A DNA stretch of 64,000 nucleotides, taken from positions 37,014,001-37,078,000 of the forward strand of contig OZ241831.1 in the NCBI GenBank assembly GCA_965202585.1, in the 5' to 3' direction. The DNA comes from Thalia democratica (Eukaryota). The position numbers were made by a program, and so were the translations under genes. The notes beneath the pieces are model-generated. The model was not told where the DNA came from. It searched no databases and saw only the letters and a program-made list of their open reading frames with translations. Numbering within the stretch: the stretch's first letter is position 1; every line of letters begins with the position of its first letter. Below, piece after piece: positions 1-64,000 of the stretch.

Positions 1-589
1 GAAGGTTTCCTGTAAGTTGTTTACTTCAAACGGATCTGCCTCGAAGGGATCCATATTTTTATCTATATGATAGATTTTTTGTGTCAAATCGAAACTTTAC
101 TACTTAATATGTTGAAATTGTTAAAAATTCCAGATTTTTTAATTTTTTTTTTGCCTAAATTGTCAAATTTCAGGTTTTTCCAGGTTTCTAGGTAAATTGG
201 CAACCATGTTTAGTTTTATTTTTTAGTCTAACTTAGTGACTTTTCAAAAAACAATTGAAAATATCATGAGGTTAATAATCTATAACGTAGATTTTTACAA
301 ACCATTTATGATCCCAAATAACATATATGTCAGGTTATAAAATGTCGAGAGGGATTTCGATCGTCTATGATCTATGTAATTGTTAAATAAGAAAATATAT
401 TAATGAAAATCTGTAATTTACTTGAAAGTGGGAGTCATAAGTACCTGATTTTTTTCTCTATATTATACATAAACACAATAAACTTTTTTTGTTTAAGTTT
501 TACCTTAGGTTCAAATATTTAATAGCAAGCTAAAATTAGTAAAATAGCACGATAAAAAGTAAAAATTTTATGACAGCCAAAAATTTTTA

Positions 590-712
590 AATTGCCCCCT
601 TTTCGCCCCCTACTAGTTATCGCCCACCCTTTCGCCCCCTTACTAATTATCGCCCTCCGACTTACTAAAATCGCCCCCAGGGGGGCGATATCGTCAACTT
701 TGGGAAACCCTG
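590..712 (-). mobile_element. Probable end of a non-autonomous DNA transposon (MITE, hAT-like terminus)
   Basis: GC-rich block of repeated TCGCCCCC motifs ending in TTGGGAAACCCTG (reverse complement CAGGGTTTCCCAA), resembling CAGGG-type hAT termini. Partner end and TSD not found. Confidence 0.35.
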
Positions 713-2059
713 GGCTAAACCTTAACTATAAAGAAAAACAGAGTAAGTTTAAAACAGGCACTTAAATACTTTTAAAGAACGAGTTTTTTCTCCTAAATTT
801 ACACATGTTTTGTATATCTAACTTTGCTTGATAGATAAAAAATAGTTTACATAGACACATAATTTTAAAAAAATGACAAGTATTTTTTGTTATACTTCTA
901 GATAATGATGGTAGATATTAACTAATTATTTAATTCTGAAGCGAATAAAAAAATCAGTTTAAAACAAGAACTAAAATAAATAGAAAACTAATTAAGTATG
1001 TAATTTACATTCAAGATAAGTTATTTATCATTAGTTAAACATGATTATAAATTTTAAGGCAACTACAGTATTTCATCTTATTAGCATTAATATAAACTAG
1101 TTATCATTAAAAGATAAATTACTACAAAATAGTAAATGTTAGTTGCCAATACAACACCTAAAAATAATAACATATACAAATAATAAAACTTTAATATTGT
1201 GAAAAAGTCTACTTTATTTTAAGCAAGAATTTAATTAAGTTGTACGAATAAGTTGAAAAACGATTGTTTTACATGAATTTATTTACTACAAGTAAAAAAA
1301 TATATACTAGAACTATGCAGTCATAAGCAAAACTGTAATATATTGATCAAATACACTACTAGTTATTTTTACAATAAGGCTTTAAATCACTAAGCTTTTT
1401 GTAACATCAAACATGTTTAATTTTCTACACAGTAATAGCTGCTTCTAATGGGATTGCAAACATGTGGATCTTCACAGTAGTTAAAAGAAGTATTTGCACT
1501 TTATTTATTATTGTACAACTGAAATTTTGGAAAGAAAGCTTAAGCTAATCTACTAAAATAAATATGAACGTATATAAAAACACCCTTTTTGTTCAATATT
1601 TTAATTATTTTTATTCAGGGTCGCACAGGAAACCAGTCTAATAGCGCCAATGCTTGGGTGTGCGACTAGATGATCGAAAGGTATTTTGGTGCACCCTGGC
1701 CCTATATTTTTAGATTATTTTTTGTTTTTTGCTCAATAAACTTACTAGTATAATAAAAACAAAGATTTAAGTTCTGATTTTGTTGATCAAAAGCAGCTAC
1801 TTTAATAAGCATTGAAAATAATACTTTAAGCAATAAAATCTGTGATAAAACAATTCTACAACTTATTAGAATAAGGAATGTAATTCAGAACTAAGCTTTG
1901 GAAATTATAACAGAAATAAGCTTACACATCAAAACTGAACTAAAATGTTTAAACTTCATTTTATACAAGTAAAGTAGTTTTCATATGTGTATGTTTAGTT
2001 TATAAGCATAAAATTAAAACAAAAAAAATACACCAGAATAAAAATTTATTTAATTTTAT

Positions 2060-2876
2060 CTAATAAGGACTATAGGCAGTTTTCTTTTTTTTATTCATAG
2101 AGCTTTTTGCTTTACCTCCCGAATTGTTCGAATAGCTCGGCTCATTGTTAGTGTAGCCACCGTACCCATCTAGTGCACCTCCGTAACCGCCATATCCAGT
2201 GTACAGCGACTCATCATAACTGGCAGTGGTTGCTGTTGGGTAACCTCCATTGTCTGCATAACCTCCGTACCCCGTTTGATAAGCAGCTTCTGCGGTCGTT
2301 TTTACTTTAATTTCTTGTTTTGATGTGGTGACTGAATACTTGCACTCGCATCTGCTACCGTCGACCATGTGATATTGACCCGCCGACAAGGTTTCATTGA
2401 TTCCTTCGGGACTTCTGAAATAAATAAAACAAAAGCCGCGGGATTTTCCTGTTCCAGGATATGTTGGCCTCCTGTACTTTGTAATTGTTCCATACTTTCC
2501 AAAATACTCTCTGATGGTTTTCTCATTTGTATCAGGTTTTATACCACCAATAAACAATATTTTTTCTTCCTCACTATTACTTTTTTGAGCTTGACGAAAA
2601 GGGTCAAATTTTTTAGGGTCAATCTTTTTACCGTCAAGTACGTGAGAACGTTCTTTTAGCACTCTGTCTACGTAGCGAGGAAATTCGAAAAGAACAAAGC
2701 CGAAGCCTCTCGAAGCCTTGTTAACCAGATGCCTTTTAATTTCAACATCTACCACTGTTCCGTATTTTCCGAATTTTTTTTTTTAGTCTGCGCTTGTCTG
2801 TTTCCGGTGACAATCCTCCAACGAATATTTTGCAGTTTTTCTCTTTGCTTTCTCTAACAAGTTTGCCGTACTCCAT
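2060..2876 (-). CDS. Intronless RNA-binding protein with two RRM domains and a Gly/Tyr-rich tail (hnRNP A/B/D - Musashi/DAZAP1 type), about 271 aa after repairing a 1-nt frameshift
   Basis: ORF 2060-2755 has RNP1 motifs RGFGFVLF and RGFCFIYF, RNP2 LFIGGI, a GYGG-rich tail and a C-terminal ...YSPY. An upstream ATG at 2876 reads MEYGKLVRESKEKNCKIFVGGL (RNP2 of RRM1). It joins the ORF if one A is removed from the 11-nt A run (plus-strand T run 2774-2784), giving RLKKKFGKYGTVVDVEIK. Confidence 0.88.
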
Positions 2877-5403
2877 TTTGTGCATAAGTTATTTAATTGC
2901 TGTAAAAGAGTTTATTTAGTTAACTACTTAATTATGCATTTTCTTAGAAAATAATATATTCAAAAGGTTTGTAGATGTTTAGTTATTTAAATATTAAGTT
3001 GTTTTATTTTCATATTTCATCGTTAATATATACTTATGTTTTATTTGACAACTTTAAGTAACTTAAAAATTTTAAGTACTTATTAACAACATTGGTGTAA
3101 AGTTACGTTTGTGTGGCACGAATAGGTTTCTTGCAGATTTTGAAGTTAAAAAAAAAATCAAATAATCTAAAACACTTGATGTATACATAGGCTCAACTAT
3201 AAACATATGTTTTGTTGATTAAAAGACTCTAAAACATTTTTTCTAGAATTTGTACTGTCGAAATTTAAATTGTAATGTAACCCAACCTATGCTTTTCAAG
3301 ATATTTACTTTATCTTAAGTCATTTGACACTAAAAAGCTAAGGACTTCTGTCAATGGCTATTTACATGGCAAACAATTTATTTTATTATTAAAATGTTAA
3401 ACAAGCTCATCTTGTGAACAAACTGGCGCTACACTATAAGTAGTCAGTTATAACTAATTATATGGTTCATACTAGTTATATACAAATCTAGTAACTTTTT
3501 TTTATCGGTTTCAAAATGTGCTAAAAATTTGAGTATTAAAATAAATAAAAGACTTACATTAATGCAATCGAACAAAGTAATAATATTTTAGTGGTACAAA
3601 AATATACTTTGATAACAACGAAATTATGTTTTTTACGTTCACCATCTGCGATAAGCTTTAATTCTAATACATTTTTTCAAAGCTGTTTTTAATGTTGAAT
3701 ATTTTGTTCAACAAGTAAAACTGTTTAGGTATAAAAACAGTTAAATATATAAATTTGCAGGTTTAAAAGAAAAAAGAACTAAATAACAAAACTTGGTGCT
3801 TTAAATATTTTCAGTCAGCAAAAAAAAAGAAAAATAAATAAAAATAAACAAAGACATTCAAAACTATTACGTTTATTTTTGAAACAAAGCTCCCAGTTTA
3901 TTTTCATAAAATCGCTACATAATTTTTCTAGCATAAAATTTAAAACTAATTTAAAAAAACAGTTATTGAGGGTAAATTTTTAATAAACTATACACTTTAG
4001 CAAACTTTCTGGAGAAAAAAGTATATTATTAGTTTAAATAAAAGTAAAAAAAAAACGAAATTTCCTTATATGTCTGGCATAGAATAAATGTGTATACTAA
4101 ATAAAAAAAAACCTTTGGTCTAAGAGTTTTATTTTGCTGTACTGAATGTTGAAATTTTTTACTAATTTGAGGATTATAATTCTTAATTCAAATGTTTTAA
4201 ACTGTAAGATGGTATTATCTATTTTGTCTTGTTATATTAAATGCTTACTTGTCATTGTCCCTTATTTTAGAGTTTTATATATTTGCAAGTACTGTTAATA
4301 ATACTTTTATTCATAATTTCTTAGTGTTGAAAATACATAAAAATATTATCAGATACTAAACGCTATAAAATTTGTAACTTTTCACTATATGAATAATCTT
4401 ACAAATTTATTATCAAATAAAACACATTTATTTTAGATTTTTTTTTTATTGGTTTTGATTTAGTTTAGAATCTTTCTTATACTAAATTTTAGATGATAAA
4501 AGTATCATTTTTTTTTTAAAACAAAAATTTAAACAACTAACTAAGTTATTTTACCCCCTATTACTTTTTTTGTTGATCTAGTTTTTTTTATTTATTTTCA
4601 GATAAAATACGTAAATTTACATTTTTTTAATGTTTTTGATACTAAAAGACAGGAAATAGACAAATCTTATAATGATACTATTTTTGTTAAGGTTTATTAT
4701 TTTTTCTTTGTTTTACACTTAATAAACTTACTTCTATTGATGCACTTGTGCCAATGTAAAAAAATGGTTATTTAAGAAACAATAAATCTTTTAAGTTTTT
4801 TTTACATTTGGGAAAGTATATTAAATTAATATAAACCCTAATGTAGTTAGATTTGATTTCAAATAACTTTTTAGTTACTAGAAACATTTTAAAAAGAGTA
4901 TTATTAAATTATTAATTGTTTTTACAGTACAATGAGTTTAAGAAAAGTCATGAAGATTCTATCAAACTATATTTTTTTTTTAACTTCGGCTGCAAATTAA
5001 ATGTATACAAAAAATATTCGCAGAAATTAAACTACTTTTTTGATTAAATATCTAAGTTAAAAAAATAATTATTATTATTTTAGTAATAATTATTTTTTGT
5101 TTCTAGTTACTTTTTATAATTTTAATTTAAATATAAAATATATTTAATGCAACAACAAATAAATAAAACACTCTCAAGTTTTTCTGTGATAGTTTATACG
5201 TATTACACTACTTTTCGTCAGAACCTAACAGTAGAACAAATTTAAAACTATGAATAAGTTTTTAAACAAAAACACAAAAAGTTAAAACTAACAAAGCAAT
5301 AAGCACAATAAATAATCAGTGTGAAGTAATAAATAATTAAACTCAAATACTACTAACGGATAAAATAGATAATTTATCTAAATAAAGACACTTTATAGTC
5401 AAA

Positions 5404-6752
5404 TTCCTTCTGTTTACACAGTTCTGGTTTCTCCAAAAATATAGAGATAGCCTCCAACTTCACGAGATCAAACACACTATTGCAATGATGAATTATTCTA
5501 AATCTGGATATGTCATATTTCCTAGCACAATCTCTATTATTTATTAGATGTTCTGCAACTGAAGATCTTTTTGCTGCGTTTTTTGTTGCTATTGTCTTAA
5601 ATTTCAGGTTCTTGTTCGATGAATTTCAATACACAAGCAGGTAAATGTTCTTTTATCCTGGTTTTAAAGTGCCTAGAGGTCTGACCGATATAGCTCTTTT
5701 CGCAAGAGCAACAAAACTTGTATACTACACTACTTTTGTCTTGGTCTGGTATCGGGTTCTTCAACTGCACTTTTAACAAAAATTTAAAAAGAAATATAAC
5801 TCTTGGAAGCACTTGATTGTAAGATGTTTTTGTTAAGTCTTTTAGTTTGCTCTCAAATGCTAGTGATTTTCTCCAATATAAGGTAGTTTTATTATTGCTG
5901 GGAACTTCTCCGGTCCAAATAGCCTAGGTTGATTTATGTTATTGTGGTGTGATTTTATCACCTTCGTAATCAAATCTGGTGGGTAACTATTTTTTATTAA
6001 AATTTCTTTTATTCTCTCAACCTCTGAATGAAGTAATTCTTTCGAACAGATTCTGTATGCTCTATGGCACAGCGTTTTGATTAGGTTTACTTTTCGTTTC
6101 TTACTACAAATCGATTGGTAGTGTAAGTATTGCCCAGTGAAAGTTTTTTTTCTATAGACATTCGTTAAGAAGCTTGTTTTATCTTTTATTATTAATTTAT
6201 CCAGAAATGGCAGCTGGTTGTTCTCTTCTACTTCTCTAGTAAAAGAAATCTTTTCATGTATAATTTTGAATAATAGCTTCATTTTCACTTTCTGTTTTGG
6301 ATATAACCAAACAATCGTCGACGTATCTTATGTAGACAACCTGTGAAGACAAGTCGTCAGTAATTTTGGATTATAAATATCCGATAAAAATATTCGCTAG
6401 AGTAGGACCCAAAGGTGACCCCATGGCTACGCCGTCTATCTGACTGTAAATTGTATTATTGAAATTAAACTGTACATCACTCGTTGCTATTTTCATCAGC
6501 TTTATAAAATTGTTCTTCTCTAAATTAGGTATTCTTATTTCATATAATTTGTCAGCACTTATCTTAATTGATTCTTCTAGTGGTACATTTGTGAACAATT
6601 GCTTTACGCCAAAAGATGTTAAAACTGTATTAGTTGATGTAGCATGTCTGATCTTTTCGATAACTTCAAAAGAGTCTTTTACAACAAATTGTGAGTAATA
6701 AGCTAAAACTGGTTCTAATAAAAAATTAAGAAATCTGGCTAATTTGTGTTGT
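5404..6752 (-). pseudogene. Fragmented PLE reverse transcriptase and GIY-YIG endonuclease
   Basis: Motifs QIDGVAMGSPLGPTLANIF, YIRYVDDCLV, LPFLD, VYRKKTFTG and CSCEKSYIGQTSRH are split across frameshifted ORFs 6371-6598, 5860-6288 and 5597-5812. Confidence 0.88.
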
Positions 6753-6907
6753 TACTTACACTACCAATCGTTTTGTAGTAAGAAACGAAAAGTAAACCTA
6801 ATCAAAACGCTGTACCATAGAGCATACAGAATCTGTTCGAAAGAATTACTTCATTCAGAGGTTGAGAGAATAAAAGAAATCTTAATAAAAATGGTTACCC
6901 ACCAGAT

Positions 6908-7507
6908 TTGATTAAGAAGGTGATAAAATCACACCACAATAACATAAATCAACCTAGGCTATTTGGACCGGAGAAGTTCCCAGCAATATTAAAACTACCT
7001 TATATCGGAGAAAAATCACGAGTATTTGAGAGCAAACTAAAAGACTTAGCAAAAACATCTTACAATCAAGTGCTTCCAAGAGTTATATTTCTTTCAAAAT
7101 CTTTATTAAAAGTGCAGTTGAAGAACCCGATACCAGACCAAGACAAAAGTTGTGTAGTATACAAGTTTAATTGCTCTTGCGAAAAGAGCTATATCGGTCA
7201 GACCTCTAGGCACTTAAAAACCAGGATAAAAGAACATCTACCTGCTTGTGTATTGAAATTCATCGAACAAGAACCTGAAATTAAGACAATAGCAACAAAA
7301 AACGCAGCCAAAAGATCTTCAGTTGCAGAACATCTAATAAATAATAGAGATTGTGCTAGGAAATATGACATATCCAGATTTAGAATAATCCATCATTGCA
7401 ATAGTGTGTTTGATCTCGTGAAGTTGGATGCTATCTCTATATTTTTGGAGAAACCAGAACTGTGTAAACAGAAGGAATTTGACTATAAAGTGTCTTTATT
7501 TAGTTAA
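6908..7507 (+). CDS. 5'-truncated PLE ORF: RT C-terminal linker plus GIY-YIG endonuclease
   Basis: 199-aa open frame with VVYKFNCSCEKSYIGQTSRHLKTRIKEH (GIY-YIG). No RT core upstream on this strand. Confidence 0.8.
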   Translation: MIKKVIKSHHNNINQPRLFGPEKFPAILKLPYIGEKSRVFESKLKDLAKTSYNQVLPRVIFLSKSLLKVQLKNPIPDQDKSCVVYKFNCSCEKSYIGQTSRHLKTRIKEHLPACVLKFIEQEPEIKTIATKNAAKRSSVAEHLINNRDCARKYDISRFRIIHHCNSVFDLVKLDAISIFLEKPELCKQKEFDYKVSLFS

Positions 7508-9066
7508 ATTATCTATTTTTATCCGTTAGTAGTATTTGAGTTTAATTATTTATTACTTTACACTGATTATTTATTGTGCTTATTACTTTGTTAGTTTTAA
7601 CTTTTTGTGTTTTTGTTTAAAAACTTATTCATAGTTTTAAATTTGTTCTACTGTTAAGTTCTGACGAAAAGTAGTGTAATACGTATAAACTATCACAGAA
7701 AAACTTGAGAGAGTGTCTTATTTATTTGTTTTTGCATTAGCTGATTATGTCTGAAGTATAAAATATATTGATTTGAATCAAAACAAATTGAAGAAAATAT
7801 ATTATAGAAAATAAAATAGATCATTCTGCAATAAAATACTTTTCCTTATGTATAAATTTAATTTGTTTGCATAAAACAATTGATTTCATGAATAAATAAT
7901 CATATTTCATAACAAATAATTACTACTTGCATTAACAGTTTCCATTTAAGTTGTTTTTAAATTGGCTAATTTACTAATTTTTACTTAAAATATACTATTA
8001 AGATATACAATTTGTAAGTGTTGTTTTATTTTAGTTTTGTTTGGTTTAATAGTTATTAGTATCATAAATAAAGCATTAAGTTTTGTAGTCTGCACTTTAA
8101 CTTAAAGTTCATAAAACATGCATGAAATTTAAAAATAGGTTTAGAAATATTTTTTTATTTATAAAGTCTATTTTTTAAATAAATTTCATTAGAACCATAA
8201 CTATTAGTGAAATAGTTAGTTTAATAATGTTTCTCATACTTCAAAATACTTGTTTTTAAAGTATGGAACTGATGTAAATTTTAATCTTATTGAAAAAATA
8301 TTTATGATGTTGGCTTTATAAAAAAAGCTTAAACTGCTCTTAATGTTCACTTTTCAAGTTTAAATTAGTACCATGTCCTGTCTAGATTTTTAAGTAGCGA
8401 AGCACATTGTAAGTTTAAGCATTACAATGAAAGATATTAAAAAATAATCAGAAAAGTTTACTTTTTTCAACAACGCTTATGTAACTCAATTTTTTCTCAT
8501 AACTTAAAAACCACTCATACTCTATAAATTTGGTCGAGAGCTGACTCTGATTTTTTGTTTCGTTTAAAATACAAGTAATTGAGATAGCATATTTTACGAC
8601 TTAATGATAAATAACAAAACATAAAACATAAACAAAAAACGAAAAATAGAAATTACTATGTTTTCATAATAAATATACTTATTTTAAAAAGTTTTAAATT
8701 TAAATTCAATTATTAAAATATAGTTTCCATATATAAAAATCATTGTTTGTCTTAAAATTTAAAAAAAGTTATAGTTAGAATTAGTTTTTTCAAAACAATA
8801 TCTGTATCAATTAACTCATAGTTTTGCACCAATTATCTAGTGTTCCTTAATATAACCTGGAACACTTGATGTTTAAATATTCTAATATAACATCGACATA
8901 AAGAACATTTTTTACAAAGTATCTTTATTAAAAAAGTATTTAATTTAATAAATACTACGCCAAAAGATTATTTATAATTCATATATTGAATAAAAAACTT
9001 ATAAAAATCACTTTTATTGTAATAAAGTTTAACATTTTTTCAAAGATAACGTTATAAAAGTATTAG

Positions 9067-9507
9067 ACCCGTAATTTACACAGCCTTTTACTTGAGCAGA
9101 GATGTTATGACTGCAGTAAACAAAGATCGGGAAGAAAAACTGAACTTGAGCTTAGAGAAGTTCGTAAAAATCTTATTTTGAGGAGCTTGAAGGAAAACGA
9201 TCTTCAAGCCGAGTTAGCAGAATGCCGCATTCAGGTCTCAATTGTGCCTAAATATTCCAACAAGCACATGTAAGCCTTGTCTCACCAGTTTTGCAACAAA
9301 ATCTATGAGGAGTTGAAGCGTTATAAAACTAAACAGCAGTTGAAAGCACGAAAGGAAGTCGTCGACAATGCAGCTTGGGAGTGCTACAGGCAGAGAGGAT
9401 ATCCGAGCTGGTTTGATGATGAAATCCGAAACCTGCCAGCTGATCGAAGTGAAAGACCTGAATACTTTTACAACTGCGCTGTGGTTTATTTTGCAGTTTA
9501 CCAATAG
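9067..9507 (+). pseudogene. Decayed ORF of unknown origin (about 146 codons, one internal TAA at 9271)
   Basis: Locally GC-richer block. One frame reads ...LELREVRKNLILRSLKENDLQAELAECRIQVSIVPKYSNKHM*ALSHQFCNKIYEELKRYK...VYQ. No family recognised. Confidence 0.35.
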
Positions 9508-10144
9508 TACATCTTTGTTAGAAAAGGAGAGCTTCCAAACTAATGATAAAACTCAACAGCTTTACTAACTGTTCTACATACCAGAGACATAGCTAAGACG
9601 ACTCTACAAACTATATGAACTAATTTCAGGTAGTTATTTTCGAGGAGTGGTATAGTAATTTTTTTCTAGCATAAAATATGTTTAAAAAAAATGCATCGTT
9701 TTTGTTTTATTGAAATTTTAAAGTTTACCCTTGCAGTGTTCTAAAACATTAAAAGTATTAAAACTAGTGCTAAAAAATCTTTAAAATTTTGAAAGACTTA
9801 ATTTCTTAATTGTTAAAGTTTTTGTTGTTATATATTTCTGTTTCAATTTTAATTCTATTTACATAAAATCTTTTAATTTTTAAAGTAGAGTTGTAGAAGG
9901 ATTGTAGTAATAAATTTATTTTTTATTTATACAAATCGTCATGGTAACAAAAAAATGTAAAAACATAAGTAAAAATTAGCTATATTTATAAATTTTAAGT
10001 CTTAAAGCTACACTTTAAGTTATTAAGTTAAGAAAAAGTTCCTAAAATTTATTATACTAAATTAAAAAAGCTCATCTTTTTTAGTCTAGTCCAAACTATC
10101 ATATAAGTCTTGCCAGTGCCCAATTACTGCGCCACCAACGTTTG

Positions 10145-10900
10145 TATGGGTCACCAAAAATTCATTAAGAAAACATTCCTTTGATGCCCATTTTCTGTAT
10201 GGTAAACTATGCACATTATAAATTTGTTCGTTGATAAAATCAGAGGCATCGAAGCAAATAATAAATTATTGCGTCGTTTTTTATTGTATCGTTATACGAG
10301 GTCATTGAACTTTTGTTGATACATTGTATAAGTTAAGAAAACCTACAATAAAAAATATGAATTAAAAAATTCTTTTGAAGCTTGCAACTTCTGGCGTTAA
10401 GTTTAGTTCTAATTCTTTAATGTATTCACAGCAAGACGGTAGCCATGGGCACCCTTTGGGACCGCAATTGACTAATATTTTTATGGGTTATATTGAGATA
10501 AAAATTATTTCTCCTTTCAAAAACAAACTATTGTACCTCAAGTATGTTGATGATTGTGTTGTGTTGGTCAGAATCGGGAAATTTATCTATGAATGTCATT
10601 TTTATAGCTTGAATAATGCTCAAAACTCAATCAGTTTTACAATGGAAAAAGAAATATTAATGAACTTAAATTTTTAGATGTACAAGTTAGACGAGAAGAA
10701 AATAGATTTTCAAACATCGGTGTATAGAAAGATAACCTATGCAGGTTGTTATTTGAATTTACAATCCAACTGTAGATTAAAGAAAAAAGATAATCTAATC
10801 AGAAATCTGTGTCATCGTGCACCTAAAACTTGATTCGCATAGTTGCTACTAAGTAAAATCAAAAGGATCAAGTTACTATGAAATAAAACCGGGTACCACA
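10145..10900 (+). mobile_element. Degenerate Penelope-like RT fragment
   Basis: Degenerate motifs YGSPKIH.ENIPLMPI, MYSQQDG..GHPLGPQLTNIFMGYIE, LKYVDDCVV, NFLDV and VYRK with stops and frameshifts. Confidence 0.8.
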
Positions 10901-11361
10901 AGAATAAAAAGTCATTAATACTTGTTGTATTTTTTCCCCCTTTTGATTAAACTAGAAGCTATTTGTATTTGTTAAGATAACCTATTTTATATAAGTAAAT
11001 AGCTTTAAATATATTATTTCTTTATTTTCGTAATACTATATATCTGCTTTTTTTTCTATATGTTGATATATATTTTTACTGTAGATTAATCACAACGTAA
11101 GTATATTTATATGATTTTAATTGCTACTTTTGTAATTAAATAACATTATGATTACTTTATGATTACTTGGTTACTATATACGGTTGTAGTATCTTATCTC
11201 TTGTTAACTTTGTACTCTACTGATGGTAGTGGCTCAAAATATGTCTAGTTTTATTAAAATTTTGTTTCTTGTATATCTTATTGTAAATTTACTGGTCACT
11301 TATGTTTTAATATTTGAAAAACTAAAACAGCAACTATGTTTAAAATTAAAAAAAACCTTTC

Positions 11362-11514
11362 TTAAACAAAAGGGTTGACGACTGCAAGTTGTAGATTGAC
11401 GACTGCAAGTTTTTCGGTTGTGACTGATGAGTCCTAATAAGGACGAAACTGGTCTCAGCCTACCGAAACTTGTGGTCTGATGATCGAATTGGCATGATCA
11501 ACCCTTTTGTTTAA
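11362..11514 (+). ncRNA. Type I hammerhead ribozyme in an extended rod-like stem I
   Basis: CUGAUGA at 11424, stem II GUCC-UAAUAA-GGAC, GAAAC-UG-GUC with cleavage after 11454. Stem I is UGA/UCA, an internal loop, then UCGGU/ACCGA. A distal 17-bp perfect pairing joins 11362-11378 with 11498-11514. Confidence 0.9.
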
Positions 11515-12808
11515 ACTTGAGCTTGTCTCATGGCAAACGAAAGTCCAGGCTTCTGCTCTGCTGACTTTCGCCGATGTTTTTTGTTGATCGTACCTTTCTT
11601 AAAATAATAATTGTGAAATATTTTTTAGAAAAAATAAAAATTTTAAAGCAACCAGATGTTTTTATTCAAAACATATTCGGAGTTTTTTTCTACTGATTAC
11701 TATTTACGAAAAATTAAATACTAGAAACACACCTAAACAAACATTTGAATTAATGTTTTTTAATTCTGTATTTTTTTTTTAATTGCTTTGAATAAAAAGT
11801 TATTTAATATTCAACTGGATTGTTAAAACTATGAAAAATGTAAAATTGTTTGTGTTTTTATCAATTTCAACTAAATTATTTAAATTTGTAGCAGGCACTC
11901 AGCTTAGTACGTTTATGCAAGTCTGCAGAAACGTATATCATTTTGCGATAAAACTTGGTTTTGTTTTAATTCTTCAGCTTAAAAAGGCCCTGCTTTCTTA
12001 GCCTTTAGTAATCATTTATACTTAGTTTTCATTCCTAAGAGATGATTTTTGCATATATGTTCTCTTTAGCACTTCTAGTGTCGTAAAAATCGAACGAATT
12101 AATTAGATATAAATTGTATATATATAGCTCATTAAAGATTTCACTTGTCAAAAAGCTATTCATTGCAAAAATGAAATTAATAAAATATGTAGTTTTTCTT
12201 CAAAACCAAAATCATACAATTTTATGTTACAAAATTTATTTAAATAAAATATTTACCAGTAAAATTTATAAGTGATTAGTTTTGTTCATCTCTTTAGCCA
12301 TTGATTTGGTGTGTGGTATGTAGTTTATTGGTAGTTTAATCTGTAAGCTACACCTTCCCCTTATAGATTTTAGGTACTTTTGAACTTTGATTTTTTGGAA
12401 GGGCTATTGTTAATGTGCTTTGGGCTTTAGATTTTAAATTTATTGGATACTCAGTTGATTCCTAAGCTAGATTTGTAAACTGTTGCTGCCACATTTTTGA
12501 AGTGATTTTTTACTGAATTTGCCGTCATAACGAGTGGCAAATAGTAGCTGAGATCAATGTTCTGCAAGATGAAGACAGGTTCTGAAGATTTGACAGAAAT
12601 GCTTCTTACAGGGATTTGTTGCTTTGGAACGTATAATTGGAGATTGGTGACTTTGGAATCGTTGAATATTTGGTTGTGAAATTTTTAATTTATTCAGTTT
12701 GTGCCTTGTATAAGTTTTATGTTTATGTTTATTTAATCACTGTAATTTGTTTTTTCTTTTTATGTTAGTTTCTTTCAGTTTAAGTGGCTTAGGTTTTAAT
12801 GCCTAGGT

Positions 12809-13096
12809 NNNNNNNNNNNNNNNNNNNNNNNNNNNNNNNNNNNNNNNNNNNNNNNNNNNNNNNNNNNNNNNNNNNNNNNNNNNNNNNNNNNNNNNNNNNN
12901 NNNNNNNNNNNNNNNNNNNNNNNNNNNNNNNNNNNNNNNNNNNNNNNNNNNNNNNNNNNNNNNNNNNNNNNNNNNNNNNNNNNNNNNNNNNNNNNNNNNN
13001 NNNNNNNNNNNNNNNNNNNNNNNNNNNNNNNNNNNNNNNNNNNNNNNNNNNNNNNNNNNNNNNNNNNNNNNNNNNNNNNNNNNNNNNNNNNNNNNN
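12809..13096. other. Assembly gap (N run)
   Basis: 288 N bases. Confidence 1.
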
Positions 13097-15632
13097 TTTG
13101 TTTCTATTGACGACTTTAAATGTTCAATTTTGAAAGTTACACAAAACTCTTAAAGTTGTAAAGTTAACAATATAATTGTTATTGAGTTAAACAGTGATTT
13201 CTTTATTCTTGTTTTCAACAAAAGTTTTATGGGTTCACACAAGTGGCAACACATAAAAAATCATAGGGGTTGTAATAAAACATATATTGCCTTGTATACA
13301 GTTTTCACTCATACTTCAACATTCCATTCAAATTTGTGTAGTAATCATACTTTCATATCGAATTCATTAACATTAGAGATAGTTTAAATTGCTGTGTTCC
13401 CGCTAGTACGTTATCACGCGTTAAAAATTAGTACAATAATGTAGATGCGATTAAACTACATGTTTAAGAGTTTAATCTAGTTTCTACTTAAATTGTAAAC
13501 AATTATAGATAATTGTATAGTTAAGATGAAGTTTGATATGTAGATTTAGCTATACTAAACGAAATTGTAGTATTTTATCAGAGATTATAAAATATACATG
13601 TTTAGTTTTAACAGTAAACAAAATAAATAAGTTAAAGATAAAGTTTGAACTACATTTAAATCTTCTATACCTTTTAATACTTTCTTAAAAAAGAAAGTTT
13701 AAAAAACCACAATTGTTTTGCTCGCTTTAATGTACGAATAATATTATGAAAACTGCTGAAATGTAAAAATTTTAGGAAAAATTCAAGAAAAAATCAAATT
13801 TATGAGTAAGATATTGAAATTTAATTTTGATTTACTGGAAGTTTTTCTTGTGAATCAATGATAAAATCAATTCTAAAATAATGTACTTAATATGCGAAAT
13901 ATTATGTTTTTTTGTGAAATAAACTGTTCTTTTATAATAGATGCTTATCACCTAGTGTGGAAGGCTTATATGGCAAATAATGGATTTAATTTAACAACAT
14001 AGGATAAAACCCTTAGGCTTAAGTAAAAGTAGGTTTAACTAGTATAAGTAAATAAAATAATCTTTCTAAAAAACGTTTTAATTTTATGCATTTTTGAAAT
14101 GAAAGATAAAGTAGTATTAAATTTGAAGAACTTTCGAAAACACTTCTGAATGCACTTGAATACAAAGGTTTATAAAATTAGTTCCAGTATAACAATAAAA
14201 CTGATTAAATTACGGTATTAAGAACTGTTATCGATACATTAAAATTAATATAACTAAGCCTATTTAAAATTATTATCTAAAAGTACATATGCATTGCAGA
14301 CTAAACATTATTTTGTTTTTGTATTTTATTCTATACAAGTACTACCTTGAAATAGTAAAAGAGTGCTTTCTGTATTAAAACTATGATACCAGTAAAACAA
14401 AAAAATATTTTGATATTCCAAATTTGTTTTAAAATATTTTTGTATAAAGTATTTTATTGATTAGAGAAAAGCATTTTTTGTTTGTTGAAAAATAGATAAA
14501 GAAAATAAAAATTTTTGAGAGTATAATAATGAGTATAAAACATTTACCACAAAATATTAAAAAGTTATTACACGTTTTAAACGTTGACATCAAAAACAAA
14601 ACTATCCAATTTAAACTTAATAGTTAATTTTAAGTTGCACTTGTATATAAGTTATATTTTTATTTTTGGCAAAGTGTAAATATTTATTATATCTTTTTTT
14701 GCTAAACGTAATCATTAATTCAGTTCTTTTAACTAAACAACAAATTTTGTAAAAATTAACTAAAAAATTTGATATTTTTAAACTTTAAACAAAAAGTTTA
14801 AAGTATGGTAATTACTATATGTAAAAGTTTAAAAAGTTTATGCTGGACTTTTACAAAGAATTTTATTTTTTTAAAGGAAAAAAATTAAGTTGTATTATCA
14901 AACATCACACCATTTTATTATTATAACTCGCAAAAATGTAATTCTATACTTTCGTATTAATTACCCACTTGAGACCTATAAATAATTTCTGTTTTTTTTT
15001 TGTTTTGTGTCCACACAAACTTGTTTATACTAAGCAAAAAAAATATGTGTGTATAAGATAACAAAAAAAAAAGTATTTTTTTGATTTAATCACAAGCAAA
15101 ATAGTTATATATAGTGTTTGTTGATGAAATACATTTACATTTGTAAAGTTTGTTAAATTTTTTAAGTTTCTTTTTTTAATCCAGTTAATTGAATTAAAAG
15201 TAGTATTCGTGAGATATAAAACTAAACTAACATTTTTATAAGTTTTAACTAAATTAATTTTAAAAGTAATTAGATTTTTATTATTTTAAAATTTTATCAT
15301 TTTATTTATTTAAATTAGTAATATTTAAGTGAAAATGAATTATAATGAGTTTAAATTTAAGAAAATGTTAATTTCATCTATCGGTTTTTAAAAACATAAG
15401 ATTTAAGTTAATTTTCATACCTTCATTTTTTAGTATAGTTATTGTTACTTTCCCATAAGTTTTTGTTATATAAAACAAATATTTACTTTTGGCTTCTAGT
15501 TTACAGTTCGATACTGACTAACTAATAGGTCAGGAAGCTATGATTAATGTCTTTTTCTATACTTTTATAAGAGCTTTTTAAACTAAATAAGTTTCTTCAT
15601 AGCAATTTAAAAACAGATAATCAAACAAATTA

Positions 15633-18600
15633 ATGAGTAGTTACGAATGTATACATTTGGCTACTAGTACTATAGGTGTAGACAACCTTTGTACAAAGTG
15701 TTAGTTTTTTTGTAAATAAGAGTATATAAATATTTGTATGAATGTTGTACATTAAATTTCTAGCTTTAATATAAATGAAACACATTGTTTTGTTTATTAA
15801 GATCTAAATTGTTTCGTATTTTTTCTACCAAGATAGAAAAGTGCGAAGTTTTTGTTTGTAAGTTTTGTTTTAAATTTTAAATATTTTTCTATAATAGATC
15901 GTCGCAAACAGCAAAAACGAAAACTAGATGACTACGAATATTTGAATTTAGCGGGAATGGAGAGGCAAAGAAAGCGAAGAAATGATTATGATTACTTGCA
16001 CTTGGCCACTGGTACTGTAGGAAAACTAAATATAACTATATTAATTTTAATATAAATAAACAAAGTTCCCGGTTTTAAGTCTAAATAAGATTTTTTAAGT
16101 TTTTAGATGTAAACTTGTAATGAATTTATCACTAAAGATGTTTTTACGATTTTAATTAAAAAGTTGACAATAATAACCCTTAGATATAAATAAGACTATT
16201 AAATCTTTATATTCTTACCTAAATAATATTTTATGTTTATCAAATTAGGTAAGAGTGTGTACACAAATTTAACTTTTAGTTTGTATTGTTTTTATTACAA
16301 ATGTATACAAAAATAAACTTAAAGTTTGTAGAAATTCCTTAAAATCTGAAAGCGTTTCAAATTTTCCTTAGTATTAACTTTTTCAATTTCAAATTTTGTT
16401 GTAAACTTTATAAAGGTCAACTAGATATTTTTGATCATTCTTGTAAGAATCATAAAATGATTTTACTACTATTTTTTTAATAGAATCTAAAAAAAAACTG
16501 TTGTTAAATATTTTCTTAAATTACTTTTACAACAACAAATGTTAATGAATTTCTATTTTATTAGTTGCTACAAAGTTAAAATTTATTTCTAAATAGAAGT
16601 TTTAAAATATGATTCTATATCTTAATAATTTAAACGTAATATGTGTTTTATTAAGTCACTACTTTAGACATTTTTTTTTAGTTAAATAAAGAAAAGTTAA
16701 AACGTTTTATTCTGGGTATACATTAAGTTTTTGTAAACGCATACATACTAATTACGCATCATTGCAACTAATGACAACAATTTGTTTCTAATACTGTTAT
16801 GTTAAGTTTTATTATCATAGAGTCTGCGAATTAAACTTACTTCAGTACAAGTGATGTGTTACTACTTACATTTAGTGAACATCTTACGTGATGTTTATGA
16901 TCATTTTTACTAAATTCAAAAAGTTTAATTTTTGACATAATGATTTTTTTTTCTTTGGAAATAAACAAAGAATTCTTTTTTTTTTCTACATTGATAACAA
17001 TAAATTACTTTTGCTAAATTAGTTTTTAAATAGTTGTAGGCATAAAAAAAAAGACTTTAAGTTTTTACATTTATTATTAATAAAGTTTTTTAAGTATTGC
17101 CAAAAATAATGTATTGTAAATTTGGTTCGAAGAATAAAAAATCGAATTGAATTTTATAATCAAGGTAGATTTAAAGCTAATATCAGTAAGTTATATTTTT
17201 GGCACAACTAATAAAAACTAATTTAATCCAAACAGGTCAGGGACGTTTTGATTACCGAAAAAGAAGATCAGTTTTAGGAAGCTGTTTGAATGTAAATCAA
17301 GATAATTTATTTAATTACCCATGCAATTTAAATTCGTCAATTGCTGCTCAAAGTAACTTTCATGATAAAGATAATTTTTTAACTTGTATTACTAAGCTAT
17401 AGTTAATTACTTTTTAACAGGTGTTCCTGGTATAAAAAACGAAAACAGAGCGTTTTCAGCATACAACCAAAAAACACCATTTTGCAGTGATAATCAAGCT
17501 GATGAAAACGTTCCGCCTCGCATTCAAAGCAGACAAATTAAACGGCAAAGTTTATTAAGCATTCATGCTAATCACCAAGGTAAGTAAAACTATATAATTA
17601 TTGTAATTAACTGCGATCATTAATACTTCGATATAAGTTTAAGTATTTCAGTTTTTACTTGATCATAAAAAAAACTTTAAATATTTTTCAACAAAATAAA
17701 GATTTTCTACTAACTGTTTTCTCTTTCTGAAACGCTTAAAGGTTTAAAAAGCTAAGCCTTTTATCCTTGTGGAAACAAATTGTTAATTATTTGGTATTCA
17801 ATGTGCTATCTGTCGACGCAAACCTCTTTGTTGTAAGCTTAAGCCATCAAATAAATGATAGTTGTTTTATTTGTTTTTTTTTGGTATATCATAAAATAAA
17901 AGCCAACTGCTGACTTTTTTTTCAGATAAATATGTTGTGCTTTTATTTTAGACTGTGTGAATAGTAAACGGTAATGTTGTTTCCAAAAAGGTTTGAAAAC
18001 GCCTCTATTTAGTTAATATTGTTCACTTAATTTAGCTACATCTTTTACATATTATATTAAATGTTTTTTTATTTAATTTTCATTAGTTTTGAAGTGAAAA
18101 GTATGGTTTATTATTTTTAGCAGACCAGGAACCTTATACCTACCAGACTAGGAGACATTTAATGAAAAACTGCATGAACTCAAACCAAGGAAATTTACAG
18201 CAATTTTCCCTTTATGGTACCTCATCACAAACTGCTCAAAGTAAGTTTAACATCTAAAACGTCCTGAAAAGCGGGTGGTAAAATAATCATATTTAAACAG
18301 ATGTGTTTAATAAAAGGGACGAAAATAATGCTCAAGCATTTTCTACGCACAACCGAAAATTATCGATTTTGAGAGAACGGCAAGAAAACGTTGTTGAAAA
18401 TAATAAAAGTGTTCCGGTTCACGTTCAAAACAGACAACTTAAACGACAGAGCATGATAAATACGCAGTTTCAGCAACAAAGTAACAAAAACTATAAAACT
18501 TATGGTATAATTACAATTTTGCATTTTTTTTTACTAGTATTTCAAAAAAGAGAATAGAAATTAGCACACTAAATTTAATTTATTTTTCAATAAATTTAAT

Positions 18601-21600
18601 AAAATAAATCTTAAAACAGATCAATGGTGATCAGGATACCCAGTGCATTCTACTTTGATGGACAACAGCAAACAAACGAAACAATGTAACAACTTTGAAA
18701 CTCGTGGTGATTTAGTAGATATTAAAGCAAGTCTTAAAGATTTTTTGAACTACTATACAAAGAAAACTGGAAAATCTATCAACGACTTGAAAGGTATTAT
18801 TGTTTGCTTCGTACTAATTAATTTTATACTTTTAATGTACATAAATTTATAAAAAATAAAAGATATATATGTAAGAGTTTACAACTAAATTTGATCTTAC
18901 AATTTTAGTAAACCAAATACTAAGGAACTCAGTAAAGTATAGTTAAGTATACTGAGACGGCTCCTTGGAAAAATCAGGCAGTGATGTCGAAACATCTGAC
19001 TTGCTCATTTATTGCAAGTTTTACCTATAACTGTTTATGCCGATAAATTAGACAAATATTAGACGTGAGCTATAGTGCTACCAAACGTGCGCAATAACTA
19101 AAACAAACCAAAGGTTTCAGGTCGTGTTCTTATAACTAAAAAAATCTCTCTTTGGAAGTTTCTGGCCTTTACACTCGAGTTCTACCTCTGCTACAAAAGC
19201 TTGTTGAAAACATATATCCAATATTAGAACTCGGGTTTATGTCTAAACGTTTTGCTTATTATATGGGTCTCACGACATGTTCAACAGAAATGCGATGATA
19301 ACAGAATTTAAAGCAGTATGCGTATTGCTTTAAATGACTTCATTATATGTTTGTATCTAGCAAATAGGAAAGGAATGTTAGTTATAAATAATAACAGTGC
19401 TAATTATTGTCCAATAACATTGTAAAGCCATTTTATACAAACACAAAGGAAACTGTACAATATAACTGAAACGTGTTTAACTCGTTTTAAACTAAATTCG
19501 GTATAGAGCAAGGTACTTCAAATCTTTTCGGTTTTTTTTATTTAAAGCTATTGGAGAGCTTTTCTGAATCGTCGGCTCATCATAAAAACTGATGACTACC
19601 ATTCTAACTTTGATTAAATCTTATAAAAGTTTAAATAACCAAACCTATATCAAAATAATGATATTAGTACTTGATTTTGTTTTTAGCATAAATGTATATA
19701 TAAATATTTAAAGTAGCTTAAAGATAAGTAGATCAACAATAACTAATTTATACTTTATTTTTAGTTTTTTAGATAAAATATTGTTTTTAAGATATAAATT
19801 TAATTCTATCAGGTATTATGAAACAAGTTGCTTATGAAGAAACACTAATAGAAAAAGATAGAATGCAAGACTCGATGTCATTGAGAGGCTCGGCTCAAGA
19901 TAGAGCAGACGTTCAATACGAAAACTTCTGTGCCAATGGTAAATAAATTTTACTTTTTTAAGAATCAGACTTCAGATTCTCTTACTAACATTTAATTAAA
20001 GTATTTAATGCGCCTTCAAAAATCTTGCTCATCTCTTATAGCTAAATTAAGTAGATCAAGCGTACTCAAAAATTTCTAACTCTTATCTTTAACTTCAATT
20101 AAACGATAATCATTATATAGGAAATGAGTGCGGGATGTGTATTCAGTGTCAAAAAGTACCGAAGACTGAAGAAGCACGCTTAATGATGATTAACCGTAAC
20201 ATGAAAAAAAAAAAAATTTCAAGGTAAATTTTATTAAAATCAGTTGAATTTTTATAATTAATTACAAATTTTTGTATCCTATGTATTCCTTTTTTGTTCT
20301 AGTCTTGAAAAAATATATTGTATTTTATCTACTACTTTCGTACAAATGTTTTCAAAAGCAAGTCTTAAATAGAGAAGATTAAAAAATTCACACTTTAAAC
20401 TAGTTTGAGATCTTATAAGTGGTTTGAGTTATTGTATTTAAGTTTGAAATCAAGGCCCTCAAAAACTTAAAAAATCAACCGACATGCTTAGTTTTCTTAC
20501 TTAAATACCCGATAGTAAAAATCTAAAGTTTTGAAATAAAAAGTATAAAATTATTTAAAGCATTATAAAAACATGTACATTGTACATATCTTTTTAAAAG
20601 TATTAGCTTACTGGTCAAGTTTTATTAAAGTGTATTAGTAGCCATTTAAGCGCCCTTATACGAAACAATAAATACGTCATATTTGAAGTTTTTAAATAGT
20701 AAAAATATAAGTACTGCTTTTAAGTAAAAATACTTGTTGTTGTACTAAAGCGATCTTTTGCGCTTTAGTTGTGCATTAGTTTGTCTATTGTTTTTTTTTT
20801 CTGAAAAGAATTTCATTTCTTCTTAAACTAGTTTACACAGTCTTTCGAGATTGTATTCTTAGATATTAGCTTAATTATTTATTATTGTTTATTAAGGTTT
20901 TTTTCTTCAAACTCATAGGATAGATTAATTTATAAATGTTTCACGTGATAACGACTTCAAACGTTTTAAAAATTCAAATGATAGCTTCTGAATATTAGCC
21001 ATAGTATAAAACAATTTTTTTTGTTTTGGTAAGTCAAATGACTGCATGTATTTAGGAACCAAATCTCTTATTGCTACATTATACTTTAAGTTTTATTAAC
21101 TTCGAGTACTTGTAAAACCTTTTTGATTTGATACTATACTCTACTATAACGGTTTAAACACTTAAAACTATTTTTTTATATATATAATAAAGTTTTTTTT
21201 AACTTTCTAAATCTCAATTTTTTTATTTTTTTTATTTGTAAAAGATAAAGAAAACGAGCAACCTAAGAAAACGGATCTTTTGAACAACAAAGTTGATTTC
21301 AATGATGCTTTTCACAGAAATATGAAGATAATTGACAACAAAAACAACATTTATCAAAAAATTAAATTAAGTAAGATTTTAAATTACATTTTATTAAAAA
21401 AAGGCTAGAATACTAAAATGTAAACACTTGTATAAAATATACAACTAATTAATTTGACACATTGATAAATTAAGAGTTAAATTTAGTTTTGGTAAATTAT
21501 TTTCAATTTATGAATTTAATAAATACGACAACGTTTTAATTTACATTTGACATTATCTTCTCACTAGTGTTTGTTTAATGAAAACACAATCCTTCTATGA

Positions 21601-23809
21601 ATATATCTATGAATATTTAAGCAATTTAGATTCGTATAAATACCGAGCTTTTTACCTATATATTTTCAAGTAAATTGAGTAAAAAAAACGAACCCGAAGT
21701 TATTTTCACATTATCGAAAAAATATGTTATAATAATACTTTTCGTTTTTATAGAACTTATTGTACTAGGTTACAATATAAAAGTATAATTTAATAGCGTA
21801 CTGGTATTAGGTAAAGAAGTTGCAATTGGAGATTCTTACGACCACGTTGAAATTTATCCGAGAAACTTTGCACCCGAAGCACCCGAAAAACCAAAACGTT
21901 CGAAACTGAACAACGATTTTATGAGAAGTGGTTTTGCTGATACTAAAGAAAGATATATGACCGAAAAGGAATATTTGGTAAGTTTAGAAAGTTGCTGTTC
22001 ATGTTTAGTTTTTTATCATTTTGATTATGTGGTTTTCAGTATTTTTTAAAAAGAATACTGAATATTTTTTTTCAATCTAAAATAATTTTAAATTTTTTTA
22101 AGTCCTATTTGATTAATTAAAATATCCTTTCTAAATTTATTCAAATAGTAGTACTACTAAAATTATTTCACTAAACAAAAAATATACATTTACAACTTAC
22201 ATTAAACACGTTTATTTCAGATAGTTAACTACTAACACTTTATACAAATTTTTTAGCCTTTAACTTTTGTTTTGTGCTACATGACCACTATTTTATGCAA
22301 CAACGGAAAAGTATCTTATTACTTGTATTTTCATTAGAATCAACCACAAGTCGACGGATGTGAAAAAGTGGAATTTCAAGAAAATGCCATTGTAGATTTG
22401 TCACAAAAATACAAGTTCTTCTACGAATGTGATAACGATTTCTTTCCAAAGAGAAATAATTGTAAGTATTTTTTTTTTCCTGAGTAAAGAAAAAAGAACT
22501 ATACTTTTTGTTCTTATAGGTAAAAATTAAAAAGTGCTTTATGGCTTTTTAACTTATTATGTGTTTAAGATTTATTAGTATATTTAAAATACTTGTTCGT
22601 TAAAAATTGTTTTTTTTTTAGTTTTTAAGTGAATACTTAAGTAATTTCCATAAGGCAAATTATAAACTTAGAATAATAAGTAAGTAGCTTTAAATTACCT
22701 AAACCAAAAAATTCTATATATTTACCCAAATATATAAGTTTAAACAAAAACTTTTCATTTTCAAACTAGACTGTGCTGATCGTTATATTTAGTTCATGCA
22801 TGTTAATTTAAAACTTTTAAAGAACTGTTTAACAATTTTAAAAGTAAAAAAGAATTTAAATATAAAGTTTGTTCATTAGAATGCTTTTGTTTCCAACGAC
22901 TAAAATATGTAATAAAAATAAATAAAAAATCGAATCAATGAAATTTATATAACAAAGCTGAATTTTAGTACTTTTGCTTTTACAGGCAATACATTTAACA
23001 TGAATGATTTCAAAAAACAAAAAGTCGACCCAATTGATGCTGCAAAGACAAAAATGCACAAAAATACCTACGAAGATGTTGAATTAGATGCTTGTTCGTA
23101 CAAAGATGCTAGTAAGAAAGCTGATTTATTTGTAGATGCTGATAAGAAGTACCGTCCATACGAATATGCAGAGAATAAAAATAATTTTGATCCAATTCTT
23201 GATGAGTCTGTAGTATTGAAAAACGACAGTTAAAAAGTAAGTCTGGCAAAAAAAAATGTTTCCTAGTTTGTTATGTAAGCAATGTAAAAAGTTACAATAC
23301 TATTTAGTTGTTATATTTAACTAAAATTGTTATACTACTAACTACAAATTATAAGTTTTAGTATATAAATCTACTTGCTTACAATAACAATCTATATTGA
23401 TTAAACTTTTATAAGTATTTAACATTATAAGATAAATTTTGCAATCAAGCAAAACAATAAAGAAAAACAAATTATTTAGTTGCCAGTAGGAAGTAGTCCT
23501 TATTCTTATGAAACTTACTGGCAACGTGTTGGCAGTAAGATGTTTAGCAAGGATGAAGTTTGTGGTGAACAAAATGAGCAGATAAAGGTGATTTTCACTT
23601 TTAAGTTATGATATTTAAATAACAATAATAAAAAGACCTAAAACCATATTAAACTTTATAAGTAAAAATACTTAAGTTTATTTTAAAACTTAAAAATATT
23701 TAGAGAATAATTTTCATTGTGTTTATTTCAGAAAAAGCCTTCTAAGGAGGAAAAGCAAAAACCTAGAAGAAGAAAATCAATGATGCATCGTATCTTTGGA
23801 AAGAAATAA
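15633..23809 (+). CDS. About 15-exon gene for an approximately 670-aa low-complexity protein with many Tyr and basic-Ser motifs; no recognisable domain
   Basis: Hand-built exons with compatible phases: 15633-15675, 15898-16011, 17236-17352, 17421-17579, 18124-18240, 18301-18504, 18620(or 18635)-18793, 19813-19938, 20121-20223, 21245-21370, 21811-21977, 22338-22461, 22986-23236, 23480-23587, 23732-23809. The last exon ends ...RRRKSMMHRIFGKK*. Blemishes: TGA at 18628, an extra A in the run at 20204-20216, TAA at 23231. Confidence 0.7.
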
Positions 23810-25848
23810 TACTTTTAAAAATTTATGTTTCTTATGCAACTAAACATTAAAAAAGTTTATAAGCCTAAAACTCTTCTGGCAAACAAAGTAGTTATTTTTA
23901 ATAAGTTTAAATTTATCAAAATGAATTATAACTAACAGCTGTTTTGAGTAGGAAAAAGCGTTTTCTTGCATTTAAACTTGAAAAAAAGTCTGTTCGAATT
24001 AAAATGTTATAATAAAACGTAAACTTTAGTATATATATTTTTTTTCATCAACTTTTTCCTTTGTCAAAAAATAACAGTTCAAAAAATTAGAATGTAACTG
24101 AAACATTTTAAGTTTTTTTTGTTATAAGACTTAAGATAAGATTATTAAGTATTCTGACCAACTTAAAACCTTAGCATAGAAAACGATATCTTCTATGTTA
24201 AACTGTAGAAAATTTTCTTGTTTTACTTAGTTTGCTTTGTATTTTACAGAATACTTACTAATAACGAAAGCTTTTTTTTCAAAACCAAGTCATATTTACA
24301 GCTTTCAAAGTATCATTATTTTTTTTACTATTTGAAAAAAGTCTTTGTCTAGCTGAAGCACTTAAGTCAAATAAAAAGGTCCTCTACTGAATATCTTTTA
24401 CAACAACATTAGAAATATATCTTTGAAACGGCAGAGAAAAATTGATAACTGAAGTACTTTTTTTTGACAAGAAACAAACCACATGATCACGTTTAAAAAA
24501 TGCTACATAGGCTAATATACAATAACACTGTTCACAGATAGATATGAGATTTGTTTTCAAATCAAAGTCTTTATGAAAAAGGTTGCTTAAATCTATTGAC
24601 AATAAAGCTTCTATAACATATTAGTCTTTAAAACAGCGCATAGCAATCTAAAGTATTCAATTTTAAAATATAAATTTTACTACCGCTAAATCTAAAATAA
24701 CGGCTGTAATCAAGGCAATTATAAATATTTACTATAGTGGCTTATTCATGTTGTTGTTTTATTTAAACTTCGTTTAAAATGTTCAATAGTTTGTATACAT
24801 AGTAATTCAATTTCGTCCCGTTCCAAGGTTAATAATAGCACAGTTTTGACGATTACATAAACCATATACTTTAGATTTAAAACATATTTGTCGTACTATT
24901 TGTTTGAATTATAACAAGTATTAAGTTGTTTTTATAATTTTGGTATGTATGTTTTTTGATTTTAATTGAAATTTGATATATAGCTCAAATCCTACAGCCC
25001 AGTAAGAAAATATAGGTTATTGATAAAATTATTATTCATTGTTATTATCATTACAAAATTTCTTATAAACTCAATTTATTTGTTATATATTTTTAGGTTG
25101 TACTTATACTACCCGTTTAAATGTTAAAGTTTATTGTTTACCGTAAAAGAAACATTATGAAATTACTAAAACTTAAACATAGACCCGCGAAACGAATTAA
25201 GCAATTAAAACTAAAGTTATTGAGTCTGAGTTTTACCTTTTTATTTTAATGGTGTTGCACACACTGAATTAAAAATATGTTTTATATGATATTTCTTTCT
25301 GTTTTAGTTACATAATTGTGCTAACTGCGTTTTTTCAAATTGAATTATTATAGATAAATTTTCGTTAATAAAAACGTTTGAAAACATTTCGTCTAAAGTA
25401 TTTTCTGATAAATCCGACCAATTAATTTCAAAATATTTTTTTACCTGGTGTAGTTAAATAGAACTAACTTAGTATAATACTTAATTGCCAAGCTTTTTTA
25501 TACCCTTTATAAAAAAAAAGTTTAGAAATACATTTAAATAGTTAGATCTGAATATTTTGTAAATGAAAAAAGAATATTTTAACTTTACTACTTAAAAATA
25601 TATATTAAAGCGTTTGTTAACAAGAGATCCTAGCGAAACAAGTTCACTGGAATATATATATATAACAAATTATACAGTATCCTTTTTTGTTCCACGAAAT
25701 AAATATTGGCTAAAACTGATCAAACGAGCGCAGACTATAATCTCACAACAAGCTGACAATGTCTGAGACGTTGAGCTGTGAATGATATAGCTGTGTAATG
25801 TTTTCAATTTTACCCACAAACGGTCGCTTCAGTACTTAGTACTCAAGC

Positions 25849-25959
25849 CCGCTTGTTTAAGATCAGCGGTTTCTCGCGACTATTCCTACCTGATGAGTCC
25901 TAATAAGGACGAAACCGGTCGTAGGATTGTCTCGGATGCTGTTGTTTTTGATCTTGCGG
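25849..25959 (+). ncRNA. Type I hammerhead ribozyme with palindromic mini stem III
   Basis: CUGAUGA at 25890, stem II GUCC-UAAUAA-GGAC, GAAAC-CG-GUC with cleavage after 25920. Stem I is UCCUAC/GUAGGA, extended by AAGAUCA/UGAUCUU and CCGC/GCGG. Confidence 0.92.
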
Positions 25960-27589
25960 TAAAGTTCATTATTTATTACACTAACACATGTTTCTGTGTG
26001 TTAACAGATTAACAAACTTCAACGGAGCTCTGTAAAAACATAATTAGTGTAAGGGAAGAGTAGAAGCTAAAGAAGCTAAATTAGGTGTATACATGTGTCT
26101 ATTAAAAATAAAAATAGTTTCTATATTTTTTTTTGGTAAATAGTTAATAATAGGTAAAATACGTTATTCTAAATCCGACTTTTATAAAACTATATAACAT
26201 TTGTAACTATTCAGTATAAAGTAAATAAATTAAAATAAATAAAAGGTAAAATTACAAATCATAATATAAACTACTTACATGAAATTAAGGAATATGACAT
26301 AATTATTAGATATTTTTATTAATGACTAGTAACCAGCAAATATTTAGAATTAGTAATTTCTTAACTTCATGTAAGTAGATTAAATTAAGATTTGTTTATT
26401 AATTTTGTATTTTTACTTTAATTTATTCAATTTAGGATTAGAATTTACATATATTATATAGTTGTATAATAGTCGAATTTACATAACTTGTTTTACCGAT
26501 AATTAACCATAAGAGTTATCTTTCCCATTAACAACCCAGTTGAAGTGTGTTAGTTCGTTGACACACAGAAACATATGTTGATAGAATAAAGGAAGATTAC
26601 TGTATAATTTGATTTTATAAGATCAATTATACAAATTTAGATCTTTTTATTTCACATGATAAATCTATAACAATAAAATCAAGGTTTAACTAAAACTTTA
26701 TCTCTTGTTTCAAATTTTAACTAAACAAATTTATTTTGTTTTTCTCTTATTTTAAAAACCAGTAAATACGTTAAGGATTAGAAAATAAGTTTTTACTTTA
26801 TTTCAATTTAGAAGTGAAAATATTTTCAGAATGAGTATTTTATAAAAAAAAATTATTACACTTGCCCGTGTACTTTTAAAGCGTTTAGTTAGAACTTAAA
26901 AAAATTAGACTTTAGTATTTTTTATTAAAAAAATTTATCATGTTTATATTAAAACATGGTAAGTAAGCAGATCCATCCTATTAAATGAAATCTAATAGCA
27001 GACTGCCAACTAGTTTACAAATATGTACTGCTTTGTTATGTATCAAGTAGGAGAAAACAAGTAGTCGAAAAATGGTGTCAACGAGAAAAAAAATCTTCAA
27101 GATGTGTTGCTACTTAAACAGTTTTTAAAGAAGTGACAGTTTTAGTGTAAAGGTATTCCTCTGAAAAACTTTGTTGTGGTTTAAATATGAGCTAGAGAAA
27201 CTAGTAGAGCATCACAATTCACTAAGAAAAGTTTATAAGGGCAAAGGGGTAGATATAAAATCCATAATTATAGGGTTAAGATGTGCTAAAAGATTAAAAA
27301 AATTATTTTCTATTTCAAAAAGATTAATCATCGTAAAAGCCGTTTTGCTGTATCTTAAAAGTATAAAAAAAAGAAGAACTAGTTTTAGCTTTTTTCCAAA
27401 CATCTAAAGAATGAAAAAAACCCGAGGAAAAAAAGTTAAAACATTCGTGCTCATCAGTGATGAAAAGTCAAGAATGTTCTGATATGCCCTAAGAAGTTAA
27501 TGCAATTTAGATTTAACTATTACATCATTAGCTGAGCTTTCCAAAAAACAATTGCACAAGTGTGTTTTCCAAAAACTTACATATTTTTA

Positions 27590-28120
27590 CCTGCTGAATT
27601 ACTTAAAGACGAGAGGTTAGTTACAGCTGTAAAGTGAGCTAATACCACTCCTGCAGAATTATCTACAACTATTTTTTTATTTTAGTGTATATTGATGGTG
27701 AATATATAGATTTTGTTAGTTTAAGCTATGCATGTATTTAGAACTATTATGAAATTATAGGTAAAGAAATTTCTTCCACTACTAAGTAAAACTTGACTGC
27801 TCTAAAAACCCTTTGGTGCGTTAGAACGGTAAAATTAACCTAAAATTGTATAGCACTTAAACGAAAAAATGTATGTATGTTTCTATCTGAGAAAAATACA
27901 GCTTCTTTAAATTTCTTCACGAAAAAAACTTTATAAAATTATAATAACAAAAGTGTTTGTAAGGAATTGATGAATTCTATGTAAATGTTCTTCGTGATAT
28001 AGTTTCTGACAACACGGCAAGCAATACAATGTACGAAACATGTGTTTGTCTGACATTCCGAAACACTTTGTTAAGCCTACAACTTTGCTAGCATGTAGGC
28101 ATCATGTACTAAATCTATAA
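27590..28120 (+). mobile_element. Decayed DNA-transposon transposase, probably hAT superfamily
   Basis: Fragments SDNTASNT (about 28004) and LLACRHHVLNL (28085-28117) resemble the D-T-A-S-N-T and CxxH regions of hAT-type transposases. Heavily disrupted. Confidence 0.5.
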
Positions 28121-28347
28121 GTACAACGACCGTTTCTTACGCGTTGAAAATAGAAAGTTGCTTAAATAAGAAGAGTTATTTAATATATTTTTGTTGTCAT
28201 ATAAAAAAGCTCCTCTTCAAGTATAATAAGTTCTAAAACACTTCATAGTCATACTATATGTTTTGATTTTTCGAAAACTAATAAAAAGTTTTCAACTTCT
28301 ATATAATAAACTATATACATTAAATTCTTCTAAGATATTTTAAAGCA

Positions 28348-28376
28348 GACTCAGTTTCGGTCAAAGACCTCTTTAG
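28348..28376 (-). ncRNA. Probably inactive hammerhead copy (G5A core change) in the left arm of an inverted repeat
   Basis: Minus strand reads CUAAAGA-GGUC-UUU-GACC-GAAAC-UGA-GUC. Confidence 0.65.
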
Positions 28377-28446
28377 TGACTATTTAAAAAGATCCTATTC
28401 AAATGGATAGTATTTATAGTTCTATTTGAACAAGATTTTTCAAATT

Positions 28447-28483
28447 AGCACTGAAGAGGTCTTTGACCGAAATTGAGTCTGCT
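28447..28483 (+). ncRNA. Minimal type I hammerhead ribozyme, second family
   Basis: AGCA-CUGAAGA (28451)-GGUC-UUU-GACC-GAAA-UUGA-GUC-UGCU. Stem I AGCA/UGCU, 4-bp stem II, minimal stem III. Confidence 0.75.
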
Positions 28484-31400
28484 TTAAAATATCTTGAAAG
28501 AATTTAAAAAACAGTTCAAAGTCACTAAATTGTAATTTTGTAAATTTTAGTATTGTGTTCGGATGGAAAATCAATTTTCTACTTAACATTTGTACTGTAA
28601 AATATTCAACAATTAGGTCATAATGCTTTTGTTTTTTGAATAACTTTTGTACTATTTTTTAGCAAAGTGCTATTTATTTCAAACTGTAAATGCTGATGAT
28701 TTAAGCATTTAGCTTTATGAAACACATGTTTTGGTTTTTTTACATCTACTTTTCTTAATAAATTGTAAATGTTCTGTGATAATATTAAAGGCTTTATCAA
28801 AACTTTATATTTTATTTTATAACTTAAAAATCGAAAATGTTTTAAAAGAAAAAAATTATGTAATACATATAAACTTATTTTTTAAAGTTATAACGAATGA
28901 TTCAAAATATAATACTACTAACCATAACTAAACAAATAGAATGAATAAATTTAAAGCAAATTACATAGTCATTATTTAGATAACACATATAAATAAAATT
29001 ATTAATGAATTTTAAAATGATTTTCTTTGCAAACGATTAATAATAGTTATTCGTTAATATCTTAACACTTTTTTACAATTTCAATATATTTTGTTTAAAT
29101 GATTACGATAATTTAATTTGAAATATCTTCTTAAAATAAAATCGATAAAACAAGTATAATCAACAAAGATCTACATGATTGGTTTTAGCGGATTTATCTA
29201 GCGATAACTTTATTTGAATTTTAGTCTTCGATCGGAAAAAATATACAGTTTTGAATCAAAGAAAATTATCGAGTGAATTAAAAAAATATAAAATAGATAA
29301 TGTATCTTGGTTTCATAAAAATAATAAAAACTAGATTTATACGTAAAAATTACAAGCTCAGTGTTAAGAAATTATCAATTGGGGATTTCATTTAAATATA
29401 TTTTGTTTACTATAGAAGAATGAGTATACTTTAAAGTTTTAAATTTAAAACTATTTCATTTGTTTAAATCAAATCTAGTAAAGTTAAAAATATTAAGCTG
29501 TTTAAAAATTCTAATTCTGTTTCAAACGTTTAAGGATGCTTAATATATATTTTTATGATAGAAATAAACAAGCTATCGTTTTAAATTTTTTAATAAGTTT
29601 TATTAACATTTGAAAAAACTTGAAATTAGAAAGTTTTAAAACTATTTTATATCAGAACAAGGTTATTTGTAGAAAATAACAGTTATTTAAAAAACGTTAA
29701 ATATGATAAAAGTTAATATAAAATAGCTACTTAAAAAAACATACATTTACTATAAAATGTAGTTTCATTATTTTGATAATAAGGCTGAGCAAAAAATAAA
29801 ACAAAAAAAATATTTTATAATATATTAATTTTAACCATAATTAACTTAACGTTATTTTGTTTGAAAAAGTTTCGTTATATGCTTTTATATTGTCAAATAT
29901 ACTTGAACTCAATTGTTCTCATAAAAAAAAATTAACAATAAGTTGGCACACAATCTACTCAGATTTTAAATACTTACAAATTTATATTTGTTTTTATTTA
30001 GTATTTTTGTTTAGTAAAAGCAGTTAAAAAAAAATTGGTCATTAGCAAGACTTAACTTGCAGAACTGTAGTCAACCTATACTCTACAAAAAGCGTTGTTC
30101 AACTATAAATTATTTGTTTAGTTAAGCAAAAAAAAATCAAATTTACTGTCCACAAGTCCAACCGTCTAAAAAAGCTTTTGACACCCAACGTAGATTTGAG
30201 CATAACCAATTTGTGCAAAATATTAAAATTTAACTGTTTTTAAATTGTTTTAAACATCTGAATAAGAAGTTAATTTCGAATTTTCTGCACAGTAGTGTTC
30301 GTTAAATAGCAATTTAAACGCAGCGTTATGTTTAAGAATAAAAAAAAATTGTAGAATGATTTTTTAAGATTTGCAGCCCGCCAAAAGTTAGTTATTGGTA
30401 TATTTGGCGTTTCTCTTAAACTTGACCACTAAATAAAATAGTTTTACATTCTTTTTATAGCTACTTTAAACATTTATTTATTTTTTGTCGACTAATAAAA
30501 TATTTAACAGTAAATACAATCAAACTTAACTTTTCAGTTATTATTTCAATTATTTTATTGTATTTGGATTTACTTTTATTAATACAAATTTATAACAGTT
30601 TTCAAGTTATAAACTCAGGATAAATATTGAAAAATGAACAAAAATGAGTTTGGAATATGGGACCATACACAAAAATTAATTTTCTAAGTAAATATAAGAT
30701 TACAACTCTAAAAAACTTTAATGTGTAAAAAAATTCTGTAACTTTTAGAAGTTGTTTAGGTTGAAAATATTACCAAAATAACTTATTAAACTCAATTGAA
30801 AAAAAATTGACCAACTAAGGATCAGTGGCAAATGATTCGGCTCTTCTAGCAAAAGTGTTTAGACAAACTATTGTAGTTAAAACTTTAATGCGATACTAGT
30901 TGTAAAATTTTTCGATAACATATTTTTCGATAAATGCTTAAAGTAGTATTTTAACATTTTTTTTTCAAACGTTATGTAATGATTTTTTCAATAAAGTAAA
31001 AAAATTAATAGTTCTACTTCTTGAAATGTATTCCATTAAACAATACTACAATACAACTTAAATGAATTTTAACCAATTCAATTGAACTAGTCATTTAATA
31101 AGTAGTTCTAATTAGATAAACTTACTTAGCTGTAGGTTATTTTCTAGAAAATGTTCTACAACAAGTTTTTTTCTATACAGTAACAAAGAAGTTAAATAAA
31201 TATAATAGTTAAGAAGTAAAACAGACTTTAAAGTTTAATTTAGTTTCATATAGTTAACTATAAACTTTAAATATAGGAAAAGATAAGAGATGTTTAGGTT
31301 TTAGAATTCATATATTAAAAATAAACCGCTTGTTTCCAATAATAAATTTTTAAAGTGTTTTGTGACATTTGAATTAAAGAACAAACAAGTTAAACAGTTT

Positions 31401-31944
31401 TAATAAACTTTCAGTAGTATATTTTGCCAGAAAACAACTAAAGAATTAAAAAATCAAAATGATAACATATTTTATCAAAAAAAAAAAGAAAAAATGAATT
31501 GAAAAGTTATTATTCTTTACTATTTTAAGACTACTGAACATAAAAGAATGTACCTAACTTATATAAAATGTTGAAAAGCAATTGTTAATATGGAAATACA
31601 AACATATAATTCATGAATTTAGTTCTGTTAAGGTAATTTAGAAGTTAAAATCTATAATAGTTTAAATTAAAAACTATTTGTCATTTTAAATATTTAAAAA
31701 TGTTCTTGCTATTCATCTATGTTTTGCTTGATCAAAGGATAAAAAGTATCTTTACAACAGCTGCATTTTGACTCTTCAATACCTAATAATAAACATAATT
31801 AAGATTAGATTTAAATTAATATGTTTTATTTTAATTTAACTCGATTTTTTTTTACTTTATTGATAAGTTTTAGTAGAAAATTATCTTAGTTTAATATTGT
31901 GAGCTTTTTATTACAACTATACACTTTTCATTAGTAAGTGATTT

Positions 31945-34900
31945 TCAAAACCAACCTTGCTGAGCGATCTGACTTCCATAAAAGTTATTCGCAGATACCA
32001 TTGAGCTGTATGGATATACCGATGAGTGATTACTTCTTGATGTAGAAGAAGATAAATCTAAAACTCCTGGTTGAACTACAGAGTAAGGTTGTTGTTGATA
32101 ACCCGAAACATACTGCTGAATTTGTTGATTGTAGCTGCTAGGTGGCGCGTAAGAGGCCTGTTGGTAATTTTGGAACGACTGAGGATCGTAAACTGATGAG
32201 TTATTATATTGAGGATTGTAAACTTGGGGATTGTAAACTTGTGGGTTGTGGAAAGCCGATGGCTGAACAGGAGTAAAAGCCGATGGTGCTTGTGTATCCA
32301 TATTCTGTTTATAAAAACAAAAAGTATAACAAAATTTTATATATTTAAAGGTAAATTTATTTGAAACAATGTCTAATTTCTTAAATTTTTTTATAGACAA
32401 ATTTTTCGCTTGATTAAACTTATTTTTTCTACATCTCAACATAAAAAACAGTAGTAAAACAAGACAAAAAACCAATTCAAAGTTTTTTTTTATCTGTTAA
32501 CTATAAGCTAAATTAATAAATTACTGTAAAGCACTTTATAGTATGAAACCATTATTAACATTTTCATTATTAATATTAACATATTTTCTTTATTCTTTAA
32601 CCTTAAGTAAAATACTAGTTTTAAAAAATTTTAGATAGGAAATATATTTGATATCTTTTTTAAATTATTGCTTTAAAAACAGGACGAAAAATTCTAAATA
32701 TTTGTTTTTCAAGAATAATCAAAATTAGTTAAAACTTCTTATTCAAAGTAAGTATAGTTTAAAAACTAGTTGACTATTTTGAAAACAAAACTTGTAAATT
32801 TACTTAAACAAATAAAAAATTCACTTAAGTTTCTAAACTGAGTCAGGCTGTATTAGCTTATTTTAAAGTGTGTTTTAAATTAAAAATTATTTATAAAAAC
32901 ATTTCTAACTTGTGCTGTAAACCCATAAGAAGCTGTTTTCGATTTATCTTCAACTTTCGGAGCAAAATATGTGTTATTCCGTTGCTGATTGTAACTGGTA
33001 ATTGGGCTGCTATATTCTTTTGACAAGAAAATTTTTAATAATGTAAATAATTTTTTAAGAGTGTATATATTTTTGCAAATAGAAATTACTAGTTTAGTTA
33101 GTTTTAGAAAATGAAGATTTTTTGATTAACATAGACAAAGTTTATTGAATAACTAAAAATTACAGCGACAACAAAGTTTTAATATGTACAATTGTAAATA
33201 ATATTTTTTAATCAATTTTTACAAGATATTAAACTTATTTTAAACACTTAATTATAGGTAGCATACTTGACCTTTTATGTTTTAACTTCTTAGTTTTAAA
33301 GTATTTTAACACATGTTACTCTAATTTAAAATAAGCTTCAACTAATGTCTGAATAAACTATGAAACATTTTTGTTTATTTACACTAAACTAAAACTAAAT
33401 TGTTATTTTTAAAACCGTGTATTAATTATTACTGAAGTCAAAAATTAACAACTTTTCTAATTTGATTTTAGAAATTTCTATCAATCATGTTGATTTAAGT
33501 TATTAATCGTTATAAAAAATAATTATAGTTCTATTGACAGTCGTTTATATTGATTAAGGAGATTGAATTTAAATATTAAATAAGTTTAGCTGTAATTTAT
33601 AAAGGTTTTCTATAAAATACGTTTAATCTTTGCTTCTTTTAAACAAACTTATGGCATTTGTGATACATTTAATTCTTACTAAAACTTAAGTAAAACTTAA
33701 ATTGAAAGTAGGAACTATAAAAGATTTAGTACATTATATATGAAATCAATATAATGAACTAACTATATTACAACAAGTACAAAAGACTAACTGCTTTTTG
33801 GTCGTAAAATTTTAGGTAAGGTATGACTGTAAGACTGTGGTTGATCTAAAGTTGACATGGTAGCTGAAAAGTTAGGATAAGAATTTGCATCCGGAGTCAT
33901 TACTTGACCTGACATCTGAAAAGATTGCCTTCCTGAAAAGTTAGTTAAAGCCTGGTCTTGTAAATCCAGACTACTCAAAGTTGCAGGGTTTGAACTAAGT
34001 TGGGAAGAAGGATTTATTTGATCAAATTCATCTATATTGTCAGAATCACTTAAGAGAGAACTATTTCTTTTTTGGTAGTCTTTGTATAAAGGATTATTTG
34101 GGTTTAGTACGTTGCCTACTTTTTCACGCAAAATCCTGCTAACAGAAGAAACAGAGGGGACGTTGTGTAGATCACAAACTCCATCGGTGAGCAACCGGTC
34201 CCTAATTTCCCTCGCGAATATTGCAGGGTCTTCGACTTTGTAATCTGTTATCTTCTGTACGACTACAGGGGTCGTTTTTCTCGGCTTGCTGCCCCCAACT
34301 GTACCTGGAGCTATACTTCCAGTTTCGTTGAACCTTGATAATATCTTGCTGACGCAACCGTGGGACACCTTCAGTTTTCGACTGATATTGCAGGGCTGCA
34401 CGCCTTGTTTGTAGAGATCAACTATTTTCTCCCGAGTGTCGTGCGGTAGCGGACGGCCGTTGTAGAAAAGTCCCCCTAATTGATTCATTTCTGCATAGCC
34501 ATCAACTGTAAAAGAAGTTTACTAAATTTAAAGAATAAAGCATGAGTTACAGCGACTGAATATTAATTTCGATAATAGTAATGATTGCTAATAAATAATT
34601 TAATACAGTTCTATATCAATTTTTTAACAAAGCTGTGTTTGGTCTTAACCGCTTAAAAACCATTTATACTCAAGCATCTTTATAAATCATGTATATAGAT
34701 AAATTACTTTTTACATGAAAAACTTTAATCTTTTTCTCAAATGTAGCTTGAAACTTTCTATTGTTTCAAACTGACAATTGAATTGACAGCTGCATGTAGT
34801 TTAAACTACTAGAATTTTTATTAACTCGATACTTTTCACCTGTGAAAAATTCAACACTTTTTTTACAGCTTTTACAATGAAATCAACCGAAACGAAATAA

Positions 34901-35794
34901 ATCACCACTAAGTCATAGTGAAAACCTTATTGAATGATTTTTTAATTATTTATCTTTAAATTCTTTATTTTTATTAACTATCATGGACATAAAGGTTTTA
35001 TGAATTTATACAAGTGTTTGGTACTTCCAGTAAAAGTCTGACAATGGTTAAAAATAAAAAATATAACATGGCCAATACAATTTTTATGAAATTTTGATTT
35101 TAACTTTGAGTAATAAATATCTAAATAAGTAATATTAAAAATAAAATTCTACTATTAATCTGTTTTAATAATTTTGCTTGAAAAATATAATTTAAGGCAA
35201 CACTTATTCGTCTTTTAGTATTTAAAACAATCTTTTTAAATATGCTAATAAAGCATTCCCACTTTTAAATTTTAAGAATATAATTTATCTAATTTTATTG
35301 ACTTGGATTGAAAATTTATATTAAAGGCTAACTCAATTTTGAATAAAAAAGATGCAGTAATAATTTAGATAATCTATCTTTTTTTAAAGTTCTGCATTAA
35401 TCTTGTAAACTTTCTCAGAAAAAGTATCAATAATACCTTGTGAAGAAAAGGTTTTGTTACAATCTATAGCTTCTTAAAGAGCTATTTTTTTATTTTGTTA
35501 TTAAATTTAATTATTTTGTTATTGAATCTCTACTTACTTCTATAAGTTTATTTCGACGAATTAAAATAATTGAAAACTTAGTATTTAAATTTAGTTATTT
35601 TAGAGTTTACTATAAAAATAAAAAAATAAACACAAATTTATGCTTTTATCAATAATTTTAATTAACAACAATTTTTTAGATATTAATGACTTACTCTGAA
35701 TAAATAATTAAAGGTTTTTTTACTGTATATATACATATGGTAATTTATATTTATTTATACCTTTACCTCTTGTTACTGTGTTCCCCGTATTCAT
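31945..35794 (-). CDS. Paired-box (Pax) transcription factor, full paired domain, no homeodomain seen; about 402 aa (array copy 1)
   Basis: Exons complement(35767-35794, 33792-34505, 32910-33016, 31945-32304), all GT-AG with phases 1,1,0, total 1209 nt open. Reads [30 protein letters not shown]...[13 protein letters not shown]...GGSKPR...EIRDRLL..GVC...[12 protein letters not shown], followed by a Q/P/S/Y-rich tail with PGVLDLS. Confidence 0.88.
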
Positions 35795-36669
35795 TTTCTA
35801 CTTTGATATTCTGGATAACATTTATGACTAAAAACAGTTTTTTAAAGAATATGTTCCTAGTTTGTGAATGACTAAAATAATACTGTTTGTAATTTAATAA
35901 TAAAATCAAAATACAAAAGAAGTAATTACGAAATGAATTGTAGATCTGCTTTTCAATTTCGTTGTTAGAATACATCTGTTAATAATACTTTAAAACTAAA
36001 AAAAATGAGAAAAGCTTGGTTTAGACCTAAATAAATTTTAAGCTCATTTTTGTAACTAATTTAGCCTATTGTAAAAGCTTTTATATAGTGTGTTGCAAAC
36101 TGTTAAATTCAAAAAATAGTACATATAAAAAGCTTAAAAATTTAATTCTCTACTGTTTAAGTTCAAATTAAATTTCACTGTGCTTAACTCTAATACAAAA
36201 GTTATATAAAAACAAAATTATTATTTTAGATGTTAAACATTTGCAATGAAATTTTCTTTACAAAATTTCTTAGTTATGTCACGATGATTTTTCTGTAACT
36301 TTTGTTTTAATAATAATCACAGTGCAGCTCAATAAGAGATTTAACAGCTGAATATTAAAGCATTTAGCTTTATGAAGCATATGTATTAATTTTTTTTTGA
36401 ATTCAACAGTTTAATGGACAAAAGTCAGAATTTTCGATGCAACAGTAGAGATTAACATTAGTAATACAAAAACAATAACTAGTGTTCGGTTATTTTACTG
36501 TAGTTTCTACGCATTAAATACTTCATCAGAACAATAATAAAGTTAACAACAATTTGTTTTTTAGAATCACAACACACTTTAAGAGGAATATTAAATTTAT
36601 TATAGCTGCATATAAACACTCAAAACAAAAATTTTTAAGACAATAACAAAAAATTAAACTACATAAACC

Positions 36670-37060
36670 TTCGAGAAAACGTGCCACTGCAGGAAAGAAA
36701 ATGTTCTTTAGACAACAACTGCAAACAATATAATTTACCGAGCTACAGAAAATAAAAACAACATAAAAAAAATTTACGTGAGGTCAACCAGCACAATATT
36801 GAAAAATAGTTACAGTAACCATAAGGCAAGCTTTATTATTTAATTAAAAAGACATACAAGTGATATATCAAACTCAATTTGGGAACTAAAGGCACAGACA
36901 AAGATAACAGTTTAAATGGAAAATACTCAGCAGAACTTAAAGAAAACCACAAGTAACAAAACATGTAATTTATGTAGCCTAAAAAAGTACAAAAACAAAA
37001 ATTTGAAAAACGTAATCGTTAAATAAAAGGAAAGAAAGCAACCCTATCTCCACATAAAAA
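36670..37060 (+). mobile_element. Degenerate PLE GIY-YIG endonuclease remnant (Cys-rich type)
   Basis: Fragments CHCRKEN, IIYRAT, NHKASF, IWELK, LKWKIL and CNLC with many disruptions. Confidence 0.6.
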
Positions 37061-40000
37061 ATAATTATTTTAAAAGAACAAAATAATTTGGTCAAAAAAC
37101 AAAAAAAAAAACTAAAACTAAGAACTAACAAGAAAAAATCTAAGTTAATATGCTTTTAAGATTGTTAACTAAAACTATTCAAGTCAAACAGCTGTAAGGA
37201 GTTTAAGTTGCTTAAAATACCTTTTTATTTATTTGAAAACTTTTAACTTTTACCAAAAAAAATTAGCTCTTTATTTAAAACTTTTCATTTCAAACCATCC
37301 AAAACGGTGGTTGTCAAACGTCGTAATTCAACCCTTTAGTGAGAGATGAGTTGCCGTGCACAAAAAATACATGACGACGTTTAAATGAATCAAAAACAAA
37401 ATTTAAAATGCTAAACAATAAAAATTGCTAAAATTTATTGAAAATAACTTATAACATTGAAAAAGAATATCTTAACAATGGTATTTTTTTAAAAAGGGTT
37501 TTTTTTAATTAACCTATTGGTCATCTTTAAATCAGTTTTTAATAAACTTTTCAATAAACAAAAAAAAACACTTTGTAATAAATAGCTTTGTTGAAATTAG
37601 TTTAACTTTGCGAACTTTTAGTACCGTAACTTCACAAAAATGATAAATTATATACCATTGTTACAAATAAACGGTTTTCAGAATTAAAAGTAGTTTTATA
37701 TTTCTCATTTATTTATTTGTTATATTGTCTACAAATTGTATTTTTATCGACGGAATAAAGATAAAATGCAACTTTATAATACATTAAATTTCAATTTTTT
37801 AGTCTATTACAAGTATTTACTTATGGTTAAACTGCAAGTCTTTTATTGTGTTAATTCAGTTAAAACAACAATGTAATTGTTTTAGTTATACATTAGTAGC
37901 TAAGATTTTAGTAATTTAACCAAAAAAAAAACATTTCTTTTAGTTTCAAGTCTTTTAAAAAAGAAAATAATACTTTTTATTCAATTTTATTTACTAAAAA
38001 CTTAGTAACAGTTTAATATGAATGTTGAACCTTATCTTTTAAAAATTAAAACTAATTTAGTTAACAGCTGCTTTGGGTTTAAATACTTAAAATTTTTTTT
38101 TGAATTTTTTTTTTTTACTTTTAGAAAGTAAAAGACGTATTTGTTCTGTATTGAAAACTTTTGCTTTGAATCATCCAATCGAAGTTTGTGTATTTTTGTT
38201 ATTTAACCCTTTTAACGAGTGATGTATTGCTTCTTTATGTAGACAAAAAAAAACCATTTCACGGTTGAAATGCAGAAATTAAATTCTTTAATAAATCTTT
38301 TTAAATAAAGCATCGAATGTTAATTAAAGTAGCTTTAGTTATGGCAAAATGTTATGTATTGAACTTTTTCGATTACTTTCGTTTATCTCTGACAAATCTA
38401 TTCTTGTTTTAAATAATAGAGTTGTTTGTTAATCTAAAACTCTTTTTATTTGAATTCTAGCAAAACTATAAGGTTAAAACTTTTATAATGTTTAATGTCT
38501 AAAAAACGTTTTATATAAAGCATTTTAAAAAATATTCATACGCGATAATAAACAAATATGTTAAGAAACCTAGTGAAAAACAAAAACTATATACTTTTTT
38601 TTATCATTCAAACAATTAAAGTTGTTATTAATAAAGTCTAAGTAAAGGGTTCCTTGAAACTTTTATTTTTATATATACTACACGTATTTCAGAGCTGTAA
38701 TAAAACAATAACGTACTTATTTTAATACAAATAAAGTAGTTACAGCCTTAAAATGAAAAGAATTAAGCACTAGTTTTGTTTTCCTTTTTAATTATATGTT
38801 TAAAAAAAAGTTTTATCTTTAAAAAAAGATAAAAAGTCCATACCTATTTGGTTTGGTACCATGGACATCATAGTTCGATTCGTAGATGCGAGTTCTATAT
38901 TTTGTCCTTGTGTTGGAAACCGTTGAATTGCTTTTTCGCTTCCTCTTTCGTTTTCCAAATAAAAATTAAATTCAACTTAACTTGGCAGTTTATTCTGTAT
39001 TAAACGGATGTAGTAGCAAATAGTTGTTAAAAATAACGTGGCCCTAGTGAATACAACTAATCTAAATTCAATAGGAGTTTTTAAAAAAATTATGACAAAA
39101 TATGACAAAAGTTTTTTGATAAGGTTTACGACATTTTCATCAAAGTTGAAATTAAAAGTATTGTGTGTATTACTAGTTTATGTATCAAAAGATGATTAGA
39201 AACTAACTTAAATCAAATAACGATCACAAAAAGGTCTGAAATTAAAAATAAATCTTAAATTTAACTATCTTACTATGCTGCTTGATTTTGATGTAACAAA
39301 CATTTCATACTCAATTTTCAAATAGCTTTCTTTTTTTTCTTTTTTTTTTTTTGTTTTTTTCAAAGTTCCCTTTTTCAGTTCTCTCGATATAAGCTATAAG
39401 AAACGAAATAAGCTATGAACCATTAACTAAAATTTTTTTTAGCAATCTACTGGATCCATATCGGAAAAAATTTCCGGAACACGCCGGATCTTTATTTTAT
39501 TGGATAAATTAGATCACTAAAGATAATTTAAAAACATAAGAACAATAGTTATGTTTAATGGAGTTTTGAAGTTTACGCTAAATACTACAAAAAATGTTTG
39601 AAGATTATATCAGATAATACAGTAAAGTTACTGGAGAGATTCCGGAGTTTGAATTAAAGAATAAAATCAATAATTTTAGATGTATTTAAGGCTAATCTTG
39701 AAACATATAACAAATATAGGAAACAATCTAAGAATTTCATTGGTTCCATCTGGTACTTAATTTCAAAATTAGGATCCGGATCTTGTTTTAAAACTTTTAT
39801 CCGGCTTGATTAAGTCCCAGATTTTAGTTTGAAACTAGGATTTGGCCGGATATTTGTTTGATGGATCCGGTATATCACTAATGTTTAAAAATAGTGAGGC
39901 ATTTTTCTCCGAAAATCTACCTTTGTAAAGTTAAAATGCTTAAGTTATTTATGCTTTTCGTATTTTAAAAACGTTTATTGTTGAAATAGTTCAACTACTT

Positions 40001-40069
40001 TAAGTTAACATTACTTAAACTTTTAATTCGATTAGGAGCATCTTTAATATCGGTAGGTGTTATAAATGA

Positions 40070-40442
40070 ATGAAGGTACGAATTTTCACTAAGAAACTTT
40101 TGCACAAAAACACTGATGCACAAAATTTTTTTTTAAGTTTATAATTTTTTTTACCACTATTACCCGTAACCCTTACCCTTGGTCAGTTAAGTTTATTTCA
40201 TTTTTTTACTCTTGTGCAAAATCATTACTTCAGCAAAATTAAACTTTTGTGCAGAATAACCTGTGGTTCAAAATTGACCCATCATCCAAAAATGTTCCTT
40301 TCTGCAAAGTTGTCTTCTTTTAAAAGTGACCGTTCGTGCAAAAGTTACTTTTTGCGCAAAGTTATCTTGGTTCAAAAGTGACCCGTAGTGCTAAAGTTAC
40401 TCTTCGTAAATAAGTGTCTTTATACGAAACTAACCTGCCTTC
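40070..40442. mobile_element. Degenerate small element with GTGCAAAAGTGAC-type subrepeats (related to 51493-53890)
   Basis: TTTTGCAC motifs on the left, GTGCAAAA/CAAAAGTGACC motifs on the right, and a TAACCCTTACCC spacer. Confidence 0.5.
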
Positions 40443-40782
40443 CTTAAATATATGTAAAAATTAGATTATAATACATGAAAACATTTGTTTTAACACAATT
40501 TATCAGTTAAATAAGACTCAAACTATTTTAGTATAATCAGGATTTTTGTACATTGTTACTTGTTATGTTTAAATAGTTCAAAAGTGACCCGTAGTGCTAA
40601 AGTTACTCTTCGTAAATAAGTGTCTTTATACGAAACTAACCTGCCTTCCTTAAATATATGTAAAAAATTAGATTATAATACGTGAAAACATTTGTTTTAA
40701 CACAATTTATCAGTTAAATAAGACTCAAACTATTTTAGTATAATCAGGATTTTTGTACATTGTTACTTGTTATGTTTAAATA
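40370..40782. repeat. Near-perfect 206-207 bp direct tandem duplication
   Basis: GTTCAAAAGTGACCCGTAGTGC...GTTATGTTTAAATA occurs at 40370 and again at 40576. Confidence 0.95.
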
Positions 40783-40919
40783 AAAATAAACGTAGAAATT
40801 TTAGCAAAGAAAGCAATCTGAACATGTACATTAATAAAAACTGCATAAATTAAGCTATAGCTAATGCCTAATATTGATATAATTATAAAAAGCCATAATA
40901 CAAAACACAAAGATAAAAA

Positions 40920-41340
40920 GCTATATAAATATTGTAATACCAACTTAAAGGTGTAAACTGCATTTCATAACATATAAAAATATTGTTATGTTATGCTATT
41001 ATATTATATAAGATAATATACAAAGCATTAGTCAACACAAAATGAAACCAAAACATATACATAACAAACTTCTAGCCAAATAATAAAGACACTTCATCAC
41101 ATAACATAACAATCAAATGCAAACCTGAAAGTAAGAAGTAAAATTAATATGTCAATTCAACAGAACTTTCAAAGTTAATAGACACACAAAAGCTAGAGGC
41201 ATCAGACTATAAAAATTGAAAGTTTCTTAAAGATTAAACAGGCCTAAACCATGCAGGCTTTGCTTAAATGAAGCAAGTCTGATATTACAAGCAAATACTT
41301 ACTATATGAAAAATCAGAACTCATTAGAAGGAATTTCTGT
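40920..41340 (+). mobile_element. Degenerate PLE GIY-YIG remnant, duplicated with the segment (second copy about 45340-45730)
   Basis: Shared CATTAGTCAACACAAAA and AAACCTGAAAGTAA blocks. The 45340 copy gives degenerate PLKGENCKQ..VY fragments. Confidence 0.5.
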
Positions 41341-42255
41341 TGATTAATTAAAAAAAAAGCTAACAAAATGGATGTCTTTTACGGATGTTCTTGCTTAACA
41401 TAACTCTAGCTACTTAGTTAAAAACAAATTCTTTAACATATCAATTAAAAGCTAAATTATCAAGTATAAGCTTAAAAGTTTGACTTATAAAATTTTTAGA
41501 ATTATAAAATTGCATTTTTATGGGTTGAAAATTACTATTTTCATAAATTTCTGGCACTGTTTACAGTCATGAATTATAATTTTAAACTTTCTTGTTAAGC
41601 AGGTAATCACAAAAAAAAAACTTACTTCTTTTTACTTTTTTAGTTTTGAATCTTTTCAAGAAAGATTAAGAATAGTTTCTAGAATTAATTGAATATGTAC
41701 TTGTGATTTCTTAGATTAGTTTGAATATACGTCATGATTATTCTGGTTCTACCGTATTTTTATTTAGCAAAAACCATTTTAAACAAATACAAAACAACTA
41801 TGTAATTTATTAAATTTATCTAGAAAACTTTTAATAAAGATACGAAAAAAAAAGTATAAAATATAAACAAATTTAACATATGCTCAATACATAAAAAAAT
41901 GTTTTATTATATACTAAAACTTTATTGATTTAATAAATTTATAGCTTGGATCCATTTAACTCTAAATCATATGTCGAGATAACTTTTCAAACCAGTAAGC
42001 TTAACTCATTATTTAACAAACGGAAATGTGAGCTAAACAAACGAAAATAACTTATAATTTTAATTAACCATAAACGATACAATTTTAATGGTTAAACATT
42101 TTTGCTGCACTTTAAGCATTAACTCGTTGATGACTTTAAAAGTTTTTCGACAAATACAGCTTTAAAGTATCTTCTTTGCTGATTGATTTACTTTCGGCCT
42201 AAATCTCCGTTTCTTGCCACATTTGTTGACGATGCTGTTGATTGATCATTAACTT

Positions 42256-44033
42256 TTATACCAATAACTTGATGAGAAATAGAGAAGCAGTTAGAGTTGG
42301 CTGGTGTTCAACTTGAGCGGTTCGAAGTAGATCAGGTGGAAATTGAGCAGGTGGAACTTGATTGTGTTTAACATCAGGAAGTTGATTTTCAGGATGATGA
42401 AGTCGTGTAGGTGGATGTTGAGTACTTGGAAAACTAGTTGGTAAACTTTATCTAAAAATAGGACGACTTTTTGATGAGTTAACCGAAAAATCTAGAACTC
42501 CTGGTTGAAATTCAGGATGTGAAAGTGGATGTTGAGCAGGTTGTTTAGAATATGTTTGCTGTTGGTAACTTAAATCACTTTGAGTTGTTTCCCGCAGTCT
42601 TCCGCCTCCCTGTTTCCCTGGGGCGACATGTCCGGTTTTTTTGAACCTTGATGAGTTTTTACTGACTCCTCCGTCAGACACCTTGAGATTGTGGCTGATG
42701 TAAGAGGACCTCTGTTGCTATGTTGGAGGTGTTCGACTATTTTCTTTTGGGTATCGACCGGTAGAGGACGGCCGTTGTGATAAACTTCACCTAACTTGTT
42801 CACATCTCCATCGGTATTAACTAAAAAAAAGAACTTAAAGATTATCGCAGTTTATCTAATCATCTTTCATTCATAGGAGTTGTTGTTTTATATTTACAAC
42901 ATTAAATGCAATGGTTTAATAAATCTCATGGTATTCGTCTAATCTAGTTAAACTTTAAAAATGAATATTGTTATTATGTGTTAGCTTATGTATATAATTA
43001 AAAACAAGTTTCTCAGGAGATTTTTTTTCAATTTTAACAAAAATATTTTCATTAGTGGTTTAAGTCTTTACTTTGAATTTTAAATCAGTTTTAGTTTAAG
43101 TGAAACTTGCGAAAACTTTAAATATTTAAAATTTTAATAACTTGTTACTTTTTACCTTGAGAGTAATCAAACATTTTTTTGTGATTTTAATCATGAAAAC
43201 AACCGAAGCAAAGTCATACCTACTTCACAGTGCAAACTTAAATGACGTTTTTTTTTATTCTTTCAAATTAAAAATTCTGTATATCAAATTAAAATACATT
43301 TTGTTTAAGTACATTTATTTAAAGTTGAGCAATAAGCAAAAAAAAATCACAATACCTCTAAAGTTTTTGAAAAAAGTAAGGTTTATTGAACGCATAATTT
43401 AAATAACTTACTTACTATACATTAAATATTCGATAAATTAATACTTGAGTGATTTAAGTTTTAGTATGTACTAAGTAGTAAATTTAAGTTTTTAATTTAT
43501 AGAAAAGTATGTTTGTGTCTAAACATAAAAATTATTTTTTGTTCTTGCAATATAATTTAACAATATAACTGGTTGATAAAGTGGTTAAAGAGTAACCAGT
43601 CAATATCTAAAAAAATTATTTTTCTGCCTGTTTTTGATCAGTTTTGTGAGCAAGTATTAACTATTTGATAAAAATAAAAACTGAGTAGTTTTTAAATAAG
43701 TCATAACTTTTAAAACTCCTTTGTTTTATAAAATGCAAATTTCATAAGTACGTTTATCAAGTTTTTGACTTTAAAAAAGTTTATTAGCTAATGTAAACAC
43801 AAGAATTACCAAGATTTAACACATGAAAACAAATAAAATTTTTAATTCATCTTTATATTTTTATTGGGCAGAGTAGAAGAACAAACTTATTGCTTTTAAT
43901 GTATATTTTTACAGTTTCAAAAGAAATAAAATAAATCTACCTACTTCTATTATTAAAAAAAAATATTTATTAAATAATTATATATAGATGTATAACAATT
44001 TTTACCTTTCGATGCTTCATTCCCTGAACTCAT
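42256..44033 (-). pseudogene. Pax paralog (array copy 3): N-terminal (PAI) half of the paired domain fused to the Q-rich tail; frameshift and nonsense codon
   Basis: Exon 44006-44033 (MSSGNEASK) and acceptor at 42820. Reads VNKLGEVYHNGRPLPVDTQKKIVE, then a 2-nt (AG) insertion near 42710, then ISHNLKVSDGGVSKNSSRFKKTGHVAPGKQGGG joined directly to YQQQ...QPGVLDFS. TAA at 42448-42450 lies inside sequence homologous to copy 2 (TQHPPT..HPENQ..DVKHN). Confidence 0.85.
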
Positions 44034-46616
44034 TTTTTGCGTTTGATTTATTTAATCTACACATAACTTAAAACAGTTTATACAGCATATGTTTCTAATT
44101 TGTGTTTGACTAGATTGCTAACATTTGATGTTCAACATCAAATTTGAAAGATGATGAAACAAATCATTTCATCGAGCGTTTCGAAACAATTAGTTAAGTT
44201 TGTTAATAGCACCTCTTTAATTCAAACTACTGATGATTTCAAATTCAAAAAATTGTAATTTTAATTACTTTTTATGACAAGCAGTTTTTGCATTTGACTA
44301 ATTTTAAGTGTTGCAAAAAATCATAATTTTTATTTATATTGCTTTCAAAAAGGTATGAAAAAAGCTTTTTAGTGTAATAGAAACTAGTTTTTCTTCTATC
44401 AATATGCTTTAAACATTTAATTTATAAAAAAGAACACTTTTTTAACGAAATTTTTTTTTTTGGTTAACTAAACCAATTAATTGTTTATTGAAAGCTTATG
44501 ACGAAAAATGATTTAAAACGAAATTTGTTCTAATTTGAAATCGTAATTAACGCCTTAAATTTGAAATTTAGAGTTTATTTATTCTATATATACATTAAAA
44601 AGTTACATTTTCATTTTAATTGAATATCAAAATTATGTTTCATGTTTATTCAGAAAGTTTATCGACTATTTAATAAACATACTATGATATAGTTTACAAA
44701 CTTTTACAGTATCAAACTTCTACAAAAATTTCTTCGATGGAGTTTGATAACTGTCGTTTTAAAGTAGTTCAATATAAAAATTACACTGCTTTAGATATAT
44801 ATATATATAATGTTATTAAACGAATATGAGCTACCTAAATACTTTCAAATTAGTTAAAAATGCCTGGGGTTTTTATCTTATCTAACTGCTTGTTATTAAT
44901 GTAACAAACATTTCACACTAAATCTTCCATAAAGTTCTCTTGTTTTCTTTTCTTTTTCCGTTTTTTCTAAGATTCAATTTCCAGTTCTCTTGATATAAGC
45001 TTAAAAAACGGAGTTGGCTGCGTACTACTATTTTAAAATATTTTTGAATAGTCTACTGGACCCCTATCGGAAAAAATTATCTTGCTCCCGCAAGGTCCTT
45101 ATACTGTAGTATAAAGTAAACTACTAAAACTTAAATAAAATTTAAAAGTAAAAGTTTTAATTAAGTGGAATTTTGAAATTTACGCTGGATACTACGAGAA
45201 AAATTTTAAAGTTATATTAGCAATTATAAAAAATGTTTGACCCTTAATCTAAACAAGTACATCAACAGAAACAGCTTACAAATAAGCTATATAAATATGC
45301 CTTCTAATGAGATTATTAAAAAATACCATCACAGAAAACACCAGACGAATAATAAATACCCACTTAAAGGAGAAAACTGCAAACAGTTAAAATAGTATAC
45401 AATCATTAGTCAACACAAAAAATAAAACCGAAACATATATGACTAACTTTAAACCAAATTAACAAGAAACTTCCATTGCACAACACAACAATCAATAACA
45501 AACCTGAAAGTAAACTACAACTATTACGTCAATGCAACACATCTATCAAAATCAATATACACTAAAACTAGAATCAGATTAAACTCTAAGTTGAAGAATT
45601 CTTGAAGTTTTAATATTCCTTAACCATACAGACTTTGTTTATAAGAAGCACATCTAACACTACAAGTAAGCACTTACTGTAATAAAAATCAGCTTTCATA
45701 TGAAATTATGGACATAAGAATAAATTTATGTGGATGAAATGAAAACAAAGAAATAGCTAATTATATGGATATCTTTAACAGATGTTGAAGTGATGTGATA
45801 ACAGGAGATTACTACTTATATAAAAATTAATCTGTAGTGTAACAATTGATAACTTAATTAATTTAAATTCTTAGTTTATTATAATTGTAAGCTTTTCGGA
45901 TTGAAATGACTACTTTCTTAAATGAATGTAATTTTTGGCACGTCATAGTCTTGACTATACTTTTTTTTAAACTTTCTAGTAAGGTCTTTTAACAACAAAC
46001 CAGGATAAACAAATTAACAACTAGATAAACTTTTTTTAGTTAAGCAACAAAAATTGAATTTAGTTTCGAGTCAACTAAATATTTCTTATTTGTTAAATTC
46101 GGTTTTAATTTACGTCGTAATTATTTAGGTTCTACCGTATCATTACTTTAGCAAAATCATTTTGTATAAATGCAAAACAACAATGTAATTTATTTAATTT
46201 ATTTAGAAAACTGTTTATAAAGATAAGAAGATAAAGCAGTACATAACTTAAACAAATTTAACATATGCTCAATACGTATAAAAATGTTGGGCTTTTTTAT
46301 TACTAGTTTAATAAAAAATTAAGGTTATATCTTATACTAAATTAATTTTTAATGGTATGTTGGGATAACGTTTCAAACTAGTAAACTTAAATCAAAATAG
46401 AACAAACAGAAATGTGAGACAAACGAACGAAAACAATTTATAATTGAAATTAACTTTATACGACACTGTTTTTATGGTTGAACTTTTAAGCTTCACTTTA
46501 ACCATTACCTAGTTGATGATTTTGAAATAAATTCGACCAATTGAGCTTTATTGTTTCCTTTTTGCTGCTTCATTTTCGGTGTGGATCTTTGCCACATTTG
46601 CTGAAGATGGTGATGA

Positions 46617-49600
46617 TTAATCTATAACATTTATATCAGAACTAGACGAATGAGTTTGATTTGGCTTATGTATAACATGAGCAGGTGGAGTTTGAGCAGG
46701 AGAAACATGACCAGGTAGAACTTGAGCAGGTAGAGCTGGATTATGTTTAACATCAAGAGTTTGATTTTCAGGATGTTGAACCAGAGTAGGTGGATGTTGA
46801 GTATGTGGAAAATTAATAGATGAGCTTTGTATAAAATTAGGACGACTTCTTGATGACTTAGCAGATAAATCTAGTACTCCTGGTTGAATATCATGATATG
46901 GAGGTGGAAATTGAGCAAATTGATGTTGAGAAGATCTATGTTGAGCAGGTTGACATTGAAATTGAGCAGGTCGACGTTGAGCAAATTGATGCTGAGCAGA
47001 TCTATGTTGAACATGTTGAAATTGAGCAGGTCGACGTTGATCAAATTGATGTTTAGCAGATTGAAATTGAGCAGTTTGAAATGGAGCAGTTTGAAATGGA
47101 GCATTTTGAAATGGAGCAGTTTGAAATGGAGCATTTTGAAATGGAGCAGTTTGAAATGGAGCAGTTTGAAATGGAGCATTTTGAAAATGAGCAGATTGAA
47201 GTAGAGCAGATTGAAGTTGAGCAGAAAGATGTTTAGCAGGTTGAAATGGAGCATTTTGAAATTGAGCAGATTGAAGTTGAGCAGATTGAAGTTGAGCAGA
47301 TTGAAGTAGATAAGGTGGAAGTAGAGTAAGTAAGGTTTGTTGTTGGCAGTTTGAAGCATACTGTAGCATTTGTAGAAGTTGAGTGTAGTTGCTTGGTGGC
47401 ACAAGAGGATTTTGATTGTAATTTTGAAACAACTGAGGATTGTGAAGAGCTGGTAACTGATTTGAAGTAGATGGAGGTTGTTGTGTTGTCATCAACTGTA
47501 ATGTTCAAAAATAAAAATTACAAAGATTTTACTAGAGTTAAACCGTTACAATAAACAAATTTCTGTTAAATTTAAAATTTTAATTTAGAGTAAGTGAAAA
47601 AATACAGAGTAATGATTAATTTAGATAAAATCATTCTTATACTATTTTTTTAAAGATTTTACCTTTTAAAAAGTTTAGAAAAACGCTTTTTTTTTATTGA
47701 TATATTTATTTACTTAAAACTATTTTTGTCACCTTGATACTATAAAAATTTCATAGAAAAAAACAAAAAAAGTTTATTCAAATTGAAAATTTTAATAGAT
47801 TTCTTTACAACTCATTAGAAACCTAATAAGTGGATAACGTTTGGAAATCTGAAAATAACTATTTCATCTAACATTTTAATAGTTATGACTATATATTTTA
47901 TTTTTCATTTAAAATAAGTAAAACTGAGTTCTATTTATACTCGTTTTTCAATCACGATTTAAAACTAGTAAACTGTTTTGCTAGATGATTGTAGTAATAT
48001 TACAAGTAAATTAATTATTCAGACGTGCACTTTAGCTTATAGAAACAGTATTAACTTGCGACCCATAAAACCTTGTTTTCAGTAGATCCTCTCTATTTCG
48101 AGAAACGTTTGTGTTGTTCGGTTGCTGATTGTAACTGGTTGTTGGTCTGCTATAACCTAGGTAATTGAAGTTAATTTTTACTGTCTAAAATTCTGATAGT
48201 AACAGATTGTTACTTTTTCAGAAAAGTTTTTCAGAATACGTAGTTTAGACATAATACAACAGCATAAACAAATCTTATTGAATTGTAATTGTTTACAGTA
48301 AAAAAAATTTAAGTAAAAATAAATACATATTTTATTAAGTTTTTGAAAAATATTAAATAAAATACGTTTAAATATTTTACACTAACATTTTTTAAATATT
48401 TTAACATAATAACAATTAATAACTAAATTTTATAGAATGTGAACTCAACTACTTTTCTAAAAATATAGAATTTCTATTTATCATGTATACTTTATATTAC
48501 ATAATTTTAAGTAAATAGAATAAAACTTAAAATCCTGTATTAATAGTATAGTATGTTTAAGTTCATATTTTAAAACTGAATTGATATTTTTTCGAAAGGT
48601 AGCTAAAATGTTTCAGCTAAAACTAGTTTTTAAATTTTCATAAATAAAATAACAGTTAAAAACTTGCAAAATAATATATTTTTAATTTGTTCTATTTTAA
48701 TTTAAACAGTAGTTTTACTTAAGTAAATATAGAAAGACCTGAAGTTGTCCTAGTAGGTGAAATATTATGATCGGAGGTGGGAACCATTTGACCTGACTTC
48801 TGAGAAGATTTAATTTTTAATAAACCAGTCGAACTGACGTCATTCTCGTTCCGTTTATTATGTGCTAAACCTCTTGAAATTACCCGGTCTGGTCTTTGAT
48901 GGAAAGAAGGAGTCATGCTGTTTAACTCGGCAAAACTGTCAGGGTCACTTACTAGAGAACTATTTCTGTTTTTAAAGTGTTTGTTCACAGAATAATCAGT
49001 TTTCAACTCGTTGCCTGCTTTTACACGCAATAAATTGTCATTAGAATTTATAAATGGGACATTGTCATAAGCACCTTTACCAACCAACTGTTCCTTGTCC
49101 TTCTTAACTATTCCTTCTTTTATCTTCTGCATGACGCTTTGGTTCAAAACTCTCGGTTTGCTCTTTCCCACCTTCCCTGCAAGGATACCTCCGGTCTTTT
49201 TGTGTTTAGACAAGTAATTATCAGTGGTACCGCTGGATACATCGAGAGTTTTTCTGTTTTCAACCTCCGTCTTGCCTAGTTTGTTAAGCTCAACTGTCAT
49301 ATTTTGAGTTACTTCTGGTATTTTACGGCCCTTGTTAGAATCTCCACCAAGTTTTTTCACTTCTTTATCGGATTCAACTAAAATACCATATTTAGGTTAT
49401 TACAGTTTATCAAATAATCATTTCGGTCATACAGGTGATTGTTAAGTTAGATTCAAAAGTTAGTGTAACAATTGAATTAATGGTTTTCATTTAAAAAATA
49501 ACTAATAAGAAAAACTCGTAAATAAAAATATAAATTGTAGAAAATGCTGTTATGCTAATAACTTATGTAATTATCTATGAACAATTTTATAGACAGAAAT

Positions 49601-50558
49601 TTTCAACTTAATTATTATTCAATGGTATCTGGAGTCTTTCTGTATTTTTTATTTTTAATAATTGTGCTGTCAGCTGCATAAATTTAAAATACAAGAGCTT
49701 TTTACTACTTGATTCTTTTAACCTTTAGAATAATCAAAATTTCTTTTATGACTTTTATAATGATAACAAACGAAGAATATCCCTACCTACGTCATAGTTT
49801 GAACCTTATTGATTGACGTTTTATTTCATTCTTTAACATTTGAAATTGATACCTTAATACTAGTACATTGGTAAAAAGTTTGGCAATAGTCATAAGTAAA
49901 CATTTTCACAATGGTCTTTAAGGTTTTTAAAAAAGTAAGTTTTTTAAAAGCATAAATTAAAACCTCAATATTTATTATACATATTAAGCATTAAAGTGTT
50001 TTGTACTTAAAAGGAACTAAGTATTACTCTGTAATAACTAGCATGTTAAAAACTTTTTATTTAGAGAAACATTTGTTTGTGTCTAAATATTAAAAATAAA
50101 CTGTTCTCTTTTTACAAAATGATTCAACAATAAACTTGAATGATAAAGTTGTTGAAGAACAAACAGTCAAAATTTTAGAACCAATTTTCTGCAAGTTTCG
50201 GATCAATTTTGTGAGCAAGCATGAAATATTTGAGAAAAATAAAAACTGATAAAATTTTGGTTACAGTTAATTGTTTTTAAACTCATTGTTTTGCAAAGTA
50301 GCAATTTTAAACTTAATTCTTTCAAGTTAGTGACTACTTACTTCAAAAAATTTAATTAGCTAATGTAAACTTGAGAATTACTAAGGCTTAAAAAATGATA
50401 ATAACTAATTTTTTCTAATTTATCTTAATTTTTCTACATAGAAGATTAAAACATTAATTTTTCGCTTTTATTGTATAATTTTTAGTGCACAAAAAAATCA
50501 AAACGAAGCTACTTAATTCTAGTCTAATAAAAGAAATTTTTAAATTTATCAAGTTATT

Positions 50559-50592
<34 letters not shown>

Positions 50593-50627
50593 GTTTTACC
50601 TTTTGATGCTTCGTTCCCTGAACTCAT
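46617..50627 (-). CDS. Pax paralog (array copy 2): strongly diverged paired-like domain and Q-rich pentapeptide-repeat tail; about 548 aa if the 48739 donor is used
   Basis: Exons complement(50600-50627, 48739-49377, 48056-48156, 46617-47495) with the same phases as copy 1. VKKLGGDSNKGRKIP...VSSGTTDNYLSKHKKTGGILAGKVGKSKPR aligns to the paired domain. RNSSLVSD, the YS.P.TSYNQQ.NNT exon and PGVLDLS are shared with copy 1. The 48739 donor (GTCTTT) is weak; otherwise the frame stops at 48719. Confidence 0.72.
46900..47310 (-). repeat. Coding 15-bp tandem repeat (Q-[TNS]-A-[PQ]-[FL] pentapeptides)
   Basis: GAAATGGAGCAGTTT-type units. The minus frame reads QSAQL/QNAPF/QTAPF/RPAQF arrays. Confidence 0.92.
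50566..50592. repeat. (TA)n microsatellite at the start of intron 1 of Pax copy 2
   Basis: Directly visible TA run next to the donor at 50599. Confidence 0.9.
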
Positions 50628-51860
50628 TTTTTCATTTAAAAGTGTTAATTCTATATGATTTACAACAATTTATATAGCATAGCTTTCGAACTTGTGTTTG
50701 AATAGATTGTTAACATTTAATATTCAAAATTAAATTAAAAAAGTAGAACAAATCATTTTATTAAGTTTTCTGAAACAACTAGTTAAGTTCGTTAATAGTA
50801 TTTCTTTAATTCAAACCACTGATTAAAGCTTTAAAAATTAATTGTAATTTCAGTTTCTTTTTATGACAATCATTTTTTTTTGCAGTTAGTTAATATTAAA
50901 TGGTGGAAAAAACCATAACTTTTATTTTATATTGCTTTTAAAGCAGTTTTGAAAAAAATTTTTTACTAAAATTTTTACTTTATAAAAAAAAAGTTTATAC
51001 TGAAAATTATCTTATCTTTTATAAACAAATTAGTTTTTATTTTAACGCATAAAACTGAATAATCTAAAACGAAAATTGTTTAAATTCAGATAGTAATTAA
51101 AGCCTTACAATAAGAATTTAATTTTTTATTTTGAATATTAAGAATTTACATCTTCATTTGAGATAAATAAAAATAGTTTTAATTTAAGCCTTTTTATGTT
51201 ATTCAGATTTTTAAATAAAGTACAAAGCAACATTAAAATTAAACTACGGTTATACTTATCATAACTATAAGACACTAACTTTACTGACTTTTTATTCGAA
51301 TAAAGATGTACTGGACATATTATGTTTTTTTTACAGGTTAAATAAATAGTTACTATAAGTGATTAAAAAAACAAACTTAGTGCTTTTATTACATACTTTT
51401 CAATGCTAGCAAACATTCAGAATAATGTTACGTATTTTTAGTCTAAAAACAAAATAAAATGTATTTATTAAGTTATAACATATATGCTTTCTGGAAACGG
51501 GTCACTTTTGCACGGCGTCACTTTTGCTCGGTGACATTTTTACACGTCAAAACTTTTTCACGACGTTAGATTTGCATGGCGACATTTTTGTAAAGCGTCA
51601 CTTTTGCACTGCGTTATATTTTCACGGATAAACTTATGAACTGTATAAATTTTTAAATAATCAGTAAATTTTGAACGGAACCTCACTTTTGCACGCTTCT
51701 AATTTGTATTTTCTCATGTTGAAATTAAATTATTTTTTTGTCAATTTAAATAATATTCACTTTTAAACAAAAGTTATTTTGAATGAATAAAATTTGGTAG
51801 TTTTTTAATGAAATTTTAAAATAAAGTTTTTATAAATTTATTCTTTAAAGAATTAAATTT

Positions 51861-51897
51861 ACAAACTCAGTTTCGGTCAAAGACCACGTAAGTGCTC
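51861..51897 (-). ncRNA. Degenerate copy of the second hammerhead family (core destroyed)
   Basis: Minus strand reads AGCA-CUUACGU-GGUCUUUGACC-GAAAC-UGA-GUU-UGU. Stem II and GAAAC match 28451-28479, but the CUGANGA core is mutated. Confidence 0.55.
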
Positions 51898-53394
51898 AAA
51901 TAAAGTTCATAAAATAAAGTTTTTATTTGACCTTTTACGTAGAACAATACTTTAACGTACCACAATTCATTAATTTATATTTATAATCATAGTTTAAATA
52001 AACTAGATGAGCACACATTTTCTAATTTTAAATAAAAACAATTTTGTATACTTTATATAAAAACAATCTCAATGTCGTTAACTTTTAAACGGAAAGATAA
52101 AATTAATTTAGTAAGACTTTAAAACAAAAATCTTGAGTATTATTTTTTACTTATATTCTCTTGATGTTATAATTAGCATTATATAGTTGTTAAAAATGTT
52201 TTAAATTTATTTTAGTTTTAAACATATATTATATCAAATTAAAAAAGATTTAGTTAGTTTATGAAGTTTTAAGGTATTTCAAATTTTACTAGATATTTAT
52301 TAATTTTTATTTTTAAACTTAGCGTGACAATAAAAAAAGCAATAAAGTACCGCATTTTCATGATTACACTTGGATTATTTCATTACTATAATGTTGCATG
52401 ATCATGATAAGCCGATGAGAGAGTAACGTTTTGAAGTTTGAACTTATGTTCAAATAAAATATGCAATATTAGTCTTCAACCGCTGAAATATTCCAATAAT
52501 GAGGCTTGGCAGAATTCTTTTTTTTTCATCAGTCAGTTGAAATATGGAACAAGCTACCAAATAAATTAGCAAAATTTTAAAAAATTTCGATTAAAGTTAA
52601 GTTTTGTCTGAATTATATTTGTGTTAGTAAAATTAATTAGTGATTTTTATCAACCATTGATTTAATTTCAAAATTTAGCTTAGTTTATAGTTCAACTTTT
52701 CAGCAGAAACTTTACTCTATTAATAATGAGTCATTTTTCAATGTATTTAATGGTTATTCATCTGGCCAGGCTATTGTTAATGTCCTTGCAGCGTTAGGTG
52801 TTAATTTTTGTTTTTAGTCAATACAGTTAAATATTAAATGTCGATCGTTCTTACTTTAAAGCGTAAATAAGTATAAATTTCTGGTTAAAATTTTGCTTTT
52901 TATGTTAACCTATAAAATTTATATCAAATTGTTTTTTTATATTTGTTTTATTAAAAAAAACTATTTGTGTTTATTCTTTTTTTTTTATGTGTTTTTCAGT
53001 TTAAGTGGTCTAGGTTTTGGTGCCTAGGTCCATAATACGGACAATAAACTTGTAGACACATAGTAAAATATATAAAAAGGCATAGCTGTTGATTAATATA
53101 CTAAAGTTCAAAATAAACTAGAACAATTCACTTACTATTGAAGTATTTTTTTTATCCTAGTTTCTAAATAAATTAAAATTTTTGTCCCTGGTATGAGTCT
53201 TTTTTAAATAATTTTATTTTATACTTTCGTTAGTTTGTTTCAAACATAAACTTTTTCTGTTTAAGATTTTGAATCTTTCATTATTTTCTTTTAGTATAAG
53301 TATATTATAAAATTTTATTTTTCAGTTTCTTTTTATCTTACAGATTTGATACTAACTAAAAAATATCAACCAAAATGCAAAATTGATGTTCCGT

Positions 53395-53885
53395 GCAAAA
53401 AAGTCATCGTGCGAAAATTTCATCGTAATAATGTGACGTTGTGCATAAAGTATCGTTGTGCAACAATGCTACCGTAAAAGTTGACATCGTGAAAAATGTC
53501 GCTGTGCAAAAATTACCCTGCGTGCAAAAATGACCATGCGTGTAAAAAATTCTCCTGGTGCAAAAGTTAGGTCGTGCAAAAGTGTCCTGTCGAGCAAAAG
53601 TGACCGTCCGTGCAAAATAAACGCCGTGCAAAAGTGTCCCCTCGTGCAAATGTGACCCTCCGTGTAAAAGTGACGCAGTTCAAAAGTGTCATCTCGTGCT
53701 GAAGTGACGCTCGTGCAAAAGTGACGCCGTGCAAAAGTGTCCCCTCGTGCAAAAGTGACCCTGCGTGCAATAGTGACGCCGTGCGAAAGTGTCCCTTCGT
53801 GCAAAAGTGTCCCTTCGTGCAAAAGTGTCCCTTCGTGCAAAAGTGTCCCCTCGTGCTGAAGTGACGCTCGTGCAAAAGTGACACC
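53395..53885. repeat. About 15-16 bp tandem subrepeat array (right arm of the foldback element)
   Basis: Repeated CGTGCAAAAGTG(A/T)CC units; explains the four overlapping spurious ORFs. Confidence 0.92.
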
Positions 53886-53901
53886 CACCCATGCTTTCTA
53901 C

Positions 53902-53929
53902 ATCTTGATGTTTCGTTCCTTTAACAAAT
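53902..53929 (-). pseudogene. Relic fourth copy of the 28-nt Pax first coding exon
   Basis: Reads ATT TGT TAA AGG AAC GAA ACA TCA AGA T|gt, versus ATG AGT TCA GGG AAC GAA GCA TCA AAA G|gt in copy 2. The flank 53930-54500 aligns with 50630-51120 and 44035-44560. Confidence 0.65.
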
Positions 53930-55059
53930 TTTGCGTGTGATAGTTTTTATTGTATCTATGATTTACAACAGTTTATAAAGTATATATTTGTAACTTTGGT
54001 TTGATTTAATAGTTAAGATTTAATATTCAATGACAATAAAAAAATCACTATATTAATACTGTTTTTAAGTTCGTTGTTAATACTTCAATATGTTCAACAA
54101 GTAAGTCAAGGTTTGAAAACTAAACTGAATTTTTGTTATTTCTTCTTTATAAGATAAATATTTTTCTTGGCGTTTTGTTTATTTTTACTTAAGAAAAACA
54201 AAATCCAAACATTTTTATGAAACATTTTAAATGGCTAAACACTTTAGTACAACAAAAATAAATTTTAATTCTTTTAATATTTAGCTTCAAGCATTTGGTA
54301 TGTTGAAAAAACTAGTTAACAGCTTAAATGGTTTGAACTAAATGATCAAAATAAACTTTTTTGTATAGAAAAATTTTTTGTTTACATAAAAAATCGAATT
54401 AGGAACTTTATTGAAAGTTTTTGACTTTAAATTATTTAAAACGAAGTTTGTCTTACTTCGTCGTTTAAGCCTTATAACGAAATATGTTTTGTTTCTTTAT
54501 GTAAATAAAAAATTATATACTTTTATTGAATGAGTGAAAACTATTTATACAGAAGTTAAAATAAGACTGGTTAAAAAGTATTAAAAAAAAACCTATAATA
54601 TTTTTGGCAAGCCTTTTTTTTATCATTTTAGTTTTTTAATTACTTTCATATTTTTATCCTTCAAAAAATCCTGTTTGTTTAAAAAAGAAAATTCTAAAAG
54701 ATGATAAATCTAGATTTTTTTATAACGTACTTTAAAAAGTAGTTTATTGAAATTAAAACTTTGTACTAATATAAAGAAAAAGTAAGTATATAACAATATG
54801 ATGTGCTTATAAAAATCTCGTTTTAAAACAGTAATAACTTGTAAAAAAAGTATTTTTTGTTAATCATTTTAATAAGTACAATTTTTATCATTCAAATCTA
54901 AACAAATATTTAGAACTTTACTTATTTTATACACTAATGAGTTTGAAAAAGTAAGTAAATAAAAAATCTGCCTTAAAAATTTAATTTACTTTAAATAGAA
55001 AACTTCATAAAGACTATTTTTTTATAACAAAATTAAATCTAATAAATTAATGAATGCAA

Positions 55060-55200
55060 TAAAAAGATTTGCTATTGCGTAACATTTTGTGAACAATCAG
55101 AGTTGTGTTGAAAATTTCAATTTAAAGACATTTCAGATAATTAAAAGTTGTATAACGTGTATGATTTTGTTAAAATGGAAGCTATATTTTAAAATGAAAA
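55060..55200 (+). mobile_element. PLE GIY-YIG C-terminal remnant
   Basis: KRFAIA*HFVNNQSCVENFNLKTFQIIKSC..VYDFVKMEAIF aligns with KRSSVAEHLINNRDCARKYDISRFRIIHHCNSVFDLVKLDAISI in ORF 6908-7507. Confidence 0.7.
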
Positions 55201-56381
55201 CTTTTATAAATATAATTTGATTGTAGTGTTGCTTTATTCACTTAATGCTTCTTTTGGTATTCATAAGTTTGTATTTAATCAGCTTTAATTATTAGAGTTG
55301 CTATCTTTTTGTGTAATTAACTTTGTATGTGTCTAATATTTGTTTATAATGATTACCATTCTTACTATTTAAGTTAAATTTGTTTTTTTTAAAGTGATGA
55401 AAATAGCATGAAATGTATCTTAATTTTGCACTGAGTACAGTAATTGTTAAAAACAGTCATTAAAGATTTTTATGAACATAAAGTCTTTGTAGAAGGTATT
55501 TGAAAAAAATTTAAAAAACTTTTTTGGAGGTTTTAATGGAAAAAAAAAATTGAAACAGTTTTGTGATTCACTCTAAACTTATATGAGTTTGTAAACATAA
55601 TTAAATACGTTATCAAACCACTAATTAAAAGTTAAAGTCAATATAATTTTTGTTCTGATGAAATAAAATTTGAATGGTAAAACTAAAACAGAAACATACG
55701 AATTTTCACAGTGAAAATTTTTTATATACTTAATGTAACAATTAAAAAATTAAAATGTGCAAATATGTTCTTAGTAAACTTTACATTTTATTACAAATGT
55801 TATTATCATCTTTGTGCAAATTTTATAGGCTGGGCTGCAGTAGAAACGTTTTGAAAATTAACTATTTCATAATATATGGAAATGAGGATAAGTAATAGAA
55901 TATTAATAGCATTTAAACCACTTTCTCTCACCAACTTTACATAGTTTTTTAATCTATTCTCTTACCCCTAACCAAACTTTCTTAAAAATATAAAATAAGT
56001 CGAAAGTAGTTAACTTAATATATAATTAAAACAAATATAAGTAATATTTTAGCCAGTCAGAAGTTGTATAGTTAGGCTCTTAGTTTAAATATTTGCAATT
56101 GATACTGCTTTATTATTGAATGTTTTTAAAAAATCTTTAGTTTAAAATTGGCCAGTTATTTATAAGAGGATGCTTGTGATACCAAGTTATATTGATGTTT
56201 TATGGCAGTTTTATTTAACTTTGTAAAATTTAATATTTATGTTAATGACGTAACTATCAAAACAGTTTTCTTAAATATTAAACGAATTACAACTACTGAC
56301 TAGCTTTTTAAACGCTAATAAGTTTTTAATTTATAAACAAGAAGTAATAGAAGCATATTTACTGATTAAGAAAAGTTTATA

Positions 56382-56912
56382 ATGACATCGCAGTTCAAGC
56401 AAAAAATAAAAATTTCCACTAAAACTGCAAGCGAAGTAAGTTTAAATTTATATTAAACTGTAAATATAGTTTTGTCAAAAATTACTTTATAAGTATTAAT
56501 TTCTTTATTATAAAGTAACTAAAAAAAGTTGATGTAAGCCGAAAAAAAACGTTTCAAAAAGCTTTTAGCATAAAATGTTATTTTAAGTTAATTGGTATTC
56601 ATCATAATATTAAATTAACTTAAGCATATCTAAATGCAATAGTAATGCTTTATTTTTTATAAACAATGTCAATATCAGATAAAAAAAGAATCGGAATTAT
56701 TTACCGAAATATCCACCTTAAAGAAGTTATTGTTAGAAAAAGACAAAATAATAAAAAGTAAAGATGCTGAAATTGATTACTACAAGAAAAAAGCGAATAA
56801 CTTTCTTAAGAAGCATGTTAATTACATAAACAAGAATGATTTACAAGTTTTCCAAAGCCCTAAAAAAAGTCAAATAATGAAACTTACATTTTTCAATTCT
56901 TTTGATGAATAA
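56382..56912 (+). CDS. Possible two-exon small basic coiled-coil protein (about 95 aa)
   Basis: Exon 56382-56435 (ATG...GAA|gtaagt) and exon 56679-56912 (cag|ATA) join in phase 0: MTSQFKQKIKISTKTASEIKKESELFTEISTLKKLLLEKDKIIKSKDAEIDYYKKKANNF... The acceptor is weak. Confidence 0.35.
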
Positions 56913-57924
56913 AATGAGATTAATTATTTAAATGTACTATTATCTATAAAAACTCAATAGTATTTGTAAATTAAAATGATATTTTTATATAACATCAAGA
57001 CAGATAAACGAGATATTTTTTTCTACTAATTAAAACTATTTAACTCTATATTTACATTAATTTTTCTTGCAACATAAATGTCAATATTGTTTACTATTTA
57101 TTTAATTACTTTAAACTATTACAGCTAACTTATTTAAAGTCAAAAAATTGAAATATTAAATCAATGTTTTATAATGTCAAAGCTTAAACACTTTGTATGC
57201 ATTTCCTATTAAAACTTGTTATTAAAACCTGCAACAACAATGTATAGAATTAACTATAGTTTCTTGTTAAATATAATAACTATGTTTAATTATAATATTA
57301 AATTATATAATTTTGTAATATAATATTGTGTTCAAGCGTCATTTTTAGCATTTTAAAACAACTATTTAGCAGCTGAATTGTTTTATAATACTTATTAACT
57401 ATTATATATCTAATATTGTGCATCTTTGGTTACACCTAAATACATCTTTTCTTTTGAAAGTCTTAAGTATCGAAGTTTTGTTGTAAAAGAAACTTATTTA
57501 TTATTTATTTACAATTTACTTAGCAGTTCTTACAGCACTTAATTATCAACTTACTTATTTACTTCAGTAGTTAAGTACAACCGATTAAGCCTTATAATTT
57601 TTTTTTGAAAGCTTAAAAGAAGTAGATAAGAAATATTAACCACAATATGTTTCTAAAACTATAACTATGATCAAAAACTATAAAAGCAGACTCAGCCAAA
57701 TACTTATATTTAAAGACATTAAGGTTATAATTTTTTTTTAGTATTTGTGAAGATTATAATAAAAATTATAAAAAATCAGTGGTTAAAAATTAAGTAAATT
57801 ACTATCTGTTTCTGCAAGTAATACTTCTACTATACATTCACAAACTTAAAAGCCTCTTTTCAACATGTTTTATTATATTTCATCAGTCCTTATAAGAGTA
57901 TTTACTATCCCTGAGTAAATTTTT

Positions 57925-58494
57925 CTAAGACCTGTCACCGGGTTCTGTTTCCTGGCAGTTGGAGTCGATGGACTTGCACAGGGACACGTCGCACTGGACG
58001 ACGACTTCCTCGGTTGCCCCGTCATCTTCCTTCACCTCCTCCAAGGTCACCTCGTTACAAAGGCACTCGAAATCCGCGCCTCCCATCTCCTCCTGGCAGC
58101 ACTTCTCCTTCTCCAGCAGCTCGTACGCGATCTCCTGCTGCCACATCTGCTTCTGCAATCCAGATCTGTACTCCCTGAATATCTTCAGAGGCTCAACGAC
58201 GCTCACCACCGACAAAACTGTGGCGCCCAAGAGCTTGGCGTCGCGGCTCTCGAAGAACTGCTGGGCTAAATAGGCCGAAGCCAATAAGTTTGTTTTGAGG
58301 ACGAAAGGGGAGTAGTTGGGCTCCTTCCTGGCTTTCCTGGTGCCCATGAACAGGACCCCGGCGCACGCCATCATCGTGCCGGTTGTCAGGTCGTCTTCCC
58401 CGCTGACGTAGCTTCCGACGGCCAGACACGCGATCCCGGTGGAGCACAGGACGGACAGCATCGAGGTCTCGCTACCGGCGTTTAAGATGGACAT
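57925..58494 (-). CDS. Intronless GC-rich orphan ORF, 189 aa, hydrophobic N-terminal half and acidic Cys-containing tail
   Basis: Start context AAAAATG. About 55-60% GC in sampled lines versus very AT-rich flanks; 34 of the first 40 codons end in G/C. No family recognised. Confidence 0.72.
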   Translation of the reverse strand: MSILNAGSETSMLSVLCSTGIACLAVGSYVSGEDDLTTGTMMACAGVLFMGTRKARKEPNYSPFVLKTNLLASAYLAQQFFESRDAKLLGATVLSVVSVVEPLKIFREYRSGLQKQMWQQEIAYELLEKEKCCQEEMGGADFECLCNEVTLEEVKEDDGATEEVVVQCDVSLCKSIDSNCQETEPGDRS

Positions 58495-59665
58495 TTTTGA
58501 TATAAACTTGTACTACGGTTAAAATAAAAAATACAAAAACTTAGATTTCATTTGCTTGATTAACTAACACAATAGAGTTTATTTTCAAAAAAAATAAAAA
58601 TTTCTGCAACAAGTTTGCTGACGTAATAATTGTAAAGTTAATTTATCGCTAGGATATTTTTAAACTATTTACATTCACTAGAGATAAGCATTATAATGCA
58701 TTATTTCTGTAATACAGCTATTAAGACAGTATATATGTCTTAATAACTTACGTGTGTAAACCAAACACAGACAAAAAGTTAGTAAAAGACGGAAAATCGT
58801 TAAAGTATTATACGATTGCATATACTCACTGTATTTGTATCTATTTTCATTTAAACTTTGTTGTTTTTATAAACTTTACCTACTATTTTAACCGGATTTG
58901 AATAAACCTTTATTAATTGCTGGTGAAAAAGCATGATGTAATATTGTTTTACTACTTTAAATGCAGTATTAATTGGTGGTGAAATCAAATAAAAAGTGAT
59001 TTGATCAACAAAATAAAACAACTAATCTGCAGCGATATAAACCCAATATTACGTAAATTATTTGTAAAATTTTATATTTTATACTCTTATTTATATGTCC
59101 TTATTTAGGTAAAAAGTTGTTATACTATTTTACACACTAAAAATCTTTATGCAAACATAGACACCCTTTAAACACTAACTAGCCGTAAAAGTTTTTCGAA
59201 AAATAAAACAAATAACAAATATTTTGTTTGATTAGATAAACTCAAAAAAGAAATACTTTAGTAACTTAATCATATTTCTTTTATTCTCTTTTTTTTTGTA
59301 AAGAAGAAAATTAATGTGCTTTGTAATTTTAACATCAACAACTTTTTTAAAATAGAAGTGATTAAAATATGTTTTAAAGTAGCGACATAAACTAATGACA
59401 ATTATTTTGCAAAAAAGCATATGTAATGTACTTTTTATTAGTGGAACCCAACCAAACTGTTTTTATAGCTTAAAATAACAAACCAAAGTTTCTGATTCAT
59501 TTTTATTACTAATACATATTTTATGAATAATTATAATCAAAATTGACCTAAACTCGTCGTTTACGTATTTTCAAATATAATTTAAGTTTTTTTATTAAGT
59601 TCGCTTAATATGATTATATCGGGCCCTTTTTCCTTTTAAAGATCCGATAGTTAAAATGGGACACG

Positions 59666-60364
59666 TTCAAAATCCACCCGCAATCAAAATCCACCCGGGT
59701 TAAAATCCACCCGATAAAAATCCACCCGGTTCAAAATCCACCCGGGTCAAAATCCACCCGATCATAATCCACCCGAGTCAAAATCCACCAGAGTCAAAAT
59801 CCACCTGTTCAAAATCAACCCGGTTCAAAATCCACCCGATCAAAATCAACCCGGTTCAAAATCCACCCGATCAAAATCAACCCGATCAAAATCAACCCGA
59901 GTCAAAATCCACCCGATCAAAATCAACCCGGTTCAATATCCACCCAATCGAAATCCATCCGAGTCAAAATCCACCCGATCAAAATCCACCCGATCAAAAT
60001 CAACCCAGTTCAAAATCCACCCAGATCAAAATCAACCGTATCAAAATCAACCCGGTTTAAAATCCACCAAATCAAAATCCACCCAATCAAAATCAACCCA
60101 GTTCAAAATCCACCCGATCAAAATCAACCCGGTTCAAAATCCACCCGATCAAAATCCACCCAGATCAAAATCAACCGTATCAAAATCAACCCGGTTTAAA
60201 ATCCACCAAATCAAAATCCACCCAATCAAAATCAACCCAGTTCAAAATCCACCCGATCAAAATCAACCCGGTTCAAAATCCACCCGATCAAAATCCACCC
60301 GGTTCAAAATCCACCCGATCAAAATCCACCCGGTTCAAAATCCACCCGATCAAAATCAACCCGA
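59666..60364. repeat. Minisatellite, about 15-16 bp unit CAAAATC(C/A)ACCCG(AT/GTT)
   Basis: About 700 bp of directly visible tandem units, with higher-order repetition near 60000-60260. Confidence 0.95.
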
Positions 60365-62943
60365 GTTCATTTTTTTTCGAAATAAGAATTAATTTCTAAT
60401 AGAATTTTGTAATATTAAATAAAGTTATATGTTTAAACAACTATTGGTATAAAAAAAGAGTATATATTTATAAAGAATTAAATTTTAATTTATTTAATAA
60501 AATAATTAAAAAAGTAAGTTAAACAATATAATTAAACAGCATTAAAAAAAATATTCATAGTAGCTTTACAAGTATTTAAAATGTTTATAATTTATTAATG
60601 TTAGTAGTGTTGGTGTTACTTTTAAAAAAAGAAGTTAAAAAAAAATAAAAAAAAGAATTACGCTCAGTTTTAATCCATTTAAACTTCCTTCTAATTTATT
60701 TTCCCAAAGTCAATCATAATTAAATAAAAATATTTACTAAGGATAACTCATAGTAAATTAAAATATCAAAACTATAAAAATTTAAAAATTAGAAGAATCT
60801 TTAATAACATTTATTAAACTAAAGAAAGTTACAAAAATTAAATACCAAAGAATGTAAATTTATGAAAATGTTAATAAAATGTTACAAAAAGAAAATTAAA
60901 ATATTAATCTAAAGTTTTTGAGCTTTTTTTTTTGATGTAAAAGTTTTGTGTTTTGTGCTTTACTTAAAATTCAAAATAGTATTACATACAATATTTTATT
61001 GTATAAAAAATTTCAACTAACAGTGTTTATAAAAAATAAAATATAGATAAAGAATAATATAAAATTGCTACGTGATAATAAAATAAAAATCCTTTGTTAA
61101 ATTTGGAAAAACTATCGCATATTAATTATATTTTAAACATTATTGTTTTCGACGTGGAAAAGACGTTAAAAGATATTTTTGGTGTGCGACTCGATAACTT
61201 TAAGGTTTGTTCGTGCAAGAGGACTTAGGACCAAATATTTTGAGCGCTTTTATTTGTCGTTTAGTAAACAATTTATTGACGGTTCTTTTATTAGTAGTTT
61301 TTAAAAACAGAACATAAATTTTAATATGAAAACACGAAAACTAATTTACCAAAAATATAAATGAGGAATATGTAAGAAATCAATAACTGTTTTAAAACAA
61401 TTTTAGTGTTTTCTATCTAATTTTTGTTACAAATATTTTTTAGATATTTTTTTAATTTATACAATAATTTTAGCTGCTATTATCTTTTTTTCAAAGTGTT
61501 TAAGTTATTTAAATTTTATTTTATTAAATGTTTTTTTATAAACCATCTATTTTTGAAAAAACTAAAAATTGTTTTGTCTAAAGTAACTAAAGTTATAAGT
61601 TATATTTAATTAGGTAACAACTTAATTTGCTAGTTTTTAACTAATAGTACAAATTAAAAAGCTAAACATTTTTCTATGAGTTCTAAAGTCCTTTACATAA
61701 AACAAATATCGACTCTACAATTCATTGAATTTGCTCAAATAGCTTGTAAATTGCAACAAAAAAAGTTAGTAGTTAGACTTGAGCTAGGGAAATTATATAC
61801 TTTAGAATTGTAGTAGTAAACAAATAAGTTGAGTTTTTTAGAAATGACACTATATTTATAACAAATATTACGAAAGAAAAACTTATAACATTTTTAATTT
61901 ATTTTTAAAATGTTCTATTTTTATATATGTTCATTAAAAAAAGTATGTATTTCAGACAAGAGAGTTTAAATTCAAGTATAAGTTATTTTATGAATTTTTG
62001 TACCAGACTGTATCAACTTAAACAATCGTATTATTAATTTTATTAATAGATTAAGGCCAGTTTTGAAACTGATTAATTGAGTGGTTTTATAAAATTTAAT
62101 CTCTTTTGGTTAACGTTTAAAATTTAAATTTAAAATTTTCTAATCTAAAACTTTTAATTTACATGCGATAAATTTTCTTGAATTAATTTCCGACAATTTA
62201 AGTTAAAAGCTATAACTACATGTTTTTAATTAATTAGTTGTAAACGTTTTATGTTTTTTTATAAATATAAAGTTGCATAGAAATTGTAATTAAGTAAGAT
62301 AAATAATTATACACTGTTCAATATTATATTGTTAATTGATGTTTTTAAATTCATAGAAATGGAAATGTTATTATTTACTCACCTTTTTTTTTAATATAAT
62401 CTTCATATGAAAAAAGTCCATTTGTTTAAACTTAAGAAATTTTAAGTAATTTAATTAAAAATGAAACAATATTAAAGTTAAACAAAATTTTATATTGGTT
62501 ATAACGAATTTAAACAGTAAAAACAACTATTGTTATAACAAATTGTTTAGTAGACAAATTAACTTTAAAAGCGTGGTAAGTTATTACAACTTTATTAAAA
62601 GCTTAGAAACATTGTCTAACTAACATGACCATAACTTTTAAAGATTAAAACAGCTTAAAAAATTATTAAATTTTTATATATGTAAAACGTTAAGATCTTG
62701 AAGATTTCAGTAATAGATAAATACGACATGACACAAAAGAGTGTGTATTTGTATGTTCTAAAAATTTTACAAAACTTTTTTTTTGTACTATAGTTTCTAA
62801 AAATGGTATAAAAAGACATTTAAAAACTTCATGTCTAATTAATTTCAACTTTACTGTTTTTCAAAATCAAGCTTTAAGTTTTAAATAAGCTTAGCTTATT
62901 TTATTCCAAATATAATTCACAAAGAAACTAATTAAAGTATAAC

Positions 62944-63075
62944 TGCCTAGGTTTTGATGCCTGGGTCCTTCGTATGACAATAAACTTACAATAATAATTA
63001 ACATAAAGTGATGATCATACCAATTAGATCATCAGACCAAAAGCACTTGGTAGTCTGAGACCCGATCTGAGTCTA
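62944..63075. repeat. Dispersed repeat joining a CTAGGTTTT(G/A)(A/G)TGCCT(A/G)GGT block to a reverse-complement copy of the 3' flank of the 11424 hammerhead
   Basis: 62944-62990 resembles 12790-12808 and 53010-53050. The reverse complement of 63005-63063 (GGTCTCAGACTACC...GGTCTGATGATCTAATTGGTATGATCA) matches 11451-11501. Confidence 0.65.
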
Positions 63076-64000
63076 ACAAGTGTTTGTGGTTTGATGATTG
63101 AATAGGTATAATCAAACCTTTATGTAAAACAGAGCTTGCCTCACGGCACAAGATTTTCTGAACTATTTCTACCGGCTTTCGCCAAAGTTGTCATTAAATT
63201 AACAATTAATTATTTTTATAGCTAAGACTAAAAAAAATACTTTTATACTTAAATATCTTGTTAAGACCTTTCACATAAAAAAACTATATTAAAGAAAACA
63301 CAAACTAAACGAATTTTAAACGTTTGCCTTTTACTTTTTTGTAATAAAAAGTAACGAAGATGCAGTTGGATTTAATCAGAGTCGGCAGACAATTATTTAT
63401 CTCGGGCCAAATTTCATGTTTCAATTTTTTCCGCGAGCCGTTGTTTTATTCAATTTTTATTTTTAATCTGTTTTAGTCATGTTTATCTACTTATAGGGAT
63501 CAGGGCTGGCATATTTGAATGTATATTTTTTTCTAAAGTCGAAAACTATTTTTAATAAAAAAACTTGTGTCATATTATTATTTCTATCATTATTTACAAG
63601 GTTACTTAAATTAAATAACAAATTTTTAATTTTCATGACCACTTATCTGTTTAATAATTAAATAAGCAATCTATGACACGTTTTGTGTTTCAAAAACAAC
63701 ACGGTACACAACAACACAGTGATGCAATAATACAATTAATAAAATTTGATATCCATTTCCTCTTCTGGTTCGGTTTCATAAAGTGTTGTTTTTTATCTTT
63801 CTTTCAGTCTTTTGCATTTTGTTGATAGCCATTTCAGGTTGTCATTTACAAGCAACTCTCAGTGACACCTGAAAAAAACTAAGCTTAAAAAACAGGTGTA
63901 GATCATTATGTACACTTTTATATAATCAATTTCTATTATTTTATTTGTATTTTTTTTTTAGTAGCTGAAAAAATCTTTTTTTATTTAATGCACAGCATAT

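Follow-up and report, generated by a model that had tools for sequence, protein, structure and literature searches.

Birth-and-death evolution of a tandem Pax1/9 array in a pelagic tunicate, with one copy possibly neofunctionalised

Pharyngeal development in deuterostomes is regulated by Pax1/9, a gene that is near-universal and single-copy. The stretch of Thalia democratica DNA analysed here (64,000 nucleotides, referred to as the window) contains four head-to-tail copies on the minus strand, each with a promoter and a 28-nt first exon, and the question is which of these are still genes and which are remains. We label them A to D: A is intact, B freshly dead, D a stub and C an open reading frame with a heavily rewritten DNA-binding domain. 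All four stages of birth-and-death evolution are thus visible within one 22-kb stretch, and we read the array as a product of such evolution, one member of which possibly neofunctionalised.

The exon-1 copies align with starts at 35767 (A), 44006 (B), 50600 (C) and 53902 (D), all on the minus strand, which is where the first-pass annotation had placed its four short first coding exons. The pattern ATG...G/GTAAA is read in A (35767-35794), B (44006-44033) and C (50600-50627); in D (53902-53929) the ATG is gone, with the GT and the upstream TATAAACTGTT box kept. Promoter sequence is common to all four copies in the alignment. A phase-1 paired-box exon follows exon 1 in three of the four (A, B and C, each with Pfam PAX matches) and the tail motif QPGVLD(L/F)S persists in the same three, both as originally described; a tblastn search of the window revealed no paired-box relics beyond these. 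The large-scale layout is as follows:

39266-44633, minus strand: duplication unit B, collinear with unit C
44874-51174, minus strand: duplication unit C, collinear with unit B
53558-53882, no strand assigned: 17-18-nt satellite (GTGCAAAAGTGACGCYC), taking the place of the body of copy D

Units B and C share about 70% identity, and the duplicated flanks said to join the two middle copies were recovered as three pairs at 69-72% (41009-42538 with 45388-46917, 43132-44633 with 49700-51174, and 39266-39613 with 44874-45220). Blocks related to the satellite also occur at 51497-51614 and 40266-40416.

Tunicates are highly heterozygous, and the sequencing runs contain variants of the region that are 5-10% divergent at similar depth; both points would favour a false array made from collapsed or mis-joined haplotypes or paralogues. 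We nevertheless consider this explanation very improbable: identity between the copies is no more than about 70%, their lesions differ and their flanks are unique, exact matches to the window occur at several places in contigs of runs X1 and X2 (the lesion of C included), and A-type and C-type exons lie on separate Tara contigs with their own introns. The assembly is also backed by the independent Tara contigs L001, L004 and L010. Haplotype collapse, the artefact that the first-pass annotation had named as fatal to its own reading, is ruled out, since collapsed haplotypes could not differ in structure and share just 70% of their sequence as these copies do. Two other Tara contigs (L002 and L003) hold further rearranged related copies.

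Copy A forms a complete gene model (31945-35794; four exons, 402 aa):

35767-35794, minus strand: A exon 1, 28 nt, ATG..G, phase 1
33792-34505, minus strand: A exon 2, full paired domain, tunicate post-domain motif, octapeptide YSHTLPKIL, donor A/GTTAGT
32910-33016, minus strand: A exon 3, FAPKVEDK motif, common to the full-length plankton Pax1/9 proteins P0015 and P0126
31945-32304, minus strand: A exon 4, Q/P/Y-rich tail with QPGVLDLS, stop at 31945-31947

It keeps 72 of the 81 invariant Pax1/9 positions, and its paired-domain dN/dS is 0.13-0.33 against three Tara orthologues; judged by these ratios, A is under purifying selection.

The Pfam PAX profile (PF00292, cut-off 22 bits) matches A at 6.8e-56 over profile positions 5-125 and C at 2.2e-10 (41 bits) over positions 6-86 only, and it finds B as two out-of-frame fragments (3.8e-5 and 5.5e-3, 24 and 17 bits). 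Compared with the solved Pax8, Pax6 and Pax5 domains, A scores 2e-51 (178 bits with Pax8) and C 1e-8. The first-pass annotation had set the array in a frame of cnidarian PaxA-D genes and had proposed a paired-domain phylogeny with PaxA/B/C/D; our IQ-TREE phylogeny, built without cnidarian sequences, nests the paired domains of the window inside the tunicate Pax1/9 clade of Styela, Halocynthia, Clavelina and Ciona (support 97/98), although the branches of B and C are very long and their placement depends partly on their flanks. Pax1/9 including all window copies is split from the Pax5/Shaven (Pax2/5/8), Pax3-like and Pax6 rows at 100/99. Among the matches listed, the closest named relatives are Pax1/9 of Ciona, Clavelina, Styela and Halocynthia, and the best 240 include no cnidarian protein. 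A motif behind the paired domain, GNVL(H/N)PxNPL, is common to the window and the tunicate rows only, the octapeptide of A aligns to HSVTEILG of Ciona and HSVTDILG of vertebrates, and no homeodomain was found in exon 2 or the tail ORF of A, the exons scanned. The octapeptide survives as a relic (YTHAIDQSL) in the Tara copy of C and is absent from C in the window. A neighbouring hnRNP-like RRM gene carried no taxonomic signal. By sequence, then, the genes are of the Pax1/9 class of a pelagic tunicate and not cnidarian PaxA-D, and that part of the earlier interpretation is not borne out.

Copy B still has a good start, followed by a ruined body:

44006-44033, minus strand: B exon 1, ATG and donor intact
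42583-42820, minus strand: B paired-box remnant, PAI half only, with a 12-nt insertion and a frame-shifting net 10-nt deletion at about 42682 (ISR/VSD)
42283-42582, minus strand: B tail relic, joined to the PAI half through a deletion of about 2.2 kb relative to C

Lost with this deletion were the RED half, what remained of exon 2, exon 3 with introns 2 and 3 on either side of it, and the 5' portion of the tail; a premature TAA lies at 42448-42450. The copy had been called truncated; it is indeed damaged, but not by simple truncation, as it carries a frameshift and a stop as well as the 2.2-kb deletion. B is a pseudogene, and it probably died recently because its lesions are so few (one stop and one frameshift across about 177 codons). 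Its specific changes fall 4/7/11 on the three codon positions, biased to the third. An origin as processed (retro) pseudogene was rejected, given that intron 1 and the promoter are kept, the location is tandem and the gap is a genomic deletion with collinear flanks. Copy D is reduced further, and tblastn found no paired-box exon after its exon 1 in the window:

53896-54043, minus strand: D relic, solo promoter, 5'UTR and exon 1 (ATG lost), 75% identical to C 50594-50742

Copy C is the difficult case:

50600-50627, minus strand: C exon 1, identical in Tara copy L004
48719-49377, minus strand: C exon 2, open, eroded paired box, 7 codons deleted in the RED half
48056-48156, minus strand: C exon 3, open, donor and acceptor kept
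46617-47495, minus strand: C exon 4, 292-codon open tail with QPGVLDLS and a C-terminal extension common to B

No exon of C holds a stop or a frameshift, and all indels relative to A are in frame; exon 4 includes an in-frame 15-nt repeat (23 units, 46955-47305). Only 32 of the 81 invariant positions are kept. The claim that the exon structure persists is right insofar as A and C both have four exons, but the ancestral 3' end of exon 2 of C (octapeptide relic and G/GTTAGT donor), kept in L004 and L010, is lost in this genome at about 48742. The exon now ends with an in-frame TAA (48719-48721) adjoining GTAAAA, and its sole phase-compatible donor is a weak G/GTCTTT at 48739. This lesion is real, because run contigs are identical to the window, with no mismatch, across 48387-48765. 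Loose ends at 48687-48716 in the run data do not match the Tara allele. The allele found here is predicted to encode a tail-less protein of 228 aa or, via the weak donor, one of 548 aa.

Is C a gene at all? The simplest alternative is that only A is one, that B, C and D are plain untranscribed pseudogenes, and that the open frame of C reflects luck or a very recent loss of constraint. The loss of 49 of 81 invariant positions and the deletion in the RED half would fit this, yet a dN of about 0.57-0.61 between C and A needs a long time at the neutral rate, and open frames rarely survive that long: in simulations, a stop-free exon 2 (213 codons) has a chance of 0.012 at the B-C noncoding distance, and an open frame over all non-repeat exon codons of C (421) a chance below 1/20000. 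The missing exon-2 donor and octapeptide, the TAA at the exon end and a low-confidence AlphaFold model (mean pLDDT about 50, with 60-76 across the three PAI helices and an unfolded RED half) likewise suggest decay, but no indel event separates C from its Tara copy where 5 are expected (P=0.006).

The first-pass annotation had regarded dN/dS near 1 as the mark of plain pseudogenes, and here the outcome is split. Compared with L004, C looks neutral (0.87-0.98 overall, 1.0-1.2 behind the paired domain), as does the tail between B and C (1.34), and such ratios favour the pseudogene explanation. In the comparison of C with its 90%-identical Tara copy, however, the PAI half gives 0.28-0.33, over few sites (56-75 codons), and its divergence is 2.7% against 9.5% in noncoding sequence (p=2e-4); exon 2 as a whole diverges by 6.3% (p=0.014 against the same 9.5%). 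Relative to the intron of C, conservation of this N-terminal half is threefold higher, and together with the open frame and the lack of indels it opposes a plain pseudogene. We therefore regard decay of everything but A as unlikely, though it is the most serious competitor of our reading.

The timing is less clear-cut. C has 42 specific changes against 22 for B (p=0.017), spread evenly over codon positions (11/16/15), and its specific change of 0.25 per site about equals the whole B-C noncoding divergence of 0.23. Coding third positions are more diverged between B and C than the flanks, so gene conversion may have been part of the history of the two; if so, the timing on which the simulations rely would be blurred. 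A claim of positive selection on C was dropped, as the coding third positions also diverge more than the flanks. The protein collections searched yielded no spliced protein resembling C or A. The three runs that contain the sequence, mapped on 44701-50700, cover introns and intergenic sequence and show no intron-shaped joints over that range; these runs are thus DNA.

A role for impaired copies as cofactors of the intact gene, or as its dominant-negative modulators, is inapplicable to B and D, a frameshifted pseudogene and a relic that are unable to make such a protein. For C it might be argued that the protein would titrate partners by the common QPGVLDLS tail without binding Pax sites: the paired domain of C is remodelled, but its ORF, exon 3 and the tail motif are all retained, and the promoter sequence common to A, B, C and D makes co-expression conceivable. 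Nonetheless, with its donor lost in this genome the tail may no longer join exon 2, and the tail extension past the motif is neutral between B and C; this role appears rather improbable. The VLDLS of the motif also differs from what we take to be the canonical PxDLS site for CtBP.

Weighing these results, we think it likely that Pax1/9 was repeatedly duplicated in tandem, that A works, that B and D are dead, and that C is neofunctionalised or sub-functional rather than a long-dead pseudogene. The array would have been made through repeated duplication of a unit of about 5-6 kb (promoter, 28-nt exon 1, paired-box exon, small exon 3 and tail exon) in the AT-rich genome of a pelagic tunicate. A would be a working Pax1/9-type transcription factor gene, presumably expressed; B would have remained a gene through most of its existence and died recently, via frameshift, internal deletion and stop; and D would be a promoter/exon-1 stub whose body was swapped for satellite DNA. 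In C, a burst of amino-acid changes would have erased most canonical DNA-contact positions and broken the RED subdomain, while selection kept the entire reading frame open and the remodelled N-terminal (PAI) half is now conserved; having also lost the ancestral exon-2 donor, the allele found here may be on its way out. The array itself, its gene class, the lesions and the evolutionary statistics come straight from the analysis, while in this account we infer the expression of A and C, the binding target of C and the order of events. It is possible, though doubtful, that C and its Tara counterparts P0194 and P0329 represent an undescribed Pax1/9 derivative: a paired domain rewritten at or above the neutral rate in a burst that followed tandem duplication, with RED destroyed and PAI remodelled and then newly constrained, whose new DNA or partner specificity would act beside or against the canonical neighbour.

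The structural interpretation of the first-pass annotation is correct: this is a tandem array undergoing birth-and-death, and its members are intact, eroded but open, truncated or relic. At 22 kb the array is a compact natural experiment in which a deeply conserved DNA-binding domain is taken apart or put to new use. Expression of C would make it a rare paired domain that left the canonical contacts yet stays under selection, and C could then have a bearing on why pelagic tunicates have such an unusual pharynx and body plan; a silent C would leave the locus as an ordinary, well-preserved case of pseudogene decay.

Pax1/9 genes are defined by a paired domain and an octapeptide without homeodomain (PMC4488758). 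Those of Ciona intestinalis and Halocynthia roretzi, and the Pax-9-like genes of Clavelina and Styela, share with the window the post-domain motif GNVLHPNNPLNPNY, an octapeptide ending the same exon and the lack of a homeodomain. The window differs in having four tandem copies (no tandem Pax1/9 array of tunicates is reported in the literature searched), in an intact copy with 9 of the 81 invariant positions altered (for instance FAWEIRD to FAREIRD) and in an exon 1 of 9 residues in A. Linkage of Pax1/9 to slc25a21 is kept in Ciona and Botrylloides (PMC5882950); in a superficial look within the window, no carrier-like ORF was recognisable among the GC-rich ORFs outside the array. A scan of JGI metagenomes with exon 2 of A, for synteny in relatives, gave two unrelated 36% matches only.

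Salps of the species Thalia democratica possess in-paralogues of other regulators, two Rar and two Otx, which are expressed and known from transcriptomes (PMC12994792). The array resembles these as lineage-specific duplication of developmental transcription factors in pelagic tunicates, but it is known from DNA alone and most of its copies have decayed. Genes of the eyegone type, with a truncated paired domain, are mentioned for Drosophila, C. elegans, hemichordates and echinoderms in the part of the literature cited through PMC4488758. C would resemble them as a Pax-derived separate locus with one usable paired-domain subdomain. In proteins of the eyegone type it is the RED half that is kept, along with a homeodomain, whereas C is derived from Pax1/9, keeps a remodelled PAI half and the basic linker, has lost RED and has no homeodomain. 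A general parallel is the established birth-and-death model of tandem families, in which copies arise by duplication and are then retained, diverge, turn into pseudogenes or are deleted one by one, as in the present array; its usual cases are large families of the immune, olfactory or histone type, and it has rarely been described for a developmental regulator that is normally single-copy.

The first-pass annotation had placed four 28-nt first coding exons on the minus strand, and all of them were located at their positions (4/4). The window itself is AT-rich (~25% G+C) with a single N run (12809-13096). The exons belong to four tandem Pax1/9-class copies, A to D:

35767-35794, minus strand: copy A exon 1, 28 nt; the gene has four exons, with the others at 33792-34505, 32910-33016 and 31945-32304, all with GT-AG borders
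44006-44033, minus strand: copy B exon 1, 28 nt
50600-50627, minus strand: copy C exon 1, 28 nt
53902-53929, minus strand: copy D exon 1 relic, ATG lost

An alignment including ~150 nt upstream shows that the TATAAACTGTT box, the 5'UTR, the exon and the GT donor are common to all four copies. In copy D the ATG is gone and a 17-18-nt satellite (53558-53882) begins directly after. Self-comparison of the window places the duplication units B (39266-44633) and C (44874-51174) in collinear order, 69-72% identical, and copy D aligns to C at 75% identity in the promoter and exon 1; similarity of copy A to B and C is confined to the exons plus a small part of intron 1. When both the A and the C protein were used as tblastn queries, no extra paired-box fragments were found in the window. 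The satellite (GTGCAAAAGTGACGCYC) occurs at three sites within the array: adjoining relic D (53558-53882), upstream of C (51497-51614) and in the downstream region of B (40266-40416), where it lies beside a 207-bp tandem duplication (40370-40782, 99% identical). The satellite blocks and the duplication may have served as substrates for unequal exchange in building and trimming the array.

Among named relatives, Pax1/9 of Ciona, Clavelina, Styela and Halocynthia rank highest, and vertebrate Pax1 and Pax9 come next. In the IQ-TREE phylogeny Pax1/9 splits from the Pax5/Shaven, Pax3-like and Pax6 rows at 100/99, and the window copies and their plankton relatives form a clade with the four ascidian genera at 97/98. 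Outside the paired domain, copy A carries a motif, GNVL(H/N)PxNPL, that in our alignment is common to tunicates only. The cnidarian, PaxA-D frame in which the array was initially placed is contradicted by these ascidian relatives, the clade and the tunicate-only motif. The class is defined by a paired domain and an octapeptide, without a homeodomain (PMC4488758); in copy A the octapeptide YSHTLPKIL aligns to HSVTEILG.

Copy A encodes a predicted protein of 402 aa, with intron phases 1, 1 and 0. Its exon 2 holds a complete paired domain (Pfam PAX 6.8e-56; 178 bits against the solved Pax8), and exon 3 and the tail match the full-length plankton proteins P0015, P0126 and P0128. Of 81 positions invariant across 13 canonical Pax1/9 proteins, it retains 72. 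Against three Tara Oceans orthologues, dN/dS is 0.13-0.33 for the paired domain and 0.31-0.52 for exon 2; copy A is under constraint.

Copy B is a pseudogene: although exon 1 and intron 1 are retained, the paired box carries a 12-nt insertion and a net 10-nt deletion (frame shifted at ~42682), ~2.2 kb is deleted relative to C, such that paired-domain residue ~73 now abuts the end of the tail exon, and the tail is broken by a TAA (42448-42450). Because exon 1 and intron 1 are retained, an origin as a processed pseudogene was rejected. In the PAI (N-terminal) half of the paired domain, substitutions specific to B are scarce and skewed towards third codon positions (4/7/11), and a three-point estimate gives a dN of 0.13 and a dS of 0.65. 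Only one stop and one frameshift are seen in ~177 codons, against ~4 stops expected if the copy had been neutral since the B-C split; the death of copy B thus appears to be recent.

For copy C the signals conflict, as both decay and retention are seen. It has the four-exon layout of A with each exon open, and its paired box is still recognized (Pfam PAX 2.2e-10, profile positions 6-86 matched), but its score against solved Pax domains is 38 bits, the RED half is 7 residues shorter by deletion, and 32 of the 81 invariant positions are kept. C-specific substitutions outnumber B-specific ones (42 against 22, p=0.017) and are even across codon positions (11/16/15), with dN = dS = 0.43 on the C branch. 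Compared with L004, a Tara Oceans contig encoding protein P0194 (90% nucleotide identity), overall dN/dS is 0.87-0.98; the tail extension common to B and C is neutral, and the tail exon of C contains 23 in-frame copies of a 15-nt repeat. An AlphaFold model built with the family alignment predicts three PAI helices (pLDDT 60-76) and no folded RED half, at low overall confidence; the single-sequence model is poorer.

Nonetheless, the reading frame has been retained. No stop occurs in exon 2 ahead of its terminal TAA, in exon 3 or in the 292-codon tail, and every indel relative to A is in frame. Noncoding sequence of B and C has diverged with K ~0.27, and gaps open ~33 times per kb. In neutral simulations using local intron composition, stop-free survival of exon 2 has P=0.012 (at t=0.135), and the 421 non-repeat codons remained stop-free in 0 of 20000 simulated trials. 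Between C and L004, noncoding sequence differs at 9.5% and shows 12 indel events over 1505 nt, against 6.3% in exon 2 (p=0.014), which has none of the 5 indel events expected (P=0.006). Codons 1-75, covering the remodelled PAI half, differ at just 2.7% (p=2e-4; dN/dS 0.28-0.33). The same open C-type protein (226 aa) is also present in a second Tara sample at 99% identity. Our reading is that a burst of change came first and that the PAI half then came under a new constraint, and that copy C is probably a coding gene, now or until very recently.

In this genome the end of exon 2 of copy C has been altered. L004 and L010, another Tara Oceans contig, keep the ancestral end, with a relic of the octapeptide (YTHAIDQSL) together with the donor G/GTTAGT, as in A. 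The window sequence diverges from both at ~48742 and continues for seven codons up to a TAA abutting GTAAAA. Since contigs from two DNA sequencing runs, X1 and X2, equal the window exactly across 48387-48765, the lesion is not an assembly slip. The sole phase-compatible donor is a weak G/GTCTTT at 48739, giving a predicted product of 548 aa; without it, the sequence predicts either a tail-less protein of 228 aa or a young null allele. The runs with window-identical contigs also hold Tara-like exon-2 variants. Across 44701-50700, runs X1-X3 yield window-identical contigs and 5-10% different contigs at similar depth, with several variant letters equal to those of L004; either heterozygosity in the sample is very high or the sample is mixed.

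Related Tara Oceans contigs include L001, 98% identical to copy A, and others with exons at 73-87% identity; the occurrence of these exons in ocean metagenomes marks the organism as a planktonic tunicate. A scan of JGI metagenomes returned nothing related. L002 (ERR1726819 k127_1044928) has a B/C-type exon-2 start, C-type introns and a well conserved paired domain. Its positions 138-1193 form a continuous 351-codon ORF with two tandem paired boxes: the first is intact (DNA 87% identical to A exon 2), and the second, in frame, begins precisely with the exon-2 start sequence but misses the NETGS-to-RLLTDG stretch. Either two tandem copies have fused in frame in a related species, or the metagenome assembly joined them wrongly. 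L003 (P0011) is a further open, eroded copy keeping 49 of the 81 invariant positions. Taken together, L002 and L003 suggest that copy gain, fusion and decay are recurrent in the clade.

Several other elements were observed in the window. A ~600 bp block at 57876-58519 has 55-60% G+C (against 25% for the genome) and contains a 189-aa ATG ORF (57925-58494, minus strand) that gives no Pfam match; an intronless gene, a foreign insert and a repeat are all conceivable. At 59665-60369 lies a ~700 bp tandem array of a 31-nt unit (TCAAAATCCACCCGA doubled; ~22 copies, 84% match), of which one frame is open and encodes a PxQN/KST-rich repeat. An inverted repeat of ~990 bp (5145-6129 and 6753-7739, 96.6% identical), with ORFs weakly matching GIY-YIG, fits the Penelope-like element relic proposed previously. 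The 231-codon ORF at 2060-2755 (minus strand), with an RRM domain (PF00076, 3.1e-18) and a G/Y-rich tail, is an exon of an hnRNP A/B- or D-like gene.

Overall, the proposed birth-and-death reading of the array is supported, while the putative dominant-negative role suggested for impaired copies can apply to copy C only, which is the part of the locus most worth follow-up. No spliced A- or C-type protein was found in the protein collections searched, and the run searches returned no RNA run containing these sequences. In the literature searched, tandem Pax1/9 copies have not been reported for tunicates. Ascidians show Pax1/9-slc25a21 linkage (PMC5882950), in-paralogues of other regulators are known in salps (PMC12994792), and Pax loci with a truncated paired domain are known elsewhere (PMC4488758).

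Follow-up and report, generated by a model that had tools for sequence, protein, structure and literature searches.

The gene described here is a resident, vertically inherited gene of its host, whose coding sequence is strongly GC-rich from the start codon to the stop codon while the DNA on either side is extremely AT-rich. We put the probability at about one in two that this state results from selection on the GC content or codon choice of the coding region, acting on one paralog of a lineage-restricted family. The window (the entire stretch of 64,000 nucleotides analysed) has a GC content of 0.26. The gene, the two sections of its protein product and the conserved sites around it are as follows:

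57925 to 58494, minus strand: single-exon gene with a complete ATG-to-TAG frame of 189 codons plus stop
58090 to 58461, minus strand: residues 12-135, predicted four-helix bundle and long fifth helix, the section conserved across the family
57928 to 58089, minus strand: residues 136-189, a tail rich in acidic residues and Cys, with predicted disorder
58619 to 58630, minus strand: upstream 12-mer ATTATTACGTCA, 125-136 nt before the ATG, with no other exact copy in the window
58546 to 58557, minus strand: conserved block AAGCAAATGAAA in the putative 5' leader, holding an upstream ATG at -57
57869 to 57874, minus strand: AATAAA, 51 nt past the stop codon, probable poly(A) signal

The core of the upstream 12-mer, TTACGTCA, lies between -125 and -169 from the ATG in all four orthologs and is a candidate bZIP (CRE/ATF-like) promoter site. 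The upstream ORF opened within AAGCAAATGAAA is short and varies in length between the orthologs. The AATAAA hexamer occurs at the aligned position in one of these (L006); if it is indeed the poly(A) signal, the resulting 3' UTR of about 70 nt is AT-rich.

The ORF has a GC content of 0.579 (0.52, 0.40 and 0.82 at the first, second and third codon positions; hereinafter GC1, GC2 and GC3), as against 0.21-0.24 in the adjoining 1-kb flanks. When the region is divided into 30-bp bins, all flank bins remain at 0.17-0.33 up to both codon boundaries, with the last one at 0.23 on the 5' side and 0.27 on the 3' side, versus 0.53 in the first and last coding bins and a range of 0.40-0.67 across the coding sequence. 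The first 15 codons already have a GC3 of 0.87 and the value stays flat along the ORF. This step at the start and stop codons is present in three taxa, and both the putative 5' leader and the 3' UTR as far as the AATAAA are at 0.2-0.3 GC. Other coding ORFs in the window have a GC3 of 0.35-0.38 (Pax, 0.38; an RRM protein, 0.35), the median for all ATG-initiated ORFs of at least 60 codons is 0.37, and a GC3 similar to that of the gene recurs only in its own antisense shadow ORF. Thus, the compositional description given by a prior sequence-only reading, namely a GC-rich frame in AT-rich flanks, a switch at the start and stop codons and AT-rich third positions in the neighboring coding ORFs, is borne out in full. 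A single dip in GC3 (0.60) stems from codons 67-79 (58294-58257, minus strand), where A/T third positions (AAA ACA ... GCT ... TAT) are kept in all the GC-rich orthologs and the DNA is near-invariant even in the AT-rich one, possibly reflecting a constraint at the nucleotide level. Two minisatellites flank the gene and explain the other GC bumps nearby: one lies 1.2 kb upstream (59667-60364; a 15/31-bp unit, with about 22 copies of the 31-bp unit and a strong skew of C over G) and the other 4 kb downstream (53558-53882; a 17-18-bp unit).

Several simple accounts of such a GC-rich island find little support. A search for terminal repeats and target-site duplications around the ORF returned only short AT-rich chance matches, in keeping with the prior statement that no transposable element ends are visible. 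Origin as a processed retrogene is not supported: neither a poly(A) tract nor flanking direct repeats were found at the ORF, and the units of this family are normally single-exon. An Rfam scan of the whole window gave no match. The ORF folds no better than its shuffled versions, if anything worse (z = +1.35 and +2.19), which makes selection for RNA structure an unlikely cause of the high GC.

Close relatives of the encoded protein were recovered as three protein clusters, all from Tara Oceans marine metagenomes and all full-length, with identities to the window protein of 94% (P0001/P0129/P0130), 80-82% (P0002) and 72-73% (P0003). The genes occupy orthologous sites in three other taxa, represented by contigs L001/L021/L022, L006 and L002-L005. 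The most extensive evidence comes from L021, a 4233-bp marine metagenomic contig of a sister taxon, which is colinear with window positions 59291-56066 across both junctions, with 85-89% identity over a segment that takes in 0.8 kb before the ORF and 1.8 kb after it. For L006, 360-400 bp upstream and 250-300 bp downstream align with the window at a p-distance of 0.29-0.34 and a score far above those of shuffled sequences. Overall, the flanks can be aligned with those of the window in L001, L021 and L006, and weakly or partly in L002; within each taxon the set of flanks is uniform, so that all contigs of a taxon represent one locus. The colinearity with L021 stops at window position 59291 at a 95-bp dispersed repeat (L021:1007-1101), which in the sister taxon lies upstream of the gene and of which the window has an 82% identical copy at 51824-51916.

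These shared loci bear directly on the suspicion that the island is an assembly artefact, in which a contaminant fragment was fused to host DNA. Nothing beyond the compositional step speaks for it, whereas several Tara Oceans samples, assembled independently (Logan, SPAdes, MEGAHIT and a co-assembly), yield the same ORF in AT-rich flanks, and L021, which extends 1.8 kb to each side, spans both junctions. Since a wild sample of independent origin thus has the GC-rich ORF between the same AT-rich flanks, the chimera raised as a caveat in the prior reading is excluded for practical purposes, and we assign this explanation next to no probability. The orthologs also establish that the ORF is a real gene, as had been proposed from its intact frame, because they are full-length and their dN/dS values are 0.29-0.40, indicating a moderate selective constraint.

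Beyond the close orthologs, when 1.84 billion representatives were searched exhaustively with HMMER and a profile search was added, just two further groups emerged, giving six protein clusters in all, which come from eukaryote-fraction marine metagenomes or from transcripts with AT-rich flanks. The first group, paralog B, comprises proteins of 240 aa (P0007, from the same sample as L006) and 249 aa (P0128, from the same sample as L001), which are 22-27% identical to the target across the N-terminal domain. The flanks of paralog B diverge by 0.22-0.25, which is near the divergence of the target locus between the same two taxa. The second, more distant relative (P0004) is exon 1 of a 581-aa two-unit protein of a less AT-rich organism (L007:104-2288, L023:113-1858), which gene callers had cut into ORFs of 286, 30 and 265 aa. 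Here, the JGI contig L023 equals the genomic contig L007 minus about 430 bp, corresponding to an intron between the two units, each of which is one exon. This splice of about 430 bp, along with the common 5' ends of L012 and L017, identifies the JGI contigs as transcripts; hence, expression is established for both paralog B and the distant relative, and every unit of the family corresponds to one exon. As the intron of the distant relative lies between its units, the intronless state is the normal one for the family. For paralog B, transcripts of two species start at virtually one genomic point, to within a few bases (L013:2150-2250 and L008:370-473), right after a T-rich run ending in GCAG and about 80-100 nt before the ATG; this conserved 5' end would be either a start site or a trans-splice acceptor. 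The JGI set contained no transcript of the target gene; these are bulk plankton assemblies, from which expression limited to a stage or tissue could escape.

Searches further afield returned no additional members. A pattern of degenerate codons for a conserved 9-residue motif matched just three unrelated GC-rich contigs. Weak HMMER matches to long, apparently bacterial proteins with a repeated motif (P0005 and P0006; E-values between 1e-4 and 1e-5, summed over 6-10 repeats) were judged compositional; they are restricted to about 25 residues of helix 1. Pfam scans of five members (the protein and its relatives), as well as scans against NCBIfam and PHROGs, gave nothing above threshold, a sequence-profile search of the PDB was non-significant (E = 2.8), and no relatives were found in viral contigs or prokaryotic genomes. 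The prior description of the gene as an orphan is therefore accurate with respect to these sets, and what emerges is an uncharacterised gene family confined to a group of abundant marine zooplankton.

The combined picture argues strongly against the recent horizontal acquisition of an exact coding sequence from a virus, symbiont or prey, which the sequence-only reading had offered as one of its two explanations. The sole point in favor of such an event is the compositional contrast, i.e. a GC3 of 0.82 against 0.35-0.38 in neighboring genes and 0.22 GC in the flanks. Against it, the locus, its junctions, its flanks and the upstream motif are common to three other taxa; one ortholog and a paralog have host-like codons; the distant relative has an intron; mobile-element ends are absent; and no homolog was found in any viral, prokaryotic or other non-animal source searched. 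We accordingly regard this scenario as extremely improbable. Its companion explanation, an unusually codon-biased host gene, fared better: orthologs in related taxa have a similar GC3 (0.83 and 0.76), an observation which the same reading had itself named as telling against transfer. A false candidate for horizontal transfer is thereby removed, and composition alone, even with codon-exact edges, is no sign of foreign origin in this case.

The distribution of GC3 across the family indicates what has changed and where. It is 0.82 in the window, 0.83 in the sister taxon (L001/L021) and 0.76 in L006, as opposed to 0.35 in L002-L005, whose flanks are equally AT-rich; paralog B has a GC3 of 0.25-0.28 and the distant relative (L007/L023) of 0.34-0.35. 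For all family members from AT-rich genomes, the flanks have a GC content of 0.18-0.28, mostly about 0.21-0.26; as background, copepod genomes are reported to have about 30% GC (PMC6505139), while a literature search on copepod codon usage gave nothing useful. We interpret the GC-rich state as a derived trait of one paralog in part of the clade, the alternative being a single loss in L002. On the branching order, two lines of evidence differ: a neighbor-joining tree of the proteins places L002 beside the window species (95% bootstrap), whereas by flank similarity L006 is the closer one. We give the flanks more weight than the protein tree because the L006 protein is fast-evolving and GC-driven: its amino-acid replacements relative to L002 are GC-biased (34 up and 9 down) and its dN is raised.

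The same conflict has been weighed in connection with another scenario, in which the resident coding sequence was swapped, in the ancestor of the window species, L001 and L006, for a GC-rich homolog, e.g. from a GC-rich genome or a virus, with the conversion tracts ending where homology ends, at the borders of the coding sequence. Such an ancient replacement would account for those exact borders, for the wholesale difference from L002 (78 of about 145 comparable synonymous third positions have G or C in the window and A or T in L002) and for the discordance between the protein tree and the flank similarities. However, the rapid, GC-driven change of L006's protein also accounts for that discordance, the donor copy is absent from every collection searched, and the GC3 would need later upkeep anyway, such that the maintaining force could also have created it. 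We consider this replacement highly unlikely.

That such a maintaining force exists is apparent from the substitution patterns. We counted mismatches between strong (S; G or C) and weak (W; A or T) bases per site at synonymous third positions and in the flanks, and compared the two by Fisher tests. Between the window and L021, the rate per G/C site is 0.043 at third positions versus 0.34 in the flanks (p = 4e-12), and between the window and L006 it is 0.26 versus 0.94 (p = 1e-12). Per A/T site the order is inverted, with 0.20 in the coding sequence against 0.10 in the flanks for L021, and 0.96 against 0.29 for L006. In other words, a G or C at a synonymous third position is swapped for A or T 4-8 times less often than one in the flanks. 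The third positions of paralog B (0.45 and 0.14) are nearer to the flanks than to the target. When the window is compared with L006, S/W differences are equally frequent in the two directions (13 each way), and 7 sites have C and G exchanged; hence, exchange between S and W proceeds at a flank-like overall density, and it is the equilibrium that is inverted. When the differences between the window and L001 are polarised with L006, five third positions changed from S to W and one from W to S, a number too small to interpret. The GC-rich state is actively maintained and is not decaying despite an AT-biased genome of about 75% A+T, which excludes a passively ameliorating import. If equilibrium and a mutation bias equal to that of the flanks are assumed, the population-scaled bias would be about ln[(0.82/0.18)/(0.22/0.78)] = ln(16) = 2.8, which is at the upper end of the values for codon selection or conversion bias in animals.

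We propose that this paralog ancestrally had ordinary AT-ending codons, with a GC3 of about 0.35, and that in the clade formed by the window species and two sampled relatives it would have shifted to G/C-ending codons (0.76-0.83), as sampled in this paralog only. The shift would then have been held by a fixation bias that ends at the start and stop codons, and its likeliest cause may be selection acting via translation or the coding part of the mRNA, be it through codon optimality, mRNA stability or the GC content of the ORF. Two patterns expected of codon selection were observed: the bias is limited to the translated region, with the step at both boundaries in three taxa, and fixation is biased relative to neutral neighbors in two comparisons (Fisher p of about 1e-12). 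We infer that the fixation bias represents selection; that the force ends at the start and stop codons, with an AT-rich leader and 3' UTR, implicates translation or the coding part of the mRNA.

Nevertheless, several observations stand against this selection. First, there is no sign of high expression, the JGI set having transcripts of paralog B and the distant relative and none of the target. Second, G- and C-ending codons are favored as a class, without fixed preferred codons: the window has a preference for GTC and GCC, and L006 for GTG and GCG; NCG codons are common, the CpG observed-to-expected ratio being 0.9-1.0; and the effective number of codons (ENC) is 40 versus the 44 expected from GC3 alone. 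This pattern is unlike classical tRNA-matched selection. Third, the GC-biased replacements in L006 are more typical of biased gene conversion or of pressure on GC itself. Fourth, dS is not reduced, being 0.55 between L001 and L006 as opposed to 0.29 for paralog B and 0.37-0.46 for the flanks. These difficulties leave some room for a process that respects the borders of the ORF and also drives amino acids towards GC, one that falls outside both classical translational selection and ordinary biased gene conversion. It might take the form of a translation-coupled or ORF-templated repair or conversion, or of strong selection on ORF GC tied to a lineage-specific change in mRNA handling; we think it quite unlikely that a process of this kind is responsible.

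Much of what sits uneasily with selection is what GC-biased gene conversion would produce, either at an allelic recombination hotspot with the gene at its center or ectopically among dispersed copies that share only the coding sequence, the latter being the model proposed for the mammalian histone and Hsp70 genes. The general bias for S-ending codons, the swapping of C and G between lineages, the lack of CpG avoidance, the GC-biased replacements and raised dN of L006, the unreduced dS and the lack of evidence for high expression would all accord with it. However, the effect of an allelic hotspot should grade into the neutral flanks, and the gene instead goes from a GC3 of 0.87 in its first 15 codons to a GC of 0.23 in the adjoining 30 bp, with such a border in three taxa. 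Ectopic conversion, in turn, needs further copies, whereas we find one locus per taxon, one copy in the 64-kb window and no elevation of contig coverage (9.2x, as against 17.8x for the contig of the paralog in the same assembly). Gene conversion in either form is hence an unlikely explanation, and selection on the coding region remains our preferred reading.

For the encoded protein, AlphaFold gave an unusable model with only four sequences (pLDDT 40), whereas with seven sequences AlphaFold2 gave a good one for residues 10-120, with pLDDT values of 80-89 over residues 10-110 and below 50 from residue 132. The predicted helices span residues 13-30, 35-57, 59-83 and 86-97, followed by a fifth at 100-135. 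Hydrophobicity is strong in helices 1 and 4; helix 3 is amphipathic, and helix 2 contains 16 consecutive residues without charge. The four hydrophobic stretches perceived in the sequence-only reading are partly borne out: four helices (followed by the long fifth one) are predicted, but the mean Kyte-Doolittle value exceeds 1.6 in only two of them, at about residues 12-30 and 88-106. Its E/D- and Cys-rich tail is confirmed, with 15 E, 6 D and 7 C in residues 116-189. Four tail cysteines are invariant among the four orthologs (C144, C146, C173 and C180), with the invariant C132 just before them, at the end of helix 5. The N-terminal four-helix domain is probably membrane-embedded, and these features would fit a small membrane protein with a cytosolic acidic tail that is possibly metal-bound or lipid-modified. 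In Foldseek searches of the PDB and of viral models, the matches were all to generic helical bundles, with E-values of 0.076 or worse; the best fold match, synaptogyrin (8a6m), is non-significant (E = 0.2; TM-scores 0.40-0.47). Membership in the MARVEL/synaptogyrin, TMEM14 or Romo1-like families was considered and is unsupported, Pfam having returned none of these and neither the PDB profile search nor Foldseek having given a significant match.

The remainder of the window contains several other features. Three tandem copies of a Pax paired domain are present on the minus strand: the copy at 33787-34488 is an intact 233-aa ORF with the entire paired domain uninterrupted by an intron, that at 42448-42803 is spread over two frames and looks broken, and that at 48719-49360 is divergent but still matches the Pfam PAX model (E = 2e-10). 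The prior reading had assumed a cnidarian host; however, the intact Pax ORF matches unnamed marine contigs first and then the crustaceans Petrolisthes, Procambarus, Portunus and Amphibalanus, with no cnidarian among the best 120 matches; a planktonic crustacean is a tentative guess for this marine, very AT-rich host. Downstream of each Pax copy is a Q/P-rich ORF (31945-32475, 46617-47495 and 42448-42681, all on the minus strand) with a common motif, QPGVLD[LF]S; these are probably second exons of the Pax genes, and the second of them, 46617-47495, is built of internal repeats and has a GC3 of only 0.075. Retroelement remains occur at 5860-6288 (minus strand), 6908-7507 (plus strand) and 10375-10677 (plus strand), including two ORFs in opposite orientation that have a near-identical peptide stretch of about 33 residues in common. 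A weak GIY-YIG match in one of these two and a weak reverse transcriptase match in a further ORF, both below the Pfam thresholds, suggest a Penelope-like element. An ORF at 2060-2755 (minus strand) is hnRNP-like, combining an RRM domain (Pfam RRM_1, E = 3e-18) with a Gly/Tyr-rich tail; its GC3 of 0.35 was taken as a reference for host codon usage. Positions 12809-13096 are a run of 288 N, either an assembly gap or masked sequence.

On the quite unlikely reading that a process outside both standard mechanisms is responsible, more than half of the synonymous sites of a single-copy and apparently not highly expressed gene would have been recoded, and its GC3 would be kept at about 0.8 against a genomic GC of about 0.22. 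The system constitutes a natural contrast for the study of the forces acting on synonymous sites, as between lineages whose genomes are equally AT-rich this gene, at an unchanged locus, has a GC3 of either 0.35 or about 0.8, with an AT-rich paralog as an internal control.

Finally, parallels to this gene can be drawn with several known systems, none of which it matches throughout. At the protein level, it resembles small tetraspan or four-helix-bundle membrane proteins: its four antiparallel helices are rich in small residues, two being clearly hydrophobic, and a tail of cytosolic appearance follows them; unlike members of such families, it has no significant fold match (Foldseek E of 0.2 or worse) or Pfam match. 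With horizontally acquired animal genes it has in common the lack of introns, a deviant composition and the absence of annotated homologs, and it differs from them in having syntenic orthologs, an ortholog and a paralog with host-like codons, a distant relative with an intron, and no donor. The mammalian histone and Hsp70 families and mouse Fxy, a gene of the pseudoautosomal region that is grouped with those shaped by biased gene conversion, are alike in their very high GC3, GC-biased amino-acid change and undiminished substitution rate. Histone and Hsp70 genes are intronless too; here, however, there is no second copy seen with which to convert, and, in contrast to Fxy, the non-coding DNA beside the coding sequence is not enriched at all. 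A further parallel is the classical selection on synonymous sites in Drosophila and Caenorhabditis, which leads to G/C-ending codons in the coding sequence only: as in those codon-biased genes, the bias is restricted to the translated region, favors G/C-ending codons for nearly every amino acid and is kept against the mutational bias. Unlike them, the present gene shows no evidence of high expression, no fixed preferred codon, an ENC only slightly below expectation and an unreduced dS, and both its sister-lineage ortholog and the paralog in the same genome are without the bias. Thus, as a codon-usage outlier the gene belongs to a kind already known, and it is the degree of the bias, the contrast between lineages and the poor fit to the standard mechanisms that set it apart.
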